A stretch of DNA of 64,000 nt from Acidothermaceae bacterium (GTDB taxonomy: Bacteria > Actinomycetota > Actinomycetes > Acidothermales > Acidothermaceae): assembly GCA_036510735.1 (NCBI GenBank), contig DATCDK010000240.1:3113-67112 (forward strand), written 5' to 3'. Position 1 is the stretch's first letter; each line of letters opens with the position of its first letter. The position numbers and the translations under genes are program-made. A model generated the notes under the pieces. That model ran no database searches. It worked only from the letters and a program-made list of their open reading frames with translations, and had not been told where the DNA came from. Shown piece by piece: positions 1-64,000 of the stretch.

Positions 1-118
1 GCAGGACAGCGATCATTTCGCGATTCAGTGTCGGGCTCATCGCATTGCGCTTGTCGGGACGATTCAGCGAAACCCAGCCGATGCCGTCTTCGATCACTAC
101 CGCGACAGTCGACTCCAC
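1..118 (-). CDS. ech: Enoyl-CoA hydratase/lyase (crotonase) family, N-terminal fragment running off the window; most like hydroxycinnamoyl/feruloyl-CoA hydratase-lyase (HCHL/Ech)
   Basis: Reverse-strand translation from GTG 116-118 gives VESTVAVVIEDGIGWVSLNRPDKRNAMSPTLNREMIAVL. A GGAGGG Shine-Dalgarno lies at 124-129. The LNRPxKRNAMSPTLNREMI block matches my memory of the Pseudomonas HCHL N-terminus. It is absent from the ORF track because it is truncated. Confidence 0.7.
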   Translation of the reverse strand, partial: MESTVAVVIEDGIGWVSLNRPDKRNAMSPTLNREMIAVL

Positions 119-131
119 TGTGACCCTCCAG

Positions 132-148
132 TATCAAGTACCTTGATA
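132..148. promoter_or_regulatory. Perfect 17-bp palindrome TATCAAG-TAC-CTTGATA, candidate MarR operator
   Basis: 7-bp perfect inverted arms in the ech/marR divergent intergenic region, 14 nt from the ech start and 73 nt from the marR ATG. Function is inferred from position and symmetry only. Confidence 0.4.
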
Positions 149-220
149 TGGACAGTGTGCTCGGTGAGGCGCCAGACCGCAATCCCTGGAGCGCACGCTT
201 GTCGTTGCTACCGTGTCGGT

Positions 221-724
221 ATGACGACCGCGGGCGGACGCACCGGTGCGACGCGCGCAGTCGTTCGAGCTCCCGCGCCACGACTGACCTACCTGGTGAA
301 ACAAGCAGAGCTCGCGATCCGGGCGCAGCTCGACCGCATCGTCGGCAGGCACGGCCTCACGACCGTGCAGTACACCGCATTGAGCGTGCTCGAACGTAAT
401 CCTGGGATCTCGTCCGCGCAGCTGTCGCGGCGCTCATTTGTCACCGCACAAGCTGGCAACGAGATGGTCGCCATCTTGGAACGCAAGGGCTTTATCGAGA
501 GACAGCCGAGCCCGGCGAACTTGCGCATCCGGCTCGTGTCTCTGACGGCGGCCGGAGCGGCGCTACTGGAATCGTGCGACGGCGAGGTCGACGAACTCGA
601 GGCAAGAATGCTGCGCGGCGTCGACGCGTCGACGCGGCGACAGCTGCGGTCAGCGCTTGAGTCATGCACGGCGAATCTTCACGACGGAGCCGCGGGTTCC
701 GACGTCCCGCGTCGTTCCCGATAG
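221..724 (+). CDS. MarR family transcriptional regulator
   Basis: ORF track 143..724 starts at TTG; I prefer the internal ATG at 221. Winged-helix block TTVQYTALSVLERNPGISSAQLSRRSFVTAQAGNEMVAILERKGFIERQPSPANLRIRLVSLTAAG. Divergent from ech, as in hydroxycinnamate regulons. Confidence 0.85.
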   Translation: MTTAGGRTGATRAVVRAPAPRLTYLVKQAELAIRAQLDRIVGRHGLTTVQYTALSVLERNPGISSAQLSRRSFVTAQAGNEMVAILERKGFIERQPSPANLRIRLVSLTAAGAALLESCDGEVDELEARMLRGVDASTRRQLRSALESCTANLHDGAAGSDVPRRSR

Positions 725-734
725 GGGACGGCGA

Positions 735-1487
735 GTGGCCGGCCGCGGTGTCTCAGGTGGGGCCAGCGTGACGAGTCGGGTCGCCGACATCTTGGAGACG
801 TTCGCCGGCCAGCGCGAAAGCTTGAGCCTGTCTGAGGTAGCGCGACGAGCCGGCTTGCCTCTCACGACGACCCACCGCCTCGTCGGTGAACTCGTGAGCC
901 GGCATTTCCTCGAACGCGACGAGTCCGGCCGGTATCAAATCGGCCTGCGCCTGTGGGAACTCGCGTCGCACGCGCCGCGATCAGTCGGGCTGCGCGAGTC
1001 AGCGCTGCCGATCATGGAGGACTTGTACGAGGCAACGCACGAGAACGTGCAACTCGCCATCATCGACGGCATGGACGCGGTCTACGTCGAGCGGATAGCG
1101 GGCCGTGACTCGGTGCAGGTGCTGACCCGTCCCGGTCTTCGGCTCCCTGTTCACGCGACCGCTGTCGGGTTGGTGCTCCTCGCGCACGCCTCACCGGAGA
1201 CGCAGGAGGAAGTGTTGAGCTCGCCGCTCGCGCGCTACACCCGCTACACGATCACGGATCCACGCCGGTTGCGGCGGATTCTCGCGGAGATACGGCAAGT
1301 CGGATACGCGATCAGCGACCGGCAAATCCAAACTATTTCGTCGTCGGCCGCCGCGCCGGTCCGAGACAGTTCGGGCGCGGTCGTCGCCGCGATCTCCGTC
1401 GTCGTCAAGGCGAGGGACAACATCTCGGCGCAATACGTGCCCGCTGTGATGGCGGCCGCCCGGGGAATCTCGCGTGCGCTGGCGTAG
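735..1487 (+). CDS. IclR family transcriptional regulator
   Basis: ORF track 657..1487. The 5' part overlaps marR, so the start is taken at GTG 735 (GGGGA 6 nt upstream); GTG 768 is also possible. HTH LSLSEVARRAGLPLTTTHRLVGELV plus an IclR effector domain (VYVERIAG, HATAVGLVLLA, AISVVV). Convergent with ligC. Confidence 0.85.
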   Translation: MAGRGVSGGASVTSRVADILETFAGQRESLSLSEVARRAGLPLTTTHRLVGELVSRHFLERDESGRYQIGLRLWELASHAPRSVGLRESALPIMEDLYEATHENVQLAIIDGMDAVYVERIAGRDSVQVLTRPGLRLPVHATAVGLVLLAHASPETQEEVLSSPLARYTRYTITDPRRLRRILAEIRQVGYAISDRQIQTISSSAAAPVRDSSGAVVAAISVVVKARDNISAQYVPAVMAAARGISRALA

Positions 1488-1490
1488 CAC

Positions 1491-2444
1491 CTAGCCGACC
1501 TGCTTCTCCAGTTGCCGTGCAAGGACGTCGAGCACCCGATAGCAGGGGAGCACGTCCGCAACGCTGGAGTTTGGCTCGCGGCCTTCGTTGATAGCCGAAA
1601 CGAACTCGCGATCCTGGAGTTCGATGCCGTTCATCGACACCGCCACGTGCGAGACGTCGACGAGTTCGTCCTTGCCTGTGAGCAGATCGTCGTAACGCGC
1701 GAGGTAGGTGCCGTTGTCGCAGATGTAGCGGAAGAACGTCCCGAGCGGGCCGTCGTTGTTGAAGCTGAGTGACAGCGTGCAGATCTTGCCACTCGACGTG
1801 CGCAACTGGATCGACATGTCCATGGCGATCCCGAGAACCGGATGGATCGGTCCTTGCACGGCATTCGCAATGACGACGTCCTCGCCCGTCTGGTACTGGA
1901 AGAGGTCGACCGTGTGTGCCGCGTGGTGCCACAGCAGGTGGTCCGTCCAGCTCCGCGGCTGGCCAAGGGCGTTCATGTTGGAGCGGCGGAAGAAGTAGGT
2001 CTGCACGTCCATCTGCTGGATCGCTAGCCCGCCCGTCACGATCTTGTTGTGCACCCACTGATGCGAGGGATTGAACCTGCGGGTGTGCCCGACCATTGCC
2101 ACTAATCCGGTCTCGCGCTGCACCTCGTCAACTGCCAGCGCGTCAGCCAGGTTGTCGGCGAGCGGAATCTCGACCTGCACGTGCTTGCCTGCGCGTAATG
2201 TCGCGATCGACTGTGCAGCATGCAGCTGAGTCGGCGTGCAGAGAATCACTGCGTCGACGTCATCGTGCGCGAGCGTCTCGTCGAGGTCGGTGGTCGCGTG
2301 GGGGGCGCCGTACTTTTCGGCCACCTCGCGCGCCTGCTCGATGCGACGGCTGACGATCGAGATGATCTCGACGCCGTCGATGTTCTGCAGGGCGTCAAGG
2401 TGCTTGATGCCGAACGCGCCGGCACCGGCGACGGCGATGCGCAT
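1491..2444 (-). CDS. ligC: 4-carboxy-2-hydroxymuconate-6-semialdehyde dehydrogenase (Gfo/Idh/MocA family)
   Basis: 317 aa with Rossmann N-terminus MRIAVAGAGAFGIKHLDAL. Motifs VQVEIPLAD, MVGHTRRFNPSHQ and SWTDHLLWHHAAHTVDL resemble Sphingobium LigC as I recall it. Begins 3 nt after the ligB stop. Confidence 0.85.
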   Translation of the reverse strand: MRIAVAGAGAFGIKHLDALQNIDGVEIISIVSRRIEQAREVAEKYGAPHATTDLDETLAHDDVDAVILCTPTQLHAAQSIATLRAGKHVQVEIPLADNLADALAVDEVQRETGLVAMVGHTRRFNPSHQWVHNKIVTGGLAIQQMDVQTYFFRRSNMNALGQPRSWTDHLLWHHAAHTVDLFQYQTGEDVVIANAVQGPIHPVLGIAMDMSIQLRTSSGKICTLSLSFNNDGPLGTFFRYICDNGTYLARYDDLLTGKDELVDVSHVAVSMNGIELQDREFVSAINEGREPNSSVADVLPCYRVLDVLARQLEKQVG

Positions 2445-2447
2445 CTC

Positions 2448-3696
<1,249 letters not shown>

Positions 3697-3698
3697 GC

Positions 3699-4595
3699 CT
3701 ACTCTCCTTCCCAGTAGAGCCGCATCGGGTTGTCGATGAGCAGTTTGTGCTGAAGTTCTTCCGTCGGTGCTACCCGCGGTACGAGATCGACGAGTGCGCC
3801 GTCGTCCGGCATGTGGGTCTTGAGGTTCGGATGCGGCCAGTCGGTGCCCCACAAGACGCGATCGGGAAAAGACTCGACGATGCGGCGTGCGAAGGGCACG
3901 AAGTCGTCGTATGTCGGCGGGCCGCTCACCGACAGCCGCTCGGGGCCGCTCACCTTTGACCAGATGTTGGGATGCTCGGCCATCAGTTTGACGAACAGTC
4001 CGAACTCGGGGCCGTCGATCGGCTGTGTCACATCGGGGCGTCCCATGTGGTCGACGACGACCGTCGTCGGCAACGACGTGAAGAAGTTCCAGCGCTCGGC
4101 GAGGTCGGCCGCTTCGAAATACACGACGATGTGCCAGCCGAAGGGTGCAATCTGCTCGACGAGGCTCAGGTAATAGGCGTCGGGTTTCGGATCGACCAGC
4201 CGTTTGACGAAGTTGAATCGCACGCCTCGCACCCCAGCGTTATCGAGCGCCTTCAATTCGTCGGGGGAGATATCGGGCTTGATGGTGGCAACCCCACGAG
4301 CTAGACCACTCGCTGCGCCGAGTGCGTCGACCATGGCCCGATTGTCAGCTCCGTGGCAGGTGGCCTGGACGATGACGTTTCGAGAAAGCCCGAGGAAGTC
4401 GCGAGTCGCGAAGAGAAGGTCCTTGCCGGCGTCACACGGCGTGTACTTCCGCTCGGGTGCGTAAGGGAACTGATCGCCAGGGCCGAACACATGACAGTGT
4501 GCGTCGACCGAGCCCGGGGGTGGCGTGTAGGTCGGCTTGGACGGGTTCGGGTCGAACGGCAACCAATCGGCGTCCATCTGAAAGGTCTGGATCAT
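3699..4595 (-). CDS. ligI: 2-pyrone-4,6-dicarboxylate lactonase (amidohydrolase_2 family)
   Basis: ATG 4595 (MIQTFQMDADW). DAHCHVF metal/active-site motif and GTDWPHP near the C-terminus. Lies between ligJ and ligAB. Confidence 0.8.
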   Translation of the reverse strand: MIQTFQMDADWLPFDPNPSKPTYTPPPGSVDAHCHVFGPGDQFPYAPERKYTPCDAGKDLLFATRDFLGLSRNVIVQATCHGADNRAMVDALGAASGLARGVATIKPDISPDELKALDNAGVRGVRFNFVKRLVDPKPDAYYLSLVEQIAPFGWHIVVYFEAADLAERWNFFTSLPTTVVVDHMGRPDVTQPIDGPEFGLFVKLMAEHPNIWSKVSGPERLSVSGPPTYDDFVPFARRIVESFPDRVLWGTDWPHPNLKTHMPDDGALVDLVPRVAPTEELQHKLLIDNPMRLYWEGE

Positions 4596-4620
4596 CGCGC
4601 TCTCGCTTCGTTCTGTCCCA

Positions 4621-5640
4621 TCACAGGCCTCGCTTCGCGAGGATGGCGTCGAGCCGTGGATAAACCCGCCGGGCATTGCCGGAGAACACCGCATCCTTCA
4701 CCGTGGACGAGACGTCGAGCGCATCGATGTAGCGCTTGGTGTCGTCGAAGTAGTGCCCAGTTTCGGGATCGATGCCGCGGACCGCGCCGACCATCTCCGA
4801 GCCGAACAAGATGTTCTTCGGGTCGATCACCTCGAAGAGCAGGTCGATGCCGGGCTGGTGGTAGACGCAAGTGTCGAAGTACACGTTCTTCATGATGTGC
4901 TCGGAGAGTGGCGGCTTGCTGAGCATGTCGGCCAGGCCGCGGTACCGGCCCCAGTGGTAGGGAACGGCCCCGCCGCCATGGGGGATCACAAAGCGCAGTG
5001 CTGGAAAGTCTGAGAATAGGTCGCCCTGCAGAAACTGCATGAACGCCGTCGTATCGGCATTGATGTAGTGGGCACCGGTCGCGTGGAAGTTCGGATTGCA
5101 GCTCCCCGAAACGTGCACCATCGCCGGCACATCGAGTTCGACCATCTTCTCGTAGAACGGGTACCACGACTTGTCGATCAGAGGCGCCGAGTTCCACAAC
5201 CCACCGCTCGGGTCGGGATTGAGATTGCAGCCGACAAAGCCCAACTCGGTGACACACCGCTCGAGTTCGGCAATCGAGTGTTCGATCGGAACTCCGGGTG
5301 ACTGCGGCAGTTGGCATACACCGACGAACGTATTCGGATAGAGATCGGCCACTCGCTTGATGAGGTCGTTACACGCTCTGCTCCAGGCCATGCTGACCGA
5401 TTCGTCGCCGATGTGGTGCGCCATCGTCGATGCGCGCGGGGAGAAGATCGTCATGTCCGCGCCGCGTTCGGTGAGTAGGCGCAGCTGATTCTTTTCGATC
5501 GTCTCCTGGATCTCCGCATCCGAGATGCTCGGATACAGGGGCGCAGGGGTACCTGCGTCGTAGGCGGCGACCTGGGCGTCGCGCCACGCGCTGTGTGCAT
5601 CGGGCGCCGTCGTGTAGTGGCCGTGGCAGTCAATGATCAC
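4621..5640 (-). CDS. ligJ: 4-oxalomesaconate hydratase (amidohydrolase_2 family)
   Basis: 339 aa, GTG start. IIDCHGHYTT N-terminus and VIPHGGGAVPYHWGRYRG. GTGA overlap with the upstream oxidoreductase gene. Lies in the lig cluster. Confidence 0.8.
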   Translation of the reverse strand: MIIDCHGHYTTAPDAHSAWRDAQVAAYDAGTPAPLYPSISDAEIQETIEKNQLRLLTERGADMTIFSPRASTMAHHIGDESVSMAWSRACNDLIKRVADLYPNTFVGVCQLPQSPGVPIEHSIAELERCVTELGFVGCNLNPDPSGGLWNSAPLIDKSWYPFYEKMVELDVPAMVHVSGSCNPNFHATGAHYINADTTAFMQFLQGDLFSDFPALRFVIPHGGGAVPYHWGRYRGLADMLSKPPLSEHIMKNVYFDTCVYHQPGIDLLFEVIDPKNILFGSEMVGAVRGIDPETGHYFDDTKRYIDALDVSSTVKDAVFSGNARRVYPRLDAILAKRGL

Positions 5641-6503
5641 GTTCGCGCCGCCCGAATCGCGTCAAGGAGGCTGCCCAGATCATCGGCGCCAAGGGCGTCG
5701 CGCTGGTCGCTAGCCCAGGCTTGCCGACGCGCCGTCGCTGTCGCCATCAGCGCGTCGACGTCAGCGTCTCTTACTGTCGACGCGGCCTCCGTCATCTCCT
5801 CAGACCGCCGTTCGCCGTGCTCGATGGAGCGCCGGATCATGTACTCAGCGAGCTCGGCCCAGTCGGCGGCCGGCAGGAGGTTCGACAACGAATCGAGCAC
5901 CGGCTTCTCGACGCCCCACATGCGTGCAGTGAGCATCGACTCCATCAGCAACGCCTCGAGGCCTTTCACGACAACCGACCGGCAGAGCTTGGTAGCCGAA
6001 GCGGGTCCGACAGTTGGCGCGAAGAACTCGACGCCGGAAAATCCCAGACTGCGGGCCGTCTCGACGAACTCGCTCGCATGTGGACCGCCGAGCAGGATCG
6101 GCGAACCGATGCGCTTGGGATGGATCGGCGACAGAACCGCAGCCTCGACGTATCGCCCGCCCACCTCATCGATCAGCGAAGCTGCTTCCTGCTTTTGTCC
6201 CGGCGATGCCGAGTTCAGGTCGAGAAACCACGTGCCAGTGGTGAGAGCCGCTGCCACGTCACGTGCCGCGTAGAGATCGTTCGCTGCGGTGACCGCGCTG
6301 ATCACGAGGTCGGCTGATTGCACCGCATCGACGGCATCGGTCGCGACTCGAACCGGCAACTCGCTCGCGTTGCGGGCGGCCCGGCTGTCAGGATCGCCGA
6401 ACGCGGTATCCCAGGCCGACAGGGTGGCTCCGGTGCCGCCGTCGGCGAGATCCTCGGCGAGGACGCGGCCGACTTCCCCGAGGCCGATCAGCGCAATATT
6501 CAT
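5637..6503 (-). CDS. NAD(P)-binding oxidoreductase, 6-phosphogluconate-dehydrogenase-like N-domain plus DUF1932-like C-domain; role in the lig operon unknown
   Basis: ATG 6503 (MNIALIGLGEVGRVLAEDL, a Rossmann motif). C-terminal SIEHGERRSEEMTEAASTV resembles the DUF1932 signature. Its stop overlaps the ligJ start (GTGA). Confidence 0.7.
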   Translation of the reverse strand: MNIALIGLGEVGRVLAEDLADGGTGATLSAWDTAFGDPDSRAARNASELPVRVATDAVDAVQSADLVISAVTAANDLYAARDVAAALTTGTWFLDLNSASPGQKQEAASLIDEVGGRYVEAAVLSPIHPKRIGSPILLGGPHASEFVETARSLGFSGVEFFAPTVGPASATKLCRSVVVKGLEALLMESMLTARMWGVEKPVLDSLSNLLPAADWAELAEYMIRRSIEHGERRSEEMTEAASTVRDADVDALMATATARRQAWASDQRDALGADDLGSLLDAIRAART

Positions 6504-6525
6504 CGGCCCGCCCACAGTGCAGTTT

Positions 6526-7611
6526 TCATGGGCCTGCCCACACTAACTCGGGTATGAATACCTCGCCGCGCATCAACAACCGCGCCGTCCGCAGCAGCGC
6601 CGCCTGCTTCACGACGACGGCGCCATCGACGATCTCGACGTCCATCGTGACGGTGAAGAAGCCGGTCGGATGCTCGATCTCGACCTCGGCCGGATCGTTG
6701 ATCTTGGCGACCTCGGCGGCAACCGACCCGGGCACCAAGCAAGCCGTCGCAACCGAGACCGCGCCGAAGACGCCGATCGCCTCGTGTACGCGGTGCGGGA
6801 TCAACGTGCGGGTGTCAACGGCGCCGCCGTGTTGCGGAGTCGAGACGAGTGTCATCTTCGGCACCGTCTTGTTGGTGACATCGCCGAGATTCATCATCGG
6901 CCCGACGGCTAGCCGGATATCCTCGATACGCCGCAGCACGTCGAGATTTGCTTCGATCTCACTCGGGCTCTCGTGGCCGATCAGGCCCAGATCATCGGCC
7001 TTGATGCAGACGACGGGCATTCCGTTGTCGATACAGGTGACCCTGATGCCGTTGACCTCGTCGACCGCGTGGCCGGTCGGGAGCAGTGCCCCACAGGTCG
7101 AGCCGGCGACGTCGAGAAAGTCGATTGGTATCGGCGCGTGCGTTCCAGGCACTCCGTCGATCGCCGCCGTCCCGTCGTAGCGAACCTTGCCGGCCGGCGT
7201 CTGTACGTGAGCGATCGCCAATGTCTGGGTGTTTTCCATCCAGATCCGCACTGGCGTCACGTCGCCCGTCGCCTCGATCAACCCTTCCTCGAGCGCGAAC
7301 GGGCCAATGCCAGCCAGCAGGTTCCCGCAGTTCTGATTGTCGGAGACGTCTGCGCGATCGGGCCAGACCTGCAAGAACAAGTAGTCGACATCGGCGTTCT
7401 CACGCGCCGACTTTGCCACGACGGCAACCTTCGACGTCAGCGGATGGGCGCCACCCATGCCGTCGATCTCTCGTGGATCAGGTGATCCCATCGCGGCAAG
7501 CAGAACGGCGTCTCGAGTCTCGCGGTCGGCTGGCAGATCCTCGACGTGGAAGTACAGGCCCTTCGAGGTACCACCCCGAATCACCGAGCACCTGATCGCC
7601 GTCTGGCTCAT
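6526..7611 (-). CDS. ligU: 4-oxalomesaconate tautomerase / OMA delta-isomerase (PrpF family)
   Basis: The true start is ATG 7611 ([21 protein letters not shown], a PrpF-family N-terminus), giving an ATGA overlap with the ligK stop. The 502-aa ORF in the track (to 8034) is an Arg-rich out-of-frame extension over ligK. Confidence 0.8.
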
Positions 7612-8294
7612 GAGTCTGTGCTCTCCACATAGCGAAGACCGCGCTCGGCAAGACGGTCGCGCATCTCGTAGATGTCGAGTCCGAGCTCGCCCGACTGCAG
7701 CCGGGCGCGCTTGGTGACCTCGTTCGCCTCGCGAGCGCGCGCCTTCTCCAGCACTGCCGCGGCGTCCGCGCGTGCCACCACCACTACGCCGTCGTCGTCG
7801 GCGACGATCACGTCGCCGGGACGAACATGCGCCCCTGTGCACACGATCGGTGTCTGTACGTTCGCCGGCGTCTCCTTGACGGTGCCCTGGGCCGAGATGG
7901 TTTTCGACCACACCGGAAAACCGATACGCGTCAGGAACGCGATATCGCGCACGCCTGCGTCGATGACCAACCCCCTGACGCCGTGCGCCATCAAGCTGGT
8001 GGCCAGCAGGTCGCCGAAATAGCCGTCCTCGCAAGGGCTGGTCGGCGTCACGACTAACAGGTCTCCAGGCTTGGCTTGCTCGACTGCCACGTGGATAGCC
8101 CAGTTGTCACCGGGGGCGACCTCGCAGGTCAGCGCGTTGCCCGCCGCCTTGATCGGCCGGTAGATCGGTCGCAGGCGCGACGCCAACAAGCCAATGCGAC
8201 CCTGCGCCTCGTGGATCGTCGCGACGCCGAGTTCCCCAAGGGCGTCGACGATCGCCAGGTCGGTGCGGGGAGTGTTGCGGACGACAATCGCCAT
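7608..8294 (-). CDS. ligK: 4-carboxy-4-hydroxy-2-oxoadipate / 4-hydroxy-4-methyl-2-oxoglutarate aldolase (RraA-like fold)
   Basis: 228 aa with [35 protein letters not shown] and [10 protein letters not shown]. First gene of the lig operon. Confidence 0.85.
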
Positions 8295-8337
8295 GAGGTC
8301 ATTTCTTTCAGCGCGGTTGTGGTGAGACCAGAGTGTA

Positions 8338-8352
8338 TTCCGCTGAACGGAA
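8338..8352. promoter_or_regulatory. Palindrome TTCCG-CTGAA-CGGAA in the pobA-ligK gap (lig operon promoter region)
   Basis: Sits in the 87-bp gap upstream of the ligK ATG (8294). Same TTCC-N7-GGAA architecture as sites at 15984, 16876 and 20429. GGAATTCC follows at 8353-8360. Confidence 0.3.
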
Positions 8353-8381
8353 GGAATTCCGTGTCGGTGTAGGCCTGCGAA

Positions 8382-9566
8382 CTACCGGTAGAACCAGTCG
8401 TGCTCGTACGGGAGCCCGGTGTAGTTCTCCGCCAGCGCTGTGGCCATCGCTCGCGAGGTGACGACGTAGTTGAGTTGTGAGAGGGCAAGCGCTTCGTCGA
8501 ACGGATCGTCCTCTGGTGACTTGTGGAGCGTGGTGGTCATCCACCACGAGAAGTGGGTCGCTCGCCAGACCCTGCGGCCCGCGGTCTCGGAGTACTCCGC
8601 GAGCAAATCCTCGCGGCCTGCGGCGTAGTAACCGCCGAGGGCACGGGCGAGCAGCCGGACGTCGGCGATCGCAAGGTTCATTCCCTTTGCGCCGGTCGGC
8701 GGGACGATGTGCGCGGCGTCGCCGGCCAAGTAGAGACGTTCGTACTGCATCGGGGTTGCGACAAAACTGCGCATCGGCGTGATGCCTTTGCTCACGATCG
8801 GACCTTCGGTGAGGGCAAAGCCCGAGTCGTCAGCCAACCGGGTGTGCAGCTCGGCCCAGATCCGATCGTCGGACCACTCCTCGAGCGACTCATCTGGGGC
8901 GACCTGCAAGTACATCCGGGTCACTGTTGGCGACCGCATGCTGTGCAAGGCGAATCCGTTTGCGTGACGTGCGTAGATGAGTTCGGCCGACGACGGTGGG
9001 GCCTCGGCGAGGATGCCAAGCCAAGCAAACGGGTAGCTTCGTTCGTAAGCAGTGAGGTTCGGTACGTAGCCGCGGCTGATGCCGTGGAACCCGTCGGTGC
9101 CGATCACGAAGTCGCACGCGACGCTCTGGCGATTGCCCTGATGCTCGAAGGTGACCCTCGGCTGCGCGGAGTCCAGAGCCTCCAACGCGACGTCACTGAC
9201 CTCGAATCGCAGGTCAGCGCCGTTCGCGATACGCGCTGCGATGAGGTCTTTGACCACCTCCTGCTGCCCGTACACCGTCACGTTGCGGCCGGTGAGTTCG
9301 ACGAAGTCGAGTCGGTGGGTCTTTAACCCGAAGCGCAGATTCGTCCCATCGTGCGGAAGTCCTTCGGCATCCATCCGAGCTCCGACACCGGCTTCGCGCA
9401 GTGTCTGCGCGCTGCCATGCTCGAGTACGCCGGCCCGCACGCGCTGCTCGACATACTCACGATCGCGCTGCTCCAGCACCACCGACTCGATGCCCTGCGC
9501 TTCGAGCAGTCTCGCCAGCAACAGCCCAGCCGGCCCGGCACCAACAATGCCAACTTGGGTACGCAT
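8382..9566 (-). CDS. pobA: 4-hydroxybenzoate 3-monooxygenase
   Basis: ATG 9566 (MRTQVGIVGAGPAGLLLARLL, FAD GxGxxG motif). 394 aa with YLAGDAAHIVPPTGAKGMNLA. TGATG 1-nt overlap with the upstream aldehyde dehydrogenase. Confidence 0.9.
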   Translation of the reverse strand: MRTQVGIVGAGPAGLLLARLLEAQGIESVVLEQRDREYVEQRVRAGVLEHGSAQTLREAGVGARMDAEGLPHDGTNLRFGLKTHRLDFVELTGRNVTVYGQQEVVKDLIAARIANGADLRFEVSDVALEALDSAQPRVTFEHQGNRQSVACDFVIGTDGFHGISRGYVPNLTAYERSYPFAWLGILAEAPPSSAELIYARHANGFALHSMRSPTVTRMYLQVAPDESLEEWSDDRIWAELHTRLADDSGFALTEGPIVSKGITPMRSFVATPMQYERLYLAGDAAHIVPPTGAKGMNLAIADVRLLARALGGYYAAGREDLLAEYSETAGRRVWRATHFSWWMTTTLHKSPEDDPFDEALALSQLNYVVTSRAMATALAENYTGLPYEHDWFYR

Positions 9567-11071
9567 CAGAACGGGAAGGCTCTCGGCTCGCTCCGCGATG
9601 TTATCCATTGAAGGTCGCAGAACTCTTCCGCCGCAAAGCCGACCCCGAACCGACCCCAGCCGCTGTCCTTCATGCCGCCGAACGGCATCTGTGGCTCGTC
9701 GTTCACGGTCTGGTCATTCACATGAATGATCCCTGCGTCGAGCGCGCGCGCCACAACCATGCCTTCTTCGACAGTGGCGGCCAGCACCGCCGCGCATAGC
9801 CCGAACCGCGACTCATTGGTCCGCCGGATTGCATCGGCTGCGTCATCGACAACGTCGATGATCACGACGGGGCCGAAGGTTTCATCTAGTGAGAGTTCAG
9901 CCTCCGGCGGCACGTCCGCGAGGATCGTCGGCGGGTAGCACGGTGGGCTTGCGACTCCGCCGGCGAGCACGCGGGCTCCAAGCGCGACGGCTTCCTCGAC
10001 CCGCCGGGTGATGAGCGACAACGCCCACCTGCTGATCAGCGGGCCGATGACGGTATGTGGATCGCGGGGGTCGCCCACAGGCAACTCCGCGACCCGCGCC
10101 ACGAGGCGTTGCGTGAACTGTTGCGCAATAGACCGCTCGACCAGTATTCGCCGTACGCACATACAGATTTGGCCCTGGTGAACGAAGGCACCGTACGCCG
10201 CGGCTTCGACTGCGTATTGCAAGTCGGCACCCGCGAGCACGATCAGCGGATTCTGCCCACTGAGCTGAAGAACCACGCGCTTGAGGTTGCGCCCAGCTGC
10301 CTCTGCGAGTCGACGACCGGTAGCAGTCGACCCGGTGAAGTTGATTCTGCGTACCAGCGGATTGGTGATCAATTCATCGCCGATCCCGCCAGCTTCGCCA
10401 GGCGCGTGCGTGACTACGTTGAGAACGCCCGCCGGCAATCCGGCGTCCTCGAAGAGCTGCGCCCAAAAGGTGCCGCCCGTCGATGGGGATTCCTCCGACG
10501 GCTTTAGCACCACGGTGTTGCCGAGTGCGAGCGGGCCAGCGATTGCGCGCCCCGCGAGCGTCAGCGACGCGTTCCACGGCGCGATTGCGCCGACCACGCC
10601 AACCGGTCTGCGCGTCGCTATCGCGTGCGTTCCGGGTACGTCTGACGGCAAGACTTGACCGGACGGCGAGTGCGCCAGGTTCGCGACCTGACGCAACAGC
10701 GACACCGCGAACTCGATCTGAATGTTGGCAAAATGCCGGCCGCATCCGGTTTCGACCGCGAGCTCGGCCACGACCGCAGGTCTGCGCCGCGAAAGGTCGT
10801 CGGCGGCGCGCAGGAACACCCTCTTTCGATCGTTGGGCGTCGTGGCCGCCCACGCCGGAAAGGCGTTGTGTGCCGCCTCGATAGCACGTCGCGCGTCATC
10901 GCTATCGCCGGCAGCAGCGGAAGCGATGACGGCGCCGTCCCATGGGCTGATGCTTTCGTATTCGCGACCACTGACGGAGTCGCACCACTGTCCGTCGATG
11001 TAGTGGCGAAGCCGCCTCGGCGGGTTGGACGGGCTGGCCGGAGGCTGCGTACTAACCGTGCTCGCTGACAA
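9566..11071 (-). CDS. Aldehyde dehydrogenase family protein with a non-canonical active-site motif (Gln in place of the general-base Glu)
   Basis: 501 aa, TTG start. Has IAPWNASL, FTGSTATGR and the catalytic-Cys motif FVHQGQICMCVRR. It reads VVLQLSGQNP where the two other ALDHs in this window read HLELGGNS and VLELGGSD. Confidence 0.85.
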   Translation of the reverse strand: MSASTVSTQPPASPSNPPRRLRHYIDGQWCDSVSGREYESISPWDGAVIASAAAGDSDDARRAIEAAHNAFPAWAATTPNDRKRVFLRAADDLSRRRPAVVAELAVETGCGRHFANIQIEFAVSLLRQVANLAHSPSGQVLPSDVPGTHAIATRRPVGVVGAIAPWNASLTLAGRAIAGPLALGNTVVLKPSEESPSTGGTFWAQLFEDAGLPAGVLNVVTHAPGEAGGIGDELITNPLVRRINFTGSTATGRRLAEAAGRNLKRVVLQLSGQNPLIVLAGADLQYAVEAAAYGAFVHQGQICMCVRRILVERSIAQQFTQRLVARVAELPVGDPRDPHTVIGPLISRWALSLITRRVEEAVALGARVLAGGVASPPCYPPTILADVPPEAELSLDETFGPVVIIDVVDDAADAIRRTNESRFGLCAAVLAATVEEGMVVARALDAGIIHVNDQTVNDEPQMPFGGMKDSGWGRFGVGFAAEEFCDLQWITSRSEPRAFPF

Positions 11072-12125
11072 CGCCGCCTCCCTCGTTCGCGATGACCGGT
11101 AGCTTCTCAGGTCGCGTGAGCCGATATCCGACGGGCAGCAGTTGGAAGTGCAGTCGATCGGTCAGCAGGCTCCACAGTCCTCTGGGCAGGAACAGTGCGA
11201 AGCCCATCGCGACCACACCAAGGCCGATGAGATACCAGGCGCCCTCGTCGGCAAAGTTGTATTGGATGACAAAGAACACGATGGCACCGATGATCGGCCC
11301 CTCGAAGGTGCCGAGGCCGCCGACGAGCACCATGAAGATCATGTACGCCGTGTACTGAACACCGAAGATCGACGTCGGCTGGATGAACGACGTGTTGGCA
11401 AGGATTAGCGCACCGGCGGCCCCGCAGCCGAAGCCCGCGAGCACGAACAGCAAGAACCGCAGCGGCCGGACGCGGACACCAACCGATGCCGCGGCCTCCT
11501 CGTCGTCGCGAATCGCCTGCAACGCCGCTCCGGTTCGTCTGCGCAGCAGCAAGAAGACCGAACCGAGCAGCAGCACCATGAACGCCAGAGACAGCCAATA
11601 GGTGTAGTCGCGGCGGTCGGTGATCGAGTACCGGTTCAGGCCGTGGAGCGAGATGCCCGAGCCGCCGCCCATGCTGTGATCGAGGGTGACGAGCAGGGCG
11701 AGCACTTCGGCGACGACCCACGTTCCGACCGCGAACTGTCCGCCGCGCAACGGCAGCACAAGGAGCGATTCGATCGCTGCCAGTGCCGCGGAGGCGAATG
11801 CCGCGATGACAACCGCCAGATACGGCGTCACGCCGTGCTGGGTCAAGAAGATGACGCTGTACGCGCCGAAACCGATGAACGCCTGTTGGCCGACAGAAAC
11901 CATTCCGCCGTAGCCAGCAAGGGCATTCCACATGATGGCGAGGATCAGAAACGTAAACAGGCTCGTCAGTTGCTGCACTGCGTTTGCGCCCATCACTTCG
12001 GGCACCAGGAACAGCGCAACCACAAGCACAAGCGATACGACAGAGGCGACGGCCGAAGCGCGCGTCGATCGTCGGACGAGCCACCCAGAGCTGCTCCCTA
12101 TCGGGCCGCCCCGCACGGTGGTCAT
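11052..12125 (-). CDS. Branched-chain-type ABC transporter permease (LivM-like)
   Basis: ATG 12125 with an ATGA overlap with the upstream permease. Multi-TM protein with LILAIMWNALAGYGGMVSVGQQAF and ALQAIRDDEEAAASVGV, which are typical of LivM. Confidence 0.85.
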   Translation of the reverse strand: MTTVRGGPIGSSSGWLVRRSTRASAVASVVSLVLVVALFLVPEVMGANAVQQLTSLFTFLILAIMWNALAGYGGMVSVGQQAFIGFGAYSVIFLTQHGVTPYLAVVIAAFASAALAAIESLLVLPLRGGQFAVGTWVVAEVLALLVTLDHSMGGGSGISLHGLNRYSITDRRDYTYWLSLAFMVLLLGSVFLLLRRRTGAALQAIRDDEEAAASVGVRVRPLRFLLFVLAGFGCGAAGALILANTSFIQPTSIFGVQYTAYMIFMVLVGGLGTFEGPIIGAIVFFVIQYNFADEGAWYLIGLGVVAMGFALFLPRGLWSLLTDRLHFQLLPVGYRLTRPEKLPVIANEGGGVVSEHG

Positions 12126-13000
12126 CTCGCCGTGCTCCGGCTCGCGAGGATGCGTCCTCGAGGACTCGCAAGGACCGCGAGAAATACGAGGTGGCCAGCG
12201 AGGATCGAGTACCGCGGGTCGATATTGGCTCCGATCGTTTGCGCAATGCCCAGCACGATGCCGCCGCCCAGCGTTCCCCACAGCGAGCCGAGCCCGCCGA
12301 TCACGACGGCTTCGAACGCGAAGATCAGCTGTGTCGGCCCGCTGGAGGGTTGAAACGTCGATCTAATGGCGAGAAACGCGCCGGCCAGCGTGGCAGTCGC
12401 CAGCGCGATCGCAGTGGCTTTGGCATATACCGACCACGCGGGGATGCCGACGAGCGCTGCAGTGTCGGGGTCGAGCGCCGTTGCGCGCATCTCCCGCCCG
12501 AAGGGCGTGCGGCGCAGCGTCAGTTGTAAACCGCCCAGTACAACGACGGCGAGCACGAGCACGAGAAGGCCGATGTAGGGGACCGCAAGTCGCGAATTGA
12601 TCACCCAGCTTTTGGTGGAGATCGTGCCGGCCTTCGCACCGAGCGAGCGAACATCCGGTGAGTAGGCCTGCAGCAGGCCGTTCTGGATCACGATCGACAG
12701 ACCGAACGTGGTCAGCAACGGGATTAACGGTCCGCCGCGCAGGCTGCGCGCCAGCACGCTGCGCTGCAGGACGTAGCCGAACGCGGCCATGATCGGGAGC
12801 ACCGGCAGGAGCGCGATGAACGGCGACACGTGGTAGGTGAACGAGACTTCCCACACCAGGAAGGCGCCGAGCACGGCGATGTCGCCGTGCGCGAGGTTGA
12901 TGATCCGCATGACGCCGAACATGAGTGACAAGCCGCACGCAAACAATGCATAGAGGCCGCCGAGCAGCAGGCCCTGCACGACGGCGTTGACCCAACTCAT
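12122..13000 (-). CDS. Branched-chain-type ABC transporter permease (LivH-like)
   Basis: ATG 13000 (MSWVNAVVQGLLLGGLYALFACGLSLMFGVMRIINLAHGD). ATGA overlap with the upstream ATPase. Confidence 0.85.
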   Translation of the reverse strand: MSWVNAVVQGLLLGGLYALFACGLSLMFGVMRIINLAHGDIAVLGAFLVWEVSFTYHVSPFIALLPVLPIMAAFGYVLQRSVLARSLRGGPLIPLLTTFGLSIVIQNGLLQAYSPDVRSLGAKAGTISTKSWVINSRLAVPYIGLLVLVLAVVVLGGLQLTLRRTPFGREMRATALDPDTAALVGIPAWSVYAKATAIALATATLAGAFLAIRSTFQPSSGPTQLIFAFEAVVIGGLGSLWGTLGGGIVLGIAQTIGANIDPRYSILAGHLVFLAVLASPRGRILASRSTAR

Positions 13001-13713
13001 GTCGATCCCTGCGCTCGAAGGCCAAAATATGCCTCGGTGATGAGTTCGCGACTGACCGACGCGGTAGCGGCCTCGAGCACAATCTTGCCTTCCAGGATGC
13101 AAATCACCCGGTCGGCGACCGACATCGCGCGGCGCAGATCCTGTTCGACCAGCACGACGGTTGAGCCCGACTTGATCAGCGACGTGAGCGACTCGTACAC
13201 CGCATCTACCGCGATTGGCGCGAGACCAAGCGATACCTCGTCGACCATGAGCAGTCGCGGGTTGGTCATGAGCGCTCGACCGATTGAGGTTGCCTGCTGT
13301 TCACCGCCGGACAGCTGCGAGGCCTTCTTGTTGCGCAGCGGTTTGAGCATCGGGAACGCAGCCACCACGGTCTCGACCGTCCAGGGGCCAGGCTTCGCGC
13401 GTCGGCCCGCAACGAGCAGGTTCTCCTCGACCGTGAGATCGGCGAACAGCTTGCGCCCTTCGGGCACAAGGGCGATTCCCAGAGCAACTCGTCGATGCGC
13501 GGGCACGCCGGTGATGTCGACGTCATCGAATCGAACCGATCCAGCGGAGGCAGGGTGTGCGCCGGCGAGTGTTCGCAGCATCGTGGACTTACCTGCACCG
13601 TTGGCACCGACCAGGGCGACGGTTTCGCCTTGACTCACGGTGAAGCTCACCCCGCGCACGGCTTGCAGGAGTCCGTGACGAGCGTGCAAGTCCTGAACTT
13701 CCAGCAGGGTCAC
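12997..13713 (-). CDS. ABC transporter ATP-binding protein (LivF-like)
   Basis: GTG 13713 with a GTGA overlap. Walker A GANGAGKST, signature LSGGEQQ, Walker B LLMVDE. Confidence 0.85.
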   Translation of the reverse strand: MTLLEVQDLHARHGLLQAVRGVSFTVSQGETVALVGANGAGKSTMLRTLAGAHPASAGSVRFDDVDITGVPAHRRVALGIALVPEGRKLFADLTVEENLLVAGRRAKPGPWTVETVVAAFPMLKPLRNKKASQLSGGEQQATSIGRALMTNPRLLMVDEVSLGLAPIAVDAVYESLTSLIKSGSTVVLVEQDLRRAMSVADRVICILEGKIVLEAATASVSRELITEAYFGLRAQGST

Positions 13714-14477
13714 GGGCCTGCCTTCCCCAGATACGCGTCGACAACGGCGGCGTCGCGAAGCACGACGTCCGGCTTGCCGCTCGCGATCACCCTCCCGGCG
13801 TCCATCGCGACGAGTCGATCGATGACCTGGAGCAGCAGATGCACGATGTGCTCGATCCACACAATGCTGATCCCGCGGGCTCTTACCCGCCGGATCGTAT
13901 CGACCAACTGTGCGGCCTCGGCGTCGGTCAGACCGCCACCAATCTCGTCCAACAACAGCACCTGAGGATCCGTCGCCAACGACCTCGCCAACTCCAGGCG
14001 CTTGCGATGCAACAGTCCCAAACTCTCTGCGCGCCGATTGGCCAGGTCGATCAGCCCACACAGTTCCAGGACCTCGACAGACTTGTCATATGCAGCAGAC
14101 TTGCTGAGACCTGCGCCGTACGACGCACCAACTAGGACGTTCTCGAGCACCGACATCGCACCGAACGGGCGCGGGATCTGAAACGCCCGCCCTACTCCAA
14201 GGCGGCAGCGTTGTTCTGACCGCATGTGCGTGATGTCTTGCGCGCCCAGATGCACTGTTCCTGCGCTGGGCGCGAGTGAACCGGAAAGTACGTTCAGCAG
14301 TGTGGTCTTGCCGGCGCCGTTCGGGCCGACGATGCCGACCGCTTCGGCGCCTACTTGGAAGTCGACCTTGTCGAGCACCTGCAAGGAGCCGAACCTTTTA
14401 GACAAGCCAACCCCGACCAGCCGAAGCTGATCGGGGTGGGTTGACCCGGTGTATGAACCGGCCGGTGCGTCGCTCAC
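13710..14477 (-). CDS. ABC transporter ATP-binding protein (LivG-like)
   Basis: GTG 14477 with a GTGA overlap with the SBP stop. Walker A GPNGAGKTT and Walker B LLLDE. Confidence 0.85.
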   Translation of the reverse strand: MSDAPAGSYTGSTHPDQLRLVGVGLSKRFGSLQVLDKVDFQVGAEAVGIVGPNGAGKTTLLNVLSGSLAPSAGTVHLGAQDITHMRSEQRCRLGVGRAFQIPRPFGAMSVLENVLVGASYGAGLSKSAAYDKSVEVLELCGLIDLANRRAESLGLLHRKRLELARSLATDPQVLLLDEIGGGLTDAEAAQLVDTIRRVRARGISIVWIEHIVHLLLQVIDRLVAMDAGRVIASGKPDVVLRDAAVVDAYLGKAGP

Positions 14478-15919
14478 GCGCCGTAGGGCTGCAGCGAGCC
14501 TGCGATGGGAATGTTCGGGTCGGAGGAGTGCTCGCAGATCACGAACGCGAGCTTGTAAGGACCGGACGGCGCCTTGACCCACTGACCGCCGATGATCGGC
14601 GTCACCACGACGTTGGCATTGGGACCCTTGCCCCACTGCAAATGCCCGACCGGCGTCCTCACGTCAAGCGTGCTGATGGCCGTGGCGACCGCAGTCTTGT
14701 CTTGGGGGTTCGACGACGCAGCCAAGGCTGCCGCCGCTACGTCGAAGAGGGCAAGGCTCGCACCCAATTGCTGGTTCCACTGCTTGCCTGATGCAGTCTG
14801 ATAGCCGGTGGCCAGGTCCGCGGAGCTGATGCCCGTCAGCGACGACGAGTACGGCCACGTCGGATCCCAGTAGACGCCGCTGGCGAGCCCGACCCCGATC
14901 GCACCGAGGGATTCGACCTGAGACGGGAAGAGTCCGGTCTTGGCGATCTGAGCGATCTTTGGTTTGTAGCCCTGCTGTGCAGCTTGCTGCCAGAACGTCG
15001 CGAAGTCAGGCGGGATCGGGAAGGTATTGAAGATTTCGCAGTCGCCGGACTTGAACTTGTTGATTTGCGACGTGTAGTCGTTCGTGCCATCGGTGTAGGC
15101 GCCCGGATCGACGATCGTGTACCCCGCCTTGGTCAACAGCGGGCCTAGTGCGGATCTGATGGCGTTCCCATCGGCATCGTTGGGCCACATGACGCCGACC
15201 TTCTTGTTGGTCGACACCTGCGGCCACATCGTGGTGTAGGCGTTGGCGAACTGCTGGACACCGAAGCAGAAGTGGTACACGAATTTGAACGCGTGGTTGT
15301 CCCCTGGCTTCGCGCCTCGACCGTAGTACCACGATTCCCACGGCACAACGGTCGATATGCACGGCACTCCCGCCGCCTCGCAGGCGTCGGAGACCGGGTT
15401 GACCTGCTCCGGTGTCGACGTGGTGAGCATCAGGTCGATCTTGGAGCCGTTGATCAGATCGTTAGCCACCTGAGCGGCTCGAGCCGGGTCGGACTGCCCG
15501 TCCTTGTCGATGATCTGGACATCCCATGTCTTGTCGCCGATTTGGATGCCCTTGGCGGCGAACGCCTTCCGGGCAAGACCGAGCACGTAGCCGTCAGGCT
15601 CACCGAAACCGGCGGCGGGCCCGGTGATCGGGCTCACGTAGCCGATCTTCAGCGTGCCTGCCCTCGGCCCGGCCGAGGCCGCCGCGGCGGGGGTCGAAGC
15701 CGCCGTCGTGGCCGCTGTGGACGCGGACGCAGGTGGTGCCGCTGCTGTCGTGGGCGCGGCGCTCGAGGCTGCCGCTGGCGTCTTCTTGCTGCTCGAGCAA
15801 GCCGCGAGGAGCGGGCTCGTGAACGCGAGCGCTGAGGCGCCTAAGCCGGCAGCGCGTAGGAAATTCCGCCGGCTGATGGCCGCCTGGACGACCTCGGGCT
15901 GGGAAGAAGGGTCCACCAT
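14474..15919 (-). CDS. Liv-type (Peripla_BP_6-like) ABC substrate-binding lipoprotein with Tat signal; likely aromatic-acid binding
   Basis: ORF track start is 15928 (GTG); ATG 15919 or GTG 15916 sit better behind GGAGG. Twin-arginine SRRNFLRAAGLG, lipobox LLAAC, then about 60 aa of Ala/Thr/Ser/Pro linker before the binding domain (LKIGYVSPITGPAAGFG). Confidence 0.85.
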   Translation of the reverse strand: MVDPSSQPEVVQAAISRRNFLRAAGLGASALAFTSPLLAACSSSKKTPAAASSAAPTTAAAPPASASTAATTAASTPAAAASAGPRAGTLKIGYVSPITGPAAGFGEPDGYVLGLARKAFAAKGIQIGDKTWDVQIIDKDGQSDPARAAQVANDLINGSKIDLMLTTSTPEQVNPVSDACEAAGVPCISTVVPWESWYYGRGAKPGDNHAFKFVYHFCFGVQQFANAYTTMWPQVSTNKKVGVMWPNDADGNAIRSALGPLLTKAGYTIVDPGAYTDGTNDYTSQINKFKSGDCEIFNTFPIPPDFATFWQQAAQQGYKPKIAQIAKTGLFPSQVESLGAIGVGLASGVYWDPTWPYSSSLTGISSADLATGYQTASGKQWNQQLGASLALFDVAAAALAASSNPQDKTAVATAISTLDVRTPVGHLQWGKGPNANVVVTPIIGGQWVKAPSGPYKLAFVICEHSSDPNIPIAGSLQPYGA

Positions 15920-15983
15920 GACCTCCACGATTGCGGGTAAGTGGCCGAAACGTAAGAGTCGGCGTGCTGGCCGTCAACGACTT

Positions 15984-16000
15984 GTTTCACTAGGTGGAAC
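15984..16000. promoter_or_regulatory. Palindrome GTTTCAC-TAG-GTGGAAC in the ABC-operon / IclR divergent intergenic region
   Basis: 6/7 matching arms. Core TTTCA-N5-TGGAA has the same architecture as the 20429 site. It lies 22 nt upstream of the IclR ATG (16022). Confidence 0.35.
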
Positions 16001-16021
16001 ACTTTGGGTTACGATTCGAAC

Positions 16022-16861
16022 ATGGCCGTCGGTGACCCAGAACAGCGAGCGCCAGCCGCGACGAGTGCCACCGCAGGGTTTTCGCAGTCTCTTGAGCGTG
16101 GATTGCAGATTCTGGCGGCGTTCAACGAGCTCCGCCCGGTGCTGGGCATTGCCGACATTGCCCGTGCCGTCGATCTGAACAAGAGCACGACCTATCGCTA
16201 CGTCGCGACACTGGCCCGCTTGGATTACCTCCAGCAGGACCCCGAAACCAAGAAATACTCTCTCGGCCCGCGGGTGGCCGACCTCGGGTTCGCGGCGATC
16301 AACTCGATGGAGATCACCCGGGTCGCGGCGCGACCACTTCAAGGGCTCGCCGACGAGACCGGACACACGGTCAGCATGGCGGTGCTCGACGGTTCAGACA
16401 TCGTCTACGTGGACCGGCGCCGCAGCGCTCGCGGCGTCCATCTCGCCATGGAACTCAATCTCCACGTCGGCTCCCGGCTACCGGCATACTGCACAGCGCT
16501 CGGGAAAGTCCTGCTGGCGTACCGCGATCCAGCCATCCTGCGGGTGCTGCTCGATCGCACGGACCTGGCCCGTCGGGCGCCGAAGACGATCACCGCCCGC
16601 GAGCAATTGACCTTCGCTCTGGGTCGCATTCGCGAGACCGGCATCGGATTGAATGACGAAGAACTGGCACCCGGGCTGCGCGCGATCGCCGCGCCCGTGC
16701 GCTCCCGATCGGGTGAGGTCATCGCCGCGGTCAGCGTCGTTGTCCCTCTCAGCATCGCCACCGCCCCGATGGAGCAGCTGAGTGCCCGGCTCGAGGCCCC
16801 GCTACGGCGGACGACGAACGAAATCTCCGCCCGGCTCGGGTATCGGGCGCAATCGTCCTAG
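16022..16861 (+). CDS. IclR family transcriptional regulator (PobR/PcaR-like context)
   Basis: ORF track 16004 (TTG); first ATG at 16022. LERGLQILAAFNELRPVLGIADIARAVDLNKSTTYRYVATL is the HTH, followed by a C-terminal IclR effector domain. Divergent from the importer-ALDH-pobA operon. Confidence 0.85.
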   Translation: MAVGDPEQRAPAATSATAGFSQSLERGLQILAAFNELRPVLGIADIARAVDLNKSTTYRYVATLARLDYLQQDPETKKYSLGPRVADLGFAAINSMEITRVAARPLQGLADETGHTVSMAVLDGSDIVYVDRRRSARGVHLAMELNLHVGSRLPAYCTALGKVLLAYRDPAILRVLLDRTDLARRAPKTITAREQLTFALGRIRETGIGLNDEELAPGLRAIAAPVRSRSGEVIAAVSVVVPLSIATAPMEQLSARLEAPLRRTTNEISARLGYRAQSS

Positions 16862-16875
16862 CCAGCGAACCGCTC

Positions 16876-16892
16876 GTTCCAACTATCGGAAC
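16876..16892. promoter_or_regulatory. Palindrome GTTCC-AACTATC-GGAAC upstream of the ALDH/ADH pair
   Basis: Perfect 5-bp arms with core TTCCA-N5-CGGAA. Lies immediately upstream of a candidate -35 element. Confidence 0.3.
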
Positions 16893-16898
16893 AGCTGG

Positions 16899-16927
16899 TT
16901 GATTATTTAGCGCTGCCCGTTTACGGT
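16899..16927 (+). promoter_or_regulatory. Candidate sigma-70-type promoter (TTGATT -17 nt- TACGGT) for the ALDH-ADH operon
   Basis: This is the only AT-richer stretch of the 144-bp intergenic region. The spacing and the TANNNT -10 fit actinobacterial promoters. By-eye prediction only. Confidence 0.25.
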
Positions 16928-16934
16928 CTGGCCA

Positions 16935-16976
16935 CCGCCCCACATCTGGGCTCCGCCCCACATCTGGGCTCCGCCC
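16935..16976. repeat. 18-bp tandem direct repeat CCGCCCCACATCTGGGCT, 2 full copies plus a 6-nt partial
   Basis: Units 16935-16952 and 16953-16970 are identical, and 16971-16976 repeats the first 6 nt. Located between the candidate promoter and the AGGAGG SD (16994-16999) of the ALDH gene. Confidence 0.8.
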
Positions 16977-17005
16977 TCGGTGCGCGCTGACGTAGGAGGC
17001 AACTG

Positions 17006-18466
17006 GTGATCCTGGACGACTCGAGGTGGAAGGGCCAGATCTTCGTCGGCGGAGCATGGGTTCCTGGTGCCGGCGGCGTCGCGGACGTGATCGAACCGGC
17101 GACCGGCGCGACGTTGGCGCAGAGCGGTCTCGCGGGTCCGGCCGATGTCGCGACGGCTGCGGTCAGCGCGAGCGAGGCGCAACGCGAATGGGTTGCGTTG
17201 CCGCACCCGGCGCGCGCGGCCGTGCTGCGCAAGGCCGGCGCGCTCTGGGCTGAGCACGCCGAAGAGATCAGCTGGTGGAACATCCGAGAAGTCGGCGCCA
17301 TCGAGGGCATGGCCGGCTTCGCCGTGCATGTCGCCGAGCAGGAGTGCTACGAAGCGGCCTCGCTTCCGAGCCGACCGTCCGGGGAGATCCTGTCGAGCGA
17401 AGGCCCGCGGCTATCACTCGCCCGTCGGCTGCCCGTCGGCGTTGTCGGCGTCATCTCGCCGTTCAATGTCCCGATCATTCTCGGCATCAGGTCGGTCGCG
17501 CCCGCACTCGCGCTCGGCAACGCCGTCATCCTCAAGCCCGATCCCCGCACCGCGGTTACTGGCGGCGTCACGATCGCCCGCATATTCGAAGAGGCGGGAC
17601 TACCGCCGGGAGTCCTTCAGATGCTGCCCGGCGGTGGTGACGTCGGCGAAGCAATGGTGACGCATCCGTTGGTGAGCGTGATCTCGTTCACCGGTTCGAC
17701 AGCAGCGGGACGCCGGGTAGGCGAACTCGCGGGCAAGCACCTGAAGAGGGTGCATCTCGAACTCGGTGGCAACTCCGCGCTCATCGTCCTGGACGACGCG
17801 GACGTTGACGCAGCAGTCAACCTGGCGGCGTGGGGATCGTTCTTTCACCAGGGTGAGATCTGCATGACGACCGGACGTCACCTCGTGCACACGCGGTTGC
17901 ACGATGAGTTCGTTGAAAAGCTCGCTGCCAAAGCCGCCCACTTGCCCGTCGGTGATCCCGCGTCGGGTCAGGTGGCGTTAGGTCCCCTCATCGATGCGGG
18001 ACAACGCGACAAGGTGCACGGGCTCGTGACATCCAGCGTCGCAGGCGGCGCGAAGCTCGCAGCAGGCGGCAGCTACGAAGGCCTGTTCTACCAGCCGACC
18101 GTACTCACCAATGTCGAGGTTACCTCTCCCGCTTTCGAGCAAGAAGTCTTCGGCCCGGTCGCCCCGGTGATGCGCTTCGCTGATCTCGACGAAGCCGTTC
18201 GAATTGCGACGGCCACTGAGTACGGCTTGTCTCTCGGGATCGTGACGCGTGACGTCATGAAGGGCCTCGACCTGGCCGCACGAATCCCTACCGGAATCGT
18301 GCACATCAATGACCAGACCGTGAACGACGAGGCGAATACCCCGTTCGGTGGCGTTGGTGCTTCAGGTACCGGCTCTCGATTTGGTGGTGCCGCAGCCAAC
18401 ATCGATGCGTTCACCGAGACTCAGTGGGTCACGATGCGCAGCGAGCCGCCGTCGTATCCGTTCTGA
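17006..18466 (+). CDS. NAD(P)+ aromatic aldehyde dehydrogenase (benzaldehyde/vanillin dehydrogenase-like)
   Basis: GTG start 6 nt after AGGAGG. 486 aa with canonical motifs ISPFNVPI, HLELGGNSA and FFHQGEICMTTGR. Confidence 0.9.
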   Translation: MILDDSRWKGQIFVGGAWVPGAGGVADVIEPATGATLAQSGLAGPADVATAAVSASEAQREWVALPHPARAAVLRKAGALWAEHAEEISWWNIREVGAIEGMAGFAVHVAEQECYEAASLPSRPSGEILSSEGPRLSLARRLPVGVVGVISPFNVPIILGIRSVAPALALGNAVILKPDPRTAVTGGVTIARIFEEAGLPPGVLQMLPGGGDVGEAMVTHPLVSVISFTGSTAAGRRVGELAGKHLKRVHLELGGNSALIVLDDADVDAAVNLAAWGSFFHQGEICMTTGRHLVHTRLHDEFVEKLAAKAAHLPVGDPASGQVALGPLIDAGQRDKVHGLVTSSVAGGAKLAAGGSYEGLFYQPTVLTNVEVTSPAFEQEVFGPVAPVMRFADLDEAVRIATATEYGLSLGIVTRDVMKGLDLAARIPTGIVHINDQTVNDEANTPFGGVGASGTGSRFGGAAANIDAFTETQWVTMRSEPPSYPF

Positions 18467-18497
18467 GCACAATCCGTTCCGAGCAAGGGATGCAGCT

Positions 18498-19607
18498 GTG
18501 GCGGTCGAGATCACCGCGGCCGTTGTCGAGGCGCAGGACAAGCCATTCGAGATGCAGACTCTCGAGATTGATGAGCCTGGCCCCGGTGAGGTGCTTGTTC
18601 GTCTCGTTGCGACCGGCGTTTGCCACACCGACGGGCTCGCGCGCCACGGCGACTTACCGTTTCCCTTTCCTGGCGTGCTCGGCCACGAAGGCGCGGGTAC
18701 AGTCGACGCAGTAGGCCCTGGCGTCACGGAGTTTGCGGCTGGCGACCGAGTTGTCATCGGCTGGCCGTCATGCGGAAACTGCCGCAACTGCCAGGCGGGT
18801 GAGCCCCGCTACTGCCAGCATCTCGGCGAGCTGCTGGTCGGTGGCACTCGACGCGGCGGCGAGCCGGCGTTGCATCGTACCGACGGGGCACCGATCCATA
18901 GCCACTTCTTTGGACAGTCATCGTTCGCCACCTACGCGTTGACCACATCACGCTCACTTGTCGCCGTCCGACCTGATGTTCCGTTGGAGATGATGGGTCC
19001 GCTCGCGTGTGGAGTATCAACGGGTGCGGGTGCAGTGTTCAACACTGCTCGACCGACACCGGGATCGACTTTGGTGGTGTTCGGTGTCGGCACCGTGGGA
19101 CTTGCCGCGATCATGGCCGCGCGCAACTCGCCCGCGACGAAAATCATCGCTGTTGACCGCCACGAGTGGCGCCTCGAACTTGCATCCGAACTCGGCGCAA
19201 CGCACGTCATCAACGTCAACACTGATGACCCGTTGGCGGCGATTGCCTCCATCTGTGGCGGCCCCGCCGACTACGCGTTGGAGTGCACGGGCGTCATCGA
19301 CATCGTCAGGCAAGCGGCCGACTGCATCGGCATGCTTGGCACGTGCATCCTGATCGGTGGCGCGCCGGCAGCGGCGGAGTTCAGCCTTGACCACCTGTCG
19401 ACCTTGTGGGGAAAGCGAATCGTCGGCGTTCTCGGTGGTGGCGGGCGCAGTGCAGAACTCATAGGTGGACTGATCGACCTCTACGCGTTGGGCAGGTTTC
19501 CCCTCGATCGCCTCGTCACGTACTTCGAGCTTGACGAGGTCGAGGCGGCGTTGGCGAAGTCTTACGACGGATCCGTCATCAAGCCCATCCTGCGAATGCC
19601 GAGCTGA
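18498..19607 (+). CDS. Zn-dependent aryl-alcohol dehydrogenase (XylB/benzyl-alcohol dehydrogenase-like)
   Basis: GTG 18498 behind AAGGGA; the ORF track extension to 18348 overlaps the ALDH. Motifs GVCHTDGLARHG, GVLGHEGAGTV, CGNCRNCQAGEPRYC and VVFGVGTVGLAA. Confidence 0.85.
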   Translation: MAVEITAAVVEAQDKPFEMQTLEIDEPGPGEVLVRLVATGVCHTDGLARHGDLPFPFPGVLGHEGAGTVDAVGPGVTEFAAGDRVVIGWPSCGNCRNCQAGEPRYCQHLGELLVGGTRRGGEPALHRTDGAPIHSHFFGQSSFATYALTTSRSLVAVRPDVPLEMMGPLACGVSTGAGAVFNTARPTPGSTLVVFGVGTVGLAAIMAARNSPATKIIAVDRHEWRLELASELGATHVINVNTDDPLAAIASICGGPADYALECTGVIDIVRQAADCIGMLGTCILIGGAPAAAEFSLDHLSTLWGKRIVGVLGGGGRSAELIGGLIDLYALGRFPLDRLVTYFELDEVEAALAKSYDGSVIKPILRMPS

Positions 19608-19608
19608 C

Positions 19609-20400
19609 TCACTGGTGTTCGGCGGTGAGTCGCTGACGTCGCAGGCCCTCAGCTATTGCGGCGGCTGCTGCCCTCATCGGCGGCACCGACTCGGTGATCC
19701 GCGGGCTGGTCAGCGGCGCGATCACGGCGACCGCAGCGACAACGCTGTCGCCGTCAACGAATACAGGCACGGCCAACGACGAGACCCCGAGCCGATGCTC
19801 CTGCGCGCTGCGCGCGACTCCCGTGCGCCGAACTTCGACAAGTTGGCGGCGGAGCACTCGTGGGTCGGTATTCGTGAACGGCGTGTGCTGCGTCAGTGCG
19901 GCCATCACCTCACTGACGACGTCGTCGCTCGCGTAACCGAGCAACGCCTTGCCGACCGCTGTGCAATGCAACGGGAGGAGCGCTCCGGGTCGATGCCGGG
20001 TTGAAACAGTCCGCGTGCCAGACAGACGCTCGACGACCATCGCACGCGATCCCTCGAGCACGGCAAGGTGCACGGTGTGGCCTGTTGCTGCGACTAGGTC
20101 TTGCAGATGCGGCTGGGCAACTTCGCGCAGTGTCGTTGGAGCTGAGAGCAGCCCGAGACGCCAGAGCCGGGCACCGATCGAGTACGCGCCGTCCGGGCTT
20201 CGGGTCACCAGCCGCGCGCCGACGAGCTCGGCAACGAGTCGGTGCGCAGTCGGCAGCGGCAGCTGCGCGCGCTGACCGATCTGCGACAGCGTCAAGCTCG
20301 GGTGGCTCTCGTCGAACGCGCCGAGGACAAACAGCGTCCGGCCGGCCGCCGACCGTGCGTCATCGCTTCGCCGTGCCGTCACCGCGTCCTCCCGTTCCAT
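19609..20400 (-). CDS. IclR family transcriptional regulator, divergent from the kinase/carboxylase operon
   Basis: ATG 20400, 263 aa. HTH LTLSQIGQRAQLPLPTAHRLVAELV plus an effector domain (LPLHCTAVGKALLG, AVAVIAPL). Confidence 0.85.
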   Translation of the reverse strand: MEREDAVTARRSDDARSAAGRTLFVLGAFDESHPSLTLSQIGQRAQLPLPTAHRLVAELVGARLVTRSPDGAYSIGARLWRLGLLSAPTTLREVAQPHLQDLVAATGHTVHLAVLEGSRAMVVERLSGTRTVSTRHRPGALLPLHCTAVGKALLGYASDDVVSEVMAALTQHTPFTNTDPRVLRRQLVEVRRTGVARSAQEHRLGVSSLAVPVFVDGDSVVAAVAVIAPLTSPRITESVPPMRAAAAAIAEGLRRQRLTAEHQ

Positions 20401-20428
20401 CAGGTGGAGAACGCCACTCTAAAGGGAA

Positions 20429-20445
20429 CTTCCACATCGTGGAAG
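20429..20445. promoter_or_regulatory. Perfect 17-bp palindrome CTTCCAC-ATC-GTGGAAG, candidate IclR operator
   Basis: 7-bp perfect arms in the 115-bp divergent intergenic region between the IclR gene (20400) and the operon start (20516). Confidence 0.4.
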
Positions 20446-20515
20446 GATCGCCTGACACCGCTCCCGCCAGGGGCCACGCTGAGCCCGAAAAGCCGAGCAG
20501 AGGGGACGACGCGTG

Positions 20516-22192
20516 ATGGCAGCGAGCAGGTATGACGCCGTCGTCGTGGGCGGGGGCCACCACTCGACGATCATCGCGCCCTACCTCGCACGCGCCGGCA
20601 TGTCGGTCGCCGTCTTCGAAGCGTCAGGGCGCCTCGGCGGAGCTGCGCTGAGCGGGCCCGGGCCAGCGCGGGGCTACACCATGAATCACTACTCGCATTG
20701 GACCCGCTTTTACTCCCATCCCGCCTACCGTGACTTCGACCTGCGCGCAGAAGGCTTGCAGTACGTCTTCCCCGAAGGTAACGAAGCGATGGTGTTCGAC
20801 GACGGCACTGCTTTCGTCGGGTGGTCGGCCAGTCGCGTCGTCGACGAATCCGGTTCGCAACAGCCCTGGGACGAGGGTCTTCGACGTACCGAAGCGGCCA
20901 TCAGAAGGTTCTCCGGCGTCGATGCCGACACGTACGTGCGGTTCCACGAGGCCTACGTCAAGGACTGGAAAGCGGCATTCGGACGGCACCGTTTCACCGC
21001 ACCAACTCCGTGGAGCACACCCGATCCGCTCGAGTCGCTGATGCGCGAAGGCGGCGTCATCGAGCCTGTGCACCAGTTCATGAGCGCGCGTCAGCTCGCG
21101 TACGATTTCTTCGAATCCGACGAACTCCGCACCCTCTTCATGCGAGCTGCAACGACCTCGACCGGCGCATTCCCTGACGACGTCATCGGGCTGCAAGGAC
21201 TCGTGCACGTTCTCGCATTGACGCTCTCGCTCGAACCGGCGGCGATAGCCGTTGGTGGCACCGGCGCCGTGACCGACGCGCTGGTCAGTGCGGGCCGGCG
21301 TCGCGGCGTCGAGTACTACACGCACGAGCCGGTCGCTGCGATTGTTCGGGGCGGAACCCGCGCCACCGGGATTCGGTTGGCAAGCGGAAGCGTGGTGTCC
21401 GCCGACCTGGTCATCAGCGGGCTCGGGGCGCCGCAAACGATCCTCGATCTCCTGTCTGACCTGCCGCTACCGCAGCGCGTCGCGCATCGGCTCCGCAATA
21501 TTCACTTCGACCGCGGTCAGTTGATCTGGATGAACGTCGCGGTTCACGAACTGCCCGACTACTCGGCTGCGAACAGTGACGCGGCAGTCGGCGAGCAGCC
21601 GCGGCTGTATTGGGGGCCTAAGGACCCCGACTGGCTTGCGACGAGGTACCAGGCCGAGATCATGACCAAGGGCTACTCGAGCCGATCGTTCGCGTTCTCT
21701 TCCGCCGACACCATTTGGGATCGATCGCGCGCCCCGGTCGGCGAACATCTCGTCGGTCTGGAGGAGTTCACGGCGCCCTTGCGACTGTTCGGTCGCGACG
21801 ACTGGAAGCGAATCGAACAGGAGGCTGTCGACACGATCATCGAACAGTGGCAGCGATACGCGCCGAATATGACGCGCGAGAATATTGCGTCCATTCATGT
21901 CGCGATGCCGCGCGACATCTTCGCGACACATCCGGACATGGCGGAAGGCGGGTATAGCCAGGGCAGCACAATCGCGAGCCAGCTCGGTCGCTTCCGCCCG
22001 ATCCCGGAGCTCTCGTCATACCGATCCGTGCTCGAGAACCTGTACATGTGCTCGTCGAGCATGCATTCCGGATCCGGCATCGGTCGTGGCAGCAGCCTTA
22101 ACTGCTGGCGGGCCATCGCGACTGATCTCGGGCTCGATGCCGAGGCCGACCTGCGCGCCACGACTTCCGCCGACGCTATCGGTCAATCGTGA
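20516..22192 (+). CDS. FAD-dependent oxidoreductase, phytoene-desaturase (CrtI)/amine-oxidase-like family
   Basis: ATG 20516 (GTG 20513 in the track). N-terminal dinucleotide fold YDAVVVGGGHHSTIIAPYLARAGMSVAVFEASGRLGG. C-terminal LYMCSSSMHSGSGIGRGS is typical of CrtI-like enzymes. Confidence 0.85.
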   Translation: MAASRYDAVVVGGGHHSTIIAPYLARAGMSVAVFEASGRLGGAALSGPGPARGYTMNHYSHWTRFYSHPAYRDFDLRAEGLQYVFPEGNEAMVFDDGTAFVGWSASRVVDESGSQQPWDEGLRRTEAAIRRFSGVDADTYVRFHEAYVKDWKAAFGRHRFTAPTPWSTPDPLESLMREGGVIEPVHQFMSARQLAYDFFESDELRTLFMRAATTSTGAFPDDVIGLQGLVHVLALTLSLEPAAIAVGGTGAVTDALVSAGRRRGVEYYTHEPVAAIVRGGTRATGIRLASGSVVSADLVISGLGAPQTILDLLSDLPLPQRVAHRLRNIHFDRGQLIWMNVAVHELPDYSAANSDAAVGEQPRLYWGPKDPDWLATRYQAEIMTKGYSSRSFAFSSADTIWDRSRAPVGEHLVGLEEFTAPLRLFGRDDWKRIEQEAVDTIIEQWQRYAPNMTRENIASIHVAMPRDIFATHPDMAEGGYSQGSTIASQLGRFRPIPELSSYRSVLENLYMCSSSMHSGSGIGRGSSLNCWRAIATDLGLDAEADLRATTSADAIGQS

Positions 22193-22932
22193 TGACGACC
22201 AAAGACCTCGATGGATCGCGGGTACTCGTTACTGGTGCCGCGCGCGGCATCGGCCGCGCCGTCGTGCGTCACCTCGTCGACTCCGGAGCATTGGTGTTCG
22301 CGGTCGACATCGACACTGCTGGCCTTGAACAGGCCTTCAGCCAGACCACCGTGTGTACCCGAACCTGCGACGTGTCCGACGAGGTACAGGTTGCGCAGGC
22401 CGTGGCAGGCGCCGCTGAAAAGCTCGGCGGACTCGACGGTGTCGTCAATAGTGCCGCCATCGTCGCGGTGACCCGCAAATCCGCGGAACACGTCGGGGTC
22501 TACGAGTTCAACCAGGTCATGGCCGTGAACGTGCGTGGACCGTGGCTCATCTACCGTGCCGCACTGCCGGTCCTCGCCGCCGCCGGTGGTGGCAGCGTGG
22601 TGAACCTGGCCAGCGAAGTCGCCTACAGCGGCTCGACGAACCTCGCGCACTACGTTGCTAGCAAGGCGGCGGTCGTCGGCCTGACCCGGGCACTGGCTCG
22701 CGAGGCTGGCGCCAACAAGGTTCGAGTCAACGCGGTCGCACCAGGATTCACCGATACCGAAGGCGCCCGGGCAATCGGCGACCCAGACAGTTACGACACG
22801 ACCACGACCCCACTCGGACGCGTCGGCTATCCAGACGACGTCGTGGGGGCGGTGGCTTTTCTGCTGTCCGCGGCGAGTGCCTTCATTACCGGTCAGGTGT
22901 TGCTCGTCAACGGCGGCCGCGTCATGGCATGA
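22192..22932 (+). CDS. Short-chain dehydrogenase/reductase (SDR)
   Basis: ATG 22192 (TGATG overlap) or GTG 22189 (GTGA overlap). Motifs VLVTGAARGIGRA and catalytic YVASK, with C-terminal ITGQVLLVNGG. Confidence 0.85.
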   Translation: MTTKDLDGSRVLVTGAARGIGRAVVRHLVDSGALVFAVDIDTAGLEQAFSQTTVCTRTCDVSDEVQVAQAVAGAAEKLGGLDGVVNSAAIVAVTRKSAEHVGVYEFNQVMAVNVRGPWLIYRAALPVLAAAGGGSVVNLASEVAYSGSTNLAHYVASKAAVVGLTRALAREAGANKVRVNAVAPGFTDTEGARAIGDPDSYDTTTTPLGRVGYPDDVVGAVAFLLSAASAFITGQVLLVNGGRVMA

Positions 22933-22984
22933 CGCCCAACAACTTCTAAGACCACAACGATTGCTCAGCCACGAGGAGACCGTC

Positions 22985-24829
22985 ATGACGTTAACCGAGG
23001 ACAGCACTTCAGTTCGCCGCTTCCCCGACCCGTACAGCATTCCAACGCCGGACGGCGCGCAGGGCTGGGAAGACATGTATCCGTACTACAACCGATTCCT
23101 CGAATCGCGCCGCGACCGCGACTCCAAGCGAACCTGGTTCCGCAACGGCATGCACTTCCCCGAGCCGATGCCGCCCTTCGACATCGTGACGTCAGATAGT
23201 GCCTTCATGAGCACCGGAGTGATGAACACCCGCGTCTTCGCGCTGCCGCCAGCGCTCGGCATCGATGTGCGCGTGCTCAACGGCTACGTCTACATGTCCG
23301 CCAATGGCGTCGAGAATCCGGAGGAGATCGGGCACCGCGCCGAGGAGTTCGCGGTGCGCGTCGGGTACTACTACCAGAACTGGCCGGACATCTACGCGAA
23401 GTGGGAAGCGAAGGTCAGAGCCGAGATCGCGAAGCTGCAAGCTGTCGCGATTCCTGCGCTTGGGGAATTCGAGCCGGTCGAAGATGTGCTCGCCAACCGG
23501 GGAGTGACGTCGTCGAACGATTTTCTCGTCGCGTACCAGGCGATCCTCGCGTCGCTTGACGCGGCCTGGAACCTGCACAGCGAGTTGCTCAACATGGGCT
23601 ACGCGGCTTACCTGAACTTCCTGATGATCCTCCGCGGTCATTTTCCGGAGATCAGCGACCAGTCGGTAGCGAAGATGGTCAGTGGCGTCGAAGTCTTGCT
23701 GTTCCGCCCGGACGACGAACTGAAGAAGCTGGCCGCGCTGGCGATAGAGCTTGATGTGACAGGACGATTCGCAGCGGGCCGGCTCGAGTCGTTGCGCGCC
23801 GACCTTGCCGAATCGGGAGCCGGCCAAAAGTGGAATGCGGCCTACGACGAATCGGCCGATCCCTGGTTCAACTTCTCCTACGGCAACGGGTTCTACCATC
23901 ACCATCGGAGCTGGAGCGACGACCCGACCTTCCCGCTGACGATCATCGCTGAATACATCGGGCGGCTGCAAAAGAACGAGGACCTGAGGCGGCCGCTGGA
24001 AGCTGTGAGCACCGAGCGCGACGCCGTGGTCGACCGCTACCGGTCGCTACTTGACGCGGACGACGTGCAGGCGTTCGACGAGGCGCTTGGCCTTTCTCGG
24101 GTCGTGTTCCCCTACGTCGAGAATCACAACTTCTTCATCGAACACTGGTACATGACCAAGTTCTGGAACAAGATGCGCGAGCTCAGTGAGGTCTTCGTTC
24201 GATTCGAGTTCTTCGCCGATGTCGACGACATCTTCTTCATGCGCCGAGCCGAAGTTGGCGACGCGCTGGTCGACGTCCAGATGTCCTGGTGTGGTGGCGG
24301 CGAACCCCTCGGTCCCGACTACTGGCCGAGCATTATCGAAGAACGTCGGCGCATTCACGCGGCACTCAAGCGATGGACGCCACCACCCGCATTGGGCCCG
24401 GCACCCGCCGAGATCGTCGAGCCAATGACGATCATGCTGTGGGGCATCACGGACGACCAGGTCAAGAGCTGGCTCGACGCGCAGAGCGGTGACGGCGTGG
24501 TCCGCGTGTTGTCGGGGTTCGCGGGCAGCCCTGGCGTAGCCGAAGGCCCGGCCCGCGTGGTCATGAGTCCGGGAGATCTCGACTTCCTTGTCGACGGCGA
24601 GATCCTGGTCGCACCGATTACGAGCCCCAGCTGGACGCCGGTGTTCGCGCGCATCAAGGGCGCAGTCAGCGACATCGGCGGGATCATGTGTCACGCGTCG
24701 ATCGTGTCGCGGGAGTACGGGTTGCCGGCAGTAGTCGGCACTGGCACGGCTACGGCGACGATCAAGACCGGGCAGATCATCAGGGTCGACGGCGACAAGG
24801 GGATCGTCACGATTCTTTCGGACTCATGA
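22985..24829 (+). CDS. PEP-utilising (swivel phosphohistidine) protein, phenylphosphate-synthase PpsA-like large subunit of a split dikinase
   Basis: ATG 22985 behind GAGGAG; the track extension to 22877 overlaps the SDR. 614 aa. The C-terminal mobile domain carries GGIMCHASIVSREYGLPAVVG (phospho-His motif). The roughly 500-aa N-domain is not a PEP/pyruvate TIM barrel, and the size matches Thauera PpsA as I recall it. Confidence 0.8.
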   Translation: MTLTEDSTSVRRFPDPYSIPTPDGAQGWEDMYPYYNRFLESRRDRDSKRTWFRNGMHFPEPMPPFDIVTSDSAFMSTGVMNTRVFALPPALGIDVRVLNGYVYMSANGVENPEEIGHRAEEFAVRVGYYYQNWPDIYAKWEAKVRAEIAKLQAVAIPALGEFEPVEDVLANRGVTSSNDFLVAYQAILASLDAAWNLHSELLNMGYAAYLNFLMILRGHFPEISDQSVAKMVSGVEVLLFRPDDELKKLAALAIELDVTGRFAAGRLESLRADLAESGAGQKWNAAYDESADPWFNFSYGNGFYHHHRSWSDDPTFPLTIIAEYIGRLQKNEDLRRPLEAVSTERDAVVDRYRSLLDADDVQAFDEALGLSRVVFPYVENHNFFIEHWYMTKFWNKMRELSEVFVRFEFFADVDDIFFMRRAEVGDALVDVQMSWCGGGEPLGPDYWPSIIEERRRIHAALKRWTPPPALGPAPAEIVEPMTIMLWGITDDQVKSWLDAQSGDGVVRVLSGFAGSPGVAEGPARVVMSPGDLDFLVDGEILVAPITSPSWTPVFARIKGAVSDIGGIMCHASIVSREYGLPAVVGTGTATATIKTGQIIRVDGDKGIVTILSDS

Positions 24830-25914
24830 CCTACATCAGGCGCTTCGGCGACCTGAGGCTCACCGATCGCCCTGACGTGGGCGGTAAGTGCGCCAGCCTC
24901 GGCGAGCTGATTCATGCCGGGATAGAGGTTCCCGACGGGTTTGCTGTCACGGCCGGCGCGTTCGAGGCCTTCAGGGATCAGGGCTCGTTGCGGGACGATC
25001 TCAAGCGCATTGTGCGCTCGGTCGACCCGAGCCGATCCAGCGATCTCGACGCTGCCCACACGGCGGCATCCGAACTCGTCGCGGCGACGCCGATACCGCA
25101 AGAGGTCGTTGATCAGATCGTGGCTGCCTACGGCGAGTTGTGCGAGGCCGCGGGCGACGAGGCGCTCCCCGTCGCCGTCCGGTCGTCCGGCATTTCAGAA
25201 GACGGTGACGTGACGAGCTTTGCCGGCCAGCAGGAGACCTACTTGTGGGTGGTGGGCGCGCACGACGTGATCGACAACGTCCGCGCGTGCTGGGCAAGTC
25301 TCTACACACCGCAGGCCATTGCCTACCGCTCCCAACTCCCCGAGGAGGTGGCGTTCGAATCGACGTTGATCTCCGTTGGCGTGCAGGCGATGGTCGACGC
25401 GGAGGTAGCGGGCGTCGCCTTCACCGTGAGCCCGCGAACCGGCGACCGGTCGGTTATGGCGATCAACGCAAGCTGGGGCCTGGGGCAAGCCGTCGTGTCC
25501 GGCGAAGTGACGCCAGACGAATACTGGCTGTCGAAGATCGGTCTCGACGTGACCAGCAGCACGGTCGCTCGCAAGACGATGCAGTGCGTCCCGTCGACAA
25601 CAGGTCGAGGTGTCATCACGATTCCGGTGCCCGACGATCAGCAGGACGTCGCGTGCCTGGCGCCTGAGTCGATCCGCGAGCTGGCGGACATCGCGATTCG
25701 GGTCGAGCAGCACTACGGCTGCCCGCAAGACATCGAATGGGCGAGGACGCGCGCCACGAACGGCAGGCCGGCGCGGATCGTGCTGTTGCAGTCGCGGCCC
25801 GAAACGAGCTGGAAGAAGCGACAGGCTGAATCGAGAGCAAAGACGGGATCCAGTGCCGCGGCTTCGTACCTTTCCGTGATCCAGAACGCGGGAACGGGAG
25901 TGCGCAAAGCGTGA
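24826..25914 (+). CDS. PPDK_N/ATP-grasp nucleotide-binding subunit, phenylphosphate-synthase PpsB-like
   Basis: ATG 24826 with an ATGA overlap with the previous gene. MTYIRRFGDLRLTDRPDVGGKCASLGELIHAGIEVPDGFAVT is the PEP-synthase N-terminal VGGKxASLGE motif. 362 aa. Confidence 0.8.
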   Translation: MTYIRRFGDLRLTDRPDVGGKCASLGELIHAGIEVPDGFAVTAGAFEAFRDQGSLRDDLKRIVRSVDPSRSSDLDAAHTAASELVAATPIPQEVVDQIVAAYGELCEAAGDEALPVAVRSSGISEDGDVTSFAGQQETYLWVVGAHDVIDNVRACWASLYTPQAIAYRSQLPEEVAFESTLISVGVQAMVDAEVAGVAFTVSPRTGDRSVMAINASWGLGQAVVSGEVTPDEYWLSKIGLDVTSSTVARKTMQCVPSTTGRGVITIPVPDDQQDVACLAPESIRELADIAIRVEQHYGCPQDIEWARTRATNGRPARIVLLQSRPETSWKKRQAESRAKTGSSAAASYLSVIQNAGTGVRKA

Positions 25915-26363
25915 GCAGTGACGCGTTGCCGAGTTGGCAGGATCTGCTTGCCCTCGTCGAGCATCTCGAGACCACTGACTTCGAGGATTTCGTCGTCGAG
26001 ATGCCCGGCCTCACCATTCGTGTGTCACGCCGTGGTCTCCCAGATGCAGTAGCCGTCATTCCAGCCGCGGTCATGCCGCCCGCCGGAGCCGATGAGCAGG
26101 TTGTACAACCAGGCGGTGTCGAGATCACCGCTCCGATCGTCGGCCTGTTCTTCCGACGACCGGCGCCGGACCAACCGCCTTTCGTTGACGTCGGGAATGA
26201 CGTCACCGTCGGTGCGACGATGGCGATCATCGAGGTCATGAAGATGATGGTGCCCGTCGAGGCGACTGTCGCCGGACGGATCGTCGCCGTGCTCGCGGAA
26301 GACGGCGACATGGTCGAGTCCGGCCAGCCGTTGTTCGTCGTCGACGCTAGCGGCGTCACATGA
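25911..26363 (+). CDS. Stand-alone biotin carboxyl carrier protein (AccB-like)
   Basis: GTG 25911 with a GTGA overlap. 150 aa. Biotinyl-lysine motif AIIEVMKMMVPVEA within a biotin/lipoyl-attachment fold (ITAPIVGLFF, GDMVESGQPLFVV). Confidence 0.85.
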   Translation: MSSDALPSWQDLLALVEHLETTDFEDFVVEMPGLTIRVSRRGLPDAVAVIPAAVMPPAGADEQVVQPGGVEITAPIVGLFFRRPAPDQPPFVDVGNDVTVGATMAIIEVMKMMVPVEATVAGRIVAVLAEDGDMVESGQPLFVVDASGVT

Positions 26364-27856
26364 GAACAGTCCGTCTGGTCGACACGAGTACGCGTGACGG
26401 CAACCAGAGCCTGTGGGGAGCGACCGGCCTCACGACCGGCATGGTCGAAGCTGTCGGCCCGTCCCTTGAGCGCGCCGGATTTCTCGCGATCGACTTTACG
26501 TCGTCGACCCATTTGTCGGTCGGCGTTCGCTGGCATCACGAGGATCCGTGGGAGCGAATACGGCGGATGCGCGCCGTCGTCCCCACGACACCTTTGTCGT
26601 TGATCACGACGGGTATGCGCTTCATGGCCTGGGACCGCTCGCCCGAGTCGGTGATGCGACTCGCGATGCGATCGCTGGCGAAGCACGGAATGCGGCGGCT
26701 GCAGGTATTGGAGCCGTCGAACGACGCCGCTGCCGCCAGCAAGGTCGCCCGGCTCGCGAAGGATGAGGGCATCGAGATCGTGGTCGCGGCCGTGACCTTC
26801 ACGGAGTCGCCCGTGCATACCGACAGCCTGTATAGCGAAGCGGCGGCGAAGCTTGCGAAAGATCCGGCGATTGACGCCGTCTATCTCAAAGACCCAGGCG
26901 GACTGCTCACGCTTGAACGAGCTGCCACGCTGATTCCGGAGCTTCGTGCCGCGGTCGGTGAGACTCCGCTTGAGTTGCACAGTCACTGCACGACCGGCGT
27001 TGCCCCACAGGTCTATGTGCTTGCCGCGCAGCTCGGCATCGACGTGCTGCACACCGCGATCGGCGCACTGAGCAACGGCACCAGCCAGCCGTCCGCGACC
27101 AAGCTCGTCGAGAACCTGAGTGCGGTCGGGATAGCTGTCGACGTCGACCTCGATGCGATCGCTGAGGCAGAGCGGCTCATCGGGCGTTTCGCCGAAAAAC
27201 AACATCTTGAGCCCGGTCGACCACTCGAGTACGACCTCAGCGTGCACCGTCATCAAGTTCCCGGCGGCATGATGGCGACCCTGCGTCGGCAGATGGTCGA
27301 GCTTGCGATGCCCGAGTTGTTTCCGCGAGTGCTCGAGGAAGTCGCGCTGGTACGCGCCGAACTCGGTTACCCCATCATGGTGACGCCCTACAGCCAGTTC
27401 GTTGGTAGCCAGGCGGTGCTCAACGTGATGAGCGTGCAGTCGGGCAAACCCAGATGGTCGCAACTTCCCGACGAGATCATCCGCTACGTGCTCGGGCATT
27501 TCGGACCACCGCCGGGCCCCATCGCCGACGTCGTCATGGAGCGCGTCCAGACCGCGCCACGCACCAAGGAACTCGACCTGCCGCTGCCTGACCCGACTAT
27601 TGATGAACTGCGCAACCGAGTCGCGTCGAGTCTCGGACATCAGGTTGGCGACGACGAGGTCGTGCTGCGTCTGGTGCTTCCGGGTGACCAACTTGATGCG
27701 ATCACCCGCCCTGCAGTCGCGTGGCACGACAATCCTGCGTCTGCAAGCACGTTCATCGCGGGCGTGAACGCGCTGCAAAAATGGCGGTCGATCAACGTTA
27801 CCCGTGGCACCGAACGCGTCGTCTTGAACCGCGCATCAGCACAGGAGGCGCCGTGA
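26360..27856 (+). CDS. Carboxyltransferase of the pyruvate-carboxylase-B / oxaloacetate-decarboxylase-alpha (5S) type, without a biotinyl domain
   Basis: ATG 26360 with an ATGA overlap. VDTSTRDGNQSLW (DTxxRDxxQS), YLKDPGGLL (carbamyl-Lys KDxxG) and LELHSHCTTGV (HxH metal site). 498 aa with no AMKM motif at the C-terminus. Confidence 0.85.
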   Translation: MRTVRLVDTSTRDGNQSLWGATGLTTGMVEAVGPSLERAGFLAIDFTSSTHLSVGVRWHHEDPWERIRRMRAVVPTTPLSLITTGMRFMAWDRSPESVMRLAMRSLAKHGMRRLQVLEPSNDAAAASKVARLAKDEGIEIVVAAVTFTESPVHTDSLYSEAAAKLAKDPAIDAVYLKDPGGLLTLERAATLIPELRAAVGETPLELHSHCTTGVAPQVYVLAAQLGIDVLHTAIGALSNGTSQPSATKLVENLSAVGIAVDVDLDAIAEAERLIGRFAEKQHLEPGRPLEYDLSVHRHQVPGGMMATLRRQMVELAMPELFPRVLEEVALVRAELGYPIMVTPYSQFVGSQAVLNVMSVQSGKPRWSQLPDEIIRYVLGHFGPPPGPIADVVMERVQTAPRTKELDLPLPDPTIDELRNRVASSLGHQVGDDEVVLRLVLPGDQLDAITRPAVAWHDNPASASTFIAGVNALQKWRSINVTRGTERVVLNRASAQEAP

Positions 27857-28752
27857 CCGTCCGACCCGCTGTCATGGACGCGGCACTTAAGACACGCCTC
27901 GCCGAGGTCGAGGGAGTCATCTTCGACGTCGACGGATGTCTCGTGCTGTCCGACAAACCTGGCGGCGACGGCGGGCTTGCCCTGCCCGGTGCGAGCGAGG
28001 CGCTCACCTGGTTGCGCGAGTCGGGCCGCCGTGTCGTCTTGTTCACGAATGCATCGTCGAAGACGCCGCACTTTCTCGCTGCGGGGTTGACGGCGATCGG
28101 TCTCGACGTTGCACCTGCCGATGTGCTGACGCCATCGGTCGTTGCTGCCGAACTTCTCCGCGCACGGTATCCGGGTCAGCCCGTCATGGCCTTCGGCGGG
28201 TCCGGGCTGCTCGACGTGCTGAAGAGCTACGACATCGAGCTGGTGCACCCGACCCTTGAAGGCAGTTCCAAGCAGCCCGCAGCGGTCATCATCGGGTGGG
28301 ACGTCGGCTTCGATCGCGATCGACTACAGATCGCGGCCGATGCGATCTGGGGAGGCGCGGACTTCTTGGTGACCAGCGACGCACGCCGATTCGCGACGCG
28401 TACGCGGCCGACCGTTGGCCTCGGGGGGTTCATCGCGAAGGGCCTCGCCTACGTGACTGAACGCGACTACGAAGTCGTGGGTAAGCCTTCGGAGGCCGCC
28501 ATGCAGGTCGCCTCAGCACGGCTCGGCGTCCAACCGTCACGCATGCTCGTCGCCGGCGACGACCTTACCCTCGAGATCCGGATGGGGCTTCAGGCCGGCG
28601 CGTTGTCGGCGCTGGTGACCACCGGCATTCACGGCGTCAACGACGTCGAGCTCGCGCAACCAGCCGACCGACCTGACCTCATCGTTGACGGCCTACCCGA
28701 GCTCATCGAAATTTGGCGCGACGCCGACGACACCTCCCCAGCCCGCGGCTGA
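27853..28752 (+). CDS. HAD-superfamily (subfamily IIA, NagD-like) phosphatase
   Basis: GTG 27853 behind AGGAGG, with a GTGA overlap. Motif I VIFDVDGCL, TNAS, and C-terminal VAGDDLTLEI. Confidence 0.8.
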   Translation: MTVRPAVMDAALKTRLAEVEGVIFDVDGCLVLSDKPGGDGGLALPGASEALTWLRESGRRVVLFTNASSKTPHFLAAGLTAIGLDVAPADVLTPSVVAAELLRARYPGQPVMAFGGSGLLDVLKSYDIELVHPTLEGSSKQPAAVIIGWDVGFDRDRLQIAADAIWGGADFLVTSDARRFATRTRPTVGLGGFIAKGLAYVTERDYEVVGKPSEAAMQVASARLGVQPSRMLVAGDDLTLEIRMGLQAGALSALVTTGIHGVNDVELAQPADRPDLIVDGLPELIEIWRDADDTSPARG

Positions 28753-30734
28753 TGGTCGAACCAGGGGAGGTGTTGTGGAGACCGGCTGACGACGCCAGGG
28801 ACACCTCGGCGCTCGGCAGGTTTCTTAGCCGAGCCGAATCCGTGACAGGTCTGCAGTTCGCCAACTATGAGGCCGCCTGGCGATGGTCGGTGTCGGACCT
28901 CGATACCTTCTGGCAGCTGGTGTGGGAACAGGCCGGGGTCATCGCCCACCGACAGCCGACAGCCGTGCTCGGACGACGAGAGATGCCGTTCGCGCAATGG
29001 TTTCCCGGTGCCACGCTGAACTACGCAGAGCACGCGCTGCGCGATCGCAGCTCCGCTGTCCGGGTGAAGGCGAGAAGTCAGACTCGAGCCTCGCAGGATC
29101 TAAGTGGCGCCGAACTGGCTGCACTCGTGGGCCGCGTGCAGCAAGGTCTGCGCCTGCTCGGTGTGAGCAGAGGCGATCGGGTGATCGGCTACTTGCCGAA
29201 CATTCCCGAAGCGCTCGTGACCTACCTTGCAGTCGCGGGTCTCGGCGCGATCTGGTGCAGTGTGCCGATCGAGATGGGGCCTCGCAGCGTGCTCGACCGG
29301 GTGGCCCAGCTTGATCCGAAAGTCCTGGTCTGCGTCGACGGATATCGCTGGGGCGAGCGCATCGTCCACCGCCGCGACCAAGCAGCCGAAATCTGCGACC
29401 AGCTGCCCGGCGTCCGCGTTGTCGAAGTTCCCTACCTCGATGCCCATGCCGAACCACCGGCGGAAGCGATCGCGTGGGCTGCATTCACGGCGACGCAGCT
29501 GCCCCCGACGTTTGAGGAGCTGCCGTTTGACCACCCACTGGTTGTGCTGTTCTCCAGCGGCACCACCGGTTTGCCCAAGGCGATCGTGCACGGCCATGGC
29601 GGCTTGCTACTTGAACACGCGAAGGCGCTGTCTCTGCAGATGGACGTCGGGCCGGGCGATGTCGGCTTCTGGTACACGACCACCGGCTGGATGGTCTGGA
29701 ACATTCTCGTGAGCGGGTTGGTCGTGGGTGCGACCATTGTGCTGTTCGACGGAGACCCAGCGTGGCCAGATCTCGGCGGTCAATGGGCCGTCGCTGCCGA
29801 GACGAAGGCGACCCTTTTCGGTACCAGCGCTGGGTATCTCGCGGCGTGTGCGCGATCCGACCTGCGGCCAGGGGCCAGCTACGACCTCGCGGCGTTGCGC
29901 GAACTCACATCGTCTGGCTCACCGCTGTCGGCGACAGCCTCGGAGTGGGTCTACGACGCAGTGAAAAGTGATGTACTCCTAGCGCCGACATCAGGCGGCA
30001 CCGACGTGTGCAGCGGGTTCGTTGGTGGCAGCTCACTCACGTCGGTGTATGCCGGCGAGATGAGCTGTCGGCCGCTTGGCGTCGCGACCGAGTCATTTGA
30101 CGAAGCCGGCAAGCCGCTGAGCGGCCGACCGGGCGAACTCGTGGTGACCCTGCCGATGCCGTCGATGCCGGTCGCCTTCTGGAATGACCCAGACGGTTCT
30201 CGTTACCGTGCCGCATATTTCGATACCTACCCCGGAGTCTGGCGACACGGCGACTGGATCATCCACACCGAGCGCGACACGTGGGTCATCACCGGTCGCT
30301 CCGATGCCACCCTCAACAGAGGCGGGGTTCGGTTGGGTACCGCGGAGTTCTACAGCGTGCTCGACGCGCTTCCCGAAGTAGCCGACAGCGTGGTGGTTCA
30401 TCTCGAAGACGACGCAGGGCACGGATCGCTCATCGCGCTGATCGTGGCGGCAAGCCCTACCGACGGGGACGACGACTCGTTGCGGTCAGCGATTACAGCG
30501 GCGATTCGAGGCCAGCTCTCACCTCGCCATGTACCCGACGCGATCGTGTTCGTGAACGCGTTGCCTCGAAACAACAACGGAAAACGGCTTGAGGTGCCCC
30601 TGAAGCGCGCCGCACAGGGCGTCGCGATCGACCAGGCGGTCGATCTCTCCGCACTCGACGATCCAGCAGGCTTTGTCAAGGCCGTCGCCGCGATTGCCGT
30701 CGCTGTCGCGGCGTTGTCGTCGGAGCCGGGATAA
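28752..30734 (+). CDS. Acetoacetyl-CoA synthetase-like AMP-forming beta-ketoacid-CoA ligase
   Basis: ATG 28752 with a TGATG overlap. N-terminal ALGRFLSRAE...YEAAWRWSVSDLDTFW is characteristic of acetoacetate-CoA ligases. AMP motifs FSSGTTGLPKAIVH, YGTSAG?-type core and RSDATLNRGGVRLG. Confidence 0.85.
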   Translation: MVEPGEVLWRPADDARDTSALGRFLSRAESVTGLQFANYEAAWRWSVSDLDTFWQLVWEQAGVIAHRQPTAVLGRREMPFAQWFPGATLNYAEHALRDRSSAVRVKARSQTRASQDLSGAELAALVGRVQQGLRLLGVSRGDRVIGYLPNIPEALVTYLAVAGLGAIWCSVPIEMGPRSVLDRVAQLDPKVLVCVDGYRWGERIVHRRDQAAEICDQLPGVRVVEVPYLDAHAEPPAEAIAWAAFTATQLPPTFEELPFDHPLVVLFSSGTTGLPKAIVHGHGGLLLEHAKALSLQMDVGPGDVGFWYTTTGWMVWNILVSGLVVGATIVLFDGDPAWPDLGGQWAVAAETKATLFGTSAGYLAACARSDLRPGASYDLAALRELTSSGSPLSATASEWVYDAVKSDVLLAPTSGGTDVCSGFVGGSSLTSVYAGEMSCRPLGVATESFDEAGKPLSGRPGELVVTLPMPSMPVAFWNDPDGSRYRAAYFDTYPGVWRHGDWIIHTERDTWVITGRSDATLNRGGVRLGTAEFYSVLDALPEVADSVVVHLEDDAGHGSLIALIVAASPTDGDDDSLRSAITAAIRGQLSPRHVPDAIVFVNALPRNNNGKRLEVPLKRAAQGVAIDQAVDLSALDDPAGFVKAVAAIAVAVAALSSEPG

Positions 30735-30739
30735 ACGTC

Positions 30740-31606
30740 TCAGAGCCCGAGCCACCGAGCGGCATTGTCTTTCAGGATCAGTGGTCGGACGTCAGCTGCG
30801 ATATCGAGCGCCTCGAAGTCGCCGAGCCACCGGTCGGGCGTAATCAGCGGGTAGTCCGAGCCGAACATCACCTTGTGCTTGAGTCGGCCATTGGCCGCCT
30901 GTACCAGCTGTGGCGGAAGGTATTTCGGTGACCAGCCAGACAAGTCGATCATCACGTTGGCCTTGTGCGTCGCGATCGAAATCGCGGCATCCTGCCAGGG
31001 CACCGACGGGTGAGCGAGCACGATCGACAGGGTCGGGAAGTCAGCGGCCACGTCGTCGATGAGCATCGGGTCGGAGAACCGGAGCTTGATCCCACGGCCG
31101 CCAGGTAGGCCGGCGCCGATCCCCGTCTGGCCGGTATGAAACACGATCGGGACGCCTAGGCCGGCCACCGCTTCGTAGAGCGGATACACATGGCGATCGT
31201 TCGGGGCGAAAGCCTGCAACGACGGGTGCAACTTGAGCCCGCGCGCGCCCGAGGCGACCAGATCGCGCAACTGGCTCACCGCGCTCGCCCCGTCATGCGG
31301 GTCGACCGAACAGAACGGGATCAGCACGTCGGCATGTGCGCCGGACTGGGCGACGATGTCTTCACTTGAGAGTGCTTTGTGCCCGGTGGCGGTGTGCGCG
31401 TCGACCGTGAACACCACCGCCAAGAGGTTCCGTTCGCGGTAGTACTGCGCGATGTCTTCGACGGTGGGCGTGCTGTTGACTGTGGACTTGAAATACTTCG
31501 ACGCGGCAGCGAGCAATTCGTCGTCCAGCGAGCGATTCCCATTGCCGTCGGCCTCGACATGGACATGGGTGTCAATGGCCCGCACGTTGGCAAGATCGAC
31601 GATCAT
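30740..31606 (-). CDS. Amidohydrolase_2 (TIM-barrel metal-dependent hydrolase/decarboxylase) family protein
   Basis: 288 aa with AIDTHVHVEAD (HxH), GLKLHP, VFHTG, VLAHPSVPW and FGSDYP. Convergent, 5 nt from the ligase stop. Confidence 0.8.
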   Translation of the reverse strand: MIVDLANVRAIDTHVHVEADGNGNRSLDDELLAAASKYFKSTVNSTPTVEDIAQYYRERNLLAVVFTVDAHTATGHKALSSEDIVAQSGAHADVLIPFCSVDPHDGASAVSQLRDLVASGARGLKLHPSLQAFAPNDRHVYPLYEAVAGLGVPIVFHTGQTGIGAGLPGGRGIKLRFSDPMLIDDVAADFPTLSIVLAHPSVPWQDAAISIATHKANVMIDLSGWSPKYLPPQLVQAANGRLKHKVMFGSDYPLITPDRWLGDFEALDIAADVRPLILKDNAARWLGL

Positions 31607-31679
31607 GCTCCGTGATTGTAGGGGTCGACATCTGCATCTGTGAGGAATCGAAGCGACGGTGGCTTAGGATCGTGGCCTG

Positions 31680-32276
31680 ATGCAGTCACGACAGCTCGTC
31701 CTCGCGTCGGCGTCGCCTGCGCGGCTACGACTCCTATGGGACGCCGGGTTTGATCCCATCGTGATGGTCAGCGGCGTCGATGAGGATGCAGTCGAAAGAG
31801 CCGATCCGGTCTATCTGGTTGAGACTCTTGCGGTGCGCAAGGCCGCAGCTGTCGCCAAGCACGTGCCGGCGAGCTCGGTGGTGATTGGTTGCGACTCGAT
31901 GTTGAGCTTCGACGGCGACATCATGGGCAAGCCGCCCACAGCGGAGGCTGCGCGGCACTATTGGCAGCGCATGCGCGGTCGCGACGGTGTGCTCGTCACC
32001 GGCCACTGCGTCATCGACGTCGGTTCGGGCCGCGAGGCGTCGGGGGTGGCGAGCACCACAGTGCATTTCGGGACGCCGACAGACGACGAAATCGATGCGT
32101 ACATCAATACCGGCGAACCTATGAAAGTCGCTGGTGCGTTTACCCTCGACGGGTTTGCTGGACCTTTCGTCGACGGGATCGAGGGTGACCACGGCAACGT
32201 GATCGGTCTTTCGTTGCCCTTACTTCGCCGACTGCTCGCCGACATCGACATCAGGATCGTGGATCTGTGGCGCTGA
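31680..32276 (+). CDS. maf: Maf-like nucleoside-triphosphate pyrophosphatase
   Basis: 198 aa with LVLASASPARLRLLWDAGF, GCDSML, GKP and AGAFTLDG. Confidence 0.8.
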   Translation: MQSRQLVLASASPARLRLLWDAGFDPIVMVSGVDEDAVERADPVYLVETLAVRKAAAVAKHVPASSVVIGCDSMLSFDGDIMGKPPTAEAARHYWQRMRGRDGVLVTGHCVIDVGSGREASGVASTTVHFGTPTDDEIDAYINTGEPMKVAGAFTLDGFAGPFVDGIEGDHGNVIGLSLPLLRRLLADIDIRIVDLWR

Positions 32277-33385
32277 AGATCGGGCCGATCGAAGTCGACC
32301 CACCGATCGTGCTCGCGCCGATGGCGGGAGTGACGAACGTGCCGTTTCGCCAGCTATGCCGAAGCTATGGCGCGGCGCTCTACGTGAGCGAGATGGTGTC
32401 GGCGCGCGCGGTGATCGAACACAACCCGAACACCGAGGCGATGATGCGTTTCGGCGACGACGAGCCGGTGCGCAGCCTGCAGCTCTACGGCGTCGATCCC
32501 GACGTGATGTACGCGGCTGTGCGCCATGCGGTTGGCGAGATTGGGGTCGACCACATCGACCTGAACTTCGGTTGCCCGGCGCAGAAGGTGAACCGGGTCG
32601 GCGGCGGGGCGGCGCTGCCGCTTCGTCGCGCGTTGTTCCGTGCCGTCGTCGCCGCCGCGGTAAGAGCGGCGGGCACTGTTCCCGTGACGGTGAAGATGCG
32701 CAAGGGCGTCGACGACGCGACGCTGACCTACCTCGACGCTGCCCGCGCCGCTGAAGATGTCGGCGTCGCCGCAATCGCACTGCACGCCCGCACCGCCGAG
32801 CAGCTGTATTCGGGCGCGGCAGACTGGTCGGCGATCACCAAGCTGCGTGAGGCGATCACCTCGGTGCCGGTCCTGGGCAACGGCGACATCTGGGCCGCCG
32901 ACGATGCGGTTCGCATGATGCGCGAGACCGGATGTGCTGGTGTCGTGGTCGGTCGAGGATGTCTCGGCAAGCCATGGTTGTTCCGCGAGCTCTCGCAGGT
33001 CTTCGCCGGCGTACCGATCGGTCCGGCGCCCGCACTTGGTGAAGTCATCGCGGTCATGCGCAGTCACGTCGACCTTCTCATGACGCATAAGCCGACGCCG
33101 CAACTCGGCGTCCGCGCGTTTCGTAAGCACATCGGCTGGTACCTGACCGGGTTTCCCGTCGGCGGATACCTACGACGAGCGCTGATGGATGCCGAGACTG
33201 CAGGCGAGCTCGATGCGCTTCTCGACACCCTCGATCCGTCGATGCCGCTGCCGCCGGCCGTCCGCAACCTCCCGCGGGGGCATCTGCACGGACCACGACC
33301 TGTGCAATTGCCGGCGAACTGGCGTCAGTTGGCAGACGATCCAGCGCCGTTGGTCGGCGCTGACGAGGCGTACTCCGGCGGCTAG
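32267..33385 (+). CDS. dus: tRNA-dihydrouridine synthase
   Basis: GTG start overlapping the maf 3' end by 10 nt. LAPMAGVTNVPFRQLC, DLNFGCPAQKV and VTVKMRKG are Dus-family motifs. Confidence 0.85.
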   Translation: MALKIGPIEVDPPIVLAPMAGVTNVPFRQLCRSYGAALYVSEMVSARAVIEHNPNTEAMMRFGDDEPVRSLQLYGVDPDVMYAAVRHAVGEIGVDHIDLNFGCPAQKVNRVGGGAALPLRRALFRAVVAAAVRAAGTVPVTVKMRKGVDDATLTYLDAARAAEDVGVAAIALHARTAEQLYSGAADWSAITKLREAITSVPVLGNGDIWAADDAVRMMRETGCAGVVVGRGCLGKPWLFRELSQVFAGVPIGPAPALGEVIAVMRSHVDLLMTHKPTPQLGVRAFRKHIGWYLTGFPVGGYLRRALMDAETAGELDALLDTLDPSMPLPPAVRNLPRGHLHGPRPVQLPANWRQLADDPAPLVGADEAYSGG

Positions 33386-33421
33386 CCGGAACCCACCTTT
33401 TTCACCCTTTACACGAGCGAT

Positions 33422-33802
33422 TTGTGCCGCATAGTGTCGAAAAAAGGGAGCGGTCACGGGGAGCCGGTCACCCAAGCTTCCTGGTGGTCCGGGTGCACTG
33501 AGCCATTTCGACCAGTCGACAAAACTGCGCTGGGCGGAACGCCGACATCGGGCTGGGCGTTCACCATCGCGCTCACGGGACAAGACGGGTTCGGCCAGGA
33601 CAATGCACGCACGTTCGCACCCACGCCGCAGCCGTTCAACTTCGGTGTGTGTGCCGCTGCGTCCGCCAGTCCGCTGTGCACGGCCGACCCGAACACTGTG
33701 CCGAAGGTGATGGACACGATCACCCCGACCGGCGTAGCGCAGTCGACCGAACTCGACTACACGCTCGGTGCGGTAGTGCTCCAGGGAGTCACGATTTCCT
33801 AG
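33422..33802 (+). CDS. Hypothetical protein (weak call; possibly a gene remnant)
   Basis: TTG-initiated ORF. Third-position GC is high only in the distal two-thirds. No recognisable motif or signal peptide. Confidence 0.25.
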   Translation: MCRIVSKKGSGHGEPVTQASWWSGCTEPFRPVDKTALGGTPTSGWAFTIALTGQDGFGQDNARTFAPTPQPFNFGVCAAASASPLCTADPNTVPKVMDTITPTGVAQSTELDYTLGAVVLQGVTIS

Positions 33803-33809
33803 GTAGCGA

Positions 33810-34031
33810 TTACTGCTGGTAGTGCTCAACCTCGGGGATGGGTCGTGCGTGGGCCTCGTCGGGGTTGTCGCCGAACTCGCGCTTGGCCTGGCGCTGCCGA
33901 AGAAGGTCCCAACACTGGTCGAGCTGCTCTTCGATCTGCCGACGGCGATCAGCAGCACCATCGGTGCCGGTCAGGTGGTGTTCTTCGGCCACGAGTTCGG
34001 AGATGCGCGACAGCAGGTCGTCGTCGGCCAT
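33810..34031 (-). CDS. DUF2630 family protein
   Basis: 73 aa. LLSRISELVAEEHHL...QLDQCWDLLRQRQAKREFGDNPDEA matches the conserved actinobacterial DUF2630 pattern as I recall it. Confidence 0.75.
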   Translation of the reverse strand: MADDDLLSRISELVAEEHHLTGTDGAADRRRQIEEQLDQCWDLLRQRQAKREFGDNPDEAHARPIPEVEHYQQ

Positions 34032-34083
34032 GTGACTGTTCTCCAGGGGGTGTAGGGCTCCAGGTGTTTGGTCAGTGACCAGA

Positions 34084-36219
34084 CTACGGGCGGCGGTGCA
34101 GAACTATCGGGTAGACCGCGGTGGCCCCGAGCTCCTCGAGCAGGGACGCCGCGACCGTCATGGTCCAGCCGGAACTGTAGACATCGTCGACGAGCAGGAT
34201 CGGGCCAGCCGGCAGCGAGCCTTCAGATAGGCCGCCCGCGGGCACCAGACTGGCGGTCACGGCCGCGACGCGCTGCCCCGACGCGACGCCGGACACCGGC
34301 CGCGGACCACGGATCTCCAACGCGTCGACCAGGTTGAGCCGGCCGACCGTTGCAATGTGGCGGGCCAGTGAGCTGATCAGTAACGGATGGGTCCGCGACG
34401 GGATGGCCACCACGGTCGTCGGCCGGGTAGGCCAACTTCGCGCCCATCGCGCCAGCAACTCGACGACCCCTGCCGCGACCTCCGGCGGCAACTCACCGTC
34501 AGCTGCGCCGTCGCGAGTCAGCGGGACGACGAGATCTGCCCAACCCGGGTCGTCGGCGAACGCGAGGGCGCGCCCATCGACGAGTGTGGTGCCGATACGG
34601 CCCTTTCGTGCCGCGCCGGTGCGATCGATGGAGCCTGTGGGCCACAGCTTGCGCGGCTCGATCACCACATCGATGCCGCGAGCAAAGATGCGCGCGGTGT
34701 CGACGTCGACGGTCGACGGTGAGAACGCGAGGCCCGCAGGCAGCACACCGGTGCACACCGAGCAGACGCCGCAGGCAACGCCGGCGTGCGGGTCGTCAAG
34801 TGAGAGTCGCAGAAACGACATGAGGCAGCCGCTGCCGGCGGCGTAGCTGCGCATGATGCCGGCCTCGGTCGCGCGAGCGGCGGCCAACGCGGCATACCGT
34901 TTCTCGTCGAAGATCCACTGTTCACCGGTCGCCTGCCACCCGGCACCGACCCGCTGCACAGCGCCGTCGACCGCGAGGATCTTGAGCAGCGCCTCGAGCC
35001 GGCCGCGCCGGGAGCCGGTGGCCTCCTCGAGCTTCTGTAACGACAGCGGCTGCGAAGCCGCTCCCAACGCCGACAGCACCGAGGCCGCCAATGCAGGAGC
35101 CGGTGTTGACGCGTCGGCGAAGTAGGCCCACACCCGGTCGTCGGTCTCAGCAGGGAGCAGCACGGCGACCGCGGTGTCGAGCGCGCGACCGGCGCGTCCT
35201 ACCTGCTGGTAGTAGGCGACCGGCGATGCCGGCGAACCGACGTGCAGGCAGAACGCGAGATCGGGCTTGTCATATCCCATGCCCAACGCGGAGGTTGAGA
35301 TGACTGCCTTGATCTCGTTGCGCCGCAGCTGGTCCTCAATGCGTTCGCGTTCGTCAGTCTCGAGCTGGCCAGAGTAGGCCGCGACGGCATGGCCGCGAGA
35401 GGTGAGAAAGTCGGCAAGGCGGACCGTGTCTGCGACGGTGAGCACGTAGACGATTCCGGATCCGTCGAGCGTGTCGAGTGCGGCGGCCACCCACGCGTAC
35501 CGCTGCAACGCCGAAAGCCCGGGGACAACCCCCAGCTGCAATGACGATCGAGCCAAGGTTCCGCGCAACACCAAAGGCGCGACCGTGTTGCCCACCGCCA
35601 GCTGGTCGGCGACGTCGCGGGTGACCCGGTCGTTCGCGGTCGCGGTCGTGGCCAGCACCGGCAGGTCGGGGCGGGTGTTGGTAAGCAGTCGGGTCAGTCG
35701 CTGGTAGTCAGGGCGGAAGTCGAAACCCCAGTCGGACACGCAGTGCGCTTCGTCGATGACCAGCATCCCAAGACGTTCGAGCAAGTTCGGCAGTACCGAC
35801 TCGGCAAAGCGCGCCGACGCGAGGCGCTCGGGGGAGGTCAGAAGGACATCGACTTCGTCGTCGGCCAGCTGCTTCTCGATAACGCCCCAGTCATCGACAT
35901 TTGCGGAGTTGAGCGTGACCGCGTGCAGGCCAGCCCGCTGCGCCGCGGCGACCTGATCGCGCATCAGGGCAAGCAACGGGGAGATGACCAGGACCGTGCC
36001 CGACCCGGCCGCGCGCAACGCGGCGGCGGCGATCCAATAGACCGCGGACTTGCCCCACCCGGTTGCCTGAACGCACAGCACCCGGCGGCCCTCACAGACC
36101 AGGCCCTGCGCCGCGGCCAGCTGGTCGGGCCGAAGGACAGCGCTCGGCCCGGCGAGCTCGCGGAGCACCCTCGTGGCGACCGCGAGCAACTGGTCGGGCT
36201 CGACCCGAGTCTGCGTCAC
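34084..36219 (-). CDS. rqlH: RecQ-like ATP-dependent DNA helicase with a central tetracysteine module and a C-terminal phosphoribosyltransferase (ComF-like) domain (RqlH type)
   Basis: GTG start, 711 aa. Walker A QATGWGKS, DEAH box VIDEAHC, Cys465/483/486/489 (CGVCSVC), and C-terminal PRPP-loop-like ILLVDDVYSSGWTMTVA. Confidence 0.85.
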   Translation of the reverse strand: MTQTRVEPDQLLAVATRVLRELAGPSAVLRPDQLAAAQGLVCEGRRVLCVQATGWGKSAVYWIAAAALRAAGSGTVLVISPLLALMRDQVAAAQRAGLHAVTLNSANVDDWGVIEKQLADDEVDVLLTSPERLASARFAESVLPNLLERLGMLVIDEAHCVSDWGFDFRPDYQRLTRLLTNTRPDLPVLATTATANDRVTRDVADQLAVGNTVAPLVLRGTLARSSLQLGVVPGLSALQRYAWVAAALDTLDGSGIVYVLTVADTVRLADFLTSRGHAVAAYSGQLETDERERIEDQLRRNEIKAVISTSALGMGYDKPDLAFCLHVGSPASPVAYYQQVGRAGRALDTAVAVLLPAETDDRVWAYFADASTPAPALAASVLSALGAASQPLSLQKLEEATGSRRGRLEALLKILAVDGAVQRVGAGWQATGEQWIFDEKRYAALAAARATEAGIMRSYAAGSGCLMSFLRLSLDDPHAGVACGVCSVCTGVLPAGLAFSPSTVDVDTARIFARGIDVVIEPRKLWPTGSIDRTGAARKGRIGTTLVDGRALAFADDPGWADLVVPLTRDGAADGELPPEVAAGVVELLARWARSWPTRPTTVVAIPSRTHPLLISSLARHIATVGRLNLVDALEIRGPRPVSGVASGQRVAAVTASLVPAGGLSEGSLPAGPILLVDDVYSSGWTMTVAASLLEELGATAVYPIVLHRRP

Positions 36220-36337
36220 TGTCCGAGCATGACCTACCCGGCGGACAGCCGGGCCGACCTCCGCGCAAATGGCCTTCAGCCCAGGCTGGGCGTACCGATA
36301 CTCCTGTGAGGCTCGTTGACAGGGAAAGAGGTTGTGC

Positions 36338-38389
36338 GTGGCGTTCCCGGCGGAGGAAACGCCTAGTCGCGGCTGGTTTGCGTGGTGGGCCTACCTCACG
36401 CTGATCTTTGTCGCGTCCGGATCGCTCATCGTCTTGAGCGTGAGAGCCCTGACCCACGACCGCCTGACCGGGTCTACGAGCGCCTTCGTCCTGATCGCCG
36501 CTCTCCTTGTGCTCGGCGAGTTGCGCCCTGTGGTGGCCAGCGGGTCCTACGACCCGGACGGCGTCAGCTTGAGCACTGCGTTCGTCTTCGCCATCTTGCT
36601 CATCTGGGGCCCTGCCCCGGCCATCATCTTGCAGTTCGCCGGCATCTCGATGCGCGAAGTGTTGATGCGCAAGTCGTGGTGGCGGGTGATCTTCAATGCC
36701 GGGCAATACGCGATCTGCCTTGCGACCGCCTCGGTCGTGCTGGGGGTCTTCGGCATATCGGCGTCGCTCGCTGCGCCCCACGAGGTGACCGGCGGAACGC
36801 TGCTCGGGCTTGTCGTTGCTGCCGTTGTCTACCACCTGATGAACCTCGTGCTGGTCGGCATCATCATTTCGATTCGCCGCGGCACCACGTTGTGGGCGGA
36901 GATCATCGACGAGTTCTGGTACTACACCTCGACGACGATGGCGGTGATCGCCTTGTCGCCGGTGATCGCCGTGGTTGCCGTACATGCATGGCAACTGATC
37001 CCGCTGCTGATACTCCCGCTGTTCCTCGTCTACAAGACCGCGTCGATTTCACTTGAGCGCGAGCAGCAGTCACTGCACGACGCGCTGACCGGTCTGGCCA
37101 ACCGCAAGTTGCTGATGGCTCGCACCGGCGAGCTTCTGGGTGAGCTCCAGCAGAGCGATGGCCGGGTCGCGTTGGTACTGCTCGACCTCGACAGGTTCAA
37201 GGACATCAACGACACGCTGGGGCACCCAGTCGGAGACCGCGTGTTGCAGGTCGTGGCAGCGCGCGTGCAAGACGCGGTCCGTCCGGGCGATCTCGTCGCG
37301 AGGCTGGGCGGGGACGAGTTCGCGATCCTGCTCCATGATCTGAACGACGAGGCAACAGTTATCGAGGTCGCCGAGCGCATTCGCGCGACGCTGCACGAAC
37401 CGATCTCCTTCGACGGCACGATGGTCGATCTCGACGCGAGTCTCGGAATCGCACTGTTCCCCGATCACGGCGACGACTTCGACCAACTGCATCGACGGGC
37501 CGACGTAGCGATGTATGTGGCGAAGTCATCGGGCGGCGGCGTTGCGGTCTATGACGTGCAGAAGGACACCAACTCACTCGCCAGGTTAGGTCTGCTCGGT
37601 GAACTGCGGCACGCCGTCGAGATCGGACAGCTGGAGTTGTACTACCAGCCGAAGATTTCTTTGGCGACCGGTGAGGTGCTTGGCGTCGAGGCCCTGGTTC
37701 GGTGGCACCACCCGACGCTAGGCGTGGTGATGCCCGACCAGTTCATTCCGCTGGCCGAGCAGTCCGGGCTGATGCCCAGGCTTACGGATCTGCTGCTCGA
37801 CCAGGCGCTCGGCATGCGAGCACAGTTGGACCCCGGAGAGTCGGGGCTCATCATGGCCGTCAACATCAGTGTGCGTGACTTGCTCGACTACGGCTTCGCC
37901 GACCGAGTCGCAGCCGCGCTACGCCGCCATCACGTCGTTCCCGAGACGCTCATGCTGGAGATCACCGAACGCCGGCTGCTCGCTGACTACGACCGAGGCG
38001 CGAAGGTTCTGAGCGAACTCGTCGCCACTGGGGTGCACATCAGCCTTGACGACTTCGGCACCGGATACTCGTCTTTGACCCTGCTGAAGCGGGTGCCGGT
38101 CTGCGAGTTGAAGATCGACCAGTCGTTCGTCTCAAGAATCGGCGACTCCGAGGCAGACGCCACCATCGTCGGGTCGATCGTCGAACTTGCGCACGCTCTC
38201 AACCTCACGGTGGTTGCCGAGGGCGTGGAGACCACCGATGTGCTCGAGCGTTTGAAGGCGCTCGGGTGCGATCAGGCGCAGGGCTGGTTGGTCGGCCTTC
38301 CGATGGACGCCGCGACGGCCAGCGCTTGGATCGCGCGGCATCGCCGTGACCGGCAAGGGGTCGGCGTCCCGCTTCGGGCACTCTCATAG
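36338..38389 (+). CDS. Membrane-anchored GGDEF-EAL protein (diguanylate cyclase/phosphodiesterase)
   Basis: GTG 36338 behind AAAGAGG (track: TTG 36332). About 230 aa of multi-TM N-domain. RLGGDEFAILL with an RPGD I-site, and EAL domain GVEALVRW...DDFGTGYSSL. Confidence 0.85.
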   Translation: MAFPAEETPSRGWFAWWAYLTLIFVASGSLIVLSVRALTHDRLTGSTSAFVLIAALLVLGELRPVVASGSYDPDGVSLSTAFVFAILLIWGPAPAIILQFAGISMREVLMRKSWWRVIFNAGQYAICLATASVVLGVFGISASLAAPHEVTGGTLLGLVVAAVVYHLMNLVLVGIIISIRRGTTLWAEIIDEFWYYTSTTMAVIALSPVIAVVAVHAWQLIPLLILPLFLVYKTASISLEREQQSLHDALTGLANRKLLMARTGELLGELQQSDGRVALVLLDLDRFKDINDTLGHPVGDRVLQVVAARVQDAVRPGDLVARLGGDEFAILLHDLNDEATVIEVAERIRATLHEPISFDGTMVDLDASLGIALFPDHGDDFDQLHRRADVAMYVAKSSGGGVAVYDVQKDTNSLARLGLLGELRHAVEIGQLELYYQPKISLATGEVLGVEALVRWHHPTLGVVMPDQFIPLAEQSGLMPRLTDLLLDQALGMRAQLDPGESGLIMAVNISVRDLLDYGFADRVAAALRRHHVVPETLMLEITERRLLADYDRGAKVLSELVATGVHISLDDFGTGYSSLTLLKRVPVCELKIDQSFVSRIGDSEADATIVGSIVELAHALNLTVVAEGVETTDVLERLKALGCDQAQGWLVGLPMDAATASAWIARHRRDRQGVGVPLRALS

Positions 38390-38513
38390 GCCTGGGCACA
38401 CACTCTGCTTACGGGCTGGGCACAAAGGGCTATCTCAGGACGGAATATCGGACCTGCCAGCGACAAGGGACCGGTCCAGGACCGATACTGAGGGGAATGA
38501 ACAGGACCACGCC

Positions 38514-38723
38514 GTGATCCGGCGCCCGCTGCCCGGTAGCCCCTTCAACGTGATCACGGTCGCCCGGCCGGTCGAGGTGTTCGCGGTGAACGATCGGGTG
38601 AGCCACGACAGGTACGGTCTCGGGTGCGTTATCGGCGTTGAGCCAGACGTCGCGGTTCTGGTCGACTTCGGTCCGCGGCAGGAGCGCTTGGTCGCTCCGT
38701 ACCCCCGGCTCACCAAGCTGTAG
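38514..38723 (+). CDS. Small hypothetical protein (69 aa), possible Tudor/DUF3553-like fold
   Basis: In-frame GTG 38514 with high GC3. NDRVSHDRYGLGCVIGVEPDVAVLVDFG resembles the GDRVxHxxFGxGxV motif. Its stop overlaps the next gene's start (TAGTG). Confidence 0.5.
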   Translation: MIRRPLPGSPFNVITVARPVEVFAVNDRVSHDRYGLGCVIGVEPDVAVLVDFGPRQERLVAPYPRLTKL

Positions 38724-39946
38724 TGCGAACCCTCTTCGCCAACGGTTCCGTCTTTGACGGAACCGGCGCCCCAGCTGCGCGTGGTGCCGTCGTCATCGAG
38801 GGCGATCGCATCGTCGGTGTGGGTCAGGGCAACGGCGACGAGATGGACGCCGATGTGCGGGTCGATCTCGCGGGTGCAGCCGTCGTCCCCGGTTTCTTCG
38901 ACTGCCACACCCATGTCACGGTCTCTGGCTTCGACTACATGTCGTTGCTGCAGCGGCCCTTCTCCTTCCAGTTCTACGAAGCCGTCGAGAATCTGCGACG
39001 CACCCTCGACATCGGCATCACCACGATTCGCGATGCGCACGGTGCAGACCTCGGTGTGCAGCAAGCGGTCGAACGCGGCATGATTCCTGGTCCCCACATG
39101 CAGATTTCGGTGACCGCCATCAGCCAAACCGGCGGGCACGGCGATGGCTGGATGGCGTCCGGCAACTGCATCGAGATGATGCCGACCCACCCAGGCCGGC
39201 CGTCCGGCATCGTCGATGGGCCCGACGAGATGCGGCGCAAGGTTCGCGAACTGATCAGGGCCGGCGCCGATGTCATCAAGGTGTTCACGTCGGGCGGCGT
39301 GTTGTCTCCCCGCGACGACCCGCGGCACGCACATTTCCGCGACGTCGAACTCGCGGTGCTCGTTGAAGAGGCCACCGCAGCCGGCCGTTTCGTGATGGCG
39401 CACGCGCAAGGCGTCGACGGCATCAAGAACGCGGTACGGGCCGGAATCCGTTCGATTGAGCACGGGGTCTACCTCGATGACGAGGGCATCTCCCTGATGC
39501 TCGAACACGGCACCTGGCTGGTCCCGACGTTGTCGGCTCCGGCAGCTGTTCTGGAGCTGGTCTCCGCCGGTGGCCAGGTTCCGGCCGTCGTTATCGAGAA
39601 GGCGCATGCGGTGATCGACGTCCATCGTCGCGCTGTCACTCGTGCCATCGAGGCCGGAGTGAAGATCGCGATGGGTACCGATAGCGGCGTCGGGCCGCAC
39701 GGGCAGAACCTGCACGAACTCGACCTCATGACCCAGTGCGGAATGTCCCCGGCGCAGGCGCTGATCTCGACGACTTCGGAGGCAGCGCGCCTGCTCGGGG
39801 TCGACGACGACCGCGGCACCATCGAGCCAGGCAAGCGCGCAGATTTGGTGGTGCTGGGCGGCAGTCTCGATGACATGACCGGCTTGTCTGACCGCGTCTT
39901 GCAGGTCTGGAAAGACGGGCAACGGGTCGCCGGCAAAGACCGGTAA
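38723..39946 (+). CDS. Amidohydrolase family metallo-hydrolase (imidazolonepropionase / Xaa-Pro-dipeptidase-like)
   Basis: 407 aa with VVPGFFDCHTHV (HxH), MAHAQG, IEHG and MGTDSG. Confidence 0.85.
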   Translation: MRTLFANGSVFDGTGAPAARGAVVIEGDRIVGVGQGNGDEMDADVRVDLAGAAVVPGFFDCHTHVTVSGFDYMSLLQRPFSFQFYEAVENLRRTLDIGITTIRDAHGADLGVQQAVERGMIPGPHMQISVTAISQTGGHGDGWMASGNCIEMMPTHPGRPSGIVDGPDEMRRKVRELIRAGADVIKVFTSGGVLSPRDDPRHAHFRDVELAVLVEEATAAGRFVMAHAQGVDGIKNAVRAGIRSIEHGVYLDDEGISLMLEHGTWLVPTLSAPAAVLELVSAGGQVPAVVIEKAHAVIDVHRRAVTRAIEAGVKIAMGTDSGVGPHGQNLHELDLMTQCGMSPAQALISTTSEAARLLGVDDDRGTIEPGKRADLVVLGGSLDDMTGLSDRVLQVWKDGQRVAGKDR

Positions 39947-40011
39947 TCTGGTTCGGGTCACTACGCGGTGACAACTTCCAGCTGACAAGCGTCCAACCGG
40001 AGGCCACCCCC

Positions 40012-41433
40012 ATGGCGATCGCGACCACGAACCCGGCGACCGGCGAGGTCGTCAAGGCGTTCGACCCGATGACGCCCGAGGAGATCGAGGTTCGCCTCGA
40101 GCGGGCCTATCGTGGCTACGAGGTGCTGCGTCAGACGTCGTTCGCCCAACGGGCAGCGTGGATGCGGGCCGCCGCCGACATCCTCGACGCCGAGATTGAC
40201 GACGTTGCGCGCACCATGACGATCGAGATGGGCAAGACGCTCGCGAGTGCGAAGGGCGAGGTCGCGAAATGCGCAAAGGGTGGCCGTTACTACGCCGACC
40301 ACGCTGAAGCGTTTCTGGCCGACGAGATCGTCGATCCTGCACCGGTCGGCGCCACCGGCGCGCTCGTGCGCTACCAGCCGATCGGCCCGGTACTTGCGGT
40401 CATGCCATGGAATTTCCCTTTGTGGCAGGCAATGCGCTTCGCTGCGCCCGCGTTGATGGCAGGCAATGTGGGGCTGCTCAAGCACGCGAGCAACGTGCCG
40501 CAGTCCGCGCTGTTCCTCGAAGATCTATTCCGGCGGGCCGGGTTTCCCGAGGGCTCGTTCCAGACGTTGCTCATCGGCTCAGCGGAGGTCGAGGGAGTCA
40601 TCTCTGACCCCCGAGTCAGAGCGGTCACGTTGACCGGTAGCGAAGCTGCCGGCCGCGCGGTCGCCGCGGTGGCTGGCCGCGAGCTGAAGAAGAGTGTGCT
40701 TGAACTCGGTGGCAGCGACCCGTTCGTGGTGATGCCGTCAGCCAACATCGACGAGGCGGCCGCGATCGCCACGACTGCCCGCTGCCAGAACAACGGTCAG
40801 TCGTGCATCGCGGCAAAGCGGTTCATCGTGCACACCGATGTCTACGACGCGTTTACTGCGGCGTTCGTGGCAAAGATGTCGGCGTTGCGGGTCGGAGACC
40901 CGATGGTGGCTGGCACCGATATCGGCCCACTGGCCACCGAGCAGGGCCGCGCCGACATCGAGGAGCAGGTGCGCGACGCGGTTGCCAAGGGCGCCTCGGT
41001 TCTGTGCGGGGGCGCCCGCCTCGACCAGCCCGGCTGGTGGTACCAGCCGACGGTGGTCGCTGACCTGACCCCAGAAATGAAGATGTACGCCGAGGAGGTC
41101 TTCGGCCCGGTCGCTGGTCTCTACCGGGTGAACTCACGTGAGGACGCCCTTGAACTCGCCAACGGCACCGAGTTCGGTCTCGGATCGAATGCCTGGACCA
41201 ACGACCCGGACGAGCAGGAGTACTTCATCAACGGTCTTGACGCCGGCGCCGCGTTCATCAACGGCATGACGACGTCATTCGCCGAGTTGCCATTCGGCGG
41301 CGTCCGCAACTCCGGCTACGGGCGCGAATTGTCCAGCCACGGCATCAAGGAATTCTGCAACGCAAAGACCGTGTGGATCGGCAGCACCGAAGCCAGCACC
41401 AGCACCCCGACCGCGGGCGACCACAGCGAGTAA
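40012..41433 (+). CDS. NAD(P)+ succinate-semialdehyde dehydrogenase, YneI/Sad-type
   Basis: MAIATTNPATGE, MPWNFPLWQ, LLKHASNVP, VLELGGSDPF and QNNGQSCIAAKR. 473 aa. Confidence 0.8.
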   Translation: MAIATTNPATGEVVKAFDPMTPEEIEVRLERAYRGYEVLRQTSFAQRAAWMRAAADILDAEIDDVARTMTIEMGKTLASAKGEVAKCAKGGRYYADHAEAFLADEIVDPAPVGATGALVRYQPIGPVLAVMPWNFPLWQAMRFAAPALMAGNVGLLKHASNVPQSALFLEDLFRRAGFPEGSFQTLLIGSAEVEGVISDPRVRAVTLTGSEAAGRAVAAVAGRELKKSVLELGGSDPFVVMPSANIDEAAAIATTARCQNNGQSCIAAKRFIVHTDVYDAFTAAFVAKMSALRVGDPMVAGTDIGPLATEQGRADIEEQVRDAVAKGASVLCGGARLDQPGWWYQPTVVADLTPEMKMYAEEVFGPVAGLYRVNSREDALELANGTEFGLGSNAWTNDPDEQEYFINGLDAGAAFINGMTTSFAELPFGGVRNSGYGRELSSHGIKEFCNAKTVWIGSTEASTSTPTAGDHSE

Positions 41434-41448
41434 CGGCGCCGCCGACGC

Positions 41449-41688
41449 CTAACCGACGGACGACACCGGGTCGCGTCGCGGCGCCGGCCGCAGTTGCAGG
41501 TGCCCGAGCAGGTGCTCGGTCGCCGCAGCGACCTCGGCGACGGCTTCGTCGAACGCTTCCTGATTGGCCGCCGACGGCTTGCGCATGCCGGCGATCTTTC
41601 GCACGTACTGCAGCGCGGCAGCGGTGACATCTTCTGAGGTGGCCTCGTCAACGTACGGCGGGCGCAGGGTCTTGATGCTTCGGCACAT
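41449..41688 (-). CDS. DUF2277 family protein
   Basis: 79 aa. MCRSIKTLRPPYVDEATSEDVTAAALQYVRKIAGMRKPSAANQEAFDEAV is the DUF2277 pattern as I recall it. Confidence 0.75.
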   Translation of the reverse strand: MCRSIKTLRPPYVDEATSEDVTAAALQYVRKIAGMRKPSAANQEAFDEAVAEVAAATEHLLGHLQLRPAPRRDPVSSVG

Positions 41689-41714
41689 GCAGCCAGCCTA
41701 CGACGCGAGCCTGT

Positions 41715-42839
41715 CTACGACGCGACGCTGGCGCCGACATCGTGGAGATGGCCCATGGCCAGCTGATAGGAGCGGTACAGCGACGCCTCGGCGTAGGGCA
41801 GACCGTGGGCTTCGCAGAAGTCGCGCACGATCGGCACCGCGCGGCGCAAGTTCGGCCGCGGCATCGAGGGGAACAGGTGGTGCTCGATCTGCCAGTTCAG
41901 GCCGCCCAGCAACATACCGACCGGCACGCCACCTGTGACGTTGCGCGAGGTAAGCACCTGCCTGCGCAGGAAGTCCATCTCCTCGTCCTTCGTCAGCATC
42001 TTCATGCCCTTGTGGTTCGGCGCGAACGAGCAGCCCAAATAGACACCGAACAAAGCCTGGTGGACGCCGAAGAAAGCCAGCGCCTGCAGGGGCGACATCG
42101 TCAGCAGCAACAACGTGATGTACCCGGCGACGTGAACAAAGAGCAGGGACGCCTCGACGCCGCGGTTGCGCGCCCCGGTCTTTGCCACCGCTTGAATACT
42201 GGCAATCTTGAGGTTCAGCGCTTCGAGAGTGAGTATCGGGAAGAAGTACAGCGACTGCCAGCGGGCAGCGTATTGACCGATGCGACCGCGCTTCAGCGCC
42301 TCCTCACGGCTGAACGCGAAGACACCCGTGCCGACGTCAGGATCGAGTTCGGCCTGGTTCGGATTGCGGTGGTGCCGGTTGTGCTTGTCGACCCACCAGT
42401 CGTAGCTCAGGCCGATCATCAGGTTGCCGTGCAAGTAGCCGGCCAGCTCGTTTGCCTGGCGGCTGCGGAACATCTGTCGGTGGCCGGCCTCGTGACCGGT
42501 GAAGGCGAGCTGAGTTGAGACGATCGCGAAGAAGACGGCGACCAACAGCACCCACCAGGTGTGGTTGGCCAGGTAGAGCGCGAAACCGGCCGCGGCGACC
42601 ATCACGACATTGAGCGCGATCCGCAGCCAGTAGTAGAGCTTGCGGCGCTCGAGCAGCCCGGCGTCCTTCACAATCCTCGACAGCATTGCGTACTCGCTGC
42701 CTCGCCGGATGGGGACGTCCACGGACTGAGCAGTCACGGCGATTCCATTCCAGGCGCGCACGCCGAAGTCATCGCCACGGGGTCTGGATGGCGGGGTGGT
42801 GGGTCGAGGAGCCACTGCTCCGCGTTCGAAGTGTCTCAC
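41715..42839 (-). CDS. Membrane fatty-acid desaturase family protein
   Basis: Three His boxes: HEAGHRQ, DKHNRHHRNPN and QIEHHLFPSMP. The start is uncertain: GTG 42839 per the track, or GTG 42737. Confidence 0.8.
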   Translation of the reverse strand: MRHFERGAVAPRPTTPPSRPRGDDFGVRAWNGIAVTAQSVDVPIRRGSEYAMLSRIVKDAGLLERRKLYYWLRIALNVVMVAAAGFALYLANHTWWVLLVAVFFAIVSTQLAFTGHEAGHRQMFRSRQANELAGYLHGNLMIGLSYDWWVDKHNRHHRNPNQAELDPDVGTGVFAFSREEALKRGRIGQYAARWQSLYFFPILTLEALNLKIASIQAVAKTGARNRGVEASLLFVHVAGYITLLLLTMSPLQALAFFGVHQALFGVYLGCSFAPNHKGMKMLTKDEEMDFLRRQVLTSRNVTGGVPVGMLLGGLNWQIEHHLFPSMPRPNLRRAVPIVRDFCEAHGLPYAEASLYRSYQLAMGHLHDVGASVAS

Positions 42840-42857
42840 GCCCGGGGGCGTTTCCGC

Positions 42858-42914
42858 GCAGAGCCGCTAGGCGTGAATAGGCAGAGCCGCTGGGCGTGAA
42901 TAGGCGTGAATGGG
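42858..42914. repeat. 23-bp tandem direct repeat (GCAGAGCCGCTRGGCGTGAATAG x2) plus an 11-nt partial; GGCGTGAAT(A/G)GG occurs three times
   Basis: Units 42858-42880 and 42881-42903 differ at one position. 42904-42914 repeats the GCGTGAAT core. Located between the desaturase start and a small downstream ORF. Confidence 0.8.
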
Positions 42915-42976
42915 CACAGTCAACAGGTCGTCGGGTGTCCTGCATAGAATGCTCACCCCCTGGGCAGGAGGCCAGC

Positions 42977-43159
42977 GTGAGAATCCGAAGCCTGTTCAAC
43001 CTTCGACGCGACCTCGTCATCGCCATCGCGGTGCCGGTCGCCGGCAAGCTGCTGTCGGTGGCGGCCCAGCAACTGAGAGAGCGTCGCGGGCCTAATCAGT
43101 TCGCTGATCGCCTTGACCAGGGCAGTCAGCTCATCCGCCGGGTCAGCCGACTGGTCTGA
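42977..43159 (+). CDS. Small hypothetical protein (60 aa)
   Basis: GTG 42977 lies 5 nt after AGGAGG. Fairly high GC3 and one hydrophobic segment (LVIAIAVPVAGKLLSVAA). No family recognised. Confidence 0.4.
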   Translation: MRIRSLFNLRRDLVIAIAVPVAGKLLSVAAQQLRERRGPNQFADRLDQGSQLIRRVSRLV

Positions 43160-43235
43160 GCGGCCCTGACCACGGGTGAAGTACCCGTGATAGGGTCACC
43201 GTAGGTTGCAGTTGCAGTACTCCTCGAACGTTAAT

Positions 43236-43272
43236 GACGCCCGCGGATTCTCGCAGCGGGCGTCTTTTGTTT
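43236..43272 (+). terminator. Intrinsic-terminator-like hairpin (GACGCCCGC / GCGGGCGTC plus TTTTGTTT)
   Basis: 9-bp GC stem, 11-nt loop and a T-rich tail on the + strand. Lies 77 nt after the small ORF and 124 nt before the cspA ATG. Confidence 0.4.
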
Positions 43273-43395
43273 GAGTTGAGTCGGTAGCACCCCGCGTTTG
43301 CGCGGATTGCGCCTCGTTAACTCCTGCGAATCCGACGTGGCAGCCCGAGCCGCCGACGTGGCGTCTCGTAGCACACCTAACGAGGAGTACCCCAG

Positions 43396-43599
43396 ATGGC
43401 GCAAGGCACCGTGAAGTGGTTCAACGCGGAAAAGGGCTTCGGTTTCATCAGTCCTGATGGCGGCGACGCCGACGTGTTCGTTCACCACTCGCAGATCCAG
43501 ACGAACGGCTACCGCAGCCTCGACGAGAACCAGCGTGTCGAGTTTGAGGTCACGCAGGGCCCGAAGGGCCCCCAGGCTGAGCAGGTTCGCCCGGTCTAA
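43396..43599 (+). CDS. cspA: Cold-shock protein (CspA family)
   Basis: [34 protein letters not shown] carries the RNP1/RNP2 motifs. 67 aa, GAGGAG SD. Confidence 0.95.
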
Positions 43600-43616
43600 G
43601 TCTTGGAACAAACAGC

Positions 43617-43661
43617 AGCGGCTGTGCTCGGTGGAAACGCCGGGCACAGCCGCTTTCTGTT
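43617..43661 (+). terminator. Rho-independent terminator of cspA
   Basis: AGCGGCTGTGC ... GCACAGCCGCT (11-bp stem) followed by TTCTGTT, beginning 18 nt after the stop. Confidence 0.6.
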
Positions 43662-43738
43662 GGGAGCGTTGATGCGGGGCGCGCGTTCTTGCACGCGCTG
43701 AGCACCAATGGTCGCGCGCGAGGGCCGGTGGCGTTGGT

Positions 43739-44068
43739 TTAGATGTCTGGGACGCCGTGCGGGTGGCTGAACAGCGCCGCGGACGACGATTCGCCGAACT
43801 CCTCACGGGACACGCCGGCTTCGACCATCTCGCGACGCAGCCCTGGTGACGGCGGCTCCAGGCGGCAGTTCATCGTCACCGCGAGCTCCTGCGCCTCTTT
43901 CCACGAGGCCACCGTGCCGGTGTCAGCCGGGTCGCCGGTGTTTGCGTCCGGGCCCAGACCGGAGCCGTCCCCGATGTTCTCGCCGTCAACCTGCACGCTC
44001 CACACGTCGCCGCGCACCCCCGACCGGCGGTTCTCCAGGACATGCATAACGTGCGTGAGCTCAGGCAT
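43739..44068 (-). CDS. Hypothetical protein (109 aa)
   Basis: ATG 44068 behind GAGGGA (track start 44083). High GC3 throughout. No recognised motif. Confidence 0.5.
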   Translation of the reverse strand: MPELTHVMHVLENRRSGVRGDVWSVQVDGENIGDGSGLGPDANTGDPADTGTVASWKEAQELAVTMNCRLEPPSPGLRREMVEAGVSREEFGESSSAALFSHPHGVPDI

Positions 44069-44197
44069 TGACGTCCCTCTCATCTCGCCTTAGGCGAGGA
44101 TCACACGGACGGTGCGTTCAACTCCCGTCCCGTATGAGTCACGCTAGACCCCTGCCGAGCCGGATGCGAACCGCGCCGAGATGGCAGGCTGATCACC

Positions 44198-45688
44198 ATG
44201 GCCGAGACCGTCACCTATGGCTCGCGCGCAGGTCGCTGGGTGCTGCTCGCCACGATCCTGGCTAGCGGGATTTCACAACTCGACGCGACCGTCGTCAATG
44301 TCGCGTTGCCGCGGATCGGGAAAGACCTGCACATCGGGCTCACAAGCCTGCAATGGACCGTCAACGCGTACGCCCTGACGCTGTCGGGTCTGCTGTTGCT
44401 CGGCGGCTCGCTCGGAGACCGCTTCGGCCGCCGCCGGATCTTTGTCCTCGGCGTCCTCTGGTTCACCGCCGCGTCCCTCGGGTGCGCGCTCGCCCCAACG
44501 GGTGCCTTCCTGATCGCCATGCGCGCGGTGCAGGGCGTAGGGGGCGCGATGCTGACTCCGGGCTCACTCGCGATCCTGCAGGCCGTGTTCGAACCAGATG
44601 ATCGGGCGCCAGCCGTCGGCGCCTGGTCGGGTCTGACCGGTGTCGCCTCGGCGCTGGGTCCGGTCGTCGGCGGGTTGCTTGTTGCCGTCGCCCCCTGGGG
44701 TTGGCGGCTGGTCTTTCTGATCAACCTGCCGCTCGCCGTCGTCGTCGTCTTCGCGTCAAAGCACATACCCGAGACGCGTGACGAGTCCGCGGAAGGCAGA
44801 ATCGACGTCCTAGGCGCCGCGCTGGCAGCGCTGGGGTTAGCCGCGGTTATCTACGGGCTGACTGAGGGGTCGACGTTCGGCTGGGGCACTCGACAACTGG
44901 GGGCCACAGCGGCCGGTGTAGTGCTGTTGGCCCTCTTCGCCCTGGTCGAAGTTCGCGAGCGCACGCCCATGCTGCCGATGCGGTTGTTCCGCTCGCAGCA
45001 GTTCAGTGCGGCCAACGCGGTGACGATCGTGGTCTACGGCGCGCTCGGCGGCATCTTCTTCTTGCTACCGGTCGAGTTGCAGCAAGGCGCCGGCTTCTCT
45101 GCGGTCGCCGCCGGCGCGTCACTGCTTCCGGTCACGGCCATGCTCCTGCTGCTGTCGTCGCGGATGGGCCGATACGCGGCTCGGCGCGGACCGCGGTTGC
45201 AGATGACCGTCGGCCCGATCGTGGCGGGTATCGGCATCACCTTGCTCGCGATGGTGCATCCCGGATCCAGCTACGTGTCATCGGTGCTGCCCGGCATCCT
45301 GGTGTTCGGGTTAGGCATGGCGACGACCGTTGCGCCGTTGACGGCCACCGTGATGGCGGCCGCTCCGTCGAGAGACGTCGGGGTCGCATCGGCAGTGAAC
45401 AACGACGTTGCCCGTACCGCAGCACTGTTCGCGGTGGCGGTGTTGCCGGCGCTGTCGGGCATTACGGCGACTGCCTACAAGTCACCGACCGCACTCTCCA
45501 ACGGGTTCCATCACGCGGTCTGGATAGCTGCCACACTGACCGCGTTGGGCGGCGTGCTCGCCGGGCTGCTCATCCGCAACGACGTATTAAAGAGTGGGAC
45601 GGCGAGGGGCGAGGCCCCTGATCAGGTCGGGGTCGCGTCGACCCCAGGGTCGTTGGATGCCGCGTCGTCGGACGCCGCGTCGTCCTGA
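44198..45688 (+). CDS. MFS transporter, DHA2 (EmrB/QacA, 14-TMS) family
   Basis: LDATVVNVALPRIGKDL, LGGSLGDRFGRRRIF and MRAVQGVGGAMLTPGSLAIL. 496 aa. Confidence 0.85.
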   Translation: MAETVTYGSRAGRWVLLATILASGISQLDATVVNVALPRIGKDLHIGLTSLQWTVNAYALTLSGLLLLGGSLGDRFGRRRIFVLGVLWFTAASLGCALAPTGAFLIAMRAVQGVGGAMLTPGSLAILQAVFEPDDRAPAVGAWSGLTGVASALGPVVGGLLVAVAPWGWRLVFLINLPLAVVVVFASKHIPETRDESAEGRIDVLGAALAALGLAAVIYGLTEGSTFGWGTRQLGATAAGVVLLALFALVEVRERTPMLPMRLFRSQQFSAANAVTIVVYGALGGIFFLLPVELQQGAGFSAVAAGASLLPVTAMLLLLSSRMGRYAARRGPRLQMTVGPIVAGIGITLLAMVHPGSSYVSSVLPGILVFGLGMATTVAPLTATVMAAAPSRDVGVASAVNNDVARTAALFAVAVLPALSGITATAYKSPTALSNGFHHAVWIAATLTALGGVLAGLLIRNDVLKSGTARGEAPDQVGVASTPGSLDAASSDAASS

Positions 45689-47406
45689 CCTTCCGCCGCC
45701 GCTGCGGCCGCCGCGTTACGGTCACTCACTGCTTTCGCGTCGGCCTGTTGGGCCTGGATGCCGGACATCGTGCGCAGCGGCACCTCTTCGACGCGGAGCA
45801 GCAGCAGGAATCCGATCACCATCACTGCGGCGGCGAGCAGGAAGATCACGTCCATTGAGTTTGAGAACCCGACGAAGAACGGGTGCGCGAGGTTCTTGTC
45901 GGCGTGCTTTAAGAAGGCCGTGTCGTTCAGGCCCGACGAGGAGAGTTTCTGGCCCTGCAGGATCGAGAGCAGTGGCTTGTTCGCTGCGGCGCTGGTGACG
46001 CTCGGGTCAGTCGTGAGGGACTGGAACGACGCCGACTTCGCTGCGTTCTTGTACGCGTGGGCGATGTTGCCGCCGGCCGTACTGAAGAGCACCGAAAGGA
46101 AGATGGCGACCCCGAGCGTGCCGCCCATCTGACGGAAGAACGTGGCCGACGATGTCGCGACGCCGATGTCTCGCGCGGGCATCGCATTCTGCGTGGCGAG
46201 GGTGATCGGCTGCATGATGTTGCCGATGCCGACCCCGAAGAGCGCGCCGTACAGGTCGGTCTGCCACAGCGGGGTATCGGCGCCGATGAACGACATCAGC
46301 ACGAGCGCGATGACGCAAAGAAGCGAGCCGACGACGGGGAAGATCTTGTAGCGCCCGGTGCGCGAGATCATCTGCCCGGAGATGATCGCGCCGACCATCA
46401 GGCCAGCCGTCAACGGGATCAGCAGCAGGCCGGCCTCGGTGGGCGAGACACCGCGCACGATCTGCAGGTACAGCGGCAGCACTGAGATGCCGCCGAACAA
46501 GCCCATGCCGACGAGGACCCCGACGATCGAGGTCAGGCTGAACACCCGGTTCTTGAAGAACCGCAGCGGAATCAACGCGTCGTCGCCCATGCGATGCTCG
46601 GCGAGAATGAACAGCACGAGCCCGGCGATGCCGAGTGCGTAGCAAGCAAGCGACGTGCCGGAACCCCAGCCCCATTTCTGACCCTGCTCCGCCACCACAA
46701 GCAGCGGCACCAGGCAGACGAACAGGGACGCCACGCCGACCCAGTCGATGCGCGCGGGTCGATGCGTGTTGGGCAGGTTCAGCGTGCGCCACACGACGTA
46801 GAGCGCCACGATGCCGATCGGCACGTTGACCAGGAAGACCCAACGCCAGCCCGTGATCGTCAGGATCGAGCTCGCGCCGGCGAAGAAGCCGCCGAGCACT
46901 GGCCCAAGCACGCTCGCCGTGCCGAACACGGCGAGGAAGTAACCCTGGTACTTGGCTCGGTCGCGCGGCGACACGATGTCGCCGATGATCGCCAAGGCGA
47001 GCGAGAACAGGCCACCCGCGCCCAGACCCTGATACGCGCGGAACGCGGCCAGCATGTACATGGACGTCGAGAACGCACAGGCGGCGGAGCCGGTAATGAA
47101 GATGGTGATCGCGATGAGGAAGAACGGCTTGCGGCCGTAGAGGTCGGACAGCTTCCCGTACAGGGGGGTCGACACGGTTGACGTAATCAGATACGCGGTG
47201 GTCACCCAGGCCTGTACCGAGAGACCGTGCAGGTCGTCGCCGATCGTTCGAATGGCGGTCGCCACGATGTTCTGGTCGAGGGCGGCAAGGAACATTCCGA
47301 GCATCAGACCGGTCAGGATCACCAAGACCTGCTTGTGCGTGAACCCACCCACACCCGGCGCCGATGCTGCCCCGCCCGGCACCGATGTGGACGTCGTGCC
47401 GCTCAT
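45622..47406 (-). CDS. MFS transporter, DHA2 (EmrB/QacA) family
   Basis: LDQNIVATAIRTIGDDL, YGKLSDLYGRKPFF and FRAYQGLGAGG. 594 aa with a low-complexity Ala/Asp C-tail. Its 3' end overlaps the convergent MFS gene by 67 nt. Confidence 0.85.
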   Translation of the reverse strand: MSGTTSTSVPGGAASAPGVGGFTHKQVLVILTGLMLGMFLAALDQNIVATAIRTIGDDLHGLSVQAWVTTAYLITSTVSTPLYGKLSDLYGRKPFFLIAITIFITGSAACAFSTSMYMLAAFRAYQGLGAGGLFSLALAIIGDIVSPRDRAKYQGYFLAVFGTASVLGPVLGGFFAGASSILTITGWRWVFLVNVPIGIVALYVVWRTLNLPNTHRPARIDWVGVASLFVCLVPLLVVAEQGQKWGWGSGTSLACYALGIAGLVLFILAEHRMGDDALIPLRFFKNRVFSLTSIVGVLVGMGLFGGISVLPLYLQIVRGVSPTEAGLLLIPLTAGLMVGAIISGQMISRTGRYKIFPVVGSLLCVIALVLMSFIGADTPLWQTDLYGALFGVGIGNIMQPITLATQNAMPARDIGVATSSATFFRQMGGTLGVAIFLSVLFSTAGGNIAHAYKNAAKSASFQSLTTDPSVTSAAANKPLLSILQGQKLSSSGLNDTAFLKHADKNLAHPFFVGFSNSMDVIFLLAAAVMVIGFLLLLRVEEVPLRTMSGIQAQQADAKAVSDRNAAAAAAAEGQDDAASDDAASNDPGVDATPT

Positions 47407-47463
47407 TCGGTCTCCCTGTGTGTGCGGTCTGCCTCGCGATCGGAGGCAGCCTCCACAATTACG

Positions 47464-48543
47464 CTACTCGGCCGGGGAACTGAGCTGCGAACCGGTTTGG
47501 TCTAAGCCGTCCGGGCAGTAACCGTGCGCCACCACGAACTGGCGCAGCGCGGGCTCGTAGCCGGCCACAGCCATGGCGCTGGCCGGGTCAGTCGGGTCGA
47601 CGAGGTGGCCCAGTTGCTCCTGCTGGTTGATGAAACTCCACGCGCTCGTGGCGTCGCCCACCACGCATTCATCGGCGAGATAGCCCGCGAGAAAGCCGAG
47701 CTTCTCGGGCTGGCTCGGGTCGTTGAACAGCGCGAGGTAGTTCTGCGCGTCGTCGGTCACGAGGTCGAGATGCTGGCGGGTCACGTCGGCGAACGCGGTA
47801 CCGGTCCAGGCGAAGAGTTGAATCGGCGGCCCGGAGCCGGCAAAGGATCCGAACTGATAGGCGAAGGCGTTGTCGGCGCTTACGAGGAGCGGGCCACTCG
47901 CGGTCTGGCGAAACCACGGCGGGTAGTTGCCGAAGTCATGATCGACTGCGGCGCCGCCGACCGACGGAACCGCACGCACCGTGAAGCAGCAATGCGCGCC
48001 GCCCGTGGTGAGCGCGAGCAGCGCGACTGGAGCCGCACCGTCGCTGAACCGGCCAAGGCACAACGAACCGGCAGTGTCGTCGTCCGCATTCGAACGTTGT
48101 GCCTGCGTGTCGATGATGAACAGGTCGACGACCGGCGTGCCGGCGGGTGCGGTGACCGGAAGGGTGACCGTCGCGCGGCCGGCGCGGGTGATCGTCAGGA
48201 CGCCGTCGCGCAGTGCGCTGGGCTCGACCCCGTCGCTGGCGCTCGTTCCGGTCAGGACGGCGGTGGTGTCACCGAGGGAGACCTGCTGCCGGACCTGCAC
48301 ACCGACCGCCTGGCTGAAGATGTCCGAGGAGCTACAGGCGTAGCCGGCAGGAGCAGGTGAGGACGAGGCGGACGGCGGGGTGGCGGGCGATCGTTGTTTC
48401 GCGATGGTCGGAGCCTGCGAAGCGCAGCCCGCGATCAAGGTCAGAGCGGCCGCGAATGCGGGCAGCAGAAATCGAACGGGCGGCACGGTTGATAGACGCG
48501 CTGGGGCCGTCGCCGGTTGCCTGTCGATGCGGTTTCTGGGCAT
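47464..48543 (-). CDS. Hypothetical lipoprotein
   Basis: Signal peptide with lipobox LTLIAGC, then a Ser/Pro-rich linker. 359 aa. No family recognised. Confidence 0.7.
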   Translation of the reverse strand: MPRNRIDRQPATAPARLSTVPPVRFLLPAFAAALTLIAGCASQAPTIAKQRSPATPPSASSSPAPAGYACSSSDIFSQAVGVQVRQQVSLGDTTAVLTGTSASDGVEPSALRDGVLTITRAGRATVTLPVTAPAGTPVVDLFIIDTQAQRSNADDDTAGSLCLGRFSDGAAPVALLALTTGGAHCCFTVRAVPSVGGAAVDHDFGNYPPWFRQTASGPLLVSADNAFAYQFGSFAGSGPPIQLFAWTGTAFADVTRQHLDLVTDDAQNYLALFNDPSQPEKLGFLAGYLADECVVGDATSAWSFINQQEQLGHLVDPTDPASAMAVAGYEPALRQFVVAHGYCPDGLDQTGSQLSSPAE

Positions 48544-48553
48544 CTATCCAAAG

Positions 48554-50122
48554 CTACGACCAAAGGCCGGTGATCTCCGACAGGTCAGCGAGCTGAAACG
48601 CGAGCCATTTCGCGACGTCGTTGGCACGCACGATGTCGGCGGCGGCCTCGCGCAACTCTCGGCGTCGGATCGCTGGCATCATCAACGCCTCGTACAGGGC
48701 ATCGGCCTGCTGCTGAATGTCGAACGGATAGAGGGTCACCGCAAACGCACCCAGTTCTTCGTGGGCACCCGTGTTCTCCGACAGCGCCAGGACCGCATCG
48801 CGTCGCGAGACCGAGACCGCCTCCTTGGCGACCAGGTTCATGCCGTCGGCGATCGAGTTGACCATGACCACGTCGCAGATCGTGTACGCAGCCACCGCGG
48901 TCGGGAAATCCTCGTGCAGCCGCAGATCGATCGGCGCCTCCCCGCGCCGGGTGTATCGGGCGTTGACGCGGGCAACGACGGAGCCGATGTCAGCGACGTA
49001 CTGCGCGTACTCGGGCACGTCGAGCCGGCTCGGTTGCAGGAACGCCAGGAAGCGCACCTTGCCGACGAGCTCGGGGTGATCGTCGAGCAGCTTCTCGAAG
49101 GCGACGAAGCCGCGGATGATGTTCTTCGACGGGTCGGTGCGGTCGACTCGCACGATCAGCTTCGCGTCGTCGGTGACCAGCCACTGCTCGAGGTCGTCGA
49201 GCCGGTTTCGCACGGCTTTGCTGCCCGCCGTCTCGACGAGTGCGGCCACGTCGATCGAGATCGGATAGGTGCGAGCCGTCACGGTGCGCGGGCCGACCTC
49301 GACCGTCATCTTGTCGAGATTGATCGGCAGGCCGAGCAACTCCTGTGCGCAGAGCAGGAAGTTGCGGGCGAAGCGTTCGGTGTGGAACGCCACGACGTCG
49401 TTGCCGAGCAGGCCGTAAAGCAGCCGCTCACGCATGTCGGGTGGTAACACCCGCCATGCATCGGGCCCGGGCCACGGAATGTGCACGAAGTGTGAGAGGA
49501 CGACGTCGGGGCACCGTTGCCTGACCAGGTCGGCGACGAGATAGAAGTGGTAGTCGTGCAGCATCACCAGCGCACGGCCGCCGCGCTGCTCGACTTCACG
49601 GGCGACCGCATCGGCGAACGTCTGGTTGATGCTGACATAGCCATCCTCGAACGCGTCGCGCTCGCGCTGGCCGATGTTGGGGGAGTAGCTGAGTTCGTAG
49701 AGACCGTGCTGGATGAACCAGAGCAGGGGATTGGAGATGACCCCGTAGAAGTCCTCATGCGCGAACGGATCGGTCTCGACGAAGCGGATCTGGAGGCTGC
49801 CCTCGGCGTCCGCTTGAGTGATCTTCGGCCGCGCCGTCATTGATACATGCAGGCTCGCGTCCTTGTATTCGCGCGCGACCAAGACGTCTTCGTCGGTGGT
49901 GGCCGCACAGACCCACACGGCGTCGTTGAGCTGACCGGCGAGGCCTACCAGTGCCGTGACCAGGCCGCCCGCGCCCCGGCGTGCCTGCCGAACCCCGCCC
50001 TCTTCGTAGAACGAGACCGGCGCTCGATGTGACAGAACGACGACCGGTACCTCGAACTCCTTTGGATCGACTGGATGCCGCTGCGCTGGCCGGTCGGTCG
50101 GGATCGGGCCTGTATCTGTCAC
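48554..50122 (-). CDS. otsA: Alpha,alpha-trehalose-phosphate synthase (GT20)
   Basis: Motifs FYGVISNPLLWFIQH, HDYHFYLV, RVDRTDPSKNI and NSIADGMNLVAKE. Start chosen at GTG 50122 (AGGGAG 6 nt upstream); ATG 50140 and the track start 50278 are alternatives. Confidence 0.8.
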   Translation of the reverse strand: MTDTGPIPTDRPAQRHPVDPKEFEVPVVVLSHRAPVSFYEEGGVRQARRGAGGLVTALVGLAGQLNDAVWVCAATTDEDVLVAREYKDASLHVSMTARPKITQADAEGSLQIRFVETDPFAHEDFYGVISNPLLWFIQHGLYELSYSPNIGQRERDAFEDGYVSINQTFADAVAREVEQRGGRALVMLHDYHFYLVADLVRQRCPDVVLSHFVHIPWPGPDAWRVLPPDMRERLLYGLLGNDVVAFHTERFARNFLLCAQELLGLPINLDKMTVEVGPRTVTARTYPISIDVAALVETAGSKAVRNRLDDLEQWLVTDDAKLIVRVDRTDPSKNIIRGFVAFEKLLDDHPELVGKVRFLAFLQPSRLDVPEYAQYVADIGSVVARVNARYTRRGEAPIDLRLHEDFPTAVAAYTICDVVMVNSIADGMNLVAKEAVSVSRRDAVLALSENTGAHEELGAFAVTLYPFDIQQQADALYEALMMPAIRRRELREAAADIVRANDVAKWLAFQLADLSEITGLWS

Positions 50123-50154
50123 AGCTGTCTCCCTACCCATGGCAAGCTCGCAAC

Positions 50155-50856
50155 ATGCCCAACGGTTCGGCCGTCCCTGTCGTCCCCGTCTACCTCGAGG
50201 CGGGCAATACGCGAGTCTTCGCCTGCTCGCTCGACTGGCCAGGCTGGTGCCGCCGGGCGAAGACCGACGAGGAGGCACTTGACGCCCTCGGCGCGTTTGC
50301 GCCCCGCTACGCCGCGGTTGCGAAGCGGGCCGGCCTGCGCTTTCCGTCGTCCGCCCACTTAACGTTCGACGTCGTCGAACAGATCCCGTGGCGCGGCGGC
50401 AAGGCGTTTTCCTACGTCGACTTCGGGGCGCTCGGGTCAGCGGCGCGGCTCGACAGCGAGCCGCTCACCGCTGCGCAGGCGAAGCGACTGGCTGCACTCG
50501 TCGAGGCGGCATGGGGCGAGCTCGACGACGTCGTCGCGGGCGCCCCGGCGGAGTTGCGCAAAGGCCCGCGCGGCGGCGGTCGTGATCGCGATGCGGTGTT
50601 CGCCCACGTCGTGGCCGCAGAGACGGCCTACGCGCGCAAACTCGGCGTCCGGCACGCCGGCGTCCGACAGAAGGAGCCGCAGGATCGCGACGAGATTGCG
50701 GCCGTGCGGGCCGGCATCCTCGCGGCCCTTTCCGGTGCGCGCGCCGGCACGCCTCCGGCGGACGCGGCCGGGAAGGGTTGGCTGCCGAGGTACGCGGCAC
50801 GCCGCATCGCCTGGCACGTTCTCGACCACGCGTGGGAGATCGCAGACCGCAGCTGA
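50155..50856 (+). CDS. Hypothetical protein, possibly DinB/YfiT-like metal-binding fold
   Basis: ATG 50155; the track extension to 49981 overlaps otsA. His-containing helices (FAHVVAAETAYARKLG, WHVLDHAWEI) suggest the DinB superfamily. Weak assignment. Confidence 0.55.
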   Translation: MPNGSAVPVVPVYLEAGNTRVFACSLDWPGWCRRAKTDEEALDALGAFAPRYAAVAKRAGLRFPSSAHLTFDVVEQIPWRGGKAFSYVDFGALGSAARLDSEPLTAAQAKRLAALVEAAWGELDDVVAGAPAELRKGPRGGGRDRDAVFAHVVAAETAYARKLGVRHAGVRQKEPQDRDEIAAVRAGILAALSGARAGTPPADAAGKGWLPRYAARRIAWHVLDHAWEIADRS

Positions 50857-50886
50857 CGCAGATCTTGTCTCGTTAGGGTGGGCCCT

Positions 50887-52497
50887 ATGGCAGAGGTTGA
50901 GGCACTCGAGGCGTTCGCCTCAGCAGCGGTCGAGGACATCCTGGTCAGACAGCCGGTGATGGCGAGTTCGCTCGGCGACCACCGCTTCGACGGCCGTCTC
51001 GACGACCTGCACCCGGCGGTGCTCAACGAAGAGCGCAAGGCGATCGCGGCTCGCCTCGTCGAACTGCATCAGTGGGACGACGTGGAGTTGCCCATCGGGC
51101 ACCGGGTCGATGCCGAGGTGCTCAGCGTGCGATTGCGTGACCGGCTCTTCGACATCGAGGAAGACGGCGAATACACTTGGAACCCGCTTGCCGCGAACCC
51201 GGGTACGGCGCTTTACCTGCTGCTCGCGCGCGACTACGCGCCACTGCCCGAGCGGCTGCGCAGTGCGGGATCGCGGCTGCGCCAGATTCCCGAACAGCTC
51301 GAGGTCGCGCGGGCAACCCTGCACGACATGCCTCGGGTGCACGTCGAGACTGCGATCGGCCAGTTCGGCGGCACGCTAGGGCTACTCGACGACATCGCTC
51401 GCGAGATCGCCGACGTACCCGACCTTCGACGTGAGGTCGAGCCGGCACTCGACGGCGCCCGGGCGGCACTCAACACGCACGTCGATTGGCTGACCGGCGA
51501 GCTCGAGAGTGCAGCCGGCGACCCGCGCCTTGGTCGCGAGACGTTCGCTCGCAAGCTCAGCCTGGTGCTCGACGTGGAGATGACACCTGAGCAGGTTCTG
51601 CAGGCTGCGATGGATGAGTTGGTGCTGCTCGAAGACCGGATCGCGCAGGTGGCTGCACAGCTCGGCGGTACGCCGCGCGAGGTGCTCGATCGGCTAGCGC
51701 TGGACGCGCCGACCAACGACACCATCGTCGCGGTTGCAAAGGACGCGCTTGCGGAGACGACCGCGTTTGTGGCCGAGCACGATCTCATCACCATGTACGA
51801 CGATCCGGTCGAGGTCATCGTGATGCCCGAGATCCACCGCGGGGTTGCGGTTGCCTACTGCGACCCGCCCGGGCCGCTCGATCCGCCTGGCACGACAACC
51901 TTCTTCGCGATTTCGCCGACGCCGACCGATTGGCCCGCAGAGCGAGTCGCATCGTTCTATCGCGAGGTCAACTCGCACAACCTGCGCAACTTGGTGATCC
52001 ACGAAGCGATGCCTGGCCATGTCTTGCAACTGGCACACAGCAGGCGTGGGCCGGTGCCGACGAGAGTGCACCAGACGTACTGGAGCGGACCCTTCGTCGA
52101 GGGTTGGGCGGTGTACGCCGAAGCCGAGATGGTGCGGCGGGGATTCGGCGGCCTCCCCGTTGCGATGCAGCAGCTGAAGATGCGGCTGCGGGCGACGATC
52201 AATGCCGTGCTCGACGTTCGGGTGCACTGCGACGGGCTCACCGAGGCCGAGGCGATGGAGCTGATGACCGGGCGCGGTCATCAGGAAGAGGGCGAGGCGG
52301 CTGGCAAGTGGCGGCGGGCGCTGCTCACGAGCGCGCAGTTGTCGACGTACTACATCGGTGGGCGGCAGGTAACTGACGTTGTCGGGCGGCTGCGGGCGGC
52401 TCACCCGCGATGGTCGGACCGGCAGATCCACGACACGATCCTCGGCAACGGGAACCCGCCGCCCAGGCATCTGCCAGCGCTTTTGGGGCTGGAGTGA
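50887..52497 (+). CDS. DUF885 family protein (putative metallopeptidase-like)
   Basis: ATG 50887 (track: GTG 50878). HEAMPGHVLQLAH is the DUF885 HExxPGH motif. 536 aa. Confidence 0.8.
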   Translation: MAEVEALEAFASAAVEDILVRQPVMASSLGDHRFDGRLDDLHPAVLNEERKAIAARLVELHQWDDVELPIGHRVDAEVLSVRLRDRLFDIEEDGEYTWNPLAANPGTALYLLLARDYAPLPERLRSAGSRLRQIPEQLEVARATLHDMPRVHVETAIGQFGGTLGLLDDIAREIADVPDLRREVEPALDGARAALNTHVDWLTGELESAAGDPRLGRETFARKLSLVLDVEMTPEQVLQAAMDELVLLEDRIAQVAAQLGGTPREVLDRLALDAPTNDTIVAVAKDALAETTAFVAEHDLITMYDDPVEVIVMPEIHRGVAVAYCDPPGPLDPPGTTTFFAISPTPTDWPAERVASFYREVNSHNLRNLVIHEAMPGHVLQLAHSRRGPVPTRVHQTYWSGPFVEGWAVYAEAEMVRRGFGGLPVAMQQLKMRLRATINAVLDVRVHCDGLTEAEAMELMTGRGHQEEGEAAGKWRRALLTSAQLSTYYIGGRQVTDVVGRLRAAHPRWSDRQIHDTILGNGNPPPRHLPALLGLE

Positions 52498-52604
52498 AGC
52501 GCTCGGAATGATTGCGTGTGCACCTGTGCTGGAATGGTTGCGTCCGCAACAATGTTGAGCACGGAGATGGCAGCCCGGATGGGCCGCCGAACGAGGAGGA
52601 CCCG

Positions 52605-53594
52605 ATGCCTGCCGTGACCGCCCCGAACCCGCTGGCGCTCCCGCGGGTGCCGTTGACCGACCCCCAGCTCGACCGTGACCGGCCGGTGTTGTCGGTCACC
52701 ACCGCGCCGTCCGGCCTTGAGGGTGAAGGCTTCCCGGTTCGACGCGCGTTCCACGGCGTCGACCTGCGCGCCCTCGACCCGTTCATTCACATGGACCAGA
52801 TGGGTGAGGTCGAATACGCGCCGGGGGAGCCCAAGGGGACGCCGTGGCATCCGCATCGCGGCTTCGAGACCGTTACTTACATGATCGACGGGCTGTTCGA
52901 GCACCACGACTCCAACGGCGGCGGCGGTCTGATCACCAACGGCGACACGCAATGGATGACCGCGGGCGCTGGAATCTTGCACATCGAGACACCGCCTGAG
53001 CACCTCGTGGCAAGTGGCGGTCTCTTCCACGGCTTTCAGCTGTGGGTCAACCTGCCGAAGGCGATGAAGTTCGCGGCGCCGCGCTACCAGGACATCCGCG
53101 CGAGCGAGGTGTCACTACTTGCTTCGCCGGACGGCGGGGTGTTGCTGCGAGTGATTGCCGGAAACGTCGCGGGTCACCCAGGTCCTGGCGTCACGCACAC
53201 GCCGATCGCGTTGGTGCACGCGACGCTGTCGCCGGGAGCGTCACTGACGCTGCCGTGGCAGCCCGACTACAACGCGCTCGTCTACACCTTGGCCGGCCGC
53301 GGGTCGGTCGGCGCAGCCCGCCGTCCGATCTCAATGGGTCAGCTCGCGGTCTTTGGCGATGGCGACACCATCACCATCGCTGCCGATCAGACGCAGGAAA
53401 CCCGCAGCCCCACGATGGACGTCTTGATCCTCGGTGGCCAGCCGATCAGGGAGCCGGTCGCGATGTACGGCCCGTTCGTCATGAACACCAAGGCTGAGGT
53501 CATGCAGGCGTTCGAGGACTACCAGGCGGGTCGGCTCGGCAGCATTCCGGCAGCACACGCAGGCGTTCAGGGCTCAACGGAAGACGACGCCTGA
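52605..53594 (+). CDS. Pirin family protein
   Basis: ATG 52605 behind GAGGAGGA. Cupin metal motif WHPHRGFETVTYMIDG...HHDSNGG...QWMTAG. 329 aa. Confidence 0.85.
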   Translation: MPAVTAPNPLALPRVPLTDPQLDRDRPVLSVTTAPSGLEGEGFPVRRAFHGVDLRALDPFIHMDQMGEVEYAPGEPKGTPWHPHRGFETVTYMIDGLFEHHDSNGGGGLITNGDTQWMTAGAGILHIETPPEHLVASGGLFHGFQLWVNLPKAMKFAAPRYQDIRASEVSLLASPDGGVLLRVIAGNVAGHPGPGVTHTPIALVHATLSPGASLTLPWQPDYNALVYTLAGRGSVGAARRPISMGQLAVFGDGDTITIAADQTQETRSPTMDVLILGGQPIREPVAMYGPFVMNTKAEVMQAFEDYQAGRLGSIPAAHAGVQGSTEDDA

Positions 53595-54943
53595 GAGACC
53601 GAGAGGTCGATCACGACGCCGGGTTCTGGGGCGGCGACGCGCACGCAATCGCGTCCGGCTGCCTTCGCGACATAGAGCGCGGTGTCGGCTGCATCGAGCA
53701 GTCGGTGCAAGTCGCCGCCGGTCACCGAGAGTTCGCTGACGCCGACGGAGACCGTGACACTGATCCACTCGCCGCTGTCGGCGCGCACCCGAATGTCGCG
53801 AACCTGGGTGCGCAGCCGTTCGGCGGCACCTTCGGCATCGAGCAGGTTGAGTCCAGAGAGAACCGCGCCGAACTCCTCGCCGCCGAGCCGGCCGACGAGG
53901 TCGCGTGGCCGCAGGGCTTGCGCGATGGTGCGGGCGACGGCGGCCAACACCTCATCGCCCGCGAGGTGCCCGTGCTTGTCGTTGACGGACTTGAAGTGGT
54001 CGACGTCGATCATCAAGATCGCCAGATGGTCGTTGCTGGCCGCTGCTCGTTCGACTTCGCGGCCCGCGACCTCACGCCAGTACTGCGGGTTCGCGACATC
54101 GGTGAGTAGGTCGGTGCGGACAGCTTGCCGAAGCCCACTGAACAGCTGGTGCTCGAGCAACAGCACGGGCGGCAGTAACAGCACAGCGAGCATCGGTTCG
54201 GTGGCCCACAAGACAGCAGCCAAGGTGCCGAGGCAGGCTGCGACGGCGTCGACGACCAAGCCTTCGCGGTCTTGTAAGAAGCCGCGTAGCGCTGCTGGGC
54301 CCGCGGTCATGACGACGACGGCAGCGATCAGGAGCGCATTCACGGCCCAATAGGTCAAGACAGCGAGTGCCAACGAAACGGCGGCGATGCCGCCCCTGGT
54401 GAATTGACTCGCCGTCACGTTCGTGTCCATCGTCGCGTGCAGAACGAGCCGGTGGACCAGCGAGGCGCCACCATAGGCCAGCCCCAGGGCTGCGGTGTTG
54501 TACACGCACTTGAGTAGCTGTCCGCGCCACACCCGGGCGTAGACATAGGCCCGCAACAAGACCACGGTGACCATCACGTACGCGGGCGGCAGCAGCAGCG
54601 CGATCGGCAACAGCCAGACCGCCATGAGGTCCCTCGATACGCGGTCCTGCCGAGCCCGGGGCCAGGCGAAGCGCATCGATATCTCGGCACTGGCGACCGC
54701 CGCGAAGGCGAACGTGCCAGCAACAGCGAGCTGGTGATAGGCCGGAGCGTGCAGCGGAGCGCCTGCGAGCAGTCCCAAGATGGCCGTGGTAAGTGCCGTG
54801 AGGTATGCGGCGATGCCGGTGAGCACGACGATTCGGGCTGGCAAGGACAATTGCCAGATGCTCCACGCAGCCCAGCGTCTCTGGCGAGAAGCGCCTAAGA
54901 CCGTGTTGCGTGTCACTTCTGCGGGTCTCCCGCCCTTCCTCAT
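53567..54943 (-). CDS. Membrane-anchored diguanylate cyclase (GGDEF)
   Basis: About 270 aa multi-TM N-domain. DVDHFKSVNDKHGHLAGD and RLGGEEFGAVL with an RPRD I-site. Its 3' end overlaps pirin by 28 nt. Confidence 0.8.
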   Translation of the reverse strand: MRKGGRPAEVTRNTVLGASRQRRWAAWSIWQLSLPARIVVLTGIAAYLTALTTAILGLLAGAPLHAPAYHQLAVAGTFAFAAVASAEISMRFAWPRARQDRVSRDLMAVWLLPIALLLPPAYVMVTVVLLRAYVYARVWRGQLLKCVYNTAALGLAYGGASLVHRLVLHATMDTNVTASQFTRGGIAAVSLALAVLTYWAVNALLIAAVVVMTAGPAALRGFLQDREGLVVDAVAACLGTLAAVLWATEPMLAVLLLPPVLLLEHQLFSGLRQAVRTDLLTDVANPQYWREVAGREVERAAASNDHLAILMIDVDHFKSVNDKHGHLAGDEVLAAVARTIAQALRPRDLVGRLGGEEFGAVLSGLNLLDAEGAAERLRTQVRDIRVRADSGEWISVTVSVGVSELSVTGGDLHRLLDAADTALYVAKAAGRDCVRVAAPEPGVVIDLSVSQASSSVEP

Positions 54944-55182
54944 GTACCTCGTCGCATCACGCCCCGCAGGCGAGGATCGGGCGCCCTGCGCTGCGGACTT
55001 TACGGGGTCTGGTCCGCCGTGTCACCGCTGTCCGGGTTAAGAATCCGGACAGAATGAGGCCGATCGCTCACAAGTGATCTCGTTTGGCGGATCAAGGCTG
55101 ATCAACGGCGGTAGGGGCCGATTCGGCCGGCGGGTCGACAAGCACCCGCCTGGCACTCGCCCAGCACTTGCCCTGCGCTTGC

Positions 55183-55309
55183 GAGGGAGGTGATCAATCA
55201 TGCGCGATTGGACCTGGACGTAAAGAGACGAACAAGCTCAGGTACCCCGTCAGCGATTTCGCTGGCGAGTCTCGGGTGGCCGGATGGACCTGCCGTCGTC
55301 CGGCCACCC
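55183..55309 (+). promoter_or_regulatory. hutH leader: SD plus 7-codon mini-ORF (MRDWTWT) followed by an 11-bp GC hairpin
   Basis: GAGGGAGG at 55183-55190. ATG 55200 to TAA 55223. Hairpin GGGTGGCCGGA (55274-55284) / TCCGGCCACCC (55299-55309). The hutH ATG is at 55349. Regulatory role is speculative. Confidence 0.2.
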
Positions 55310-55348
55310 GAGAGCTCAATCCGCTGCGAGCGCGGCAGACTGTCCCCC

Positions 55349-56914
55349 ATGACGCAGACCCGCCCCATAACGACGGGCAGAGTGACCGTCGTCGCGGTTG
55401 GACAGCCGCTCGAGCCAGCCCAGGTGGTTGCCGTCGCCCGGGGTGGTGCTCGGGTCTCAGTGAGTGCTTCGGCGCTTGCCCGCGTTGCGGCGTCGCGAGC
55501 ACACGTCGAGGCGCTGGCGGAGTCTGGCGAGCCCGTGTACGGCGTTTCCACCGGATTCGGCGCGCTCGCCACCAGGCACATTGCACCTGACCTGCGCGCC
55601 CAGTTGCAGCGCTCGCTCGTTCGCTCGCATGCGGCCGGCAGTGGCGCAGAGGTCGAGCGCGAAGTTGTGCGGGCGATGATGCTGCTTCGGCTTGCGACGT
55701 TGGCGACCGGTCGCACCGGCGTCCGGCCGTTGATTGTCGAGGGGTACGCGGCGATGCTGAACGCCGGCGTCACTCCAGTGGTGTATGAGTTCGGCTCGCT
55801 TGGGTGTTCCGGTGACCTCGCGCCACTCGCGCATTGCGCGTTGGCGTTGATGGGCGAGGGTTCGGTGCGCGACGCCTCCGGCACGTTGATGCCCGCTGCT
55901 ACTGCCTTGCTTGCCGCTGGCATCGAGCCCGTGGTCTTGAGCGCGAAGGAAGGTCTCGCGCTGATCAATGGCACTGACGGCATGCTGGGCATGTTGCTGC
56001 TGGCGTGTCACGACTTGTCGATGTTGGCAAAGAGCGCGGACATTGCAGCGGCCATGAGCGTTGAGGCGATCCTGGGCACCGACGCGGTTTTCGCGGCCGA
56101 CCTGCAGGCACTGCGGCCACATCCCGGCCAGGCTGCATCGGCAGCAAACCTTCGTGCTTTGCTGGCCGGCTCGCCCATCGTTGAGTCGCATCGCATTGAC
56201 TGCACGCTGGTTCAGGACGCCTATTCACTGCGTTGCGCGCCGCAGGTTGCTGGGGCGTTTCGTGACACGCTCGCGCATGCGTTGACCGTCGCTGGCCGCG
56301 AGCTGGCGAGCGCGATCGACAACCCGGTCGTGCTGCCCGACGGCCGGGTCGAGTCGAACGGAAACTTTCACGGCGCACCACTCGGCTACGTGCTCGACTT
56401 TCTTGCTATCGCGGCTGCTGACCTCGCGTCGATGTCGGAGCGGCGCAGCGACCGGTTGCTCGATGTGGCCCGCTCGCACGGACTGCCGGCGTTCCTCGCC
56501 GTTGATCCGGGCGTCGACTCGGGGCACATGATCGCGCAGTACACGCAAGCCGCGATCGTCAGTGAGTTGAAGCGACTCGCGGTGCCGGCGAGCGTCGACT
56601 CGATCCCGTCGTCGGCGATGCAGGAGGATCACGTCTCGATGGGCTGGTCAGCCGGTCGTAAGTTGCTGCGCTCTGTCGACGGGTTGACTCGTGTGCTTGC
56701 GATCGAAATTCTCACCGCGGCAAGGGCGTTGGACTTGCGTGCACCGCTGCTGCCCGCGCCGGGAACGGCAGCGGTGGTTGGGGCCTTGCGTACCCGCGTT
56801 GCAGGGCCGGACGTCGACCGGTGGCTGTCTCCGGAGATCGAGGCCGCGGTCGAGTTGACCCGTGCAGGGGTATTCGTGGACGCCGCTGAGTCTGTGATCG
56901 GAGAGCTGTCTTGA
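55349..56914 (+). CDS. hutH: Histidine ammonia-lyase
   Basis: ATG 55349 (track: GTG 55190). [11 protein letters not shown]. The MIO-forming region is [14 protein letters not shown] (Cys-Ser-Gly). 521 aa. Confidence 0.9.
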
Positions 56915-56927
56915 TAGGAACGCGGTC

Positions 56928-58637
56928 ATGAGCGGACCTCGCCCGGTGCAGGCGCCGCGCGGAACCACCCTGTCGTGTCTTGGCTGGCCGCAGGAAGCCG
57001 CGATGCGGATGCTGATGAACAACCTCGATCCTGCCGTCGCCGAACGTCCCGACGACCTCGTCGTCTATGGCGGTACCGGGAAGGCTGCGCGCGATTGGAA
57101 TTCGTTCGACGCGATCGTGCGTACGCTGCAGACCTTGAAGGACGACGAGACGATGCTCGTGCAGTCGGGTCGACCGGTCGGCGTGATGCGCACACATGAA
57201 TGGGCGCCGCGGGTTTTGATCGCCAACTCCAACCTGGTCGGTGATTGGGCGACGTGGCCGGAGTTCCGGCGGCTCGAGCACCTCGGGCTGACTATGTACG
57301 GGCAGATGACAGCGGGTTCGTGGATCTACATCGGCACGCAGGGAATCCTGCAAGGCACTTACGAGACCTTCGCCGCCGTTGCTGCGAAGAGGTTCGGGGG
57401 CACGCTGGCCGGGACGCTGACATTGACTGGCGGCTGCGGTGGGATGGGTGGTGCGCAACCACTCGCAGTCACGATGAACGGCGGCGCGGTCATCGTCGTC
57501 GACGTTGACCCGGGTCGGCTGGAGCGACGTGTTTCGCAGCGTTATCTCGACGAGTGGACCGCAGACATCGACGTTGCGCTGGAGCGCGCGTTGGCCGCGA
57601 AACGCGATGGGCGGGCGCTGTCGGTTGGGCTCGTCGGCAACTGTGCTTTTGTTTTTCCTGAGTTGCTGCGACGTGGGATACCGATCGACATCGTGACTGA
57701 CCAGACCTCGGCACATGACCCACTGTCGTACCTGCCCGAGGGCATCGACATCGCCGACTGGCATGACTACGCGGAAGCCAAGCCGGAGGAGTTCACCGAC
57801 CGCGCTCGCACGTCGATGGCCATGCAGGTCGAGGCAATGGTCGGCTTCATGGATGCCGGTGCCGAGGTCTTCGACTACGGCAACTCCATTCGCGGCGAGG
57901 CCCAGCTCGCCGGATATGAACGCGCGTTCGCGTTCCCCGGGTTCGTGCCGGCCTACATCAGGCCGCTCTTCTGTGAAGGCAAGGGACCGTTTCGGTGGGC
58001 CGCGCTGTCGGGCGACCCGGCCGACATCGCGGTCACGGATCGCGCGGTGCTTGAACTGTTCCCCGACAACGAGCCGCTCGAGCGGTGGATTCGATCGGCT
58101 CAGGAGAAGGTCGCTTTCCAGGGCTTGCCCGCGCGTATCTGCTGGCTCGGTTACGGAGAACGCCACCTCGCTGGCCTGCGCTTCAACGAGCTGGTAGCGC
58201 GGGGCGAGATCAGCGCGCCCATCGTGATCGGGCGCGACCATCTCGACGCAGGATCGGTTGCCTCGCCTTACCGCGAGACCGAAGCAATGGCCGACGGGTC
58301 CGACGCGATCGCCGACTGGCCACTTCTGAACGCGCTGGTCAATACGGCGTCGGGTGCGTCATGGGTATCGATCCATCATGGTGGCGGCGTCGGCATCGGT
58401 CGATCGATTCACGCGGGGCAAGTGAGTGTCGCCGACGGCACACCGTTGGCCGCACAGAAACTCGAACGAGTACTGACGAACGACCCGGGTATGGGCGTGA
58501 TCCGTCATGTCGACGCCGGGTACGAACTGGCGAACGAGGTTGCGGTGCAACGCGGGGTGCGGATTCCCATGCACGAGGGTTCAGTGCACGAGGGTTCCGT
58601 GCAGGAAGATCTAATGCACGAATCCGCACCCGAGTGA
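56928..58637 (+). CDS. hutU: Urocanate hydratase
   Basis: 569 aa with [39 protein letters not shown] and [13 protein letters not shown]. Confidence 0.9.
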
Positions 58638-59944
58638 GCGTCCCTATCCCAGTGAATGCGGTGGCCGCCGACGTTGGTGACACGTTCGACCGGCTCTGGT
58701 CGGAGTTGCTGCCGATCGGTCGCTCGTCTTCAGGGGGCTACCGCAGATTCGCCTGGAACGACGCTGACCTTGCCGCTCGGTCGTGGTTCTCCTCTGCCGC
58801 CAGTGCACGGGGCCTTGATGTGCAGACCGATCGCAACGGCAATCTGTGGGCGTGGTGGTTGCCGACCGGTTGGTCGGGTGAGCCGCGGGACGCGTTTGTC
58901 AGCGGGTCGCACCTCGATTCGGTGCCGGACGGCGGTGCGTTCGATGGTCCGCTAGGAGTGGTCTCCGCGCTGTGCGCGATCGGCGTGCTTCGCAGTCGTG
59001 GAGTGCAGCCGTTGCGGCCGATAGCTGTTGTCGTATTCGCCGACGAGGAGGGCGCCCGCTTCGGAGTGGCATGCGCTGGGTCGCGGCTGGCGACGGGCGC
59101 GCTGGAACCTTCGGCGGCGCGGGGCCTTACCGATATCGACGGGGTGAGTCTCGACGACGCGATGCGTCGCGCTGGTGTTGACACCACGCAGCTAGGCCGC
59201 GACGACGAAACTCTGCGCAGGGTTGGCGTCTTCGTGGAGCTGCATATCGAGCAGGGCCAAGCACTGGTCGATCTCGACGCGCCGCTAGGGATCGGCACGA
59301 GTATCTGGCCACACGGGCGATGGCGCTTCTCCTTCGAGGGCGAGGCAAACCACGCTGGTACCACGCGAATGACCGACCGACGCGACCCGATGCTGCCGTT
59401 CGCCGCAGCAGTTATTGCAGCTCGCATACTCGCCACTAAGCAAGGTGGCGTCGCAACGTTCGGTCGCGTGCACGTCCAGCCGAACGGCACGAACGCGATC
59501 CCATCGTCGGTGACGGGGTGGCTCGACGCGCGCGGGCCAGACCAGGCGGTTGTGGACGCGATCGTCAGTGGGGTCTCGGCGAACGCGCACGCACGCGCGG
59601 CTGCCGAGCGGGTGGAGCTCGCCGTGACAGCTGAGTCGGTCTCGGCGGTCGTCGAGTTCTCAGCCGACGCGAATGCACGCTTACATCGGGTGCTCGACTC
59701 GGTGGCCGGTGTCGGTCCCGTGGTTGGTGTCGGTCGGGTACCGGACCTCGGGACGGGTGCCGGACACGATGCCGGTGTGCTGTCGTCCATGGTCCCCACG
59801 GCGATGCTCTTCGTGCGTAATCCGACCGGTGTCTCACACTCGCCGACAGAGTTCGCCGAACGTGCCGACTGCCTTGTAGGTGTCGAGGCGCTTGCGGCTG
59901 TGATGGCCGATTGGGTCAGCACTCCGCCGGTCGAGGCGAGCTGA
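58634..59944 (+). CDS. M20-family amidohydrolase (allantoate amidohydrolase / N-carbamoyl-amino-acid hydrolase-like); probable N-formylglutamate deformylase of this hut operon
   Basis: GTG 58634 with a GTGA overlap with hutU; the track ORF from 58085 is an out-of-frame extension. Motifs [29 protein letters not shown] and GEANHAGTT. Confidence 0.75.
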
Positions 59945-59946
59945 CA

Positions 59947-61275
59947 ATGCCATCGTGGTGGTGTGAGAACGCATGGCTGCCTCCGGGTCGGGTAGCGCCT
60001 CGCGTTTTCGTCACCGTGACCGACGGCCGCATCATCGGTATCGAGGAAGGCGTCGACCCTCCGCCAACTGCGCAGCGATTGACCGGATTGGTGATTCCGG
60101 GTCTTGCGAATGTGCACTCGCACGCATTCCATCGCGCGCTACGTGGCCGAACGCAGGCGGGGCGCGGTGACTTCTGGACGTGGCGCGAACAGATGTACGC
60201 CGTGGCGAATCGGCTCGATCCGGAGAACTACTTGGCGCTCGCCCGGGCCACTTACGCCGAGATGGCGTTGGCCGGCATTACGTGCGTCGGCGAGTTCCAC
60301 TACGCGCACCATCAGCCTGGCGGCGTTCCGTACTCCGACCCAAACGCCATGGGCGCCGCGCTGATCGAAGCGGCGGCACAAGTCGGCGTCCGGTTGACGT
60401 TGCTTGATACCTGTTACTTGGCAGGCGGAGTAGGCGAACCGCTGTTGCCCGTACAAGAGCGCTTTAGTGACGGCGACGCCGCTGGATGGGCTGCTCGGGT
60501 GAGCTCGCTTCATGGCAGCGCACCACACGTGCGCATCGGCGCGGCGATCCACTCGGTGCGCGCGGTGCCAGCGGATCAACTTGGCGAGGTTGCTGACTGG
60601 GCGCGCGCACGCGCCGTCCCGCTTCATTTCCATTTATCTGAACAGCGTGCCGAAAATGACGCGTGCATCGAGCGGTATGGCGTCACTCCTACTCAGCTGC
60701 TCGCCGACTTGGGTGCGTTGGGTGCGGCAGCGACGGCCGTGCATGCAACGCATCTGACCGCCGACGACATTGCGTTACTTGCGTCGAGTTCGACAGGCGT
60801 ATGTCTGTGCCCGACGACCGAACGCGATCTCGCCGATGGAATCGGTCCGGCGGGTGCGTTGGCGGCAGCTGGTGTGGCGCTGTCGGTTGGTTCCGACGGG
60901 CAGTCAGTCATTGACCTGTTCGAGGAGGCTCGGGGGATCGAGCTTGATGAGCGGTCGGCTACTTACTCGCGCGGGACCTTCACGGCCGGCGCGCTGCTCG
61001 ATTCGATGACGGTCGCTGGGCATCGCGCATTGGGCTGGCCGGACGCCGGCCAACTGGCCGTTGGCGAGCGTGCTGACCTGGTAGCGGTTGATCTGGCGTC
61101 GCGACGTACTGCGGGCGGCGGGGCTACGGCAGAGTCGGTCGTCTTCGCTGCCACGGCGTCGGACGTAACAGACGTCGTCATCGACGGAAACGTTGTCGTG
61201 AAGGACCGTGAGCATGTTCGTCTGGGTGACATCGGTGCAGCGCTGCAGTCTGCGATCGATGCGGTGATTCGATGA
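59947..61275 (+). CDS. hutF: Formimidoylglutamate deiminase
   Basis: ATG 59947. [18 protein letters not shown] (HxH) and [10 protein letters not shown]. 442 aa. Lies between the M20 gene and hutI. Confidence 0.8.
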
Positions 61276-62435
61276 CAACAACGCTCGTCGACAACATCGG
61301 GTTACTCGTCACCAACGACCCAGGCGATGGTGATGGCTCGGCGCTTGGCATCGTGCGTGATGCCGCGATGGTTATCGAAGCCGATCGCGTGGTGTGGGTC
61401 GGCCGCCGGGCTCAGGCTCCCTCTGCGGATACACGTGTTGACCTAGATCGACAGACGGTGGTGCCGGGCTTCGTCGACAGCCATAGTCATCTGATCTTCG
61501 CCTCCGACCGCGCCGACGAGTTCGCCTCGCGAATGGCTGGAACCCCTTACGCCGCGGGCGGTATCGCGGCGACCTTGATTGCTACTCGTGAGGCGAGCGA
61601 TGAGACGCTCCGCTCCAACGCTTCGCGGCTGCTTGCCGAGATGGTTTCGTCCGGCACGACGACTGTCGAGATCAAGAGCGGATACGGACTCACGACGGAT
61701 GACGAGGTGCGCGGTCTCGCGATCGCGCAGTCGCTGACAGCTGAGTCAACGTTCCTGGGCGCCCACGTCGTACCAATCGAATACCAGGGCCGCCGCGACG
61801 ATTACGTGTCACTCGTCGCTGGTCCGATGCTCGATGCGTGCGCCCCTGGTACGCGGTGGGTCGACGTGTTCTGCGATCGGGGTGCGTTTTCCGTCGACGA
61901 GGCGCGGACGATTCTGCAGGCGGGGATTGCGGATGGACTGTTGCCGCGCCTGCACGCACATCAGTTGGAGAGAACGGGCGCGGTGCAACTCGGCGTCGAG
62001 CTTGATGCGGCTTCGGTTGACCACTGCAATTACATGAGCGAAGCGGACGTCGAAGCGCTCGCGGGATCTGCGACCGTCGCGACGGTGTTGCCGGGCGCCG
62101 ACTTTTCGACTCGCAGTGTGTATGCAGATGCGCGGCGAATGATCGATGCCGGTGTGGTGGTGGCTTTGGCGACGGATTGCAACCCCGGGTCTTCGTATAC
62201 GACGAGCATGCCGTTTTGCATTGCCGTCGCGGTTCGTGACATGCATCTGACGCCGGCCGAGGCGTTGTGGGCGGCGACCGCCGGTGGTGCACGCGCGTTG
62301 CGTCGCGACGACATCGGTGTTTTGTCTGTGGGTAAGCGAGCTGACTTCGCGGTGATTGCAGCGCCGTCCTACGTGCACCTCGCCTATCGACCAGGAGTAG
62401 CGCTCGTCACCGCAACGTGGAAGTCCGGTACTTAG
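61272..62435 (+). CDS. hutI: Imidazolonepropionase
   Basis: ATGA overlap with hut[33 protein letters not shown] and ATDCNPGSS. 387 aa. Confidence 0.9.
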
Positions 62436-62555
62436 CTCGCATACACGCACGGATCGCTTCATTCGTGTTGTGCACAGGCTTGCGAGTTCGTGCACAGATT
62501 CGAGGGTGTCTGCGGGTTGGCGGAAAGTGTCGGTGGTCACGGATAGCTTCGTTGC

Positions 62556-63920
62556 ATGTTGATCGCCGAGGCCGATGTCGATGAGTATGTCGATGTCTGC
62601 GACCGCGCGACTGCGGCGTCGTTGTTGCCCGATGCTGGCCCTGGGTGGTCGAACGAGGATCTGCTGGCGTTCGAGCCGGGCCGCGTGATGGTCGGATATT
62701 TGTCGTTGCTCGATGTGGACGGCCTTGATGAAGAATCCGCATCAGTAGCGTTGGAGTTGCTGGAACGCCAGCAGGCATGGCTGGCGGAGTTGGTGGTGCG
62801 GGTGACTGCGCGGGTCGCTGGCCCGACGCCGCCGCCACCTGATCCTGATGAGTTCGATCCGGTGGGTTGCGAGCCGGTCGACGTCGGGGTGAATCTGGTG
62901 GCGGCGACGTTGGGGATGACCAGCGGTGGCGCCCAGTCCCGGGTCGATGCGGCTCGGGCGATCACCGAGACGCTGCCGAAGTGTCAACTGGCGATGGCAG
63001 CCGGGTTGATGGGGTATTGGCACGCGCGGGTCGTCGCCCAAGCCGTGCGCGAAGCCGGTCTTGACCGGGCCGGAATCGCCGCAGTGGATGCCCGGGTCGC
63101 CTCCCGGATCAAGGGGCAGAGTTGGGCGGCGTTTCGCCGTACGCTGCGCCGCGCGGTGTTGGCGGCGAACCCTGATGTGGTGTTGGCGGAGCACACGGAG
63201 GCGATGCGGCACCGCCGGGTGGACAAGTTCGACCTGCTGGATGCCGTGATGAGCGAGTTCCGGGTGACCATGTCGTCCATTGACGCCCAAACGGTGTGGC
63301 TGGGGCTGGACGCGACCGCGCTGCAGTTGCAGGCCGCCGCCAAAGCGGCCGGGCTGCCCGATGAGGGGATCGACGCGTACCGCTCTGATGCGCTCGTCGT
63401 GTGGGCGAACAGTGCGCTGGCTGATCCGAACGCACCGCGCCGGCAGGGCCGCCGTCAACAAGTGCAGTTCGTCACCGACCTGCCGTCCCTGCTCGGGCTG
63501 GCCGATAACCCCGCCGACCTGCTCGGCTACGGCCCGCTCCCATCTGCGCTGGTGCGCGACCGGGCCGCCGACGCGGACTGGCGGCGCCTGATTGTCGAGC
63601 CGGTGACCGGCCTGCTACTCGACTACGGCACCGTCATTTATCGGCCACCGGCGGAACTGAAGGACTACCTGATGGCCCGCGACCGTCGCTGCCGCTTCCC
63701 CGGCTGCAACACTCGCGCCACCGTCTGCGACATCGACCACAACATCCCCGCCCCACGCGGTGATACGTCCGCGAAGAACTGCTGCTGTTTGTGTCGGCGA
63801 CACCACCGGCTCAAAACCTTCGGCGGCTGGACCGTGGAACTCAAACCCGACGGCAGCTGCCTGTGGACATCACCAGGCAGACGCGAGTTCGTCTCCGACC
63901 CACCACGCCAACTCGACTGA
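62556..63920 (+). CDS. HNH endonuclease with DUF222 N-terminal domain (REP13E12-like family)
   Basis: 454 aa. C-terminal RDRRCRFPGCNTRATVCDIDHNIPAPRGDTSAKNCCCLCRRHHRLKTFGGW is the HNH motif. The N-terminal region is typical of actinobacterial DUF222 proteins. Confidence 0.8.
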   Translation: MLIAEADVDEYVDVCDRATAASLLPDAGPGWSNEDLLAFEPGRVMVGYLSLLDVDGLDEESASVALELLERQQAWLAELVVRVTARVAGPTPPPPDPDEFDPVGCEPVDVGVNLVAATLGMTSGGAQSRVDAARAITETLPKCQLAMAAGLMGYWHARVVAQAVREAGLDRAGIAAVDARVASRIKGQSWAAFRRTLRRAVLAANPDVVLAEHTEAMRHRRVDKFDLLDAVMSEFRVTMSSIDAQTVWLGLDATALQLQAAAKAAGLPDEGIDAYRSDALVVWANSALADPNAPRRQGRRQQVQFVTDLPSLLGLADNPADLLGYGPLPSALVRDRAADADWRRLIVEPVTGLLLDYGTVIYRPPAELKDYLMARDRRCRFPGCNTRATVCDIDHNIPAPRGDTSAKNCCCLCRRHHRLKTFGGWTVELKPDGSCLWTSPGRREFVSDPPRQLD

Positions 63921-63931
63921 AGTCGTCGGGA

Positions 63932-64000
63932 CTACTTCGTCGGGCTCGAGAGTTCGAGCTGCCATTCACGCCAGCTTTCGACGGGTCGAAAGCCGATAGC
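63932..64000 (-). CDS. C-terminal fragment of an unknown protein (possibly GNAT acetyltransferase)
   Basis: The reverse strand reads ...AIGFRPVESWREWQLELSSPTK-stop (TAG 63932-63934). Only 22 codons are visible, and the GNAT guess rests on the ...GF.pv... C-terminal pattern. Confidence 0.3.
   Translation of the reverse strand, partial: AIGFRPVESWREWQLELSSPTK

Follow-up and report, generated by a model that had tools for sequence, protein, structure and literature searches.

The hydroxyphenylethanone (Hpe/Acv) pathway is known from Rhodococcus rhodochrous GD02 (hpeHICBADEF; Dexter et al., 2022, PMC9618137; kinase, PMC12167813) and from Sphingobium sp. SYK-6 (acvABCDEF; Higuchi et al., bioRxiv 10.1101/2022.04.28.489975), and the functions of the orthologous proteins were shown biochemically in these studies. 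Both the Acv and the Hpe carboxylation require a phosphorylated substrate (bioRxiv 10.1101/2022.04.28.489975). HpeCBA is a three-part enzyme that requires ATP, Mg and bicarbonate and yields ADP, one per carboxylation (PMC9618137), and HpeH alone catalyses a reversible phosphotransfer (PMC12167813). In the Sphingobium cluster, the gene of the biotin carboxylase (BC), acvD, is located between those of the biotin carrier (BCCP) and of the carboxyltransferase (CT); in the Acidothermaceae locus described here, this slot is empty.

The Acidothermaceae operon and its relatives

The window (the whole stretch of 64,000 nucleotides that was analysed) lies on a 69.6-kb contig (C240) of a 298-contig MAG that is 91% complete. 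The cluster in it comprises ten genes, all intact, which on the basis of their content and order represent the Hpe/Acv pathway minus the BC gene and not a new system; the original prediction did not name this pathway. A gene encoding an IclR-family regulator (19609..20400, minus strand; Pfam IclR_C and HTH_IclR) is divergent from the operon and likewise occupies the corresponding position in related clusters. Beside it, the intergenic region contains the palindrome TTCCACATCGTGGAA (about 20430-20444). A front-end gene of this subclade encodes a CrtI/amine-oxidase-like FAD oxidoreductase (20513..22192, plus strand; Pfam Amino_oxidase and DAO), 78% identical to its counterpart in Blastococcus and 72% to that in Virgisporangium, and is followed by a short-chain dehydrogenase gene (SDR; 22189..22932, plus strand; Pfam adh_short_C2, 7e-57), whose product is 68% identical to that of the Blastococcus cluster.

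Next to these genes the operon encodes a two-component dikinase. The HpeH-like subunit (22877..24829, plus strand; NCBIfam PRK08296, 757 bits), whose role as kinase subunit is assigned from PMC9618137 and PMC12167813, contains the swivel-His (PEP-utilizers) domain at residues 573-642 (PF00391), and its true start is probably near 22985 rather than 22877. The HpeI-like subunit (24826..25914, plus strand; 362 aa) is the ATP-grasp component (PPDK_N, PF01326, 1.7e-100). HpeH is 57-76% identical to the H proteins of BC-bearing actinobacterial clusters, and the range for H and I together is 49-76%. The carboxylase genes encode an HpeC-like, AccB-type BCCP of 150 aa (25911..26363, plus strand; Pfam Biotin_lipoyl, 1.3e-16; NCBIfam TIGR00531, 95 bits) and an HpeB-like, 5S/PycB-type CT of 498 aa (26360..27856, plus strand; HMGL-like and PYC_OADA domains), whose best NCBIfam match, at 281 bits and under the cut-off of the model, is pyruvate carboxylase subunit B. 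After them is placed the gene of an HpeD-like HAD-IIA (NagD-type) phosphatase (27853..28752, plus strand; Pfam Hydrolase_6 and Hydrolase_like, TIGR01460), with AGGAGG upstream of its start and 40-62% identity to the D proteins of BC-bearing actinobacterial clusters. The last two genes, which are convergent, encode an HpeE-like beta-ketoacid-CoA ligase of the acetoacetate-CoA ligase family (28713..30734, plus strand; NCBIfam PRK03584, 813 bits; 69% identical to the Blastococcus protein) and an HpeF/CouO-like Amidohydro_2 hydrolase (30740..31606, minus strand; PF04909, 1.2e-46; 55-65% identical to the F proteins adjoining related clusters).

Consecutive genes from H to D overlap by 4 nt (H/I, ATGA at 24826; I/C, GTGA at 25911; C/B, ATGA at 26360; B/D, GTGA at 27853), and these junctions therefore leave no space for a further gene, including the C/B junction where the BC gene would be expected. 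Both the overlap coupling of the carrier and CT genes to the dikinase genes and the lack of a BC in the operon, as proposed in the original prediction, were thus confirmed. The same prediction held that a free-standing BCCP is unusual for Actinomycetota, where BC and BCCP would normally be fused; this view is weakened, considering that every actinobacterial Hpe cluster examined has a separate BCCP and that the housekeeping BC and BCCP of Acidothermaceae are also encoded by separate genes.

The window shares with the Rhodococcus cluster H, I, the AccB-type BCCP, the 5S-type CT, the NagD-like phosphatase, the acetoacetyl-CoA-synthetase-like ligase and the CouO-like hydrolase, with matching one-strand order (PMC9618137). 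It differs in that HpeA is absent, the CrtI-like flavoprotein and the SDR are added at the front and F lies on the opposite strand; the CT is 57-58% identical to those of Rhodococcus clusters. The Sphingobium cluster has the same logic of kinase, BCCP, CT and phosphatase, whereas the CoA ligase and the hydrolase downstream are additional in the window. The nearest complete relative is an uncharacterised cluster of Blastococcus saxobsidens (L042; IclR, FAD, SDR, H, I, C, [BC], B, D, E, F), which matches the window gene for gene except that it retains a 472-aa BC (L042:8565-9983). Identities to this cluster are 59-78%, with the exception of HpeC (37-42%). An apparent CT-phosphatase fusion in Blastococcus was discarded, since it is a long overlapping frame with the two matches in different frames.

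By orthology, the operon is predicted to encode a route for ketones of the 4-hydroxyacetophenone or acetovanillone type. HpeHI would phosphorylate the phenolic OH, a resident BC acting in trans would carboxylate the biotin of HpeC at the expense of ATP, and HpeB would move the CO2 from carboxybiotinyl-HpeC onto the acetyl methyl group. HpeD would then strip the phosphate, and HpeE and HpeF would convert the resulting beta-keto acid, via its CoA ester, into 4-hydroxybenzoate or vanillate. The match to acetoacetate-CoA ligase had prompted a different proposal, that of an acetone or methyl-ketone carboxylase working via an enol phosphate, which was rejected when the cluster matched hpeHICBADEF.

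Loss of the biotin carboxylase gene

Searching the whole genome with Biotin_carb_C (PF02785), a check that the original prediction had proposed, revealed no BC on C240 and three BCs elsewhere, namely a stand-alone protein on C298, a fused one on C261 and a multidomain one on C266. The BCCP and CT genes of 22 related actinobacterial clusters flank a BC gene. In the CT tree (a quick PMSF version), the window and cluster L007 are nested, with a support of 100, in a clade of 24 rows, the other 22 of which have an adjacent BC. This nested position indicates that the absence of the BC is derived. In the BC tree (FastTree), all three BCs of this genome lie outside the HpeA clade. No hpeA ortholog was found in any of the 18 family genomes, where identity to Blastococcus HpeA does not exceed 51% even for the best BC, as compared to 60-74% for true HpeA orthologs. 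The cluster itself is carried by only 3 of these 18 genomes, and the BC-less gene order recurs in independent assemblies of two congeneric genomes (G012 and a 443-kb long-read contig of G016). We conclude that the clean loss of hpeA dates back to the ancestor of this Acidothermaceae genus.

The remaining operon genes are under purifying selection. The dN/dS ratios are 0.095 for the CT, 0.071 for D, 0.119 for E and 0.146 for I (the last with respect to L007), and the dS of about 0.4 behind these values accumulated after the loss of the BC. At the invariant positions of HpeI, no change specific to the lineage was seen. The CT, which is 69-71% identical to those of the Blastococcus and Sphaerisporangium clusters, retains all 133 invariant columns, including the DTSxRDGNQS, KDPGG and ELHxH motifs, so that its metal and substrate motifs are intact. 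HpeC consists of an AccB-like N-terminal module and a biotinyl domain with the biotinylation motif IEVMKMM (MKM intact), and both module and motif align with those of HpeC orthologs. Its dN/dS is 0.11 in the N-terminal module, 0.76 in the linker and 0.32 in the biotinyl domain. HpeC shares 42-47% identity with the sister lineages, against 47-52% between those lineages themselves; since it aligns as an ortholog, its replacement by a foreign carrier was rejected.

Outsourcing of the BC recurs outside Acidothermaceae. BC-less clusters are found in Thermomicrobium and in one Thermoleophilia cluster, and a Dormibacteria cluster is devoid of both BC and BCCP; the Dormibacteria genome contains one BC, preceded on the same strand, at a distance of about 1 kb, by a gene for a biotinyl domain.

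Possible sources of the carboxyl group

HpeC is probably charged in trans by a resident BC, most likely the stand-alone enzyme on C298. Among the four options of the original prediction, borrowing of a BC in trans is the best supported, given that no hpeA ortholog is present in the 18 genomes and that the C298 enzyme is conserved throughout the family (76-97% identity). Its locus comprises bioY, a gene for an AccC-like BC of 462 aa without fused BCCP and a gene for a 70-aa BCCP. This BC is not a relocated HpeA, as it is only 47% identical to HpeA, falls outside the HpeA clade and is kept in hpe-less genomes of the family. Some observations speak against it as the donor: it is already paired with its own 70-aa BCCP, and it is present in congeners that do not have the hpe cluster, which means that it is not dedicated to hpe. 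In addition, no operator common to the hpe operon was found upstream of it; the TTCC-N7-GGAA palindrome of the operon has 28 matches in the genome, none of them on C298 and thus none upstream of the bioY-BC genes. HpeC is also less constrained in its biotinyl domain than the other proteins of the operon are, and the genome is only 91% complete. The AccA-like fused BC on C261 may be an alternative donor.

A precedent for a shared subunit is found in Actinomycetota, for example in mycobacteria, where AccA3 is the common BC subunit for AccD4, AccD5 and AccD6. Here too one BC would serve several CTs, but in AccA3 the BC and the BCCP form a single polypeptide. Unlike AccA3, the Acidothermaceae BC would need to charge a separate, pathway-specific carrier of the AccB type. 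In E. coli AccB, the N-terminal module mediates the binding of BC.

The conservation of this module in HpeC argues against the view that HpeC-HpeB obtains its carboxyl group independently of ATP-grasp BC chemistry, which we consider unlikely. The carboxyl group might come by transcarboxylation, with oxaloacetate acting as the donor at the 5S-type site or with an AccD-type CT passing it on from malonyl- or methylmalonyl-CoA, or else by way of carboxyphosphate, for which the HpeH phospho-histidine or the aryl phosphate would be the source. Such a route would fit with the repeated loss of the BC gene among Hpe/Acv clusters that retain the CT, with the reversible phosphotransfer catalysed by HpeH alone (PMC12167813) and with the presence of AccD-type CTs in the genome. 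However, the latter are encoded only on other contigs and no 12S/AccD-type CT (Carboxyl_trans) is found in the operon, while the characterised orthologous enzyme strictly requires ATP, with its one ADP per carboxylation (PMC9618137). Moreover, no excess of substitutions at otherwise invariant sites was found in B, H, I and D with respect to the BC-bearing sister lineages, and the CT branch of the window is not lengthened in the CT tree. The specific proposal that no BC at all is involved when HpeC-HpeB carboxylates the phosphorylated aryl ketone, with oxaloacetate as the carboxyl donor at its pyruvate-carboxylase-like site or with the phosphoryl energy of the HpeH phospho-histidine or aryl phosphate, is slightly less likely still. 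Two options of the original prediction gained nothing from these data: activation chemistry supplied by the kinase, since HpeH and HpeI have no unusual substitutions, and a transcarboxylase or decarboxylase, since the conserved sites of the CT are unshifted and the beta subunit of sodium-pumping decarboxylases (OAD_beta, PF03977) has no match in the 91% complete genome.

That absence also counts against a carboxylase that was disabled or repurposed after the loss of the BC, whether as a decaying relic, as an enzyme working in the decarboxylating direction or in some other role, a reading that we hold to be quite improbable. The restricted occurrence of the cluster in the family and the relaxed dN/dS of the HpeC biotinyl domain are in its favour, as is the G012 copy, which is devoid of F and interrupted upstream of I. 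Nevertheless, the G012 HpeH is 96% identical and sits on another contig, and in the window all genes are intact, as are the biotinylation motif and the CT motifs, and B, I, D and E kept dN/dS values of 0.07-0.15 after the loss. As for a dedicated hpeA hidden in the unassembled part of the genome, in which case the carboxylase would be an ordinary three-part enzyme whose locus is split, the fragmentation into 298 contigs leaves room for it. This is nonetheless extremely improbable: the three congeners with BC-less clusters are 91%, 90% and 83% complete and none of their BCs exceeds 51% identity to HpeA, so that hpeA would escape detection in all of them with a probability of about 0.09 x 0.10 x 0.17, roughly 0.002, if the gaps are independent, and the other genomes of the family are likewise without one. 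The suggestion that the BC lies outside the window holds only trivially, in that housekeeping BCs are encoded elsewhere; a dedicated, co-regulated BC was not found.

Implications of a carboxylase without its own biotin carboxylase

The pathway itself was already known, and the Acidothermaceae operon is a variant of it without its own BC gene. If no BC were required at all, it would represent a new way to charge biotin, and a BC-independent enzyme would amount to a self-priming biotin carboxylase variant that saves ATP and would have arisen repeatedly. With charging in trans, the family offers a natural test case for the specificity of BC-BCCP recognition, because one housekeeping BC would serve two carriers, one of 70 aa and one of the AccB type. 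Engineering of the pathway for lignin valorisation is under way, and heterologous expression in E. coli failed in both founding studies (PMC9618137; bioRxiv 10.1101/2022.04.28.489975); expression would be simplified if the BCCP and CT pair suffices together with a host BC. If natural versions of the pathway indeed run without their own BC, as these Acidothermaceae may do, the carboxylase module would be reduced to a minimal pair of BCCP and CT that draws on the BC of its host.

Gene content and known counterparts

The gene at 25911-26363 encodes a 150-aa HpeC-type biotin carboxyl carrier protein (BCCP), which matches Pfam Biotin_lipoyl (1.3e-16) and NCBIfam TIGR00531 BCCP (95 bits); sequence and alignment showed the N-terminal module to be AccB-like and the motif for biotin attachment to be IEVMKMM. 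The next gene (26360-27856) encodes a 498-aa HpeB-type carboxyltransferase (CT) with HMGL-like and PYC_OADA domains, whose top NCBIfam match, pyruvate carboxylase subunit B, scored 281 bits, under the model's cut-off. Operon genes are coupled by 4-nt overlaps (ATGA at 24826, GTGA at 25911, ATGA at 26360, GTGA at 27853), and a further gene between BCCP and CT is therefore impossible. The other members are a CrtI-like flavoprotein, an SDR, a PRK08296/PEP-utilizers swivel subunit (H), a PPDK_N ATP-grasp subunit (I), a HAD-IIA phosphatase (D) and an acetoacetate-CoA-ligase-family enzyme (E); an IclR regulator is divergent from the operon and an Amidohydro_2 hydrolase (F) convergent to it. The original prediction, that BCCP and CT stand here without a biotin carboxylase (BC), was borne out: both genes are real, and a whole-genome search with the BC-specific domain PF02785 found three BCs, on contigs C298, C261 and C266, and none on the window's own contig, C240.

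By its gene set the operon belongs to the Hpe (hydroxyphenylethanone) pathway, known from Rhodococcus rhodochrous GD02 as hpeHICBADEF. There, HpeHI phosphorylates 4-hydroxyacetophenone and acetovanillone (PMC9618137; kinase mechanism, PMC12167813); HpeCBA accepts the phosphorylated ketone only and requires ATP, Mg and bicarbonate, with one ADP per turnover, and the product is dephosphorylated by HpeD (PMC9618137). The same system is found in Sphingobium SYK-6 (acvABCDEF), with acvD, the BC gene, between the BCCP and CT genes. Compared with Hpe and Acv, the window holds all parts except the BC. The Blastococcus saxobsidens cluster (L042) matches the window in the order of every gene, flavoprotein and SDR included, but carries a 472-aa BC between its C and B genes. 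At the head of the operon (20513-22932) lie the CrtI-like flavoprotein, which in the examined loci occurs only in the closest clusters, those of Blastococcus, Virgisporangium and Microbacterium (inverted in the last), and beside it the SDR, which Blastococcus also has. This front end is suggestive of a subclade-specific step producing the ketone substrate.

Loss of the dedicated biotin carboxylase

Scanning a single genome per species gave 427 CT relatives, and the window proteins were mapped onto the best 80 of these loci, where actinobacterial clusters run H, I, C, BC, B, D, E. In the CT tree (quick IQ-TREE), the window and its nearest relative, L007, group together (support 100) and lie nested within a clade of 24 rows (support 100); the remaining 22 rows all carry an adjacent BC. 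The same BC-less arrangement is present in two more species of the genus, represented by genomes G012 (L007) and G016. The DNA of G012 is 88% identical to the window from the I gene onward, and its H gene, on a separate contig, is 96% identical. In G016 the whole cluster is collinear with the window on a 443-kb contig; most of its genes contain frameshifts, which we read as sequencing error, not decay. The BC loss is thus real, clean, derived and shared. On G012 contig C61 (L007/L095), the match to the window begins only within hpeI (1-1465) and the contig lacks a gene for the HpeF-like hydrolase (window 30717-31653) around 7316-7323; these breaks reflect either rearrangement or MAG assembly.

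An hpeA ortholog was searched for with Blastococcus HpeA in 18 Acidothermaceae genomes, including the unpublished G008, on which nothing rests. Against this query, BCs linked to the clusters of other actinobacteria show 60-74% identity; no ortholog was found in the 18 genomes, where the best BC reached at most 51% (47% in the window's genome). In a BC tree (FastTree), 20 actinobacterial HpeA sequences form a single clade (support 100) that contains none of the three BCs of the window's genome, which speaks against a dedicated BC elsewhere in the genome, the case named as refuting the original prediction. A hidden hpeA is very unlikely, since the three cluster-bearing genomes are 91%, 90% and 83% complete and it would have to be missed by chance in all of them.

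Selection, candidate donors and alternatives

dN/dS was computed between the window and L007 (dS ~0.4 for hpe genes). Values were 0.095 for CT, 0.146 for I, 0.071 for D and 0.119 for E, with about 0.07 for Maf and Dus, two unrelated neighbour genes. HpeC as a whole gave 0.33 (N-terminal module 0.11, linker 0.76, biotinyl domain 0.32). The remaining genes thus appear still to be in use, and a relic operon is unlikely because these values show selection. The CT retains 133/133 clade-invariant columns in the alignment, including DTSxRDGNQS, KDPGG and ELHxH; where all other sequences are invariant, it has 3 conservative changes, as compared to 1-6 in BC-bearing sister lineages. The same kind of comparison showed nothing out of the ordinary in H, I or D either, and none of these four proteins shows a sign of changed chemistry. 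A BC-independent route, by transcarboxylation from oxaloacetate or acyl-CoA or by phosphoryl-driven activation, is improbable: the sequences give it no support, and the ortholog that has been characterised depends on ATP. Decarboxylation of the sodium-pumping type, covered by one option of the original prediction, is excluded because OAD_beta is absent from the genome.

The BC on C261 is AccA-like, with fused BC and BCCP, and that on C266 is a multidomain BC-BCCP-ACC_central protein. The third, on C298, is a stand-alone AccC-like protein of 462 aa; its locus (L004:603-2854, minus strand) has the gene order bioY, BC, 70-aa PRK05889-type biotin carrier. This BC is 76-97% identical across Acidothermaceae genomes, those without an hpe cluster included, and is the only BC found in one single-contig family genome (2.4 Mb, 99% complete); it is therefore a housekeeping enzyme. 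Fused AccA-type alpha subunits are the arrangement usually described for Actinomycetota, from which this bioY-BC-BCCP arrangement departs.

The C298 enzyme, which already has a separate carrier as its partner, is the most likely donor and would supply carboxybiotin to HpeC in trans. Its candidacy fits the conserved N-terminal module of HpeC, because in E. coli AccB this module is the BC-binding part. A BC acting in trans had been among the options foreseen, and it now has a candidate conserved family-wide, but the TTCC-N7-GGAA palindrome of the operon was not found on C298 in a genome search. In the window's genus HpeC reads EVMKMMVPVEA, as opposed to MKL after EV/EI/ET, mostly EVMKLMN[PQ]V, in all other aligned orthologs. 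This small genus-specific change, exactly at the biotinylation site of the 25911-26363 product, might be an adaptation to a different BC partner.

Clusters without a biotin carboxylase in other lineages

Judging from the loci compared, outsourcing of the BC appears to recur in the CT/cluster family. H and CT without BC are found in three Thermomicrobium genomes (L028-L030, about 7500-12400) and in a Thermoleophilia MAG (L045, 6789-12270). Their gene content is H, C, B and D, and they take a basal position in the actinobacterial Hpe clade; the Thermomicrobium copies are also without an adjacent I gene. A Candidatus Dormibacteria MAG (L031:7077-12195) has H, I, CT and D without BC or BCCP; its genome contains one BC, which a biotinyl-domain gene in the same orientation precedes by ~1 kb. 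The L031 cluster is flanked by a PaaK-like ligase and a Liv-type ABC importer. G004, from another Acidothermaceae genus, has two copies of a different 5S-type CT (C305:7786-10450 and 23252-24427), one of them adjoined by a BC; at 40-41% identity to the window CT, they resemble loci with BC and CT but no kinase genes. On present evidence, the pathway of the window operon is a known one, seen here in a new lineage as a recurrent variant without a dedicated BC, rather than a new kind of system.
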